Positions 1 through 32,000 of a stretch of DNA of 32,000 bases are shown here, one piece after another. The position numbers were made by a program, and so were the translations under genes. The notes beneath the pieces were generated by a model. That model made no database searches. It was given only the letters and a program-made list of their open reading frames with translations, and was not told the DNA's origin. Numbering within the stretch: position 1 is the first letter of the stretch; each line of letters begins with the position of its first letter. Origin of the DNA: Candidatus Nanoarchaeia archaeon (lineage in GTDB: Archaea > Nanobdellota > Nanobdellia > CSSed11-243R1); assembly GCA_028713895.1 (NCBI GenBank), contig JAQTNH010000001.1, forward strand, positions 546,979-578,978, read 5' to 3'.

Positions 1-243
1 GCGCACAATCTCGATAAGCCCGTTTGCTTTCATCTGGTGTATATGATAATAAACCTTTTGCTCGTTTATCCTCAATGCCTGTGCAATCTGGTTCGGATAC
101 ATCGGAGCCTTGTTTATCAGATTCAGGATTCTCCAGGCAAGGTCACTTATTAGCGGAGCAATCTTTTTTGATTCAGGAAAAATCAGAATGTCTTTTGAAT
201 AGTACTTATTCAGCTCCTTGTCCGCCAAAATCTTTGTTACCAT
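1..243 (-). CDS. Winged-helix (ArsR/MarR-like) transcriptional regulator, partial; C-terminus runs off the left edge of the window
   Basis: Not in the ORF track because it is edge-truncated. My minus-strand translation from ATG 243..241 stays open to nt 1 (81 codons): MVTKILADKELNKYYSKDILIFPESKKIAPLISDLAWRILNLINKAPMYPNQIAQALRINEQKVYYHIHQMKANGLIEIVR. The YPNQIAQALRINEQKVYYHIHQMKANGLIE stretch is a typical HTH plus start of wing. TATATAAA (minus strand, 275..268) lies about 28 nt upstream. The listed + ORF 24..284 is its antisense shadow. Confidence 0.6.
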   Translation of the reverse strand, partial: MVTKILADKELNKYYSKDILIFPESKKIAPLISDLAWRILNLINKAPMYPNQIAQALRINEQKVYYHIHQMKANGLIEIVR

Positions 244-289
244 GCATTATGAATAAGTTTATAATGGTTTATATACGTTTTTAATTGCA

Positions 290-297
290 TTTATAAA
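290..297 (+). promoter_or_regulatory. TATA box (TTTATAAA) of glmS; leaderless geometry
   Basis: TTTATAAA is centred about 26 nt upstream of the glmS ATG (320). The same spacing recurs at several other genes in the window. Confidence 0.5.
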
Positions 298-319
298 GGT
301 TAACGCGCTTGTTGTAACT

Positions 320-2089
320 ATGTGCGGAATCATTGGATACATCGGAACACAAAGAGCAGCCCCGTTGATAATTGACGGGCTCAAGAACCTTGAATACAGG
401 GGCTATGACAGCGCAGGAATCGCTGTCCTGCAAACGTCTGAGCTATTTGTAAAGAAAGATACGGGGAAGATTGCAGAAGTTTTTTCTGAAAAAGACCTTG
501 AGACTATTGAAGGAAACATAGGAATCGCGCATTCAAGATGGGCGACACACGGCGGGGTAACAAAAGAAAATTCCCACCCGCACCTGTCAAATGACGGAAA
601 CACAGCTGTTGTTCACAACGGCATAATAGAGAACTACCAGGAGCTGAGAAAGTTTTTGACTGAAAACGGCTTTGTCTTCAAAAGCCAGACAGACACGGAA
701 GTAATTCCCAATCTTATCCAATACTTTATGCAGCAGGGAACCTCCTTTATGGATTCAATCAAGCTTGCTGTAAAAAAGTTGGAAGGAAGTTATGCATTAG
801 CCATTATAAACAAAAACGCCAAAAAATTGGTTGCTATACGAAAAGAGTCTCCTCTGGTCATAGGAGTGGCAGATCACGGGTACTTTGTTGCCTCTGATGT
901 GCCTTCCTTCCTTGACCAGACCAAAAAGGTTGTTTATCTGTACGAGAATGACATGGCTGTGCTTAATGACAAGATGGAGTTCTTCAACATCAAAGACAAC
1001 CTGCCTGTTGTGCGGAAAATAGACAATATCGAGTGGAATGTCGAGCAGGCAAAGAAAGGAAATTTTGAGCATTTCATGCTGAAAGAGATATCTGAACAGG
1101 CAGATGCAATAAAACTTGCAATATCCCAGGACGAGAAACAGATAAAAGAAGTTGCAGATGCAATAATGCACGCCAAGGGAATTTATTTTGTCGCATGCGG
1201 AACATCCTACCATGCCTGCCTTTCTGCAAGCTATAAATTCGCCAAGCTTGCAAACAAACACGTTAACGTTGCTTTGGCTTCAGAGTTCCCGAACTATAAG
1301 GATTTCATAGTCCCGGACAGCCTTGTGATAGCGCTATCGCAGTCAGGAGAGACTGCCGATGTTCTTGAAGCTGTGAAAGCTGCAAAAGAGAAGGGGGCAA
1401 GAGTAATCTCCCTCGTTAATGTGGTTGGTTCTTCGCTTACCAGATATTCAGATGAGACATTAATGCAGAACGCAGGGCCTGAAATATGCGTGCTTGCCAC
1501 AAAAAGCTACACTTCACAGCTTGCGATACTGACCCTGCTTGCGTATGCTCTTGCTGGAAAATATGAAGAAGGAAAAAATAAGCTCAAGGAACTGGTGAAT
1601 TCAATTTATTATCTTACCTCCACGAACACGCGCGAACACATAAAGCAGCTTGCAGAACGGCTGAGATATGTAAACCATATTTATCTTATCGGCAGGGATT
1701 TGCAGTATCCGACTGCTATGGAAGCTGCGCTCAAAATAAAGGAAGTTTCATATATACATGCAGAAGGGTTTGCTGGAGGCGAGCTTAAGCACGGCACAAT
1801 TGCGCTGATTGAGCCAGGGACGCCATGCATTGTATTCACTTCAAGCGAAAATGAGAAGAAAATACTGAGCAATGCCACCGAACTTAAGGCTCGGGGCGCC
1901 TATATTATAGGTGTCGGGCCCAACAACAACGAACTTTTCGACTTTTTCATAAAGGTGCGGGAGTCAGGCGAAGCAAACTCAATCTGCCAGATAATCCCAA
2001 TCCAGATACTTGCATACCAGCTTGCAATACTCAGGGGATGCGACCCTGACAAGCCGCGGAACCTTGCAAAGAGTGTGACAGTGAAATAA
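320..2089 (+). CDS. glmS: Glutamine--fructose-6-phosphate aminotransferase (isomerizing)
   Basis: 589-aa ORF starting MCGIIGY (N-terminal Cys nucleophile of class-II amidotransferases). It has two SIS-type halves (e.g. SQSGETADVLEAV) and ends in the GlmS-like C-terminus ...LAKSVTVK. Confidence 0.97.
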   Translation: MCGIIGYIGTQRAAPLIIDGLKNLEYRGYDSAGIAVLQTSELFVKKDTGKIAEVFSEKDLETIEGNIGIAHSRWATHGGVTKENSHPHLSNDGNTAVVHNGIIENYQELRKFLTENGFVFKSQTDTEVIPNLIQYFMQQGTSFMDSIKLAVKKLEGSYALAIINKNAKKLVAIRKESPLVIGVADHGYFVASDVPSFLDQTKKVVYLYENDMAVLNDKMEFFNIKDNLPVVRKIDNIEWNVEQAKKGNFEHFMLKEISEQADAIKLAISQDEKQIKEVADAIMHAKGIYFVACGTSYHACLSASYKFAKLANKHVNVALASEFPNYKDFIVPDSLVIALSQSGETADVLEAVKAAKEKGARVISLVNVVGSSLTRYSDETLMQNAGPEICVLATKSYTSQLAILTLLAYALAGKYEEGKNKLKELVNSIYYLTSTNTREHIKQLAERLRYVNHIYLIGRDLQYPTAMEAALKIKEVSYIHAEGFAGGELKHGTIALIEPGTPCIVFTSSENEKKILSNATELKARGAYIIGVGPNNNELFDFFIKVRESGEANSICQIIPIQILAYQLAILRGCDPDKPRNLAKSVTVK

Positions 2090-2090
2090 A

Positions 2091-2750
2091 ATGGAAACAT
2101 CTCCAAATTATTTTTTCAGGAAAAAAGAATTCCCATTCACAGGGATATTCGAGGCAGAAAGCGTTCTTGATATGCTGAAGAAGAAAGACGAAATTCTTGA
2201 TAGTTTGGAAATTGATATTAATACAGAAATTCCTGCTGACACGCAGATAAGCGGAGACGTTGTAATAATGCCTGGTGTGAAAATAAAAGCGGGTGTTGTG
2301 ATTGAAGGACCGGTTTACATAGGCAAGAACTCTGTAATCGGACCGCATGCTTTCATCCGCAAGGGGACAATAATCGGAGAGAACTGCGAAATTGGACGGG
2401 CAGAGATAAAGGGCTCAATCATAATGAACCGAACAAAAGCACACCATCACTGCTATATCGGGGACTCTGTAATCGGCAATGATGTCAATGTCGGATGCGG
2501 AGTCGTGTTTGCAAACTTTAAGTTTGAAGGCAGCGATGTTGTTGTAGACAACAAGAATGTCGGCAAGAAATTTGGAGCAATTGTCGGAGATGATGTTTCA
2601 ATCGGATGCAACAGCGTCTGCGCTCCTGGCACGCTGATTGGCGCAGGCTGCTGGATTTATCCGCTGAGTTCTGTGCGGGGGTTTGTTGCTGCAGATTCTG
2701 TATTCAAGACAAAGATTGAACATGAAATTGTTGAAAAGAAACCTGTATAA
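2091..2750 (+). CDS. Left-handed beta-helix (hexapeptide-repeat) acyl/acetyltransferase, similar to the C-terminal half of GlmU; no nucleotidyltransferase domain
   Basis: 219 aa. Residues ~55-200 are imperfect hexapeptide repeats (VIMPGVKIKAGVVIEGPVYIGKNSVIGPHAFIRKGTIIGENCEIGRAEI...IGDSVIGNDVNVGCGVVF...VGDDVSIGCNSV). The ATG lies 1 nt after the glmS stop, so the genes are tightly coupled. The N-terminal ~55 aa lack a G-x-G-x-R nucleotidyltransferase motif. Confidence 0.8.
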   Translation: METSPNYFFRKKEFPFTGIFEAESVLDMLKKKDEILDSLEIDINTEIPADTQISGDVVIMPGVKIKAGVVIEGPVYIGKNSVIGPHAFIRKGTIIGENCEIGRAEIKGSIIMNRTKAHHHCYIGDSVIGNDVNVGCGVVFANFKFEGSDVVVDNKNVGKKFGAIVGDDVSIGCNSVCAPGTLIGAGCWIYPLSSVRGFVAADSVFKTKIEHEIVEKKPV

Positions 2751-2791
2751 GAATACAGTGCTTATTTTGAATTAACTATTAACGGAGGCGC

Positions 2792-3025
2792 ATGAGAATG
2801 GGTTATGAAAGCGATACAATAACAAGGGCAGTTCTGGATTCAAACGATTTTGTTAAAGGAATCAAGCTCAACATAAGGAATAAACTGAACCCTGTCAATA
2901 TTGATGTGGTGTGGCTCTCTTTGAGACAAGCCAAGGATTTGAAGATGATACCCTCGCCAAATGTAACAAATGCATGGCTGCATCAAAATGTTGCCGGACA
3001 CACGCTGAAAATGGTATATTTTTAA
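2792..3025 (+). CDS. Small hypothetical protein (77 aa; start may be ATG 2798)
   Basis: Only ORF in an otherwise empty 300-nt gap. A GGAGG Shine-Dalgarno-like element (2783-2787) lies just upstream of two in-frame ATGs. No recognisable family. Confidence 0.35.
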   Translation: MRMGYESDTITRAVLDSNDFVKGIKLNIRNKLNPVNIDVVWLSLRQAKDLKMIPSPNVTNAWLHQNVAGHTLKMVYF

Positions 3026-3052
3026 TCTATTTTTAGCAGGATAACATATAAC

Positions 3053-3170
3053 TGACCCCGAAGGGATTTGAACCCTCGACCTAATGGTTGCATCAGTTCT
3101 TTTCCAGGGTTTTCTTCCCAGGAAAAGCCTTCCGAAGCCATTCGCTCTATCCAAGCTGAGCTACGGGGCC
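3053..3170 (-). tRNA. tRNA-Arg (anticodon TCG) with a 43-nt intron at the canonical 37/38 position; CCA not encoded
   Basis: Minus strand folds by hand as GGCCCCG TA GCTC AGCTTGGATA GAGC G AATGG CTTCGG [intron 3131..3089] A CCATT AGGTC GAGGG TTCAAAT CCCTT CGGGGTC A. All four stems pair, with GU wobbles in the T and acceptor stems. The anticodon lies at 3135..3133. The intron contains its own hairpin (CTTTTCCTGGG/CCCTGGAAAAG). A TATA-like AATTTAAATAC lies ~25 nt upstream (about 3190-3200). Confidence 0.85.
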
Positions 3171-3202
3171 ATATAAAAAATAAGAATTTCAATGTATTTA
3201 AA

Positions 3203-3994
3203 TTACTTCTTACGCCGGGTTTTTGCAGCTTTTTTTTGTTTGTTCCAGTACCTGTTCCATACAGCAAATATGCTTTTGCGGGGTTCTTCTTCTTTTGGAA
3301 TCAGGCTGCCCTGCGCAAACTTTTTTTGCTGCCTCCAGAATACATCAAATTTGTTTTTAGGATTTGGGCGCCTTGCAACTTCCCGCTTGTGCATTTCCCA
3401 CCATGAGTTTGCTTTTGTTTTGCGCATTTCTGCTTCACGCTTTTTATTTTCAACAGCTTCTCTTAGTTTGCGCGCATGTTCTGCCCTGGCTTTTTCTTTT
3501 TCTTCTTTAAGTCCTTGTCTTTGAATTTGTATTTTGTGCCATGCAACCCAGCTGCCTCGCTCAATGCTTTTTTTCTCGCTTGTTATCCTTTCCTCTTTTT
3601 CTCTTTTTTCAACTTCTTTCTTGTGCATGTCCCACCAATGTTCAATATTATGCGGCTTTGGCGGCGCCTCAATTGGAGTCAAACTTTCCTTGACTTCAGT
3701 GTTATACCTCTGCTGCCATGTGCGTTTGGCTTCGTCTTTCTTTTGATTCCAATAGTTGCCCCATTGTTTGAATATTGACGGGCTTTTTTTAACATATTTT
3801 ACTGCAGGATTTTTTGCACCATGATGTCTGTGTTCCACATTAATTATGTTTTCTGTTTCTTTAATCATCTTGTACTCTCTTCTGTTAGCCCACAGAAGAC
3901 TGACTATAGCCAGGAAAAGCACCACTACAAAAAAAGCGATTGAAAAAAGCATCAGCTCAATAAGCGGTATGTCAATACCGAAGATAAACACCAT
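3203..3994 (-). CDS. Membrane-anchored, highly basic Trp/Lys-repeat protein (hypothetical)
   Basis: 263 aa with an N-terminal TM helix (aa ~9-35, IPLIELMLFSIAFFVVVLFLAIVSLLW followed by NRREYK). The rest is K/E/R/W-rich with paired repeats: SIFKQWGNYWNQKKDEAKRTW (3716-3781) / SIFAVWNRYWNKQKKAAKTRR (3212-3274) and HWWDMHKKEVEKRE (3599-3640) / SWWEMHKREVARRP (3365-3406). A GGTGAG SD-like element lies ~7 nt upstream of the ATG. The gene sits 72 nt downstream of the giant gene on the same strand. Confidence 0.75.
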   Translation of the reverse strand: MVFIFGIDIPLIELMLFSIAFFVVVLFLAIVSLLWANRREYKMIKETENIINVEHRHHGAKNPAVKYVKKSPSIFKQWGNYWNQKKDEAKRTWQQRYNTEVKESLTPIEAPPKPHNIEHWWDMHKKEVEKREKEERITSEKKSIERGSWVAWHKIQIQRQGLKEEKEKARAEHARKLREAVENKKREAEMRKTKANSWWEMHKREVARRPNPKNKFDVFWRQQKKFAQGSLIPKEEEPRKSIFAVWNRYWNKQKKAAKTRRKK

Positions 3995-4066
3995 TTTTCT
4001 CTCACCACACCTTCTAATTTAACCTTTTTATTGATTTTAAATGTTTTTATGCCCCTCTCTTGGGGT

Positions 4067-7000
4067 TTATTCTCCTTTCAAATCCAGTACAGTCTCTGCT
4101 ACCGCCAGCTTGCGGATTCCATCGTATACCTTTATTGTAAGCGCATGCTCCTTGGACTCTATCCTGTCTGAAAGCAGATACTTATCCGCCATTAACAATA
4201 CATCATTTGCAGACACCTTGTACGGGCCAAACAGCTCAAATATCTTTGTTGATTTCCCATCGTTCATGTTAAACTCAATGTATACATTTTCAAGATTTTT
4301 GCCCCAAACATTGTTAACCAAAATATACAAGTCAAGAGTGTTATCTTCCTTGTTATAACTGGCTGCAACAGCTGAGCTGGGCATGCTGACTTTTACATTT
4401 GCGGTTTCTTCAGCAACAATCCTGTCCCCTGACAGCACCCTGAACACAACTTTTTTGTTCGCAGACTCTGTTATTGGAACCAGCGATTTTATGTTTACGT
4501 CAATTTCTTCCCCAGGCATTATCTTGTCTGCAACGAAGATATGCTTATCAGCCCATTCAGTAAGCTTGGGATTTTTAACTGAACCAACAAAGCCCCATCC
4601 TACAAGGTCTACAAAGTTCCATCCCACTTTTTTGCCGTAATGCATTTCATTGACTACCGGCTTTTCGTCTGGGCAGTCAACATCCAGGTAGACATTTTCC
4701 AAAGGCTGGTCTCCTGTGTTTTTAATTGTATAAACAAGCTCTTTTTCAGTGAGCATGTTGCATTCCAAATCATTAATCTGTTGTGCGGTTCCATTAACTT
4801 TTTCTAACAGTTCAATACCCTCATATTCACCCTGGCAGGAACCACAGTCTTGCGGGCAGGTGGAGCAAAGCTCTCCTGGGCTGCACATGCTGTCTCCGCA
4901 CCTTAGCGCAGTTATGTTAGACGGAACAAGCCCTGATCCGGACGGACGGCCTCCTCCGCTGGGCGCTTCTTCTGCAGCCGCTATTAGGATATAGTAACGA
5001 TATTCTGTGCTGTTCGCGTGCCCAAAGCTGTCATTTGAGTACCACATGTATGAGTAATTCCCTATTGCCAGCCCTGTCAGTGTTATTGAATATGCATTTC
5101 CGTTTTGGGTTATACCCCCTCCAGACAACGTGTAATTGGTTCCGTTGAACTCAAACACAGCTTCGTCTACACCAGTCATATCAGCCCAGTCTATTGTGAA
5201 TGTGTAGCTTCCGCCTTCTTCAGCCGGACTTGCGGGCGAGGCGGCATTATTGCTCCACATTGGCGCTGTTGTGTCAATGGTGAAAGTTAGGCTTGTTGAG
5301 TTAAGATTGCCTGCGCTGTCATTGGCGTAACCCGTAATTGTGCTGTTTCCTTCCGGGAATATTATGTAGACAGGTACAATATAGCTTACATTTGTGCCGT
5401 TCCAATTGTACCAGACATTGCTTGCCCCATCTATAGTTAAGTTCAACAATTGAGTTGCGTTATCATACGCTGTGCTTGTCGGGCTTGCAATTGTGATTGT
5501 TGGCGCGACTGTGTCAAGAGTCACGTTTATTGTTGCTGTTAAATTTGTGTGTCCGACAATATCAATTGTTGTTGCGTTGACATAGTAATCTCCATCAGCA
5601 AGACTGGTGAAGTTTGCAAAGAATGGCGATGTTGAGCTTGTTAAGTTGCTTACGAGGCTTGTTGAATTGTACAGGTAGACTGTTATGCCTGCAAGACTGC
5701 TGTCATCTGAAGTCACATTTACTTCTATGAAATCCTGCGAAACATTGCCTGAAGTTGTCGGGCTTGCAAATGCAATTGCCGGATATATTGTGTCCACATC
5801 AAAATTCACGAAATCATAAATGTCATTGTAGATATCACTGCATTCAAATGCGGCGTTGTGGCTTCCTTCAGTCATACTGCTGTTTGAGTCATACCAGTGT
5901 GTGGCTGAGTCATTGCCCATTGACAGATATGGGGCGCTGTCAAGCGAGTAATTGCAGGAAGTTGCATTGGCGCTTGTTGTTAAATTAAACCAGACTTCTG
6001 AAGTGTTGTAGTATATGCCTGTCGGGGAATCAATAACAAAGCTGAACGCGCTTGTGTTCACTGTTATGTTCCTTGTTTCTGTGTAATTAAAGTTGCCAAC
6101 ATCGTCATATGCGGTTACATTGTAATAATATGTCCCATTGTCAAGCCCTGTCCAGTTCACAAAGTTGGGATGATTTGTATATGTTGTGCTGTTTACAAGC
6201 CCGCTTGAGTTGTACAGGTAGTATGTGAAATTGGCAAGAATAGGCTCAGTTATGGAAACATTAGCTACAATATAGGTTTTCACTGTGATTACGCCTGAGT
6301 TCCTGGTCGGGCTGTTGAATTCAATCTGCGGCGCAGTTGTATCCAAAATGATTGACATCATCGAAGTTGTCTTGTTGTTGCCTGCTGAGTCGTTTGCTAC
6401 AGCATGCAAGTAGTACTGTCCATCAGGCAGACTTGTGAAATTAGTAAATAAGGGAGAAATTGTGCTTGACCCTTCGCTTACATGTCCTGCTTCACTAGCG
6501 CCTGAGCTGTTATGCAGGTGGATTGTAATCGTGTCCAGGTGCAGGTCGCTTGCGGATGCGTTAGCTTCTATATAACTTTGGGAATAAGTTCCTGCTCCTG
6601 TTGTCTGGGGTATGAACAATATTGTTGGTTTGACTGTATCAAGCGTGATGTTTATTGTTGCAGTTGAATTTGTGTTTCCTGCCAAGTCTGTTGCAGTCGC
6701 GTTCAGGTAATAGTCTTCATTCGGCAAGCCTGTGAAATTGACAAAGAGACCAGTTGAACTGCTGCCTGAGCTGTTCACCAAGCCTGTTGAGTTGTAAATA
6801 TAAACAGTTATGTTTGCGAAGTGCAAGTCGCTTGCGCTGACATTTGCCTGTATGTAGCCCTGTGAGAGATTTGATGATGCTGTTGTGCCTGATACAAATT
6901 CAATCTGCGGCTTTGTGTTGTCAACTGTAAAGTTGCCGGTCATTGTGTTGCTTCTCGAGTAAAGTTCAGCCGTATCATTTTCAAAGACAATGACTCTGAC

Positions 7001-10000
7001 AGAATAGTTCCCATCAGGCACAGTAGTCGTATTCCACATATACCTTGTTGAACTCAAATTACCATAGCCAGTTACCACGCTTGAATTGAATGTCAAATCT
7101 GGGTTAAGCAGTGTTATGTTGAACTGGACATTATTGCTTTCTTCGTCTAAAACATCAGTCCAAGTAATATTGACGTTTCCATTCACAATTTGATTAGCAG
7201 ATGGTATTAATACAAAAGGTTCGGTTGGACCATCATTTATTGCTGTAATCGTAAAGTTTGATTTTTCTGTATTATTAATTGCGCCATAGCTGTCATTTGT
7301 GAAGACGGTTACATTGTAAACTCCAGCAGCACCTGTGTCAGTAAACACGTTTGTTTGATATCCAAGATGGGTTACATAAAAATCATCCCACGTTGCAGAT
7401 AACGAACCCCACTCAGACGCATATGAATCTGTTTCAAAAGTTGGATACACTGCCTTGCTTATATTGACATTATTTTGCGTTGCTTCCAGTGTCCAAGTGC
7501 TGTCTGTATTGTTCCATGTGTAGAACGTGAAATTATAACCCACTCTTGTTATCCTGAATTTGCCATTTGTGTCATTCGTATCCCTTGAAGATATATAGGC
7601 ATCAATGACTCCATCTTCGATGTAAACACCATATTGAAGCGTTGAACCTGTCCAATTTGATAAATCCAATGAAACTGATTTTAGAGTGCGTCCAGATATC
7701 GGGGCTTCTGAAATCATGAACACTAATTCAGAATCCTGCTGCAAGCCACTGGTCAGATTGAATGTTATGTTCATGTCAAAGTCGCCATAGGTCGGGTAAT
7801 TCATGAATATGCGGCAGTAAGCCCCTGTATTAGGGCTTCCGTCTCCGGAGATTGCAGTGTAAGCTTTTCCAGAAACATTTGAATTGATGTTTGCCACACA
7901 AGTTTGGTTTGGCCCAATAGTACTGTTTTCAATATGATATATTACGTTCATCAAACTGAATGCAAATGAATCGTAATCCCCGCCCGTGTACAAAGTAATG
8001 TTTGTTGAGGTTCCGTTTGGCACTGTAACTGTCGTATATTTGGTGTTTATTCCGTCCTTGTCAGTGATGTTGGCTACAAGCGGCACAGGGAATCCCTCAT
8101 CAAAAGTCTCGTCCAGCGGTGAAACAATGATTACACTTGGAGCGTAGTCTACCCTTACTGTCCGTGGTTCGCTGACATTCCAGTTGCTTGTACTGTCATT
8201 TGCATAAACTTTGTAACTGTACAAATCCTCAGAAAGTCCGGTTACATTGTAGTACCTGTTGGTTCCGCTTCCATCCATTGTGTAATTTGTACTGTTCCAG
8301 TCAAGGATTGCTGTGCTAAGCGCTTCGTTGCCTGTGATATTTATGTAAGTCCAATTGTATGTCCAGGCTGTTCCATTGTCTGGTGTGGGACTGACAAATG
8401 TTATGTTTGGCGCTGCTTGGTCTATTGTTACGTTTCTTGTTTCTGTTGAATTGCTGTTGCCTGCCGTGTCATTGCACCAGGCATAAAATGCATATGTCCC
8501 GTCTGTAAGCCCTGTCTTATTTTCCCAGAACAAATCTCCGGCGCTGTTGTCGAAGCTTTCATTAGCCCCGTTCCAGCCGAACACCACTGTATCGCGGTTT
8601 GTATCATTGCATGTCACATTTACGAATATCCAGCCCTGGCTCAGGTTTGCCTGCGGCGTGGTTGTCGGGTTATAATAAACAGACGGGTTTGTCAAGTCAA
8701 CTGTAAAGTAAACAACACCGCTTGAATTAAAGTCACCCGAAGAATAGTTGCAGTAGAATGTAACGTTGTGCGTTCCTTCAGCCACAGTGCTTAAGTTGTA
8801 ACTATGGAAAAGCGTGTCGTTATCCATTGTAACATTTGCCGCGTTATCAAGCGAGTAGCCGCACCAGTCTGTCAATCCTGTGGTTAAGTTAAACCATATT
8901 GACGACGTATTATAAGTGCTGTTTGTCGGCGACTCTATTGTGATTATCTGGGTGGATGTATCAATGATAACTGTCCGTGTCCCGCTTACATTCATGTTTC
9001 CTGCAGAGTCGTTTGCATAAACTTTGTATGTGTATGTTCCATCTGCAAGTGATGTCTTATTAGCCCAGCAGGTTACATTTGAACCGCTGCCGACTTTTGC
9101 CATGCTTTCATTTGTTCCATTCCATTCAAGCAGGCAGGAATCAACAGCCACATTGTCTATTATGCTCGCGTTTATTGTTGTCCAGTCATAAGCTATTGTG
9201 GCTGCATCCAATTGAGTTGGTGCAATGAATGTTATGTTTGGGGGGGTTACATCACTTGCAACAACCTCGTAGGAATCAAACCTGCTGATGTTTATTGCCG
9301 GCAGGTATATTGTGCGGTTACCTGTATAGAAAGTGCACTGGCTGGTTATGTCTGCTGGAACACCGCTTATATATTTTAGCACAGTAATGTTCCAGCCGCT
9401 TCCAACACCATAACCAGAGTAATTTGTCCATACTGTCAGATTATTAATCTGCAAGTCGCTTACCAGTATTGAGACGATTGTTATGTTCCAGGTGATGTTC
9501 GCAGATGTATTTGATATAAGACGTTCCTCGTCCCTGATAGAATCCAAAAACAATGAATCAACTGTCTCGTTTATCTCACTGAATGCCGGAATCATTTCAG
9601 TTGTCCACGTAATTTGATTGACTGAGTTTATTGTTGCAGTTTCATTTGGTCCTGCAGAAGCATTGTCAGAGGCGAGCAAGCCGCCAGTAGAATTGTACAC
9701 ATAAGTCGTATTTGGCGCTATGCTGTTCGGGTAGAACGCCAGTATCCTGGACAAGAAGATGTACCTGTCCTGTGAAGCAGCATCCCTGGAATTATTAAAA
9801 TTAATTACATATCTCCGTGTAGAATTTGAAGTGCTGTTCGGGCCTAATGTGTAACCTGGGTCCAGCTGATAACTGAGCACCATCGTGCCGTCAAAATTCA
9901 ATCGCTGTGCAGATTTTATGAATATGTTGGCGGGTTCATTGGTGTAGTTGTAGGATATATTAACCTGCTCAACAACAGGAGAAGTACAGTTCAGATACAA

Positions 10001-13000
10001 CGCCTCTCCGATATAAAATCCTGAGTCTATCTTGCTGGTTTCAATTCCGGTATAGTTGGACTCCACTATTGTGGGCGTATCCGCAGGGATAGTGACTGGG
10101 TCTATACAGCCAAGGTATACGGGCTCCCATATGTGCGGCGAACTGAATTTACAAAGGATAACCTTGCATGCGGTGTCATTTACCGACATGTTCATGCGGA
10201 ATGTAAACGGCGGATTGAACAAATAGGAATTCACAAAGCTGCAGTCGGCATTGGACCCACAAAATATTATCGGGTCTATGATGTTCAGCCCTGTGCTTAG
10301 GTTAACATCATAGGTGCGGGTATGCGGAATTCCATCGGTTGGCTCTTTCCTGATATAATGTGTTGTCCATATGTCAGTATCATATGTTCTATTCGTAAAC
10401 TCCCACAGATAGCCATAGAACCATACCTGGGCTGTTGTGGTATTGTTTGCGGTATCATAATTTGATTTCGAACATGTTATGTTAAACTTAACTGTGTCAT
10501 ACAAATCAAAAGTTGAGATGTTGCCTGTGTAATTCCCGCTGGATAAATTATAATCCAAGTCCAGGATTGCCGCCTGGCTGGAGGACTGATTATTCAGCAC
10601 AGAACAATTTGCGCCAAGTATCGGATTCCCAAGATTGTCCAAGTATCTTGCATTGAAATTTATGTAAATGTCATAGCCTGAACCTGGGGAACGTCCCTGT
10701 GGATATGTTTCATTGTCAGTGCTGAATGTCACTGTTGTTGGTATTGACTGGACTATGAAACTCTGGATTCCAGTCTGGTTCGGATTGCCTGCAGAATCAT
10801 TTGCCCAGAAATACCATGAAACATTTGTTCCTGCAGCAGCTGTGATTGCCGTAATGTTTTCGGAAACATTCGTTGTTCCGCTAAATGGAACAAAGCTTGA
10901 GTTGACCCAGGCGCCGCTCTGGTTGTTTGAGAAGATATAGCCAGTCAAATTGATATTGTCATTCCAGGTTGCGTTGAACTTAATTGTGTCATTCCAGTAA
11001 ACATTTGTTGCGTTTATTGACGCGTTGAACCACTGCGGTGCTGTTGCGTCAGCCGTGAAAATAACCGAATTCGTAAAGACTGTTCCTGCAGTGTTGTTTG
11101 CAGCGATATGCAGCGTGATAACTCCCTGCGCAACAATTATTGTTGTATTGCTGCAATCATAAGTCGTGTTTGTTGCCCAGCTGTCTGTTGAGTACCAGCA
11201 TGTATCTATGCCTGTACCTGCGATTGTTGTGTTAAGAATTATGCTGGTTGTGTTGTACACTGTACTGGACGGGGAGTTTATTGTAATTATTATAGTCCCA
11301 GTGCTAAGCGTAAGGTTCCTAGTTTCAGTGAAGTTGTAATTTCCAGCTTTGTCATAAACTGTTGCATTATAGTAATAAGCGCCGTCTGCAAGCCCTGTCC
11401 AGTTAATCATCGTCGGGTAAGATGTGTACGCTGTGCTGTTAACTAAAGTTGTGTTGTACAGGTAGTATGTGAAATTCTTCAGGTCGGACTCGTTAATGCT
11501 TACATTTGCGGCAATCCAGTTTAGATTAACAGTTATGCCTGAACTGTTTGTTGGGGCTGTGAATTGTATCTGCGGATAAGTTGTGTCCACATAAACAAAT
11601 CGCGTATCTGTCTGGTTGATGTTGCTTGTCGTGTCGTTTATCCAGGCTGAAAAGTTATAAGCGCCGTCTGAAAGCCCAGTCTTGTTTGACCAGTAGACAT
11701 CGCCTGCATTGTTGGCAAATGCTTCTGGAGTGCCGTTCCAGTATAACAGCACAGTGTCCTTGTTCAAATCAGCCGCGGTTGCATTAACCAGTATCCAATT
11801 TCGGTTATACCATGTATCATTCGCATCTGTTGAGGGGTTATAATAAACTTGTGGCTGTGTTGCTCCCAATACTATCGTATAATTGCCTTCGCTTGCCCAG
11901 ACAGGATTGCTTGAGGAGTCTTTGCCATAGCAGTTCCATATAAATGAGCCCTCGTAAGGCAGTGTGAACGTATAGTTGCTGCTGTTTGTTGTTCCGCTTA
12001 GCGAGGTTGTGTTTGCATAAATTTGCGAATTGGTGCTGTTCCAGATGTATAGCGTAAGGTTTGAAATCTGATAACTGTCAGTAATGTTGCATCTGAAAGT
12101 CTGGCTGGCACTATCTGTTATTGTGCTGTTTGCGGGTGAAATAAGATGCACGGCGGGTGCTGTTGTGTCTTGTATTGCAAAAGAACTTGTGTTTGATGCA
12201 CTGGTATAATTAGCATCTCCTGTGGTGTTGCATATGTAATTCCAGGCGCTTACATTAAGCAGGGTGGCTGTGCTATTCTCAGTCGCAGTCACATTAGTCC
12301 CGTTCCTGTAAAGCGCCCCGCCAATAGTGCATGAACAGTTAGCAGTCAATAGCGCCCCATATTCCTGCGGACTCGTCTTGTCAAAAGTAAGACTACATGT
12401 GGGCGTTGCCTGACTAACAGTCAGATTCCAAGCCATGCCTGTTGCATTGTCCAGATAATTTGCATTGCCGGTTGCATTTGCCTTGTAAACATATAATCCT
12501 GCACCAAATGTTGCAACTTCAGACTGGGGCGATGCTCCGCTTGCAACCTGTGTTCCGTTCCTGTACAAATAAGCAGTTCCAGCTGCTGCGCTTGCTGTTG
12601 CATTGCTTGCCTGTCCATAACTCTCTGTCAGGTTAGCTGCGCTTCCATTTAACAGAAGTGTTACTGGATTGGTTGCTTTGTCCATCACGAAAGTGCTTGA
12701 GTTTGATGCGTTCGTATAATTAGCATTTCCTGTTGTGTTGCACATGTAGTTATAAGTGCCAGCGCCGAGTGATATAGGATTACCATTCTCAGTGGAGTTT
12801 ACATCTGCCCCGTTTCTATAAAGCGTGGCAGCTCCAACAAAACATGAGCAAGTTGCAGTCAGGTCTGTTCCATAAGGCTTCGGAGATGTCTGGTCAAATA
12901 TAAGCGAACAGTTGTTTGCTTTGAGATTATTAATTGTAAAGTTTGATGAATAACCATATGAGCAAAGTGAATTATTGTCGCATGCCTCAACACGTATCAA

Positions 13001-16000
13001 GTAATCCCCGTTTGTTGCTGCTGTGCTGTTCCATCTGTATGAAAGATTAACCGAGTTATTGGACTGTATTGTCTGTGCAAATGTTAAGTTTGGATGGACG
13101 AGGGATATATTGTAATAAGCAATAGGATACTGATTTGGAGACAATGCTGCTGTGTAATTGATAGTGATATTTCCCGAGTAATAGCTTTCATTGGGCTGGT
13201 AAACATACGGCGGTGTCGGGGGCAAACCGCTTAAATTAAGCGTATCCAGTATGACTGGTGAACATTCTCCATTGCCCAGCGTGTCATTTGCACAAACATA
13301 ATAGTATAATATCTCTGTGCTGTTATACTGGTGCAGGTGTGCATCTACAGTTCCAGTCAGATTAGTCCATGCGCCACCTTTGTTTGTTGAGTTCTGGGTC
13401 GTGTCAGTTCTTGAAACATTTGTTATATAATATATATCCCAGCCCTGTACGCCGCTTCCTGTTGGGTCAAACATGAAATATGAAACAGGAGTCACTTTTA
13501 TTGTTCCTATCATCCCGTTTGTTACATTTATTGCAAAGATAGCTACATAGTGACTTGAATGGACAGAATGTGTGTGGTTATATGTTGTCGCTGCAGCTAA
13601 ACTGTAAAAGTTAGTACAAGTGCCAGCCTGTGCTGGAGCAGATGGATTTCCAGTTGTGTATGTTGAGTTACAGTACCATACTTTAAGCAGGGCTGATGTT
13701 GCTGACCTGTTCAATGCCATAAACTCAAAAAAGGAGTACTGTTTTGTATTGGATACATTAAAGAGCCTTAATTTGAGCAAGTCATTAGTTTTACTTGTTA
13801 GGTTGTATGTTGTATGCGGCGTTAATTCTATGCCCCCTTCGTTAAGGTTGTATGTTCCAGGGTATATCTGGTTGTCAAGCAACTGCCAAAGCCACATGTC
13901 TGATGTGTTTGAGGTCCAGTTCTTTGTCTGGTATCCGCAATAACCATCACTTCCATTAAAAGTTGTCCAGCAGTCAGATGTGCTTATATTTGTTTTGTAA
14001 TAAAGTGAAATTGAGCTTACATTTAATCCGTTTGCAGCAGTCAGATTATAAGTTATGTTCAGTGGCATACCTATGTTGCCAAAAGATGTCACATCAGCAG
14101 GTGTTTGGTTTATCCATGTTATATTTGGAGACTTAACTGTAAATGTCCAGTTAGATAACGCAAAAGAACACTGGCTTGAATTGTCGCAGGCATGACAATT
14201 CCATTTTATTGCGCCGTTTGACAGTCCTGTTCGTGCAAAAGTCGTGTTGTTGCCCGTGCCTGTTACGGTTGTTGTCCCGTTTGACTGCCATGTGCCGGAA
14301 TAGTTCCAATACAATGTTAAGTTTGCCAGCTGAGCAGTATCTGTTGCATTGCATATGAAGTTTGCGCTGTTCAGTGTTGTTACATTTCCGTTTGCTGGTG
14401 AAACCAAGTCTACAGTTGGTGCGGTGTCAGCAGCTGCACCACAGGCTCCGTCCCATTGGGTTCCATTAAGATAATATTTTTTCAATGTTGTGGCATTCGA
14501 AGAGTTTGAATAAGCAATTATGAATTTTCCCGGGCATATTTGCTGCCCTGTTACAGACTCCTTGCCCATGACACTCATTAATTTGTAATCTATGTTTTCT
14601 TCGCTATCAACAGTAAACGCGGCTATTTTTGTCCCATTTCCATAATAAGTTGCCGCTACAATATTTCCAGCAGTCGCATTATACCATGCCAATACAAAAG
14701 AGTCATTTGCATAATTTTCCGCCTTTACAGCAGCAACATCCAGCCAAGTGCCTGTAGTCGGCCCTGCATCCGGTTCGATTACTGTATTTGCGATTGATGC
14801 GGTTCCGTTTTTGTAGATTACTGTATAGCCCAAATCTTGGTCATTTGACAGATAAAATGCATAAACAAACTTGTCATTGTCAAGCCCAGCAACACTCAGC
14901 CTTGAATCGGTGCCTGCGGTTGGGTCAACATTTATCCTGGCAACAGCTTCAGCCCCTGTTCCGTCATATATGATAAACGCAAGGTCATTTACCCCCTGGT
15001 CCCACCATCCGTAAACAAATCGTGTGGAATTTATTGCAGAGACGCTTATGAAATCAACAAGAGCAGACGGAGTTGCAACTGTTGGGTCAACATCAATTAT
15101 CCCGGTCAGATTAGTTCCCGCATTATCAAAAATCTTAAATGAAGCATCCCCTTCAGAATCATCTGACCAGCCAACAACAAACCTGTTGCCCATCTGTGTA
15201 GCAGACAAATCAGTTATATGGCTGTCGCCTGTTGCTGCCGCAATGTTGTCATCAACAATAATATCACTTGTTAATTTTGCACCGCTGATATTATAAATTG
15301 CAAGAGTGATATTGCAAATATTAGCTGCTGTATCATGGTCATTTGTCCATGCAACAACAAAGTGCGTCTGGTTTATTGCTGAAACCGCTATTCTTGGATA
15401 AAGGGGGAGGTTTGCGGAATCAATAATCCCGTTTGAAATGACGGTTCCATTTGTGTTATAAACCTTGAAGTAAGCAATATTTGTGTCAGCCACATAAGCC
15501 ATAACAAAAGTAGTGTTGTCTATCGGAGTTGTGTCCAAATCCTTGGAGGAGTTTTGTGAAACAATTTCAGCAAACCCTGGATCCTCTGGCGTCAGTGTGA
15601 CGTTATACAGCTCACCAGGAGTTATTGACTTAATTGTTATCCATTCCCCCTCGCAGGTCTGGTTCGTGAAGTTCCAGTCTTTGCATTTCTGCAATATATT
15701 CCCCTTTGCGGTGACTGTAACATTTGCAATTGTGAAATTGATTGCAGTCGGGTCAATTGCATAAGTCTGGATGGCTTCCCCATTGTTAGCAGGCTCATCA
15801 ATGTTGACAATATTGGTAATGTTGGTGTCTATGTTGACGTCATCAAATACAATTTGTTTTATTGTGCTGTTTACAGGCTCTACAACAATGTCATATGTAC
15901 CTTTTTTGATTTTCTTTGAGTGAGAAACTCCAGTATCATTATAAACAACATCACCTTTTTTGTCTATCAATTTAAGCGTGTGATTAATAGGCTCTTTTTT

Positions 16001-19000
16001 TGAGTTTTCCACAGTCTCATTTAAAATCACACTTACAGGAGTGTTAAAGAAATCAACATCGTATAGTTCCCAGTATTCGCCGTTGCCGTTGTTTACTATC
16101 TTGAACTCAAACTTTGCAGCGCTTAAATTTCCTGCAGTGAAATTAAGCTCATTCCAGACAAGGTCATTGTAAGCTCCGGAGTATACCAGTTCCCATGCAT
16201 TGTCCTTGAAAACACTGATGTTAACCATGTCCATGTCAACGCCCTTTGCATAGAAGCGCAGCATGTCTGAATTTATTGAGGGCGTGATATTGAGTATTAT
16301 GGGGAAGCTCCAGTTACCGTCAGCGTCATTTAGGTTATGATAGCTCTTTGCTTTGGACTCAGAGTCAAGAACATCATCGTATGCACGCTCCTCCCAGGTC
16401 CATTCATTGTTTGGATCGGAATAACCATTCGGGGACAGCCAGCCATAGTCAGGTATTCTTGTTGTGAATTCAACATATGAGCCATTTGCAATTCCCTTGC
16501 TGTTGTTAGCCTGAGCTCTGTAGTAGTAGGTTGTGTTAAACTCCAAACCCGATAATATGTATGTGAAATTGCTTCCTGTGCTTCGCCTGTCAGACAGCCA
16601 TGCTGTTGTGTTTCCATAACTTGTTGTTAGCCCGTATTCAAAGCGCACATCGCATACTTCGCCTCCGTCAGAAGCCAGTGTGCCGTGCATAACTGCAGAT
16701 GTTTTCCCAACTGAAGTTGCATTGTTGGTTGTAACAACAGGCAGATATGATGCAGATTTGTTTGAGAACTGGAACTCATAAAGCCAGAATACTGTGCCGC
16801 TGGCACTATAGTGCCATCTGAAACGCGCTGCATTGACTGTAATATCAGTTCCATAGCCCATTTCATCCCAAGTGCTGTCAAGCATAGAGCCATTGCGGAT
16901 AGTCACCCATGAATTGCTGTTGGCATCAAAAACATCCACCTGTACTGCGTCTGTGTATCCATATCCATAGTCCGCGTATACCCTGACTTTGTCTGAAGTT
17001 ATGTTTTGGCTTAGGTTAAACGTAATAAAAGAACCCCATGTTGCGATTGACGAGCCTGATGCGTCAGACGCATAGGTCCCTGTATTGTCATCATAAGCTT
17101 TCTGCCCTTTTGTCCAGTTACCATCAGCTGTCCAGCTTGTCGGCACTAACCAGTTGCTGTCATGTATGTAATCAAACTCTATGTATGCACCAGGATTATT
17201 ATCTGCGTTTACAATCTTTAAGAGGAAAGTATCACTGTATCCTGTCATTCCGGATATTTCTATGTTGTACTGCATGTCTGTTGTTACTGTGATTTCTCCC
17301 ACGCGGACAGAACCCGTTTCATCATAGATTTCTACTTTCGTATTCAGCCCCTGCATGTTTCTGGGATACAGGTTTATTACGTTTCCATTCGTCATATCGT
17401 CGTCGAAGTACACCCGCACATATTCGTTGTGATATATCGGTTCGGACCAGATGAAATCGCGGGTTATTGTTTCGTTGAATATGTCTGATACAAAGTTCTT
17501 GTCTGCGTCCAGATGTTCAGCAGACAAGACATATATTTCCTTGAATGCGGGGTCCTCTGCAGTTAGCTCGAACGTGTATTCTTTCCCCGAATTTATTTTC
17601 TGAGCTAATATCCACTTGCCGTTGCATGCCTGTCCTTCAAAGCTCCAGTTGGCGCATTTGTAAAGAGCGTTCCCTTTTGCAGTGACTGTGACATCTGCGC
17701 TGGTGAAATTGATTGCAGTCGGGTCAATTGCATAGGTCTCAACGCTGCCTTCTGATTCAGGAGTGTCGTCAACTTTTATGAATCCTGTCTGGTTCTCGGA
17801 AACTATCATGTCGTGAATAATGATTCCAGTTATCGGGCCTTCCTGCAATTCGACAGTAACCTCATAAATTCCAGTGGGGATTGTTTCGTTGGCGCCCTCT
17901 TCAGAAGCTATTTCAAAGGACTGCACTGAAGATGTGCCAAACACATCTTCCTGCGCTTTTGGAGTGAACAACATTGTTGCATGGACAACTTCGCCGTTTG
18001 CATTGATTATTGTGTAGTTTGATAATGTAACATTTTCAGGAGGTGTTTGATTCAAAGTTTCGTTTGTTTCACTTTCGTTTGATATCTCTTCGGTTATATT
18101 TTGATTCTCAATAAGCGTGTAGTCAATTTCAGTTATTGTCACAGAAACATTTCCAGTGCTTACAAAATAAAGTGTATACGAACTCTGGTTAAGACTGTAT
18201 TCATCAAGCATACATGTTTCATCGCAAAGGAAGTTGAATGATTTGTAGATTACTTCCTGCTGAGCTTCTTCTGTTGTATTCTCCGAAACTGTTTCTTGTG
18301 CTGGGGCTTCTTCGACAGGAGTTTGTTCAGGGGAAGATATTTCTATTGTTTCAGAAGGTGTTCCAGTTTCTTCAGCTATTGCGCGCCCTTTTATTGCATA
18401 CGCTGTAATTCCAGATTTTTTAGTCGAAGCAAGTTCAGAAGTGTCGAGAATTAAAAGACGATTTCCAGAATTGTCTTCCAGATACATTGTAGTGTTGCCT
18501 TCGCCGATTGTGTAGCCTGAAATCATTACGGATTTAAGGGTTGTATTTTCATTGTAGTTCTGCATGTCCCAGCTGTAATTGTATTCATCAGAGCTAAATG
18601 TTAATTGTAACTCTTCTTTGTATTGGTGTTCCTGTCCAGAAAACATCCCTGTCATAATAAAAATGGGAGACAATGCAGCGCATAATATCAGGATTAACGA
18701 TGCATACATTAACAGTTTTGAATCTTTTTTTGGCGGTTCTGAAAGAGAAAACACAGGAGTCTTCGGCATTTTTGCACAGTCAACTTCGTTTAATACCACT
18801 GAATTTTTAAGATTAACAGAAAAGAAGCGTTTATTGTGCGCAGAAACTCTCTGGCTGACATAATTCTTTTCAATAAGCTCCTGCATGTACCTGTACGCAG
18901 GTTCGTAAGAGATTGAGAGCTTTTCCTGAATTTCGTTTAGCGTATGTTCCTTATTGGGTTCAACAAGCATAATTTTAAGAATATCCAGATGACTGCGGCT

Positions 19001-19060
19001 TTTTTTGGGCGTATTTGGGTTATTGTATTCTCCAATAACTGAGTTTTCGGGCTCAGGCAT
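4067..19060 (-). CDS. Giant (4,997 aa) type-II membrane surface protein: cytoplasmic N-terminal wHTH, one TM helix, repetitive ectodomain of ~4,850 aa (Ig-like, FN3-like, propeller-like) rich in N-x-S/T (adhesin/surface-layer-like)
   Basis: Single uninterrupted 14,994-nt ORF with a TATA box ~26 nt upstream of its ATG. Domain and repeat evidence is itemised in the sub-features below. There is no C-terminal anchor, so the N-terminal TM is the only membrane segment I see. Confidence 0.95.
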   Translation of the reverse strand: MPEPENSVIGEYNNPNTPKKSRSHLDILKIMLVEPNKEHTLNEIQEKLSISYEPAYRYMQELIEKNYVSQRVSAHNKRFFSVNLKNSVVLNEVDCAKMPKTPVFSLSEPPKKDSKLLMYASLILILCAALSPIFIMTGMFSGQEHQYKEELQLTFSSDEYNYSWDMQNYNENTTLKSVMISGYTIGEGNTTMYLEDNSGNRLLILDTSELASTKKSGITAYAIKGRAIAEETGTPSETIEISSPEQTPVEEAPAQETVSENTTEEAQQEVIYKSFNFLCDETCMLDEYSLNQSSYTLYFVSTGNVSVTITEIDYTLIENQNITEEISNESETNETLNQTPPENVTLSNYTIINANGEVVHATMLFTPKAQEDVFGTSSVQSFEIASEEGANETIPTGIYEVTVELQEGPITGIIIHDMIVSENQTGFIKVDDTPESEGSVETYAIDPTAINFTSADVTVTAKGNALYKCANWSFEGQACNGKWILAQKINSGKEYTFELTAEDPAFKEIYVLSAEHLDADKNFVSDIFNETITRDFIWSEPIYHNEYVRVYFDDDMTNGNVINLYPRNMQGLNTKVEIYDETGSVRVGEITVTTDMQYNIEISGMTGYSDTFLLKIVNADNNPGAYIEFDYIHDSNWLVPTSWTADGNWTKGQKAYDDNTGTYASDASGSSIATWGSFITFNLSQNITSDKVRVYADYGYGYTDAVQVDVFDANSNSWVTIRNGSMLDSTWDEMGYGTDITVNAARFRWHYSASGTVFWLYEFQFSNKSASYLPVVTTNNATSVGKTSAVMHGTLASDGGEVCDVRFEYGLTTSYGNTTAWLSDRRSTGSNFTYILSGLEFNTTYYYRAQANNSKGIANGSYVEFTTRIPDYGWLSPNGYSDPNNEWTWEERAYDDVLDSESKAKSYHNLNDADGNWSFPIILNITPSINSDMLRFYAKGVDMDMVNISVFKDNAWELVYSGAYNDLVWNELNFTAGNLSAAKFEFKIVNNGNGEYWELYDVDFFNTPVSVILNETVENSKKEPINHTLKLIDKKGDVVYNDTGVSHSKKIKKGTYDIVVEPVNSTIKQIVFDDVNIDTNITNIVNIDEPANNGEAIQTYAIDPTAINFTIANVTVTAKGNILQKCKDWNFTNQTCEGEWITIKSITPGELYNVTLTPEDPGFAEIVSQNSSKDLDTTPIDNTTFVMAYVADTNIAYFKVYNTNGTVISNGIIDSANLPLYPRIAVSAINQTHFVVAWTNDHDTAANICNITLAIYNISGAKLTSDIIVDDNIAAATGDSHITDLSATQMGNRFVVGWSDDSEGDASFKIFDNAGTNLTGIIDVDPTVATPSALVDFISVSAINSTRFVYGWWDQGVNDLAFIIYDGTGAEAVARINVDPTAGTDSRLSVAGLDNDKFVYAFYLSNDQDLGYTVIYKNGTASIANTVIEPDAGPTTGTWLDVAAVKAENYANDSFVLAWYNATAGNIVAATYYGNGTKIAAFTVDSEENIDYKLMSVMGKESVTGQQICPGKFIIAYSNSSNATTLKKYYLNGTQWDGACGAAADTAPTVDLVSPANGNVTTLNSANFICNATDTAQLANLTLYWNYSGTWQSNGTTTVTGTGNNTTFARTGLSNGAIKWNCHACDNSSQCSFALSNWTFTVKSPNITWINQTPADVTSFGNIGMPLNITYNLTAANGLNVSSISLYYKTNISTSDCWTTFNGSDGYCGYQTKNWTSNTSDMWLWQLLDNQIYPGTYNLNEGGIELTPHTTYNLTSKTNDLLKLRLFNVSNTKQYSFFEFMALNRSATSALLKVWYCNSTYTTGNPSAPAQAGTCTNFYSLAAATTYNHTHSVHSSHYVAIFAINVTNGMIGTIKVTPVSYFMFDPTGSGVQGWDIYYITNVSRTDTTQNSTNKGGAWTNLTGTVDAHLHQYNSTEILYYYVCANDTLGNGECSPVILDTLNLSGLPPTPPYVYQPNESYYSGNITINYTAALSPNQYPIAYYNISLVHPNLTFAQTIQSNNSVNLSYRWNSTAATNGDYLIRVEACDNNSLCSYGYSSNFTINNLKANNCSLIFDQTSPKPYGTDLTATCSCFVGAATLYRNGADVNSTENGNPISLGAGTYNYMCNTTGNANYTNASNSSTFVMDKATNPVTLLLNGSAANLTESYGQASNATASAAAGTAYLYRNGTQVASGASPQSEVATFGAGLYVYKANATGNANYLDNATGMAWNLTVSQATPTCSLTFDKTSPQEYGALLTANCSCTIGGALYRNGTNVTATENSTATLLNVSAWNYICNTTGDANYTSASNTSSFAIQDTTAPAVHLISPANSTITDSASQTFRCNITDSYQISNLTLYIWNSTNSQIYANTTSLSGTTNSSNYTFTLPYEGSFIWNCYGKDSSSNPVWASEGNYTIVLGATQPQVYYNPSTDANDTWYNRNWILVNATAADLNKDTVLLYWNGTPEAFANNAGDVYWSNKTGLSDGAYNFSAWINDTTSNINQTDTRFVYVDTTYPQIQFTAPTNSSGITVNLNWIAANVSINESDLKNFTYYLYNTTLVNSTAYTSYPTMINWTGLADGAYYYNATVYDKAGNYNFTETRNLTLSTGTIIITINSPSSTVYNTTSIILNTTIAGTGIDTCWYSTDSWATNTTYDCSNTTIIVAQGVITLHIAANNTAGTVFTNSVIFTADATAPQWFNASINATNVYWNDTIKFNATWNDNINLTGYIFSNNQSGAWVNSSFVPFSGTTNVSENITAITAAAGTNVSWYFWANDSAGNPNQTGIQSFIVQSIPTTVTFSTDNETYPQGRSPGSGYDIYINFNARYLDNLGNPILGANCSVLNNQSSSQAAILDLDYNLSSGNYTGNISTFDLYDTVKFNITCSKSNYDTANNTTTAQVWFYGYLWEFTNRTYDTDIWTTHYIRKEPTDGIPHTRTYDVNLSTGLNIIDPIIFCGSNADCSFVNSYLFNPPFTFRMNMSVNDTACKVILCKFSSPHIWEPVYLGCIDPVTIPADTPTIVESNYTGIETSKIDSGFYIGEALYLNCTSPVVEQVNISYNYTNEPANIFIKSAQRLNFDGTMVLSYQLDPGYTLGPNSTSNSTRRYVINFNNSRDAASQDRYIFLSRILAFYPNSIAPNTTYVYNSTGGLLASDNASAGPNETATINSVNQITWTTEMIPAFSEINETVDSLFLDSIRDEERLISNTSANITWNITIVSILVSDLQINNLTVWTNYSGYGVGSGWNITVLKYISGVPADITSQCTFYTGNRTIYLPAINISRFDSYEVVASDVTPPNITFIAPTQLDAATIAYDWTTINASIIDNVAVDSCLLEWNGTNESMAKVGSGSNVTCWANKTSLADGTYTYKVYANDSAGNMNVSGTRTVIIDTSTQIITIESPTNSTYNTSSIWFNLTTGLTDWCGYSLDNAANVTMDNDTLFHSYNLSTVAEGTHNVTFYCNYSSGDFNSSGVVYFTVDLTNPSVYYNPTTTPQANLSQGWIFVNVTCNDTNRDTVVFGWNGANESFDNSAGDLFWENKTGLTDGTYAFYAWCNDTAGNSNSTETRNVTIDQAAPNITFVSPTPDNGTAWTYNWTYINITGNEALSTAILDWNSTNYTMDGSGTNRYYNVTGLSEDLYSYKVYANDSTSNWNVSEPRTVRVDYAPSVIIVSPLDETFDEGFPVPLVANITDKDGINTKYTTVTVPNGTSTNITLYTGGDYDSFAFSLMNVIYHIENSTIGPNQTCVANINSNVSGKAYTAISGDGSPNTGAYCRIFMNYPTYGDFDMNITFNLTSGLQQDSELVFMISEAPISGRTLKSVSLDLSNWTGSTLQYGVYIEDGVIDAYISSRDTNDTNGKFRITRVGYNFTFYTWNNTDSTWTLEATQNNVNISKAVYPTFETDSYASEWGSLSATWDDFYVTHLGYQTNVFTDTGAAGVYNVTVFTNDSYGAINNTEKSNFTITAINDGPTEPFVLIPSANQIVNGNVNITWTDVLDEESNNVQFNITLLNPDLTFNSSVVTGYGNLSSTRYMWNTTTVPDGNYSVRVIVFENDTAELYSRSNTMTGNFTVDNTKPQIEFVSGTTASSNLSQGYIQANVSASDLHFANITVYIYNSTGLVNSSGSSSTGLFVNFTGLPNEDYYLNATATDLAGNTNSTATINITLDTVKPTILFIPQTTGAGTYSQSYIEANASASDLHLDTITIHLHNSSGASEAGHVSEGSSTISPLFTNFTSLPDGQYYLHAVANDSAGNNKTTSMMSIILDTTAPQIEFNSPTRNSGVITVKTYIVANVSITEPILANFTYYLYNSSGLVNSTTYTNHPNFVNWTGLDNGTYYYNVTAYDDVGNFNYTETRNITVNTSAFSFVIDSPTGIYYNTSEVWFNLTTSANATSCNYSLDSAPYLSMGNDSATHWYDSNSSMTEGSHNAAFECSDIYNDIYDFVNFDVDTIYPAIAFASPTTSGNVSQDFIEVNVTSDDSSLAGITVYLYNSTSLVSNLTSSTSPFFANFTSLADGDYYVNATTIDIVGHTNLTATINVTLDTVAPTITIASPTSTAYDNATQLLNLTIDGASNVWYNWNGTNVSYIVPVYIIFPEGNSTITGYANDSAGNLNSTSLTFTIDTTAPMWSNNAASPASPAEEGGSYTFTIDWADMTGVDEAVFEFNGTNYTLSGGGITQNGNAYSITLTGLAIGNYSYMWYSNDSFGHANSTEYRYYILIAAAEEAPSGGGRPSGSGLVPSNITALRCGDSMCSPGELCSTCPQDCGSCQGEYEGIELLEKVNGTAQQINDLECNMLTEKELVYTIKNTGDQPLENVYLDVDCPDEKPVVNEMHYGKKVGWNFVDLVGWGFVGSVKNPKLTEWADKHIFVADKIMPGEEIDVNIKSLVPITESANKKVVFRVLSGDRIVAEETANVKVSMPSSAVAASYNKEDNTLDLYILVNNVWGKNLENVYIEFNMNDGKSTKIFELFGPYKVSANDVLLMADKYLLSDRIESKEHALTIKVYDGIRKLAVAETVLDLKGE
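4070..4834 (-). other. Giant protein aa 4743-4997: compositionally distinct, sequon-poor C-terminal (distal) domain
   Basis: It has one N-x-S/T (NGT) in 255 aa, against 8 and 9 per 100 aa in two upstream windows I counted (aa 2301-2400, 4051-4150). It is K/E/V-rich. The segment ELVYTIKNTGDQPLENVYLDVD is weakly reminiscent of CARDB-type beta-sandwich domains. Confidence 0.6.
4835..4900 (-). other. Giant protein aa 4721-4742: Cys-rich motif CGDSMCSPGELCSTCPQDCGSC
   Basis: Seven Cys in 22 aa in the pattern CG-x-x-x-C-x-x-GE-x-C-x-x-C-x-x-DCG-x-C. Related motifs (CNNTICEPGENLTNCCIDCGC, CGNGICEDLYGKESHRSCDDDC) occur in the secreted protein at 28980-29882. Confidence 0.7.
5516..6922 (-). repeat. 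Giant protein aa 4047-4515: run of ~90-100-aa Ig-like modules, one block of many similar modules between aa ~1546 and ~4600
   Basis: Modules start D(N/T)(T/V)(K/A)P(Q/T)I(E/L)F..., carry ...ANVSASDLH..ITVY(I/L)YNS(T/S)... and end ...Y(Y/L)(L/V)NAT(A/T).D.AGN.N.T...I.L. Related modules occur at aa 1546-1643, 2299-2398, 2404-2585, 3272-3640 and 4517-4596. Confidence 0.75.
12173..12910 (-). repeat. Giant protein aa 2051-2296: three tandem ~85-aa repeats
   Basis: Unit 1 is CSLIFDQTSPKPYGTDLTATCSC...LYRNGADV...GAGTYNYMCNTTGNANYTNASNSSTF and unit 3 is CSLTFDKTSPQEYGALLTANCSC...LYRNGTNV...SAWNYICNTTGDANYTSASNTSSF. A Cys-less middle unit sits between them (...AYLYRNGTQV...GAGLYVYKANATGNANYLDNATG). 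Confidence 0.8.
14441..15514 (-). repeat. Giant protein aa ~1183-1540: seven tandem repeats of ~50-60 aa (beta-propeller-like)
   Basis: Successive units start FVMAYVAD, FVVAWTND, FVVGWSDD, FVYGWWDQ, FVYAFYLS, FVLAWYNA and FIIAYSNS. Each is followed by a strand-like segment (e.g. ASFKIFDNAGTNLTGIIDVDP, LAFIIYDGTGAEAVARINVDP, LGYTVIYKNGTASIANTVIEPD). Confidence 0.55.
15560..15769 (-). repeat. Giant protein module copy 2 (aa 1098-1167), paralogous to 17531-17740
   Basis: See copy 1. The preceding ~45 aa are also parallel in both copies (IYEVTVE...IIHDMIV...IKVDDTPE versus TYDIVVEP...IVFDDVNI...IVNIDEPA). Confidence 0.85.
16457..16747 (-). other. Giant protein aa 772-868: fibronectin type III-like domain
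   Basis: YLPVVTTNNATSVGKTSAVMHGTLASDGGEVCDVRFEYGLTTSYGNTTAW...FTYILSGLEFNTTYYYRAQANNSKGIANGSYVEFTT matches the common prokaryotic FN3-like pattern (T..AT.V..TSA.L.G.L...G....V.FEYG.TTSYG...GL.P.TTYYYRA.A.N..G...G....FTT). It is flanked by two paralogous ~135-aa modules (16751-17155 and 16046-16444) that share W..P......W.....AYDD... Confidence 0.6.
17531..17740 (-). repeat. Giant protein module copy 1 (aa 441-510), paralogous to 15560-15769
   Basis: ETYAIDPTAINFTSADVTVTAKGNALYKCANWSFEGQACNGKWILAQKINSGKEYTFELTAEDPAFKEIY compared with QTYAIDPTAINFTIANVTVTAKGNILQKCKDWNFTNQTCEGEWITIKSITPGELYNVTLTPEDPGFAEIV gives roughly half identical residues. It includes a 32-nt exact DNA identity (17703-17734 = 15732-15763). 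Confidence 0.85.
18641..18715 (-). other. Giant protein aa 116-140: single transmembrane helix (signal anchor)
   Basis: LLMYASLILILCAALSPIFIMTGMF is 25 uncharged, mostly hydrophobic residues, flanked by KKDSK on the N side and SGQEHQYKEE on the C side. Confidence 0.8.
18776..19060 (-). other. Giant protein aa 1-95: predicted cytoplasmic winged-helix-turn-helix domain
   Basis: SHLDILKIMLVEPNKEHTLNEIQEKLSISYEPAYRYMQELIEKNYVSQRVSAHNKRFFSVN fits the helix, HTH (TLNEIQEKLSIS / YEPAYRYMQEL) and beta-wing layout of ArsR/MarR/TrmB-type wHTH domains. The first 115 aa contain zero N-x-S/T sequons. The basic PPKKDSK segment directly precedes the TM helix (positive-inside rule). Confidence 0.6.
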
Positions 19061-19069
19061 AGTTATTGG
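19032..19069. promoter_or_regulatory. Inverted repeat CCAATAACT(N20)AGTTATTGG spanning the giant gene's start codon (candidate operator)
   Basis: Exact 9-nt arms at 19032-19040 and 19061-19069. An inner complementary pair is CTGAG 19039-19043 / CTCAG 19052-19056. The arms lie at +21..+29 and -1..-9 relative to the A of the ATG (19060), between the TATA box and the coding start. Confidence 0.5.
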
Positions 19070-19082
19070 GAGTCTTTTTTTG

Positions 19083-19090
19083 TTTAAATA
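19083..19090 (-). promoter_or_regulatory. TATA box (TATTTAAA on minus strand) of the giant gene
   Basis: Centred 26-27 nt upstream of ATG 19060..19058, the same geometry as the other first-in-unit genes here. This supports M1, and therefore inclusion of the wHTH, as the translated start. Confidence 0.5.
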
Positions 19091-19113
19091 CTTTATTTAA
19101 GCCGGCTAGTGCG

Positions 19114-19142
19114 CCAATAACTAAGACAAAGTTCCAATAACT
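19114..19142. promoter_or_regulatory. Two direct copies of CCAATAACT exactly 20 bp apart upstream of the giant-gene promoter
   Basis: Exact copies at 19114-19122 and 19134-19142, at -54..-62 and -74..-82 relative to the ATG. Confidence 0.45.
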
Positions 19143-19156
19143 GCACCTTTCTTGCT

Positions 19157-19189
19157 AAAAACTGCCCTTTCTCTTTGCAAAAGAGAAAG
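19157..19189 (-). terminator. Hairpin plus T5 tract downstream of tRNA-Arg(CCT)/pepA (possible terminator)
   Basis: CTTTCTCTTT-GCA-AAAGAGAAAG is a perfect 10-bp stem (19167-19189). On the minus strand it is followed by GGCAGTTTTTAGC, with the T5 at 19161..19157. It lies ~37 nt after the tRNA 3' end. Confidence 0.4.
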
Positions 19190-19225
19190 CGTAAGCTGCG
19201 GAAAGAGAAAACATTTAAAATATAA

Positions 19226-19300
19226 CAGGCCTGGAGGGATTTGAACCCTCGACCTACGCCTTAGGAAAGCGCCGCTCTATCCAAGCTGAGCTACAGGCCT
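19226..19300 (-). tRNA. tRNA-Arg (anticodon CCT), no intron, CCA not encoded
   Basis: AGGCCTG TA GCTC AGCTTGGATA GAGC G GCGCT TTCCTAA GGCGT AGGTC GAGGG TTCAAAT CCCTC CAGGCCT G. The cloverleaf pairs fully, with GU at both ends of the anticodon stem. The anticodon is at 19265..19263. The D-arm is identical and the variable loop and T-arm nearly identical to the tRNA at 3053-3170. Confidence 0.9.
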
Positions 19301-20825
19301 ATTTTTTGAGGAACTCTACCAGCAAACGAAGCCCGGTGCCGGTTCCGCCTTTGGGCAAATATCCTCTTTCTTTGTCCAGGAAAGCAACTCCCACTATATC
19401 AAGATGCACCCATGGCGTGTTTTCTGCGAAGGGCTCCAAGAATACCGCGCCGTTTATTGAGCCTGCCTGCCCTTTTGGGCCAAGATTCCGCAAATCTGCT
19501 ATCTCGCTTTTGATATCATCCTTATATTCCTGGAACATTGGAAAACTCCAGACGCGTTCATAAACCTTTTTGCCAGCGTCTTCCAATAACTGCGCTGCTT
19601 TGCTGTCATTGCTGAACATTCCTATTGTGTGAACTCCAAGCGCCACAACAACCGCGCCGGTAAGGGTTGCCAAATCGATTATTAAATCTGGTTTGTAATT
19701 GCGCACAGTATAGGATATTGCATCTGCAAGCACCAGTCTGCCTTCTGCATCTGTGTTTGCAACTTCAACAGTGATTCCATTGTAAGATTTTAGTATATCC
19801 CCAGGCTTGTAAGCATCCGGACCAATCATGTTTTCTGCTGTGCCAATAACTGCAATAATATTTTTCTTTAATCTTAGTTCTGCAGCTGTTTTAACCAGCC
19901 CAAGAACTGTTGCAGCGCCTGCCATATCGCATTTCATGTCCTGCATTGCAGTTTCAGGCTTAAGGTTCATCCCGCCTGAATCAAATGTAAGCCCCTTTCC
20001 AATAACTGCAATCCGCTCTTTTGAATCAGGATTACCATTGTATTCCATTATAATAAGATAGGGGGAATGCTTGCTGCCTTTCCCAACAGAGTAAATAAGA
20101 TTGAGCCCCTGCTCCTTTAGTTCGCTTGCATCGAGAATTTTTATTTTTAATTTATTCGCATCTGCAATTGACTTTGACATCTCAACAATCTCCTCAGGAT
20201 GCTCGATGCTTCCGCTTTCGTTCACCCAGTCGCGCACAAGATTCACATTATTGCAGAGTTTCTGGGTTTCTTCAACCAATTCCTTGTATTTGCTTTCTGC
20301 AAGAACAGTCATGTTCCTGATTTCCTTTGCGCGCGGTTCAAGGGTTTTGTACCTGTCAAAATGATAGTCCCCAAGCAAAAGCCCCTCTACAATTGCCTTG
20401 ATTAGCCCATGTTTTTCAAATTTCAAATCTGGGAGCAGGACTGTAAAATCGTTAACCTGCGAAAACTTCAGCAGGCGGATTGCTGCTGCATAAGCCTTGC
20501 GGATTTTTTCCAAATCAAGTTTTGCTCCTTCATCCAAGCCTACAAACAGATAGCGCTTTGGCTTTTTGTCGTGAATATTAGGAACCAAATCAGTTTCGCA
20601 GAACTCTGCGCGGAAAAGCGTGGCTTTCAGCACTTTTGACATCTCGCCTGAATCAGACTTGCGCATTTCAGCAAGCTTTTCCTTTGTCAAGGCGCAGATT
20701 AAGACATCACTGTCCATATTATCATACTTTTCCTGGCTAAGCTTTATGTTTTGTATCCCCATATTTTCAGATTTTTCAGTATACATAGCAATCCCTTCAT
20801 TCGTTATGTTTAAAATGTATTGCAT
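19299..20825 (-). CDS. pepA: Leucyl aminopeptidase, peptidase family M17 (likely true start at M14, nt 20786)
   Basis: Contains the M17 signature NTDAEGRLVLADA plus VIGKGLTFDSGG and DMAGAA metal/active-site blocks. The longest ORF leaves only 13 nt to the divergent gene. A TATA element at 20809-20816 is 26 nt from the ATG at 20786..20784 (M14), so 19299..20786 is my preferred model. Confidence 0.95.
   Translation of the reverse strand: MQYILNITNEGIAMYTEKSENMGIQNIKLSQEKYDNMDSDVLICALTKEKLAEMRKSDSGEMSKVLKATLFRAEFCETDLVPNIHDKKPKRYLFVGLDEGAKLDLEKIRKAYAAAIRLLKFSQVNDFTVLLPDLKFEKHGLIKAIVEGLLLGDYHFDRYKTLEPRAKEIRNMTVLAESKYKELVEETQKLCNNVNLVRDWVNESGSIEHPEEIVEMSKSIADANKLKIKILDASELKEQGLNLIYSVGKGSKHSPYLIIMEYNGNPDSKERIAVIGKGLTFDSGGMNLKPETAMQDMKCDMAGAATVLGLVKTAAELRLKKNIIAVIGTAENMIGPDAYKPGDILKSYNGITVEVANTDAEGRLVLADAISYTVRNYKPDLIIDLATLTGAVVVALGVHTIGMFSNDSKAAQLLEDAGKKVYERVWSFPMFQEYKDDIKSEIADLRNLGPKGQAGSINGAVFLEPFAENTPWVHLDIVGVAFLDKERGYLPKGGTGTGLRLLVEFLKK
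20809..20816. promoter_or_regulatory. Shared bidirectional TATA element (TTTAAAAT / ATTTTAAA)
   Basis: Its centre is ~26 nt from the ATG at 20839 (+ gene) and ~26 nt from the ATG at 20786 (pepA M14, minus strand). Confidence 0.45.
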
Positions 20826-20838
20826 GCTTTAATAATTT

Positions 20839-21462
20839 ATGCCAAAGCTTGCGGATAATTTTATTTTGCTGGAAAAAATCGGGCTGAAAATTGCGCCATA
20901 CAAAGTTGTTTTCAACAGCAAGGCTGCACTCAATGCGGCTGATGAGCTTGGTTATCCTGTTGTTCTTAAAATTGGAAGCGACATCCACAAAAAGGATGTC
21001 GGCGGAGTGATTACTAATATACATAACGGGCTTGACATGAGCGAGCTATGGAGAGAAATGCAGGAAAACCTTGAGAAAAACAATGTGCAACCTGACGAAT
21101 TTGTTGTCCAACAGCAGGCATCTGGTGTTGAACTTGTTGTCGGGCTCAAAAAGGACCCTGTTTTTGGGGATATAATAATGCTTGGAAGCGGGGGAACAAT
21201 GGCAGAAGTGATTGAGGATGTTGTTTTCCGCGTGTGCCCAATCACGTTTCAGGACGCAGAAGAGATGATTAGCGAAATCAAAGCAAGCAAGCTGCTGAAG
21301 GGATTCAGGGGAGAAAAACCAGTGAATCTTGAGGCGCTCAAGGATGCGATGTTCAAGCTCTCGCGCATTCACAGGCACATGGAGTTCAGGGAAATTGATG
21401 TCAACCCGCTGATAGTTAATGAGGACGGGGCTTTTGTCGCGGACGCGAGAATCGTAACTTAA
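20839..21462 (+). CDS. ATP-grasp domain protein resembling the beta subunit of ADP-forming acetyl-CoA synthetase (ACD)
   Basis: 207 aa. LGYPVVLKIGSDIHKKDVGGVITNI, GVELVVGLKKDPVFGDIIMLGSGG and REIDVNPLIV match the conserved blocks of ACD-beta / ATP-grasp_5 proteins. No ACD-alpha partner is present in the window. Confidence 0.85.
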   Translation: MPKLADNFILLEKIGLKIAPYKVVFNSKAALNAADELGYPVVLKIGSDIHKKDVGGVITNIHNGLDMSELWREMQENLEKNNVQPDEFVVQQQASGVELVVGLKKDPVFGDIIMLGSGGTMAEVIEDVVFRVCPITFQDAEEMISEIKASKLLKGFRGEKPVNLEALKDAMFKLSRIHRHMEFREIDVNPLIVNEDGAFVADARIVT

Positions 21463-21465
21463 AAG

Positions 21466-21473
21466 TTTATAAA
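21466..21473 (+). promoter_or_regulatory. TATA box (TTTATAAA) for the 21496 gene
   Basis: Centred 26-27 nt upstream of ATG 21496. Confidence 0.45.
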
Positions 21474-21495
21474 GCGCAGTTTTAGTCTGTTTTGT

Positions 21496-22626
21496 ATGAC
21501 TGATTACTTCATTGAACACCCTGAGGCACTGCTAAGACAGCCAAAGGCAACAATCGCGGATTATGTAAAACAGCATGGTATCTTGGTTCCGCGAAGATTC
21601 GCTACACTGGCACAAGCCAAGGCGTCGGGCTTGGAAATAATTGCGCGCAGCGAACATCGTCAAGATTACAATGGCGCTTCTGGAGTACTGGAAAGCCCGA
21701 ACTTAGAATATTATCCAGATATAACAAGCGAAGACGAATTAAAAGGAAAAATATTTGTTAAAAGTATAAAACGAGGTCATGTTGGTTCATATTGCAGATT
21801 ATTAGATACCGACTTAAACCAGTTTAAACAAGAAGTCTCGTTTTCATTTTGGGAATTTTTAACAGGGCTTAACCGGAGTGTTATTGCAGATTCGTCCATT
21901 CCTGACAGATATCATGTGATGACTAATTCTCCTGATGGAAAAGTGTGCAATTATACAATATTTGAAAATGGAAAAATCGAAAAAGAGTTTTGTAATCCTC
22001 TTACAGGAGAACTAAAAGAAAGCCTGGGCAAGCTGATTGAAACATATGAATCTGTGCGGAACCTGCCGCGATTTGACAAGAATCATTGCCCGATAATGGA
22101 GTTCCAGACTGTGGGGGACAAAGACTATTTCCTGCAATACCACAGGACACGGGATTTTGAAGCAGCAGGATTTGTTTTGGACAGGTCACCAAAAAAAGGA
22201 GAAGTGAAAGTTCCGTTTGTAAGAGGCGCGACATCTCCAGAAGGAATGAAATGCAAGGTTACTGTTTATTATTTTGATCCAAAAAGAGAATGGCATTTTG
22301 ATACGGGCAATGAAGACGGTTCGTATGATGCCCACTACAATTACTCTTTTTCTGAGCTGCAGGCCAGAAAGCGAAAAGTCCAGTTGAAAAATGACGATGT
22401 GTGTTTAGACATGTCTCTTCTAAAAGTGATTGCAGAGCATACCCAAAAATCCAAAATTTTCAAGCCGCAGGTTTCTATAATACACAACATAGAAGATATT
22501 TTACGCAAGGGAGAAACAACTGACGACTTTTTAGAACAAGCTCGCAGCACTGGCAAAAATTCTTGCATGAACCTATACATTATATCGGACGGCAGAAAAG
22601 CATATATCAAGCGGCTTAAGGAGTAA
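21496..22626 (+). CDS. Hypothetical protein (376 aa), possibly a very divergent PEP-utilising-enzyme-type ATP-grasp domain
   Basis: Long ORF with its own TATA box. The family hint is weak: IIARSEHRQDYNGASGVLES resembles the VRSSA..ED...ASFAG..ET block, and IMEFQTVGDKDYFLQYHRTR resembles the IEWA...G.L.ILQARP block of the PpsA/PPDK N-terminal domain. The 3' end overlaps convergent aspS by 11 nt. Confidence 0.75.
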   Translation: MTDYFIEHPEALLRQPKATIADYVKQHGILVPRRFATLAQAKASGLEIIARSEHRQDYNGASGVLESPNLEYYPDITSEDELKGKIFVKSIKRGHVGSYCRLLDTDLNQFKQEVSFSFWEFLTGLNRSVIADSSIPDRYHVMTNSPDGKVCNYTIFENGKIEKEFCNPLTGELKESLGKLIETYESVRNLPRFDKNHCPIMEFQTVGDKDYFLQYHRTRDFEAAGFVLDRSPKKGEVKVPFVRGATSPEGMKCKVTVYYFDPKREWHFDTGNEDGSYDAHYNYSFSELQARKRKVQLKNDDVCLDMSLLKVIAEHTQKSKIFKPQVSIIHNIEDILRKGETTDDFLEQARSTGKNSCMNLYIISDGRKAYIKRLKE

Positions 22627-23887
22627 GCCGTGTCGGGTCACGCGGTGTCAATGTTGCTTCGCGGACATTCTTCAATCCAAGAATCTGCATTGTCAGGCGC
22701 TCTATACCCAAACCAAGCCCTGCGTGCGGAGGCATTCCGTATTTGAAGAATCGCAGATGGTCAAATCCATCCGGGTTAAGCCCTTTCTCAATCATCTGGG
22801 CTTTGCGCTTCTCGTAATTTTCCTCGCGCAACCCGCCGCTTGTTATCTCAAGCCCCTTGTAAAGCAGGTCAAATGCAAGAGCTGCCTTTCCTGCTTTCTT
22901 TGAATAGAAAACCTTGTGCTTGTACGGGAAGTGCGTAAGGAAGACAAAGTCGGATTTTTTCTCCTTTGCAGCCCACTCGCAGAGAGCTTTTTCGCCTGCA
23001 GGAGTCAAATCGCCTTCTTCAGTCGGAACTCCCATTGCTTCTACAATGCGCTTTGCTGCATCGAACTTCACGCGCGGAATCTTTTTCGGAAACTCAAGCG
23101 TTATGCCGTATTCACTCAAACAGCCGCTGCAGTTCTTGTTCAGGCTGATGAAAAGATTTTTGAGCATTTTTTCTTCCATTTTTAACACGTGCTCAAGCTT
23201 GTCGCAGACCATCTCAAAATCAAAGGAGAGATACTCGCAGATATGCCGCGGAGTGTGATGCGGCTCTGCGCGGTAAACCATTCCTGTCTCAAACACGCGG
23301 TCAAGCCCTGACAGAAGCGCCATTTCCTTGTAAAATTGCGGTGACTGCGCGAGATATGCTTTTTTGTCAAAATATTTTAGTTCAAAATAGTCAGTGCCGC
23401 CTTCGGTTGCTGCGCCGACAAGCTTTGAGGAATTTATGCGCGTGAAACCATTTTTCCTGAGAAAACTTGACATTGAACGGAGAATCTCGCTCTGAAGCTC
23501 GAATATCTTCAGGACTTTGGGGTTCCGCATCTGCAGGAATCGCCAGTCAATCTCTGTGTCTGGGTTGTTCTGGATTTTTCCGGAAATGTCCAGCGGGAAC
23601 GGCTGCTCGCATTTTGAGATTATTTTGATTTTGTTAGGAACTAATTCTTTGCCGAGCTTTGCCTGCATGCTGTTCACGAGTGTTCCTGTGATTTCGATAT
23701 AGTCCTCTTTGCCGAGAGATGCAAATGCCTTGCTGAGCTCCTCTGGCTCGTCCTTGAGAATCGCCTGTATTGTGCCGGTTTTGTCCCGGAGAATTATGAA
23801 CTTTATCTTTTTCAGGTCGCGAAGCTCCTGAACCCATCCGCGCAGTGTTACGCCGCCTTCCTTGTGAAGACTTTCAGTAATGTACAT
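22616..23887 (-). CDS. aspS: Aspartyl-tRNA synthetase, archaeal type (class IIb)
   Basis: 423 aa with an N-terminal OB-fold (VTLRGWVQELRDLKKIKFIILRDKTGTIQ). Class II motifs are present (FYLAQSPQFYKE, FRAEPHHTPRH, GMPPHAGLGLGIERL). It ends in the archaeal AspRS tail ...REATLTPRDPTRLTP. QSPQ rather than QSGQ favours AspRS over AsnRS. Confidence 0.95.
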   Translation of the reverse strand: MYITESLHKEGGVTLRGWVQELRDLKKIKFIILRDKTGTIQAILKDEPEELSKAFASLGKEDYIEITGTLVNSMQAKLGKELVPNKIKIISKCEQPFPLDISGKIQNNPDTEIDWRFLQMRNPKVLKIFELQSEILRSMSSFLRKNGFTRINSSKLVGAATEGGTDYFELKYFDKKAYLAQSPQFYKEMALLSGLDRVFETGMVYRAEPHHTPRHICEYLSFDFEMVCDKLEHVLKMEEKMLKNLFISLNKNCSGCLSEYGITLEFPKKIPRVKFDAAKRIVEAMGVPTEEGDLTPAGEKALCEWAAKEKKSDFVFLTHFPYKHKVFYSKKAGKAALAFDLLYKGLEITSGGLREENYEKRKAQMIEKGLNPDGFDHLRFFKYGMPPHAGLGLGIERLTMQILGLKNVREATLTPRDPTRLTP

Positions 23888-23909
23888 GTTCTATTCAAAA
23901 GAATGCGGG

Positions 23910-23917
23910 TTTATATT
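23910..23917 (-). promoter_or_regulatory. TATA box (AATATAAA on minus strand) for aspS
   Basis: Centred 26-27 nt upstream of ATG 23887..23885. It abuts the stop codon of the upstream coiled-coil gene. Confidence 0.45.
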
Positions 23918-23919
23918 AA

Positions 23920-25350
23920 TTACTGAGGATAATACTGGGGCGCGAATGTTGAAGCCCTTTGGACTTCGTCCGCCCGCGGCTGCTGAAATGCCTGCGGGGC
24001 TGCAAATTTGTGCATCGCTGCATTGAGCTCGACAATAGCGTTCTGCGTGAGTATAATCTGCTCCTTAAGTATCTGGAACTCTTCCTTGAGCTCATCAGAT
24101 TCGCTTCGCTGCGAGCGAAGCTCTTCAAGATGCTCATAGACTTTGTTTATTGCGTCCTCTGCCCTTTCTTTTGTCGCCCTGTCCTTCAAGTCTTCGCGCA
24201 CTATTATCTGCTTTTCCAGGTCAAGATGCCTGCGGTCAATCTCGCTTATGCTGTTCTGCATTTTCTTCAATTCATTTGACATCTCGTTAAGATTAACCAT
24301 CAGCTCATTTTTGTTTGCGAATACCTCTCCAAGGCGTTCGAATCCCTCGAGAGTGCTGTTCATGCTGTCCTTGACCCTTTTTTCAGCGGATTCTATCTTT
24401 GAAGACAGCATATCATAACGTTCAGAAAGCTGCTTGAATTCTCCGGACGAGCCTGTGTCATCCTTTATGAGCTCTATCCTCTGGAGAACGTCCTCTATCT
24501 TCCGCTGAAGCCCTGCTTCAGTCGAAGCAACGTCCATCTTCAGTTCGGAAAATGATTTGTTAAGCTTTTCAACATCAGCAAAGTGCATCATCTTCTGCTT
24601 TATTTCGCTAAATTCCTGCTTTATGTCTGACAATGAAGCCTCTATTATTTTGTCTATGTCCACTGTTGCGCGTTTTACCTCGCTGAATTCAGATTTTGAA
24701 ACAAGAGTTGCAGAATGCTCCTTTAGCTTTTCGAGCCCTGCTTTTACAGATGCAAGCTCTTCGTCTGTTGCGGTTTTGAGTATGGTCTTGCTTACTTCCT
24801 TTTGTTTTATGTCAAAGTTGCGTTTAAGTTCCTCAAGCGCAGCCGCAAGGGTTGTAAGCTGTTTTGTTTTTTCTTCAAAAGTTGCAAGTGTCTGCTTTTC
24901 AGACTTGTCAAGCCATTTTTCAATCTTGTCCTGCTTCTCTTTCAGTTCAAGCGCAAGCTGCCGGATTTTTGTTTTATTTTCTTCAGCTTCTTTGAGTATG
25001 GACTCAACAACCTCTTCAGAAAGCTTGTCCCTGCGTATCTCCTGCTTGGTGTTCTTGGTTTCTGTTTCCTTGATCAGTTTTTCGAATTTTTCTGTGTTGA
25101 CTTCAAATTGTTCAAGTTTCCGTTCAATACGCAGTTCATTTGATTTTGATTTGTCCTCAGCACTCTTCATTTTGGCTTCTATTTCAGAGGACATCTTGTC
25201 TACACTGGATGCAATAGTCTCCACAATTGATATCGCACTTCGTATGCTGTTCAGCTTAGAATCAGTATCCTTCTCAAAAACATTTGAGCGCTTTTCCAGC
25301 TCGTCAAGCTTTGTTTTCATTGAAACTATCTTATCAAGCAACTGCTGCAT
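23920..25350 (-). CDS. Long alpha-helical coiled-coil protein 2 (about 476 aa from ATG 25350; the ORF track uses GTG 25353)
   Basis: E/K/L/S-rich throughout with heptad-like spacing, no TM helix and no Walker motifs. It has a non-helical Q/P-rich tail (AAPQAFQQPRADEVQRASTFAPQYYPQ). Its ATG overlaps the upstream gene's TGA (TGATG), indicating translational coupling. Confidence 0.85.
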   Translation of the reverse strand: MQQLLDKIVSMKTKLDELEKRSNVFEKDTDSKLNSIRSAISIVETIASSVDKMSSEIEAKMKSAEDKSKSNELRIERKLEQFEVNTEKFEKLIKETETKNTKQEIRRDKLSEEVVESILKEAEENKTKIRQLALELKEKQDKIEKWLDKSEKQTLATFEEKTKQLTTLAAALEELKRNFDIKQKEVSKTILKTATDEELASVKAGLEKLKEHSATLVSKSEFSEVKRATVDIDKIIEASLSDIKQEFSEIKQKMMHFADVEKLNKSFSELKMDVASTEAGLQRKIEDVLQRIELIKDDTGSSGEFKQLSERYDMLSSKIESAEKRVKDSMNSTLEGFERLGEVFANKNELMVNLNEMSNELKKMQNSISEIDRRHLDLEKQIIVREDLKDRATKERAEDAINKVYEHLEELRSQRSESDELKEEFQILKEQIILTQNAIVELNAAMHKFAAPQAFQQPRADEVQRASTFAPQYYPQ

Positions 25351-26849
25351 CACAACACCTTATCCATTTCTTTCAGTATTCTAGAGGTGCTTTCTGCTTT
25401 TATATTTATTCTCTCCAATTCAGTTTCCATATTCCTGATTTTTTCGTCCATTTTGCCTTCTGATTTTGCCAGCTTTTGGCCCAGCTGGTCAATCAAATCA
25501 ACCACTGAGCTAAGCTTCTCTGACTTGGATATCGCTGCTGCAACATCCTTCTTTATGGAGTTCAGGACGCCCAGGTCAGCCGAACTCTCTGACAGCTTGT
25601 TCAGCCGTGCATCAAGCGCTTCATATTCAGCCCGCAGCCTGTCATGGTCCTTTTTGATTACCTCAACATAATTCAGTGCGTCTGCAAGCTCTTCACGCGG
25701 TGCAGGCATGTTCCTGATGTTTTTATTTACGTTTTCAATGTCCGATTTTATCCTGTTGAATTCGGAGAACTTTGCCTCGACATCCCCTGTCCGCGAGTTG
25801 AGCTTGTCAATATCTTTTTTTATCATTTCTATATACCCCATTACGCGCTTAAGGTTTGAAAGTTTTGCCTCAACATGGTTTGGCAGTACAGACAGTTCAG
25901 ACGACAATTTTGTAAACTCTTCCTTTAGTTTGTTAATCTCATTCGTCTGGATTCCGTCTATTGCTGTCTGCATCTGGTCAATATCCTTCTTTCCGACAAC
26001 CTTGCGTTCAAGCTCCCTCATCCTTGCCTTGATTTCGCTAATGTCTGAAATTGTTTTTTTCTCAAGACGTGAAAACGAAATTTTTGTGTCTTCAATATCC
26101 CTGATATCAACTTTTGTGCTGTTTGATTTTTCAACATTCTGCAGGTCATTCTTTATTTTTGCGAGCTGGGTCTTGATATCGTCAATCTTTTCCTGGTTCT
26201 CGGCGATTATAGTCCCGTTGAGATATATCTTTTTGCGGGCCTCATTAAGCTCATCAACAACCTGGTTTATGTGCCGCTTGCGTGTGTTGACATCTTTTGT
26301 CAGCTGAGAATCTCTTTCATGAAATGCTGCATGAAGAATTTCAAATTCCTTCTTTATCTTTTCAAATTCCAGAGAGTTTTTTTCAATTTCGTGCTTTAAA
26401 GAATCTTTTTCAGAGATAAGATTTACAATCATCTCCTTGTTTGTTTCTATCTGCTTTTTGTACCTATCCTCAAAATCCCTGTTTATTTTTTTGAGCTTGA
26501 CATCAATGAGGCCCTGATTCTCAGAAATCATCCTGAGCGCAGAATCCTGCTCCTTGTCTATTACAGGCTTTTTCCGCAGCTCCAATATTTCAGCACGCAT
26601 CTTGTTCAGCTGCGCCTCCAGCCCCCTGTACATTGCTGAAACAGCCTGGTTATCCTTTTGGGGTGCTGATTCGCGCCCGCGCAATTCAAGCGCCTTAATC
26701 TTGGGTATAACCTCAGATTTTAACCGCTTTAGCTCTATCTCAAGAAAATTAATTTTTTTGAATTCGGCTGAAAGGGGCTCAAGAGAGCTCTTTATTGTTT
26801 TGAACTCGCTATTCAGTGTTTTTAGTGCTAATTCTAAGTTTTGGTCCAT
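25350..26849 (-). CDS. Long alpha-helical coiled-coil protein 1 (499 aa)
   Basis: E/K/I/L-rich with no TM helix or nucleotide-binding motif. Internal ~55-aa periodicity is marked by YIEMIKKDIDKL (aa ~339), YVEVIKKDHDRL (aa ~394) and LNSIKKDVAAAI (aa ~429). It lies 25 nt downstream of the GalT-like gene, with a G-rich SD-like element (GGGGGT) before the ATG. Confidence 0.85.
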   Translation of the reverse strand: MDQNLELALKTLNSEFKTIKSSLEPLSAEFKKINFLEIELKRLKSEVIPKIKALELRGRESAPQKDNQAVSAMYRGLEAQLNKMRAEILELRKKPVIDKEQDSALRMISENQGLIDVKLKKINRDFEDRYKKQIETNKEMIVNLISEKDSLKHEIEKNSLEFEKIKKEFEILHAAFHERDSQLTKDVNTRKRHINQVVDELNEARKKIYLNGTIIAENQEKIDDIKTQLAKIKNDLQNVEKSNSTKVDIRDIEDTKISFSRLEKKTISDISEIKARMRELERKVVGKKDIDQMQTAIDGIQTNEINKLKEEFTKLSSELSVLPNHVEAKLSNLKRVMGYIEMIKKDIDKLNSRTGDVEAKFSEFNRIKSDIENVNKNIRNMPAPREELADALNYVEVIKKDHDRLRAEYEALDARLNKLSESSADLGVLNSIKKDVAAAISKSEKLSSVVDLIDQLGQKLAKSEGKMDEKIRNMETELERINIKAESTSRILKEMDKVL

Positions 26850-26874
26850 TTTTACTTCAACCCCCTGCCTCTTT

Positions 26875-27816
26875 TTAACTTTTGCCCCTAAGTATTTTTG
26901 ATACGTCTTCAGGAGAAACTTTGTTCAAGGACAGGCCGTAGCCCTCATCTATTGAAGAGCGCACACTCTTCTGGTTTATCACAACATGGAAATGGAAGTC
27001 CTTTTCATTTTTGGGTTTTATATAAAAACACATCCCGTAACGCAAAGGTTTTATTGCGGCGGATAAACGCATCATTATGTTCTTGATTACTTCGGCAAGC
27101 GAAAAAATCTCAAATTCGTTAAGCTCGCTTATGCAAGACGTGTGTTTCTTTGGCATTATCCATGTTTCGTAATCAAGCGTCTGGGAGAATGGTGTTGTGC
27201 AGATGAAGTGCTCATTCTCAAAAATAAAACGCGGGCTGTTTTTTTCTTCCCTGATAAGGTCGCAGTAAATGCACGATTCGTTTTTAATCTGGTAATCTGA
27301 GAAGCTCTGCAGTTTTTCCTTCATCTTTTTTGGTATAACTGGGAGCGTAAAAATGCGGGAATAAGAATGGTTGAAATCATGCTTCAAATTGTCTTTCGCA
27401 ATGCATACCTGTTCAACCTGTTCCTTTTTGTTTAAATCAATAACGCGATTAATATACAGCTGAAGCACAGCCTTGATTTCGTCTATTGTAAGCTCATGAA
27501 GCTCCTTGAGGTGGTCCCTTGTTTCAATGACTATTTCGCTCCAGCCATGCGCTTTGAATGACTGATAAAGCGGCCTGCTTTCGTCTATCTTGAAAATCAT
27601 CGGATGCGTTATGGGATAGGGGTCAACAATGCTGCGCACAAGCCATTTTCCTATTTTGCTGTTGGGGTCCTGGATGCTTCCGGTTTCCTCTGTTTTGTCC
27701 TCTGTGTCAGGATTTTCAGTGCACGGGCATAAAGCGCACCCTACAGAAGAAGGCTCCAATGAAGCGATGATAGACCATGCTTCCGCATCACTTGTCTTCC
27801 TAAGTTCGTTTTGCAT
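26875..27816 (-). CDS. GalT / ADP-glucose-phosphorylase-like HIT-superfamily protein with a non-canonical active-site motif
   Basis: 313 aa in two HIT-like halves. It carries an N-terminal CALCPC (compare the GalT zinc-binding C-x-x-C), a second-half CIYCD...ENEHFICTTPF...ETWIMPKKH...DFHFHVV, and FNHSYSRIFTLPVIP where the family has H-x-H-x-Q (HPHGQ in E. coli GalT). Confidence 0.7.
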   Translation of the reverse strand: MQNELRKTSDAEAWSIIASLEPSSVGCALCPCTENPDTEDKTEETGSIQDPNSKIGKWLVRSIVDPYPITHPMIFKIDESRPLYQSFKAHGWSEIVIETRDHLKELHELTIDEIKAVLQLYINRVIDLNKKEQVEQVCIAKDNLKHDFNHSYSRIFTLPVIPKKMKEKLQSFSDYQIKNESCIYCDLIREEKNSPRFIFENEHFICTTPFSQTLDYETWIMPKKHTSCISELNEFEIFSLAEVIKNIMMRLSAAIKPLRYGMCFYIKPKNEKDFHFHVVINQKSVRSSIDEGYGLSLNKVSPEDVSKILRGKS

Positions 27817-27819
27817 ACC

Positions 27820-27829
27820 TTTTATAAAA
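27820..27829 (+). promoter_or_regulatory. Palindromic TATA box TTTTATAAAA for the 27851 wHTH gene
   Basis: Centred 26-27 nt upstream of ATG 27851, inside a 34-nt divergent intergenic region shared with the GalT-like gene. Confidence 0.45.
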
Positions 27830-27850
27830 TCCGCGTGGTTTAACTATTTT

Positions 27851-28294
27851 ATGGGAAAAGTTTTTAAGGACAAGCCAATCGCGGAGATAATCCTGCGCAG
27901 ATTCGAGCGCCCATTCAATGAGAACACAGACTCACTGATAAGAAAGTTCTGCATTTCAATAGGGCTGTTGCAGCCAGGGGATTCCAGAGATGTTGTTGCA
28001 GACATATTCAAACTTCTGCTTGAAGGAAGAAAAGAGCGCAAGATTTTTTCTTCCAAGGAGATTGAGGACTCAATACGGACGCAAAGGGATACCGGCGTTG
28101 CGGGCTCGAACATACGGAGACAACTTTTGAGAATGGAAAAAATGGGTTTGATTGAAAAAAACAACAACGGCTACAGATTCAAGGAATTCATGGGCCTCAA
28201 CGAAATATTAAGCTCACAAATCCTGAAATTTTTGATAGAACCAACTTTTGAAAGAATAAAGGAATACGCTGACGAGATAGACAAACGAAATTAG
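27851..28294 (+). CDS. Winged-helix DNA-binding protein (147 aa)
   Basis: The ORF track gives 27629..28294, but its first 74 codons overlap the GalT-like gene on the other strand. The in-frame ATG at 27851 has a TATA box at -26. The C-terminal half, SNIRRQLLRMEKMGLIEKNNNGYRF, is a recognition-helix plus wing pattern. Confidence 0.75.
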   Translation: MGKVFKDKPIAEIILRRFERPFNENTDSLIRKFCISIGLLQPGDSRDVVADIFKLLLEGRKERKIFSSKEIEDSIRTQRDTGVAGSNIRRQLLRMEKMGLIEKNNNGYRFKEFMGLNEILSSQILKFLIEPTFERIKEYADEIDKRN

Positions 28295-28581
28295 TCCCTG
28301 TCAATTTTGTCAAAAAGAGTCACTGTTTTAGAAAGATATTCTGCAAGTTCCTTTCCTGCGCCAGTTAACTGTATTGTTTTTGTCCTGCCGTCCCTGCTGA
28401 AATCAACAAGCCCGTTCTTTTTCAGGATGTTTATCACGCGAACTGTGTGCGAATACGTGCAGTCAACCTCTTTTGCAAGCACAGAAGCGTATCTTTTCTT
28501 CGCATCTTTCGCCAAATTAACTAGAATCATCACTGGCTTTTTTCTAAGGAAGAAATGATGCAGTTCGTTTTTCTTTGACAT
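28291..28581 (-). CDS. Small MarR/ArsR-like winged-helix transcriptional regulator (96 aa)
   Basis: RYASVLAKEVDCTYSHTVRVINILKKNGLVDFSRDGRTKTIQLTGAGKEL is a canonical HTH, wing and C-terminal helix. A TATA-like TTTATTAAG lies ~26 nt upstream. The stop codon overlaps that of the convergent wHTH gene (shared TTAG). Confidence 0.8.
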   Translation of the reverse strand: MSKKNELHHFFLRKKPVMILVNLAKDAKKRYASVLAKEVDCTYSHTVRVINILKKNGLVDFSRDGRTKTIQLTGAGKELAEYLSKTVTLFDKIDRD

Positions 28582-28745
28582 ATAAATTTAGAATGAAATT
28601 GGCTTAATAAACCTTTTCACAAGAAATTTCACTTCGTTCAAGAGAAAAAAATTCATAAAAAATAAAATTTTCAAGAAAAAAATTAAGGAATTTTATTTTT
28701 TTAGAGAGTAAATGGCATGAATAACAGAGTAATTAACCGCAAAGA

Positions 28746-28861
28746 TGGGCCCACGGGGATTTGAACCCCGGTCACAAGCTGTCCGCAGTCTTTCCGCAAG
28801 CGATTTCTCGCAGAAAGGGCTTCCGCAAGCTCGTATTCTATCCAAGCTAAACTATGAGCCC
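28746..28861 (-). tRNA. tRNA-Arg (anticodon GCG) with a 42-nt intron at the canonical 37/38 position; CCA not encoded
   Basis: GGGCTCA TA GTTT AGCTTGGATA GAAT A CGAGC TTGCGG [intron 28822..28781] A GCTTG TGAC CGGGG TTCAAAT CCCCG TGGGCCC A. The anticodon is at 28826..28824. The D-stem is weak (two GU pairs) and the variable loop is 4 nt. Other intron placements give an impossible anticodon loop (no U33 or purine 37). Confidence 0.8.
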
Positions 28862-28979
28862 CTCATATTTGTTTAACTAAATTTTTTAGGGTAAATAAAG
28901 GTTACTTATGCTGTTGTGCGCATTTTTTAAAAGGATATGATACCCAAAACTAATAAATCTGCGCAAACTAATCTTTTTT

Positions 28980-29882
28980 ATGAATAAGCGAGGCGGGGTC
29001 ATACAGTTTGCTTTCCTGATTTTTTTAGTCGCACTTGTTACATATCTTGCATATTTTATACCCGGACTGGACCTGAGCAAGCCAATGATTGAACAGCCGA
29101 CTGATTGCGAGCTGTCAATACAAAATAATAGCCTGACTTTTACAGAAGGAGAAAACGGTGTAATGACTGCAAAACTTCATTCTGTGGTTGGCGGAGCATA
29201 CACCCCTTCAATTGAAAGCGCGCCTGCTTTTGCAACTGTGGAAGCATCATTAGCTTTGTCCTCAGACAGCGAAACTGAGTTCAACATAACTTTTTCAAAT
29301 GCAACTCCTGCTGTCGGGAGGACTGATTTTGTGATGGGATGGCATGACGCAAAACTGGTTGTTACAGGACCTACAGCGTGCAGGGCAGAGTTTTATGTAT
29401 ATGTGATTGACAACTGCCCCGGAGTTTACAATCCTGACCAAACAGACAGTGACAAAGACGGAATAGGGGATTTATGTGACACCGCAACATGCAACAATAC
29501 CATATGCGAGCCTGGGGAGAATCTGACAAACTGCTGCATTGACTGCGGGTGTCTTCCAGGGCAAAGCTGTGTAAACAATAATTGTACAGGAACCGCATTC
29601 AAATGCATTTTGGACAGTGATTGCGATGACAAGCTTTATTGCACCCGTGACGTATGCTACCACAGGAACACATCTGCATCAGTTTGCGGACATCTTGAGC
29701 TTACACGATGCGGCGAGGACAAAGTGGACGGCTGCTGCCCAGAAGGCTGCAATGGCAACGATGACATAGACTGCGAATCAGAGTGTGGGAACGGAATATG
29801 CGAGGATCTGTATGGAAAGGAGTCCCACCGCAGCTGTGATGACGACTGCCTGATTGAGGACAATGATGAACATTATCATTAA
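28980..29882 (+). CDS. Secreted or membrane-anchored Cys-rich protein with a thrombospondin type-3 (calcium-binding) repeat
   Basis: 300 aa with an N-terminal hydrophobic anchor (VIQFAFLIFLVALVTYLAYFI). DNCPGVYNPDQTDSDKDGIGDLCD (29409-29480) matches the TSP type-3 consensus DNCP...NP.Q.D.D.DG.GD.CD. The C-terminal half has more than 30 Cys, including CNNTICEPGENLTNCCIDCGC (29490-29552) and CGNGICEDLYGKESHRSCDDDC (29784-29849). A TATA-like CTAATAAATC lies ~26 nt upstream. Confidence 0.85.
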   Translation: MNKRGGVIQFAFLIFLVALVTYLAYFIPGLDLSKPMIEQPTDCELSIQNNSLTFTEGENGVMTAKLHSVVGGAYTPSIESAPAFATVEASLALSSDSETEFNITFSNATPAVGRTDFVMGWHDAKLVVTGPTACRAEFYVYVIDNCPGVYNPDQTDSDKDGIGDLCDTATCNNTICEPGENLTNCCIDCGCLPGQSCVNNNCTGTAFKCILDSDCDDKLYCTRDVCYHRNTSASVCGHLELTRCGEDKVDGCCPEGCNGNDDIDCESECGNGICEDLYGKESHRSCDDDCLIEDNDEHYH

Positions 29883-29908
29883 GCAAGTTTTTATTTTGTA
29901 ACTGCCTG

Positions 29909-30118
29909 GTGTTTGATATGTTTGACATAATAATTGCATGCGCAATAACTTTTTTTGTAACCATACTAATAGTGTATGCTTTCCTCAAGCTTAAACAAAA
30001 AAAGCACTGGTCGCAGGGTTACATGGTTCTAGGCAAAAATTCCGAGCCACGACAAAGAGCACAGGAGCCAGTTCAGACCAACAATTCAGATTCAATGTTC
30101 CCGCCAGGGTGGGGCTGA
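29909..30118 (+). CDS. Small single-pass membrane protein (hypothetical; ATG at 29918 is more likely than GTG 29909)
   Basis: DIIIACAITFFVTILIVYAFL is a clear TM helix followed by KLKQKKH. A T-rich TATA-like tract lies ~26 nt upstream of ATG 29918. No family recognised. Confidence 0.45.
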   Translation: MFDMFDIIIACAITFFVTILIVYAFLKLKQKKHWSQGYMVLGKNSEPRQRAQEPVQTNNSDSMFPPGWG

Positions 30119-30129
30119 TAAATAAAAAA

Positions 30130-30798
30130 TTAAATTGTTTCCCCATTCTCCCCGTTAATATGCACAATAAAGTTCTGCCCGTAACTTTCAGGGAAATAAG
30201 TTATTGTCCACTCTATAGGGCTTACTTTTTCAGCCTCTGAGAACCTAAGCAGGTAGCTGGCCTTGACATTTGTTGTAGACTCCAAAAAGCTCGTTCCGCC
30301 AGCCTTTGTATTTACTATGTCCACAGCCCCTGTGCTGTCAATCACCCAAGCATTTCCATCCGGAGAATTGCCATATACTCCGAGAGCAGAAGGCTCGTCA
30401 TACTCAGTCTTGTCTGTTATGGCGCCATCTTTGACTTCAATCTGGTACTTAGAAAATGCGCTTACTGAAACAAATATGTAAGTCCACTCATTGGTTTCTC
30501 CGTTTATTGGAAAGTATTTGTTGCCATTCTGGTTGTTTCCGCGCGCTTCAATAATTTTTGCATCTGTTTTCCACATGCGGGCTTCATCATAAGCCAGGGA
30601 GTACCAATCCATTGCAGAAGCCAAGACAGTCCCAGTTACAGCAGGGATTGTTGTTTCTGCAGGAGCATTCGCTGTTTGTTCGTTTGATGCCGGCTGTCCA
30701 GAGTTGTCATAATTATTTGTTGACTGGGTAGTACACCCCAGCATTAAAACCAATACAATCACAAGGATTCCAAAAATCCAAAACAATTTTTTTTCCAT
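30130..30798 (-). CDS. Putative lipoprotein / secreted protein (222 aa from ATG 30798; the ORF track uses GTG 30807)
   Basis: Signal-like N-terminus MEKKLFWIFGILVIVLVLMLGC with a lipobox-like LMLGC, then a Q/N/T/A-rich linker and a beta-rich domain. A perfect SD GAGGTGA (30810..30804) lies 5 nt upstream of ATG 30798. The gene is probably co-transcribed with the upstream FKBP gene. Confidence 0.8.
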   Translation of the reverse strand: MEKKLFWIFGILVIVLVLMLGCTTQSTNNYDNSGQPASNEQTANAPAETTIPAVTGTVLASAMDWYSLAYDEARMWKTDAKIIEARGNNQNGNKYFPINGETNEWTYIFVSVSAFSKYQIEVKDGAITDKTEYDEPSALGVYGNSPDGNAWVIDSTGAVDIVNTKAGGTSFLESTTNVKASYLLRFSEAEKVSPIEWTITYFPESYGQNFIVHINGENGETI

Positions 30799-30813
30799 TT
30801 TTTTCACCTCAAA

Positions 30814-31320
30814 TTAAATAGCATTTCCTGCATGAGCGTCTATACTCACTAATCTTATTTTAAAAACAAGGGTTTTACCCGCCAAAGGGTGGTTGAAGTC
30901 TATAAGCACATTAGTCCCGTTATTGTCAATTATGACTCCGCGCTCTCTGTTGTTGTCCATTGTTGCATAAACAACAGAGCCAATAGATGCGTTAATCCCC
31001 ACTTTCTCCAGATTTTCGACAGATTCCTGGGTTATTCTCGAAGGATAATAAAGGCCGTAACCTTCGTCAGGCGCAACTGTAACTGTTTTGGTCTGGCCGA
31101 CTTTCATCCCGATTACAGCGTAATTGAAACCGTTTACGACTTCGCCATTGCCTATTGTAAACTGCAGTGGTTCGCCGTTATTATCGTCTATAAGCGTATT
31201 GTTATTGTGATAAGCACCGTAGACTACAGATACTGTGTCTCCGTTCTTAGCAGTCTGTTCAATACACCCCAGGCTAAGTATGGTAAACATCAGAATTATG
31301 AACAAACCCCCAGCTTTCAT
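30814..31320 (-). CDS. FKBP-type peptidyl-prolyl cis-trans isomerase (SlyD/archaeal short FKBP type with flap insert), with an N-terminal signal and lipobox-like sequence
   Basis: GDTVSVVYGAYHNNNTLIDD...LQFTIGNGEVVNGFNYAVIGMKVGQTKTVTVAPDEGYG...FNHPLAGKTLVFKIRLVSI are the conserved FKBP blocks split by an insert. The N-terminus MKAGGLFIILMFTILSLGC resembles a lipoprotein signal. A TATA-like ATTAATAAGATA lies ~26 nt upstream. Confidence 0.9.
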   Translation of the reverse strand: MKAGGLFIILMFTILSLGCIEQTAKNGDTVSVVYGAYHNNNTLIDDNNGEPLQFTIGNGEVVNGFNYAVIGMKVGQTKTVTVAPDEGYGLYYPSRITQESVENLEKVGINASIGSVVYATMDNNRERGVIIDNNGTNVLIDFNHPLAGKTLVFKIRLVSIDAHAGNAI

Positions 31321-31410
31321 GATTCAACTATTGATTTTCTATCTTATTAATGTTTTGAGCTAAAAAAATTTATAAATGGCACAAAGCTGGTTATTGTCGG
31401 GGATTACAGG

Positions 31411-31914
31411 ATGGATGACAACAAAAATAGTTCTGAACATAAACGGCCTGATTGGGACGAGTACTTTTTACAGATTTTAGAAGCTGTTTCCAAGCGGGCA
31501 ACATGCGGCCGCGGAAGAAGCGGAGCAGTAATAGTAAAAAACAAGCATATACTCACAACAGGATATGTAGGCGCTCCAGTCGGGCTTCCGCACTGCGATG
31601 AAGTCGGGCATTTATTCAGAAAGGCTGTGCATACAGACGGAACTACAAAAGACCACTGTGTACGGACAACCCACGCAGAAGCAAATGCAATCGCCCAATC
31701 GGCAAAATTCGGGATTCCCATTGAAGGCGCAACATTGTATTCAACAATGTTTCCCTGCCTTGACTGCACAAAACTTCTTATAAATTCCGGAATAAAACGG
31801 GTTGTTGCAATGAATGATTACCAAGCTTCACAGGATTCAAAAGATTTTTTGAGCCAGGCAAATGTTGAATTCAAAATTTTAACACCTGAACCTAAAAGAT
31901 ACGAAGAAAAGTAA
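31411..31914 (+). CDS. dCMP deaminase (cytidine/deoxycytidylate deaminase family, ComEB-like)
   Basis: Contains the zinc-binding motifs HAEANAI and PCLDCTKLL, plus the N-terminal WDEYFLQILEAVSKRATC typical of dCMP deaminases. TTTATAAA at 31369-31376 implies a short (~12 nt) leader. Confidence 0.93.
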   Translation: MDDNKNSSEHKRPDWDEYFLQILEAVSKRATCGRGRSGAVIVKNKHILTTGYVGAPVGLPHCDEVGHLFRKAVHTDGTTKDHCVRTTHAEANAIAQSAKFGIPIEGATLYSTMFPCLDCTKLLINSGIKRVVAMNDYQASQDSKDFLSQANVEFKILTPEPKRYEEK

Positions 31915-31915
31915 A

Positions 31916-32000
31916 ATGGAAAACGTTATCGGCGAAAAAATAAGCGGATTTTTGTTTACATTAGCCCTAGTCGCAATAATCATTGTGGTTATCCTTTCCA
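31916..32000 (+). CDS. Start of a membrane protein, truncated by the window edge
   Basis: The ATG lies 1 nt after the dCMP deaminase stop. It translates MENVIGEKISGFLFTLALVAIIIVVILS..., a hydrophobic helix. Only 28 codons are visible. Confidence 0.3.
   Translation, partial: MENVIGEKISGFLFTLALVAIIIVVILS

What the first reader, a model, noticed from the sequence alone, without database searches (positions are those of the whole stretch)
4067..19060. A 15-kb gene fuses a cytoplasmic winged-helix DNA-binding domain, through one TM helix, to a surface ectodomain of ~4,850 aa
SEEN: an uninterrupted 4,997-codon ORF. Aa ~24-85 have a wHTH pattern (HLDILKIML...TLNEIQEKLSISYEPAYRYMQELIEKNYVSQ...KRFFSVN). 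A basic PPKKDSK segment then precedes a single 25-residue TM helix (aa 116-140). Everything after that is Ig-like, FN3-like or propeller-like repeat modules. The first 115 aa contain no N-x-S/T, while the ectodomain has 8-9 per 100 aa in the two windows I counted. That matches an N-in/C-out topology with a heavily N-glycosylated exterior. The TATA box sits 26-27 nt upstream of M1, the same geometry as other genes here, so the wHTH is probably part of the translated product and not an annotation artefact. ESTABLISHED: membrane-tethered one-component regulators exist (ToxR/CadC/TcpP in bacteria, ArnR in Sulfolobus), and giant surface proteins are typical of DPANN and other episymbiotic archaea. 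INFERENCE: I am not aware of a described protein that combines the two. It could couple surface or host contact, or loss or shedding of the ectodomain, directly to transcription, either at the membrane or after proteolytic release of the wHTH.
Basis: partly seen in the sequence, partly recalled or inferred. Interest (0 to 1): 0.85.

Follow-up and report, generated by a model that had tools for sequence, protein, structure and literature searches.

The report
Giant archaeal surface protein with self-regulating DNA-binding head
A 4,997-residue sugar-coated surface protein of a tiny DPANN (Nanoarchaeia) archaeon starts with a small cytoplasmic DNA-binding domain whose likely binding sites sit on the gene's own promoter, so this very costly coat or adhesin protein probably controls its own production.

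Summary
Window 4067..19060(-) is one 4,997-codon ORF, identical to NCBI MDD5239421.1 ("hypothetical protein", Candidatus Nanoarchaeia). It has a winged-helix (wHTH) at aa 20-85, a disordered basic linker, one hydrophobic segment at aa 117-140, and a 4,855-aa exterior with 305 N-glycosylation sequons (107±8 expected).

A second assembly (99.99% identical) and three divergent homologues carry the same fusion, so it is not an artefact.

New here: all nine distinct genes found that encode this wHTH carry the palindrome TATTGG-N5-CCAATA at their 5' end. Five (perhaps six) are surface-protein genes and three are MNT antitoxins of HEPN-MNT modules. Seven palindromes are exact and two have one mismatch. 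About 0.01 exact matches are expected in the 96 kb scanned. The window has four TATTGG boxes within 111 bp around TATA and ATG.

Most likely the wHTH binds these operators and autoregulates the gene, probably by repression.

Transmembrane transcription regulators are already known to be common in archaea, so this is a new variant (giant ectodomain, self-operator), not a new kind.

Unresolved:
- whether the hydrophobic segment is a stable anchor or a cleaved signal peptide; a conserved P-x-I-T-G-F motif follows it;
- whether the state of the ectodomain is signalled inward.

The parts
4067..19060 (-). Giant gene, 4,997 codons plus stop; product identical to MDD5239421.1
18806..19003 (-). Cytoplasmic winged helix-turn-helix, aa 20-85; recognition helix ...LSISYEPAYRYM...
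   Evidence: Pfam sub-threshold hits; PDB MarR hit; AF2 topology; Foldseek hits all winged-helix proteins, nearly all regulators; S-Y-E/Q-P invariant among homologues
18713..18805 (-). Disordered basic linker, aa 86-116, including PPKKDSK. Contains M98 (18767-18769), a possible internal start.
   Evidence: AF2 pLDDT <50 over aa 86-114; sequence
18641..18712 (-). Only hydrophobic segment, aa 117-140 (LMYASLILILCAALSPIFIMTGMF). Either a signal-anchor or the h-region of a cleavable signal peptide; candidate cleavage motif ...IMTG|MF.
18365..18640 (-). Membrane-proximal conserved module, aa 141-232, shared by ~59 DPANN surface proteins. Beta-rich, with no recognisable known fold.
18161..18256 (-). 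Second conserved piece of the module, aa 269-300 (F.FLCDETC...LN.SSY.L.F), after a Pro/Thr/Glu-rich linker
4070..18160 (-). Rest of the exterior. Sequon-rich, with clusters of ~90-aa Ig-like repeats at aa ~2400-2700, 3250-3650 and 4040-4700 (nt 10961-11863, 8111-9313, 4961-6943). No C-terminal hydrophobic anchor.
19021..19037 (-). Operator O1, TATTGGagaatACAATA, at +24..+40 of the coding region. One mismatch from TATTGG-N5-CCAATA. The same position holds a one-mismatch palindrome in homologue L004.
19061..19069 (+). Half-site AGTTATTGG on the + strand (reads CCAATAACT on the gene strand), at -9..-1 abutting the ATG. Forms a perfect 9-bp inverted repeat with 19032-19040.
19083..19090 (-). TATA box TATTTAAA at -30..-23 from M1 (leaderless geometry)
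19114..19123 (-). Half-site box 2, TAGTTATTGG, at -63..-54. Conserved in sequence in L004, about one base nearer its ATG (-61..-52).
19134..19142 (-). Half-site box 1, AGTTATTGG, at -82..-74, 20 nt from box 2
19225..19301 (-). tRNA-Arg(CCT) directly upstream. The same synteny is seen in L001, L004 and L017 (intron-split there).
3203..3994 (-). Downstream gene, 263 aa: N-terminal TM plus basic Trp-rich repeats. Conserved downstream of homologue P0006, so a possible partner.
   Evidence: E=6e-17

Best explanation
The gene encodes an N-in/C-out, heavily N-glycosylated giant surface protein of a Nanoarchaeia (DPANN) archaeon. Its first ~115 residues stay in the cytoplasm and fold as a winged-helix DNA-binding domain.

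This domain belongs to a small wHTH family that is also used by MNT antitoxins of HEPN-MNT modules. The family recognises TATTGG-N5-CCAATA, two half-sites one helical turn apart.

In the window the sites flank and overlap the core promoter: two half-sites upstream of TATA, one at -9..-1, and a near-perfect palindrome at +24..+40. Binding there should hinder TBP/TFB/RNAP recruitment or promoter escape. The protein would therefore repress its own 15-kb gene, acting as a self-regulating transmembrane transcription regulator that limits output of a very expensive product.

Shown: the architecture, the fold, its conservation, and the association between the wHTH and the operator.
Inferred: that this wHTH is what binds the operator, that the effect is repression, and that two tethered copies act together. 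In P0006 the two tandem wHTHs could do this within one chain.
For: - Architecture and fold.
- The fusion is real. A second assembly is 99.986% identical over 7,013 nt including the junction. P0002, P0006 (two tandem wHTHs, 3,773 aa) and P0040 keep wHTH-TM-module. P0006 matches the giant's exterior at ~40% identity through to the C-terminus. dN/dS is ~0.08 on the wHTH.
- Operator. The exact palindrome occurs 10 times in 96 kb of fetched loci, always within ~60 nt of the start of a wHTH gene. About 0.01 matches are expected from base composition (my own arithmetic, not a tool output). It is also seen in L016 and L017. The window's only match with one mismatch or none lies at the giant's 5' end.
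- The window has four TATTGG boxes in 111 bp against a background of 0.75 per kb.
- Box 2, TATA and O1 are conserved with L004 although the proteins are only 47% identical.
- The same palindrome precedes wHTH-MNT genes with a different C-terminal fusion and from another phylum (Aenigmarchaeota). The wHTH is the only common denominator.
- Family members without a wHTH (L013, L014) have no TATTGG box in their upstream regions.
- Start at M1: TATA at -30..-23, as for at least 7 other genes.
Against: - No binding experiment exists, and the link between wHTH and operator is correlative.
- Pfam scores are below the curated cut-offs.
- In the window and L004 the N5 palindrome has one mismatch, and the half-site layout differs from the other genes.
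- Most members of the surface-protein family carry other N-terminal heads or none. DNA binding is therefore not needed for the family's core role.
- In L004 the homologous ORF stops after 70 aa, though this is a 614-bp contig.
- L017 has no canonical start codon before the wHTH.
- Three further exact GCAGTTATTGG copies inside the neighbouring M17 peptidase gene are unexplained.
Confidence: 0.6

Rival explanations
1. Export-coupled release. The hydrophobic segment is the h-region of an unusually long, cleavable signal peptide. Signal peptidase would cut after ...I-M-T-G(138) and free the exterior. The wHTH plus h-region would remain as a membrane stub, which stays or is released by a signal-peptide peptidase. 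One repressor molecule would then be made per exported giant. This modifies the best explanation and does not exclude it.
For: A motif [RKEN]P-x-[ILV]-T-G-[FLYM] directly follows the hydrophobic stretch in 39 of 59 family members. It has the look of a signal-peptide c-region: a helix breaker near -5, an aliphatic residue at -3 and Gly at -1. Four members also have a C-terminal TM, which makes sense if the N-terminal one is removed.
Against: The hydrophobic stretch is ~21-24 residues, which is long for a signal peptide. The window giant has no other anchor. An ITG[FY] motif recurs at the end of the module, so the motif may be structural. No signal-peptide predictor was available.
Confidence: 0.2
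2. The palindromes are bound by a different, soluble regulator, for example a free paralogue. The fused wHTH would then be a decoy, a protein-protein adaptor or a cytoplasmic anchor, as the RodZ HTH binds MreB rather than DNA.
For: Other family members carry non-wHTH cytoplasmic heads in the same position. That suggests a generic cytoplasmic role. The RodZ analogy is from my own knowledge.
Against: The palindrome travels with the wHTH across two unrelated fusion contexts and across phyla. The recognition helix is the most conserved part of the domain. No soluble paralogue was seen in the window; the 96-aa wHTH ORF at 28291-28581 has no TATTGG box nearby, but its relation to this wHTH family was not tested.
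Confidence: 0.1
3. Translation starts at M98. The product would be a plain signal-anchored surface protein, and the wHTH codons would be untranslated or a relic.
For: Every wHTH-bearing homologue also has a Met shortly before the hydrophobic segment. About 24 family members have such short N-termini. A weak TATA-like TATTAAAC lies at -26..-19 from M98.
Against: The TATA geometry fits M1 and not M98. The wHTH is under strong purifying selection and is conserved in frame in four lineages. A minor internal-start isoform cannot be excluded.
Confidence: 0.05
4. The 9-bp inverted repeat around the ATG (19061-19069 and 19032-19040) acts as an RNA hairpin that hides the start codon, not as a DNA operator.
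For: It folds at -11.5 kcal/mol with z=-3.2.
Against: With TATA at -30..-23 the transcript should begin at about the ATG, so the 5' arm would not be transcribed. Boxes 1 and 2 upstream of TATA, and the N5 palindromes of the other eight genes, cannot be explained this way.
Confidence: 0.05

Closest known systems
Transmembrane transcription regulators (TTRs) as surveyed by Demey et al. 2023 (PMC10269533); classic examples are ToxR, CadC and TcpP, and ArnR in Sulfolobus
   Same: A cytoplasmic DNA-binding domain plus a membrane segment in one polypeptide, mostly single-pass, with the DBD acting at the membrane. The survey reports ~4 per archaeal genome.
   Different: The exterior here is 4,855 aa (97% of the protein) and looks like an adhesin or coat, not a small sensor domain. 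The wHTH is of the HTH_24/TrmB/MarR type, not the OmpR/PhoB type. The only predicted target found is the protein's own gene.
wHTH-MNT antitoxins of HEPN-MNT toxin-antitoxin modules in DPANN archaea (P0011, P0050, P0066)
   Same: A homologous wHTH (E=2e-8 to 2e-4) with the same S-Y-[EQ]-P recognition helix. The same TATTGG-N5-CCAATA palindrome sits on their own promoters.
   Different: There the wHTH is fused to a nucleotidyltransferase and followed by a HEPN gene. They are soluble ~215-aa proteins with no TM and no exterior.
RsgI-type anti-sigma factors of Clostridium thermocellum, and eukaryotic Notch/SREBP-type regulated proteolysis (from my own knowledge)
   Same: A large extracellular binding region is linked through one TM to a cytoplasmic transcription-controlling head.
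   Different: No RsgI_N domain was detected, and no cleavage has been shown here. This is an analogy only.
Giant DPANN surface proteins such as the SPEARE proteins of Nanohaloarchaeum antarcticus (from my own knowledge)
   Same: Multi-thousand-residue surface proteins of tiny episymbiotic archaea.
   Different: No protease or nuclease domains were detected. To my knowledge, SPEARE proteins are not described with a DNA-binding head.

Membership tests
Transmembrane transcription regulator (TTR, PMC10269533) | A predicted DNA-binding domain | tested here: met
   wHTH fold. Sequence hits are just under Pfam cut-offs. MarR 3nqo hits at E=0.003. A domain-based census like that paper's could miss this protein.
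Transmembrane transcription regulator (TTR, PMC10269533) | At least one transmembrane region in the same polypeptide | tested here: met
   One hydrophobic segment at aa 117-140. Whether it is retained after export is unresolved.
Transmembrane transcription regulator (TTR, PMC10269533) | Regulates transcription while membrane-bound | not testable with these tools
   Only indirect evidence: operators on its own promoter.
ToxR/CadC/TcpP family | OmpR/PhoB-type winged helix (Trans_reg_C) | tested here: not met
   No Trans_reg_C hit at E<=1. The best hits are HTH_24, TrmB and MarR_2.
Pfam HTH_24 / TrmB / MarR_2 | Score at or above the curated gathering cut-off | tested here: not met
   HTH_24 21.3 vs 21.9 bits; TrmB 20.4 vs 25.6; MarR_2 14.1 vs 27. 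Superfamily-level resemblance only.
MNT antitoxin (HEPN-MNT) | Nucleotidyltransferase domain and an adjacent HEPN gene | tested here: not met
   No NTP_transf_2 or Polbeta hit in the giant. The neighbours are a tRNA and a TM/basic-repeat protein. Only the wHTH and its operator are shared.
DPANN surface-protein family with the conserved membrane-proximal module (unnamed; 65 hits) | N-terminal hydrophobic segment followed by the ...Y.Q.LNL...Y.W.L...L.SVKLSG..G.G..KVYL....G...LILD....ITG module | tested here: met
   59 proteins match aa 137-300 at E<=1e-3. They are named Nanoarchaeota, Woesearchaeota or Pacearchaeota where a name exists.
SPEARE-type giant proteins | Serine protease and restriction-endonuclease domains | tested here: not met
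   No such Pfam hits.
Regulated intramembrane proteolysis substrates (Notch/SREBP/RsgI-like) | Site-1 and site-2 cleavage releasing the cytoplasmic head | not testable with these tools
   The only hint is the conserved P-x-I-T-G motif after the TM. No protease gene was seen in the window.

The most novel reading that the evidence does not exclude
The giant protein counts itself. Two versions are possible. (a) The nascent wHTH, made within the first ~100 codons while RNA polymerase is still near the promoter, binds the operator at +24..+40 in cis. It then blocks further initiation until the chain is pulled to the membrane. (b) Each exported molecule leaves behind, or releases after signal-peptidase and signal-peptide-peptidase cleavage at ...MTG|MF, exactly one wHTH repressor. 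Either way, synthesis of a 15-kb, heavily glycosylated coat or adhesin would be tied stoichiometrically to its export. The other cytoplasmic 'heads' of the same family may do the same with their own promoter repeats: the 85-aa helical type and the KKYI.R.GK..GPYYY type.
Probability: 0.2. Interest if true: 0.8.

Novelty: new variant of a known kind. Interest (0 to 1): 0.62.

Why it matters
Giant surface proteins are the most conspicuous and least understood genes of DPANN episymbionts. They take up more than 1% of a ~1-Mb genome, and nothing is known about how they are controlled.

It would also show that a DNA-binding module is shared with toxin-antitoxin antitoxins (the direction of transfer was not tested). 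It would extend membrane-tethered regulators to a case where the 'sensor' is a 4,855-aa adhesin-like coat protein.

The prediction can be tested in vitro without culturing the organism.

Tried and rejected
- The word-indexed homologue search found nothing with aa 1-200 and almost nothing with two profiles. Only the exhaustive HMMER scan was informative.
- The genome and metagenome scans with the wHTH profile each returned one locus, both already known. The wHTH-giant fusion is therefore rare in public data.
- The membrane-proximal module was modelled with 30 sequences (pLDDT 74). It has no significant PDB fold match (best E=0.46). The idea that it is a SEA- or GAIN-like autoproteolytic domain is unsupported.
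- NCBIfam finds nothing for the giant. Pfam on 500-aa slices adds only Ig-like and weak prealbumin-like hits. No propeller was found.
- Assembly chimera is rejected by the second assembly and by the homologues.
- The idea that TATTGG boxes belong to the upstream tRNA or to an integration site is rejected. L003 and the MNT genes have the palindrome without a tRNA.
- The idea that the boxes are a general promoter element is rejected by the controls.
- Literature searches found no description of a wHTH fused to a giant archaeal surface protein.
Full report
**1. What is in the sequence**

Window 4067..19060(-) is a single ORF of 4,997 codons. Its product is identical to P0068 = MDD5239421.1. That entry is a "hypothetical protein" of a Candidatus Nanoarchaeia MAG and lies on a 956-kb contig.

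The neighbours are ordinary cellular genes: GlmS, a hexapeptide transferase, M17 aminopeptidase, an ATP-grasp protein, AspRS, FKBP and dCMP deaminase. A tRNA-Arg(CCT) lies directly upstream.

The protein has exactly one hydrophobic segment, aa ~117-140. It is preceded by PPKKDSK and followed by an acidic stretch, which fits an N-in orientation.

There is no N-x-S/T before aa 161. The exterior has 305 sequons. Composition-preserving shuffles give 106.7 ± 8.3, and the reversed motif occurs 103 times. Cytoplasmic proteins of the window have 0.2-0.8 sequons per 100 aa. Heavy N-glycosylation of the exterior is therefore a sound inference.

Only Ig-like domains (Big_13, Big_3_3, Big_7) and clusters of ~90-aa internal repeats can be named in the exterior. 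There is no C-terminal anchor.

**2. The N-terminal domain is a winged helix**

- Pfam gives a coherent set of wHTH hits just under threshold (HTH_24 21.3 vs 21.9 bits, then TrmB, HTH_11, IclR, MarR_2).
- PDB phmmer finds a MarR regulator at E=0.003.
- AlphaFold2 without an alignment gives H-H-H-strand-strand at aa 20-82 (pLDDT about 67-81). A disordered linker follows at aa 86-114, then a helix at aa 114-137.
- All 50 listed Foldseek PDB hits are winged-helix proteins: MarR/MepR, PadR, ArsR/SmtB, Fur/Zur, IclR, Z-alpha and TFE.

**3. The fusion is real and M1 is the start**

- A second assembly (GCA_028713185.1) is 99.986% identical over 7,013 nt that include the wHTH-TM junction.
- An exhaustive HMMER scan of 1.84 billion representatives with aa 1-300 found 65 proteins.
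- P0002 (Nanoarchaeota AUK136) is syntenic with the window, sharing ATP-grasp, AspRS, GalT-like and tRNA-Arg.
- P0006 has two tandem wHTHs and is 3,773 aa. Its exterior is ~40% identical to the giant through to the C-terminus.
- P0040 is the third. All three keep wHTH, TM and the same membrane-proximal module.
- Between L017 and L001 the wHTH codons have pN 0.20 against pS 0.73, so dN/dS is about 0.08.
- The TATA octamer lies at -30..-23 from M1. At least seven other genes of the window have the same position.
- The sequence before M98 does not fit that geometry.

**4. New finding: a conserved operator that travels with the wHTH**

In the window the 9-mer AGTTATTGG occurs four times within 111 bp around the start:
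- two direct copies at -82..-74 and -62..-54, upstream of TATA;
- an inverted copy at -9..-1;
- a direct copy at +21..+29.

The last copy is part of TATTGGagaatACAATA at +24..+40. This is one mismatch from the palindrome TATTGG-N5-CCAATA, and it is the only match with one mismatch or none in the 32-kb window.

The exact palindrome sits next to or on the core promoter of every other gene I could find that encodes this wHTH:
- L001/L002 (P0002);
- L003/L016 (P0006), abutting the start, with two further boxes upstream;
- L017 (P0040);
- L012 (P0030, partial);
- three wHTH-MNT antitoxin genes of HEPN-MNT modules: L006-8, L009/10 and L011.

L004 (P0007, 47% identical to the window protein) has the same 10-mer, TAGTTATTGG, about one base nearer its ATG than box 2 of the window. 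It also has a one-mismatch palindrome at +24..+40.

In the 96 kb of loci held the pattern occurs ten times, always at a wHTH gene. From base composition I expect about 0.01. This figure is my own arithmetic, not a tool output.

The TATTGG background is 0.75-1.3 per kb. Two family members without a wHTH have no box upstream.

The only thing these nine genes share is the wHTH, whose recognition helix (L-S-Y-[EQ]-P-x-[YH]-x-[YH]) is its most conserved part. The simplest reading is that the wHTH binds this palindrome and each gene is autoregulated. The half-sites are 11 bp apart centre to centre, as expected for two winged helices on one face of the DNA. The two tandem wHTHs of P0006 fit that picture.

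**5. How it most likely works**

Shown:
- the architecture;
- the cytoplasmic location of the wHTH, from the positive-inside pattern and the sequon asymmetry;
- the association between wHTH and operator;
- the overlap of the sites with TATA, the TSS and the early coding region.

Inferred:
- The tethered wHTH, probably as a pair, occupies these sites.
- Occupancy represses initiation or promoter escape, so the amount of product in the membrane feeds back on a 15-kb, glycan-laden gene.
- The ~30-residue disordered linker gives it reach, and in a very small cell the gene is never far from the membrane.

Whether the exterior's state (host contact, clustering or loss) modulates binding is not addressed by any data here.

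**6. Caveats and rivals**

*(a) The hydrophobic segment may be a cleaved signal peptide.* A motif [RKEN]P-x-[ILV]-T-G-[FLYM] follows the hydrophobic segment in 39 of 59 family members. It resembles a signal-peptide c-region. Four members also have a C-terminal TM. If the N-terminal segment is cleaved, the wHTH stub would be produced one per exported molecule. This is an attractive variant and I could not test it.

*(b) The wHTH is only one of several heads in this family*:
- 17 members have an ~85-aa helical head;
- 6 have a KKYI.R.GK..GPYYY head;
- about 9 have unique heads;
- about 24 have none.

DNA binding is therefore an add-on to the family, not its core.

*(c) An internal start at M98 cannot be excluded as a minor isoform.*

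*(d) The inverted repeat around the ATG could fold as RNA* (-11.5 kcal/mol). The leaderless geometry argues that its 5' arm is not transcribed.

*(e) L004's ORF stops after 70 aa on a 614-bp contig*.

*(f) L017 lacks a canonical start codon before an otherwise intact, selected wHTH*.

**7. Comparison with what is known**

Transmembrane transcription regulators are documented as widespread. The survey counts 50,302 proteins, of which 1,384 are in 367 of 404 archaeal species, and most are single-pass (PMC10269533). This protein meets the two sequence criteria of that class.

It is not a ToxR/CadC-type member, because it has no OmpR-type wHTH. It is not an MNT antitoxin, because it has no nucleotidyltransferase.

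Three things are unusual:
- the size and nature of the exterior;
- the wHTH shared with TA antitoxins;
- the self-operator.

Literature searches found no description of such a fusion. The protein itself is deposited only as "hypothetical".

**8. Verdict**

This is a new variant of a known kind. Interest is moderately high because it yields a sharp prediction that can be tested in vitro for a class of genes that is otherwise opaque.

Noticed in passing
window 19583-19593, 19843-19853, 19999-20009 (- strand, inside the M17 aminopeptidase CDS 19299-20825): Three more exact copies of GCAGTTATTGG, in the same orientation as boxes 1 and 2. Two read A-V-I-G in frame and the third is in another frame. 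Seven of the window's eight exact AGTTATTGG copies lie within 19032-20007. They may be auxiliary half-sites or coincidence.
   Followed up: partly
window 3203-3994 (-) and L003 17367-18680: The gene just downstream of the giant encodes 263 aa: an N-terminal TM (MVFIFGIDIPLIEL...) plus a basic region with repeated WW..[HY][KQ] motifs. It is conserved downstream of homologue P0006 (E=6e-17). It may be a partner protein.
   Followed up: partly
L017 1042-1298: The tRNA-Arg(CCT) upstream of the homologous gene appears to be split by three introns (exons at 1042-1055, 1115-1141, 1199-1218 and 1285-1298). ARAGORN misses the gene in place but calls tRNA-Arg(CCT) on the spliced sequence. L012 begins with what looks like the 3' exon of a similar tRNA.
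   Followed up: partly
L013 1360-1480 and L014 1390-1500: Family members with other cytoplasmic heads have their own promoter repeats. The helical-head gene P0038 has four direct copies of ACATACATAATAAG. The GPYYY-head gene P0027 has two ~30-nt direct repeats (GTAAGTTAACT.TA.AAAAGGGG.AATAAAA). These heads might also be DNA-binding autoregulators.
   Followed up: no
aa 130-143 of the giant (window ~18632-18673) and 39 of 59 family members: A conserved [RKEN]P-x-[ILV]-T-G-[FLYM] motif lies immediately after the N-terminal hydrophobic segment. It looks like a signal-peptidase site. A similar ITG[FY] motif closes the membrane-proximal module.
   Followed up: partly
L004 373-585: The closest divergent homologue of the wHTH (P0007, 47% identity) ends at a stop codon after 70 aa, before the wing, 30 nt from the end of a 614-bp contig. 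It could be a pseudogene, a stand-alone mini-protein or an assembly error.
   Followed up: no
L017 1489-1665: In the P0040 gene the wHTH is in frame and conserved. However, no ATG, GTG or TTG follows the upstream stop until a GTG inside the wing. ATT at 1492 is the only plausible start, and the public annotation therefore omits the wHTH.
   Followed up: partly
window 23920-25353 and 25350-26849 (-): Two adjacent ORFs of 477 and 499 aa overlap by 4 nt. They have no solid Pfam match and appear coiled-coil-rich (weak Baculo_PEP_C and NPV_P10 hits). Their function is unknown.
   Followed up: no
window 28291-28581 (-) and 27629-28294 (+): There is a 96-aa stand-alone wHTH ORF (HTH_27, above the Pfam cut-off). 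A 221-aa ORF with an HTH_12 hit lies on the opposite strand, and their 3' ends overlap by a few nucleotides. Neither has a TATTGG box nearby.
   Followed up: no
window 30130-30807 (-): A 225-aa ORF has an N-terminal hydrophobic stretch ending in LMLGC, which resembles a lipobox. It is a possible lipoprotein.
   Followed up: no

Follow-up and report, generated by a model that had tools for sequence, protein, structure and literature searches.

AGWTATTGG boxes around the promoter of a giant archaeal gene as candidate sites of a winged-helix regulator

A 9-mer, CCAATAACT, which recurs around the start of a very large gene in a tiny, uncultured DPANN archaeon (a Candidatus Nanoarchaeia/Woesearchaeota MAG), is supported by comparison with related genomes as a real and selected cis-element of that gene's promoter. 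The boxes of this type (consensus AGWTATTGG) may be the sites of a winged-helix regulator dedicated to a leaderless promoter, with the membrane-tethered winged helix (wHTH) of the giant protein itself as the likeliest binder, a reading which is put forward tentatively and is given slightly less than an even chance.

Organisation of the locus and recurrence of the 9-mer

The window, i.e., the whole stretch of 32,000 nucleotides that was analysed, has the gene order pepA, tRNA-Arg, giant gene. The features referred to below are as follows.

4067..19060, minus strand: giant gene, 4,997 aa (ORF; NCBI MDD5239421.1, PHH61_03080, annotated as hypothetical protein)
13054..13062, plus strand: isolated copy deep within the giant gene (exact match)
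18641..18712, minus strand: single hydrophobic transmembrane segment, aa about 117-140, after the basic stretch PPKKDSK (translation)
18764..19060, minus strand: winged-helix domain at the N-terminus (aa 1-99) of the giant protein, candidate binder (Pfam HTH_24, weak)
19018..19026, plus strand: right dyad half, ACAATAACC on the coding strand, +35..+43 (N5 partner score; GGTTATTGT on the plus strand)
19032..19040, minus strand: downstream box, AGTTATTGG, +21..+29, coding for S-V-I-G; left dyad half (exact match)
19058..19060, minus strand: ATG of the giant gene and putative leaderless transcription start (ORF; TATA geometry)
19061..19069, plus strand: start-proximal inverted box, CCAATAACT on the coding strand, -9..-1 (exact match)
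19083..19096, minus strand: core promoter, in which a purine-rich BRE-like stretch precedes the TATA box TATTTAAA at -30..-23 (sequence; kept in relatives)
19114..19122, minus strand: upstream box 2, AGTTATTGG, -62..-54, 20 bp from box 1 (exact match)
19134..19142, minus strand: upstream box 1, AGTTATTGG on the coding strand, -82..-74 of the ATG (exact match)
19167..19189, minus strand: terminator-like hairpin, 10-bp stem followed by a T-run, in a segment of ~82 nt missing from relatives (sequence; comparison with relatives)
19225..19301, minus strand: tRNA-Arg(CCT), between pepA and the box array (ARAGORN; Rfam)
19583..19591, minus strand: pepA-internal copy, coding for Q-L-L-E in a different frame (exact match)
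19843..19851, minus strand: pepA-internal copy, coding for A-V-I-G of IIAVIGTAE (exact match)
19999..20007, minus strand: pepA-internal copy, coding for A-V-I-G of IAVIGKGLTFDSGG (exact match)

The 9-mer was found on the plus strand at 19032, 19114, 19134, 19583, 19843 and 19999 and on the minus strand at 19061 and 13054. These eight exact matches compare with a mean of 0.30 in 100 dinucleotide-preserving shuffles of the window, none of which reached eight, and seven of them fall within 1 kb. The motif had been reported in a first-pass annotation, all coordinates of which proved correct on re-checking against the sequence, including the 20-bp spacing of the copies at 19114 and 19134, the inner arms (CTGAG/CTCAG) of the inverted pair, the TATA box at 19083-19090 on the coding strand and the 14-nt identity (TTCCAATAACTGCA) between 19132-19145 and 19997-20010. 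The 7-mer core TTATTGG occurs 11 times in the window, with seven occurrences within 19000-20050, and one-mismatch variants are not enriched (eight extra matches, with ~8.6 expected in total). Outside the cluster, AGWTATTGG is found about twice in roughly 42 kb, a local background for which a further 11 kb of the same organism's flanking DNA was included; the copy at 13054..13062 is consistent with this rate and is therefore probably due to chance.

Conservation of the boxes and the downstream dyad

Comparison was made among five lineages, namely the window genome and four syntenic relatives, L004, L005, L006 and L013 (pepA identities to the window genome of 88, 86, 70, and 52%). AGWTATTGG is kept at fixed positions around the same promoter in the relatives and is found more often than expected in L004 (5 vs. 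0.06), L005 (4 vs. 0.04) and L006 (7 vs. 0.26). Upstream box 2 lies at -62/-63 in L004 (as AGATATTGG), L005 and L006, and the downstream box lies at +21 in the window genome and the same three relatives, each having eight of nine columns invariant amid diverged flanks. Taken together, these two boxes have 16 of 18 columns invariant, compared with 19 of the 114 other columns (Fisher p=2.8e-9). Upstream box 1 is at -83 in L004 and L005 and is degenerate in L006 (5/9 columns invariant).

The downstream box lies within coding sequence and appears to be constrained as DNA, since the L006 variant (AGATATTGG) carries a T->A change which replaces Val by Asp and still fits the box consensus; the -63 box of L004, which is noncoding, varies in the same way. 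The N-terminal tail encoded here is of low confidence or disordered in the structural model and is missing from the L013 protein, where the homologous DNA is noncoding and the boxes are nonetheless kept, a further sign that the constraint is on the DNA itself.

The +21 box is also one half of a dyad, GWTATTGG-N5-CCAATAAC, located at +22..+42 in the window genome. Its partner, a near-copy at 19018-19026 which the first reading of the sequence had overlooked, gives with the box at 19032-19040 the only 15/16 dyad in 43 kb (GTTATTGG-N5-aCAATAAC). The N5 partner scores 7/8 in the window, 5/8 in both L004 and L005, 6/8 in L006 and 8/8 in L013, for background probabilities of P(>=5)=0.037 and P(>=7)=0.0008. 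This downstream dyad is common to all five lineages and is perfect in L013, the most distant relative.

The inverted pair that had been described as bracketing the ATG is present in the window, but its -9..-1 member shows no conservation across L004-L006, the three closer relatives (1/9 columns invariant). At the homologous place in L013 a 7/9 match (TGAATAACT) was found, 12 nt downstream of the end of an upstream candidate TATA box (TATTTTAA). The repressor-operator layout proposed earlier holds insofar as boxes flank the putative transcription start; the conserved parts, however, are the direct boxes at -82 and -62 and the dyad at +22..+42.

Copies within pepA

The three pepA-internal copies show varied retention. 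The core GTTATTGG of the copy at 19583..19591 is retained in L004, L005 and L006, whereas that at 19843..19851 is kept in L006, reduced to its core in L005 and broken in L004, and that at 19999..20007 is kept in L004, reduced to its core in L005 and lost in L006. It is possible, though doubtful, that the seven copies are partly a coincidence, in that common codons for two conserved IAVIG peptides and one QLLE would account for the pepA copies, leaving only the promoter copies functional. All three sites do code for conserved amino acids, and exact retention of the 9-mer (1/3, 1/3, 2/3) is no better than that of other pepA 9-mers with conserved amino acids (0.30, 0.38, 0.215). However, the probability of at least three copies in pepA, given its protein sequence and local codon usage, is 1-2e-4, and the relatives have extra lineage-specific copies near the locus (L006 at -249 and +385; L004 at +1186), which look like turnover inside a site cluster.

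Candidate regulators and mode of action

The giant gene is predicted to encode a surface protein that begins with a winged helix, crosses the membrane by a single helix and has a huge ectodomain, in which Pfam identified Big_13 Ig-like domains only; the positive-inside rule suggests an N-in topology. Profile matches of the winged helix in the PDB are to IclR/MarR wHTH domains, and an AF2 model built from the single sequence (mean pLDDT 59) has the order H-H-H-beta-beta with a core pLDDT of 71-85 and fold matches to the MarR, PadR and ArsR families. The domain is conserved in relatives, its recognition helix LS(I/L)SYEP(A/V/T)(Y/H)R being kept together with the box down to L013, and it is the only DNA-binding domain encoded at the conserved locus, PepA apart (by E. 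coli analogy only). The order wHTH, transmembrane helix and giant ectodomain is also found in P0125 (3,773 aa) and P0129. In distant homologues without the wHTH fusion, a separate small putative DNA-binding gene overlaps the start of the giant gene; that of L002 is ribbon-helix-helix-like. Further wHTH proteins of 96 aa and 147 aa, which are conserved in L006, are encoded nearby and could be the binder.

In the proposed mechanism, the cytoplasmic MarR-like wHTH, anchored in the membrane through the segment at aa about 117-140, would bind the dyad just past the transcription start as core operator. The two direct repeats at -82 and -62, two helical turns apart, and here also the inverted box at -9..-1, would serve as auxiliary sites. 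With the start-proximal and downstream boxes occupied, either the recruitment of RNA polymerase or its escape from the promoter would be blocked, giving negative feedback on a very costly gene, and the upstream boxes may provide cooperativity, or positive input when occupancy is low. The TATA box lies at the distance from the ATG seen for most genes in the window, which suggests that the transcript is leaderless. Boxes on both sides of a transcription start are a repressor-type layout, whereas a position upstream of BRE/TATA is more usual for the boxes of archaeal activators, so that the net sign of regulation is uncertain.

It is quite possible that the same array is read by another trans-acting regulator, the giant's wHTH doing something else; candidates, taken jointly, are the 96-aa (28291-28581) and 147-aa (27851-28294) proteins, a wHTH protein of 310 aa at the left edge, or a factor from some other locus. 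Footprint and enrichment carry no information on the binder, and in L006-L008 the small wHTH genes occupy syntenic positions. Nevertheless, the three small proteins have no detectable similarity to the giant's wHTH, no box is found at the small genes' own promoters, and the box still accompanies the wHTH-giant gene in L013, of which just pepA, the tRNA and the wHTH gene can be seen. A regulator of many genes would be expected to have sites at further promoters, but no other promoter carries the box or dyad in the 43 kb scanned (of the 956-kb genome), which fits a dedicated regulator. A stem formed in the mRNA by the copies at -9..-1 and +21..+29, previously suggested to occlude the start codon, is scarcely credible: although the 46-nt window segment folds at -11.5 kcal/mol (z=-3.9), the relatives lack the stem (z between -0.3 and +1.2), and its 5' arm would be untranscribed in the leaderless mRNA implied by the TATA geometry. 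A role outside transcription is very improbable, be it as an integration site linked to the tRNA, as an origin of replication carrying ORB-like boxes or as binding sites of PepA. The array does adjoin a tRNA gene, boxes lie on both sides of an AT-rich stretch and E. coli PepA reportedly binds DNA, but no integrase or orc1/cdc6 gene was detected in 43 kb, the sole tRNA-fragment repeats are two other tRNA genes, and it is from the TATA box and ATG of the giant gene, rather than from pepA or the tRNA, that the boxes keep fixed distances.

Activation from upstream is also unlikely, if less so. Here a regulator (self or other) at -82 and -62 would recruit TBP/TFB, as do ArnR, EarA and Ptr2, with the downstream dyad being secondary. 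Two same-orientation boxes 20-21 bp apart upstream of BRE/TATA are present in three lineages, and the ArnR boxes at -43..-84 are both required (PMC6396743). The upstream pair is, however, absent from L013 and half-degenerate in L006, and it is the downstream dyad that all lineages share.

Against autoregulation by the giant protein's own wHTH, the domain is missing the helices through which MarR dimerises, and it could recognise the dyad as a dimer only by way of a different interface. In its favour, ArnR, which is membrane-bound and binds paired boxes at -43..-84 of its target promoter (PMC6396743), offers a precedent.

Gene order and promoter of the giant gene

A conserved array of short boxes, a candidate operator, marks the promoter of the giant gene of this DPANN archaeon, a promoter predicted to be leaderless. 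The closest annotated homologues are from Woesearchaeota, and the giant protein itself (MDD5239421.1, PHH61_03080) is annotated as hypothetical. The genes of interest are all encoded on the minus strand, in the order pepA, tRNA-Arg(CCT), spacer, box array and the 4,997-aa ORF.

Features of the giant-gene locus (signed positions are counted from the giant-gene ATG)
20825 to 19299, minus strand: pepA, M17 leucyl aminopeptidase
19301 to 19225, minus strand: tRNA-Arg(CCT)
19143-19224: spacer of ~82 nt separating the tRNA from the first box, with a terminator-like hairpin
-82..-74, -62..-54 and +21..+29, coding strand: AGTTATTGG boxes, with an inverted copy at -9..-1
19060 to 4067, minus strand: giant ORF, 4,997 aa

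The TATA box of the giant gene, TATTTAAA, was found on the coding strand at -30..-23 of the ATG. Inspection of the 60 nt before each start identified a TATA-like box ~24-32 nt 5' of the ATG, without a ribosome-binding site, for most genes in the window, while GGTG-type ribosome-binding sites were found only at four internal operon genes (starts at 3994, 25350, 26849 and 30798). Leaderless transcripts look to be the norm in this organism and, because the TATA spacing of the giant gene equals that of most window genes, we infer that its transcript is leaderless and starts at or beside 19060.

Other roles for the region were considered and rejected. At a replication origin one would expect orc1/cdc6 as a neighbouring gene, and inverted ORBs on either side of a long AT-rich unwinding element; no Orc1/Cdc6 was detected in the window and its extensions, and the intergenic AT-rich stretch is ~40 bp in length and includes the TATA box. 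Neither integrase domains nor a duplicated tRNA end, as would be expected of an att site or integrated element, were detected, and the 12-mer repeats of the tRNA were found to be two other tRNA genes. Rfam matches in the intergenic region were to tRNA only, with no other known RNA family.

Several further features of the locus were observed. The ~82-nt segment at 19143-19224 is missing in relatives, whose box begins 1-12 nt after the tRNA. It contains a hairpin with a 10-bp stem and a T-run, and a 13-mer, GAAAGAGAAAACA, with an exact second copy at 18741-18753 inside the giant gene. There are two start candidates for pepA (window 20786-20838), namely 20825 in the Logan gene calls (508 aa) and 20786 in NCBI and the relatives (495 aa); the 495-aa form leaves 52 bp to the divergent ATP-grasp gene, with a TATA-like box at about -30 for each. 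The tRNA-Arg(CCT) gene of the window (19225-19301) is 77 nt and intron-less, with an anticodon stem altered compared with its orthologues at L004:1496-1612, L005:1694-1811 and L006:10300-10425, each of which has an insert of ~40-50 nt past the anticodon loop and a full length of 117-126 nt. Two other tRNA genes of the window, at 3053-3170 and 28746-28861 (both minus strand; 116-118 nt), appear to contain introns, and were missed by ARAGORN at default settings and found by Rfam.

Clustering and conservation of the boxes

The clustering of a 9-mer around the giant-gene start, claimed in the first-pass annotation, was confirmed against a shuffled background. CCAATAACT was found to have eight exact matches in the 32-kb window compared with a mean of 0.30 in 100 dinucleotide-preserving shuffles, none of which reached eight, and the box cluster is far beyond chance. 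The 14-nt identity between an intergenic and a pepA copy, the 20-bp spacing of the upstream copies and the small CTGAG/CTCAG arms are also as first described. One-mismatch variants occur in the window at the chance rate.

Exact matches of CCAATAACT in the window
19032, 19114, 19134, 19583, 19843 and 19999, plus strand
19061 and 13054, minus strand

Seven of the 11 occurrences of the 7-mer TTATTGG in the window fall within 19000-20050. Since an additional 11 kb of sequence from the same organism adds only one more copy of the box, the cluster, judged on 43 kb, is local and not a property of the genome at large. A regulon was sought in the same 43 kb, and no other strong site or dyad was detected.

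Syntenic loci of four other lineages were identified by means of PepA homologues (PepA identity to the window of 88% for L004, 86% for L005, 70% for L006-L009 and 52% for L013/L014). In all four, pepA and a tRNA are followed by a gene opening with the same winged helix (wHTH). The sequence AG(T/A)TATTGG is present at -62/-63 and +21 in L004, L005 and L006, with a box at -83 too in L004 and L005, and boxes were also found in L013. Conservation before orthologous giant genes, on which the first operator proposal had been made to depend, extends to four relative lineages. In the four-way alignment, which includes L004, L005 and L006, 16 of the 18 columns that make up the -62 and +21 boxes show no variation, compared with 19 of the remaining 114 (Fisher p=2.8e-9). 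The box is also enriched in three relatives, with 5 copies observed for 0.06 expected in L004, 4 for 0.04 in L005 and 7 for 0.26 in L006. One exact CCAATAACT of L006 (2081-2089) lies within the conserved gene for a 96-aa wHTH protein and is probably due to chance, as the homologous window sequence (GCAGAATAT) is no match.

The +21 box lies within the first codons of the giant gene. In L006 it reads AGATATTGG, which changes the encoded Val to Asp, and the same T/A variation occurs in the noncoding -63 box of L004. Residues 1-18 of the giant protein are predicted to be disordered (AF2, single sequence), and the L013 protein does not have them, the homologous DNA being noncoding (ATA TAA for ATG CCT) with its boxes retained. 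Because the box is kept through the Val to Asp change, in a disordered tail and in noncoding DNA, the constraint on it is judged to operate on the DNA and not on the peptide.

Further relatives were sought by several approaches. A profile search of genome and metagenome contigs with the N-terminal alignment recovered no relatives, the wHTH alignment gave no matches in a word-indexed search of proteins, and the strict pattern box-N53-ATG-N17-box gave three matches in metagenome contigs, all attributable to chance (one in a thyX-like gene). The P0010 and P0013 loci showed no synteny with the window locus.

A second element, unnoticed in the first-pass annotation, was identified downstream of the start. 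Five bases past the +21 box of the window lies ACAATAAC, and the resulting dyad, GTTATTGG-N5-aCAATAAC, is 15/16 to a perfect palindrome and the sole such match in 43 kb. The N5 partner is perfect (8/8) in L013, as GTTATTGG-GTTTG-CCAATAAC, and scores 5/8 in L004, 5/8 in L005 and 6/8 in L006 (background P(>=5)=0.037 and P(>=7)=0.0008). Relative to the position homologous to the window ATG, L013 has TATTTTAA 29 to 22 nt upstream, an inverted box, TGAATAACT (7/9 match), at -9..-1 and the dyad at +13..+33; an alternative TATA candidate would result in the dyad spanning the start. On the basis of this comparison of boxes and dyads in L004-L006 and L013, the core common to the lineages would consist of the start-flanking boxes and the downstream dyad, and the two upstream direct repeats are, by their distribution, an addition of the window's clade.

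The operator proposed in the first-pass annotation therefore stands in outline but not in geometry. What is conserved is the downstream dyad and the upstream direct repeats, and not the inverted pair bracketing the ATG, the -9..-1 copy of which, although strong in the window and L013, has decayed in L004-L006, with only 1/9 columns invariant. The suggested alternative of an mRNA stem occluding the ATG also failed: such a stem is predicted for the window only (-11.5 kcal/mol, z=-3.9) and is absent in relatives, and its 5' arm falls outside a leaderless transcript.

Three further copies of the box are found inside pepA. Two of them encode A-V-I-G in the conserved M17 motifs IAVIGKGLTFDSGG and IIAVIGTAE, and the third encodes Q-L-L-E in a different frame. 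These copies are unexplained by amino acids and codon bias alone, because resampling of synonymous codons of PepA gave a mean of 0.13-0.29 copies with P(>=3) of ~1-2e-4. The copies are kept patchily in relatives, and codon-aware conservation tests for selection on them gave no signal above background; 9-mers of pepA with conserved amino acids are fully identical at rates of 0.30, 0.38 and 0.215, and the box copies are no better. Lineage-specific extra copies near the locus were also found (L006 at -249 and +385; L004 at +1186), a pattern which, from the sequences compared, resembles turnover in a homotypic site cluster. The pepA copies may be auxiliary or reservoir sites, or partly coincidental.

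The winged-helix head and the candidate mechanism

Giant DPANN surface proteins are thought to mediate host-cell attachment, and to our knowledge almost nothing is known of gene regulation in DPANN archaea or of the control of these proteins. The head of the giant protein has a weak Pfam match to HTH_24 (19.2 bits, below cutoff) and PDB profile matches to IclR and MarR. Its AF2 model (single sequence) has the canonical H-H-H-beta-beta order with a core pLDDT of 71-85, comprising a winged-helix core and beta-hairpin wing (helices at residues 20-33, 41-48 and 52-64; strands at 68-72 and 78-82), and it matches the folds of MarR, PadR and ArsR proteins, the best being MepR, MarR and SlyA. The head has ~75 structured residues and extends to about aa 95. 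A linker then leads to a membrane helix, a hydrophobic stretch of ~25 residues (aa 117-140) that comes after the basic sequence PPKKDSK. The subsequent ~4,850 residues are Asn-rich, with many N-x-S/T sequons and Ig-like Big_13 repeats; besides the head, Pfam detected only Big_13 and a weak Pur_ac_phosph_N match over the 4,997 aa. A topology of N-in, C-out is predicted from these features.

This wHTH family is rare, with nine matches among 1.84 billion representative proteins, and it heads giant membrane proteins again in P0125 (3,773 aa), where the membrane helix is preceded by two wHTH copies in tandem, and in P0129 (MCD6547486.1, J7K22_02950), both recovered by the family search. The wHTH-membrane fusion is kept in four lineages as well as in these two proteins, and the recognition helix LS(I/L)SYEP(A/V/T)(Y/H)R is kept along with the box as far as L013. 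Distant ectodomain homologues (31% identity; L002:735-950 and L003:4947-5177) have no fused wHTH. Because their loci instead carry a small separate upstream gene overlapping the giant-gene start, coupling of a DNA-binding module to the giant gene appears to be a recurring theme; the small gene of L002 is ribbon-helix-helix-like (weak DUF7557 match) and that of L003 encodes an unannotated 76-aa protein.

Other proteins with winged helices were also observed. In P0127, P0130 and P0132 (~210 aa) the same rare wHTH is combined with a domain resembling a minimal nucleotidyltransferase, with the motif GS(T/R)ARK...SDIDLF. At the left edge of the window (1-243, minus strand; extended as L016:695-1627) a 310-aa protein, encoded divergently from glmS, has a MarR/HTH_20-like wHTH at its N-terminus and matches S_layer_C weakly, and is another case of a wHTH joined to a surface-protein-like domain. 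Its wHTH showed no similarity to that of the giant protein.

Of the mechanisms considered, autoregulation by the membrane-tethered head has the most support, and we would give it somewhat less than an even chance. Within the 43 kb sampled the box is confined to the giant-gene locus, which suggests a dedicated regulator. If PepA, a DNA binder only by analogy with E. coli, is set aside, the conserved locus encodes no DNA-binding domain other than the head of the giant protein. Self-binding is also favoured by the joint conservation of recognition helix and box, by the rarity of the wHTH family and its return at the head of P0125 and P0129, and by the separate small genes at the loci of the distant ectodomain homologues. 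The small wHTH proteins (96 and 147 aa) could bind the boxes in its place. Their genes are conserved and 9 kb away, but the idea that the proteins are paralogues of the giant's wHTH was rejected for want of sequence similarity. Self-binding has points against it as well, in that the head is without the dimerisation helices of MarR, and upstream boxes in archaea are usually associated with activation, as for the ArnR boxes at -43..-84 (PMC6396743).

Under autoregulation by the head, the cytoplasmic winged helix would bind the promoter of its own gene, at the AGWTATTGG boxes and the dyad. The head would be synthesised and inserted into the membrane minutes before transcription of the 15-kb gene ends, and could therefore act in cis on the gene copy producing it, as a form of nascent-chain feedback. 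Transcription might also respond to what happens at the ~4,850-residue ectodomain, such as host-cell contact, and the extra pepA copies might help to keep the locus at the membrane. It is rather unlikely that all of this holds jointly, that is, a giant protein serving as a membrane-tethered one-component transcription factor for its own gene, from a leaderless promoter, together with nascent-chain feedback in cis, ectodomain relay and pepA-aided holding of the locus.

The outcome is a conserved and precisely placed candidate operator (a 9-bp box and a 21-bp dyad at fixed distances to TATA and ATG) and a rare winged-helix family repeatedly heading giant membrane proteins, which together form a directly testable pair. 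If the head does bind the boxes, it would represent a new architecture among archaeal membrane-bound transcription factors, and could give an episymbiont a path along which events at the cell surface influence transcription.

Comparison with known regulatory systems

Archaeal repressors such as MDR1, LrpA, Phr and those of the TrmB type have boxes between TATA and start or just downstream, and position sets the sign of regulation. Relative to the predicted start, box placement at the giant gene is alike, but the motif of the candidate operator is different. The best fold and profile matches of the giant's wHTH are to MarR-family repressors (MepR, SlyA and archaeal BldR), which have palindromic operators over the transcription start and among which autoregulation is common. 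Unlike these, the giant's wHTH has no dimerisation helices at either its N- or C-terminal side and is fused to a membrane protein, and no Pfam MarR model matched it above threshold.

The bacterial regulators ToxR, CadC and TcpP have the topology predicted for the giant protein, in which one membrane helix joins an N-terminal winged helix in the cytoplasm to an extracytoplasmic domain, and they bind direct repeats near promoters, for which the boxes are candidate counterparts. They differ in their OmpR-type wHTH and small periplasmic sensors, whereas the giant protein combines a MarR/PadR/ArsR-like fold with an archaeal promoter and a giant ectodomain. As in ArnR- and ToxR-like regulators, a cytoplasmic wHTH and a membrane anchor occur in the same polypeptide (given the predicted topology); Pfam detected no sensor or transducer domain of their kind (HAMP, periplasmic sensor) in the 4,997 aa.

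ArnR and ArnR1 of Sulfolobus acidocaldarius are membrane-bound one-component transcription factors (PMC6396743). ArnR is likewise archaeal and membrane-anchored with an N-terminal HTH, controls a cell-surface structure, and acts through paired short boxes before BRE/TATA (-43..-84), both of which are required (PMC6396743). However, ArnR combines a HAMP-plus-sensor domain with two membrane helices at its C-terminus, uses TCGAC-N5-GTCGA boxes and targets other genes (archaellum). In the giant protein the helix follows straight after the wHTH and precedes ~4,850 residues predicted to be extracellular; its apparent target is its own gene, with AGWTATTGG as the box. The likeness noted here is one of layout.

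Giant DPANN surface proteins have been described as SPEARE proteins in Nanohaloarchaeota (PMC6642349). The giant protein resembles these as a very large predicted surface protein of a DPANN archaeon, although Pfam detected only Big_13 Ig-like repeats and none of the SPEARE-type protease, adhesion or restriction-endonuclease domains. A full-text literature search found no paper in which a winged helix is linked with a giant protein of DPANN archaea. The cis-element itself is of a familiar class; its pairing with a wHTH-TM-giant-ectodomain protein is the new part, and would vary membrane-bound one-component regulation in a new way.
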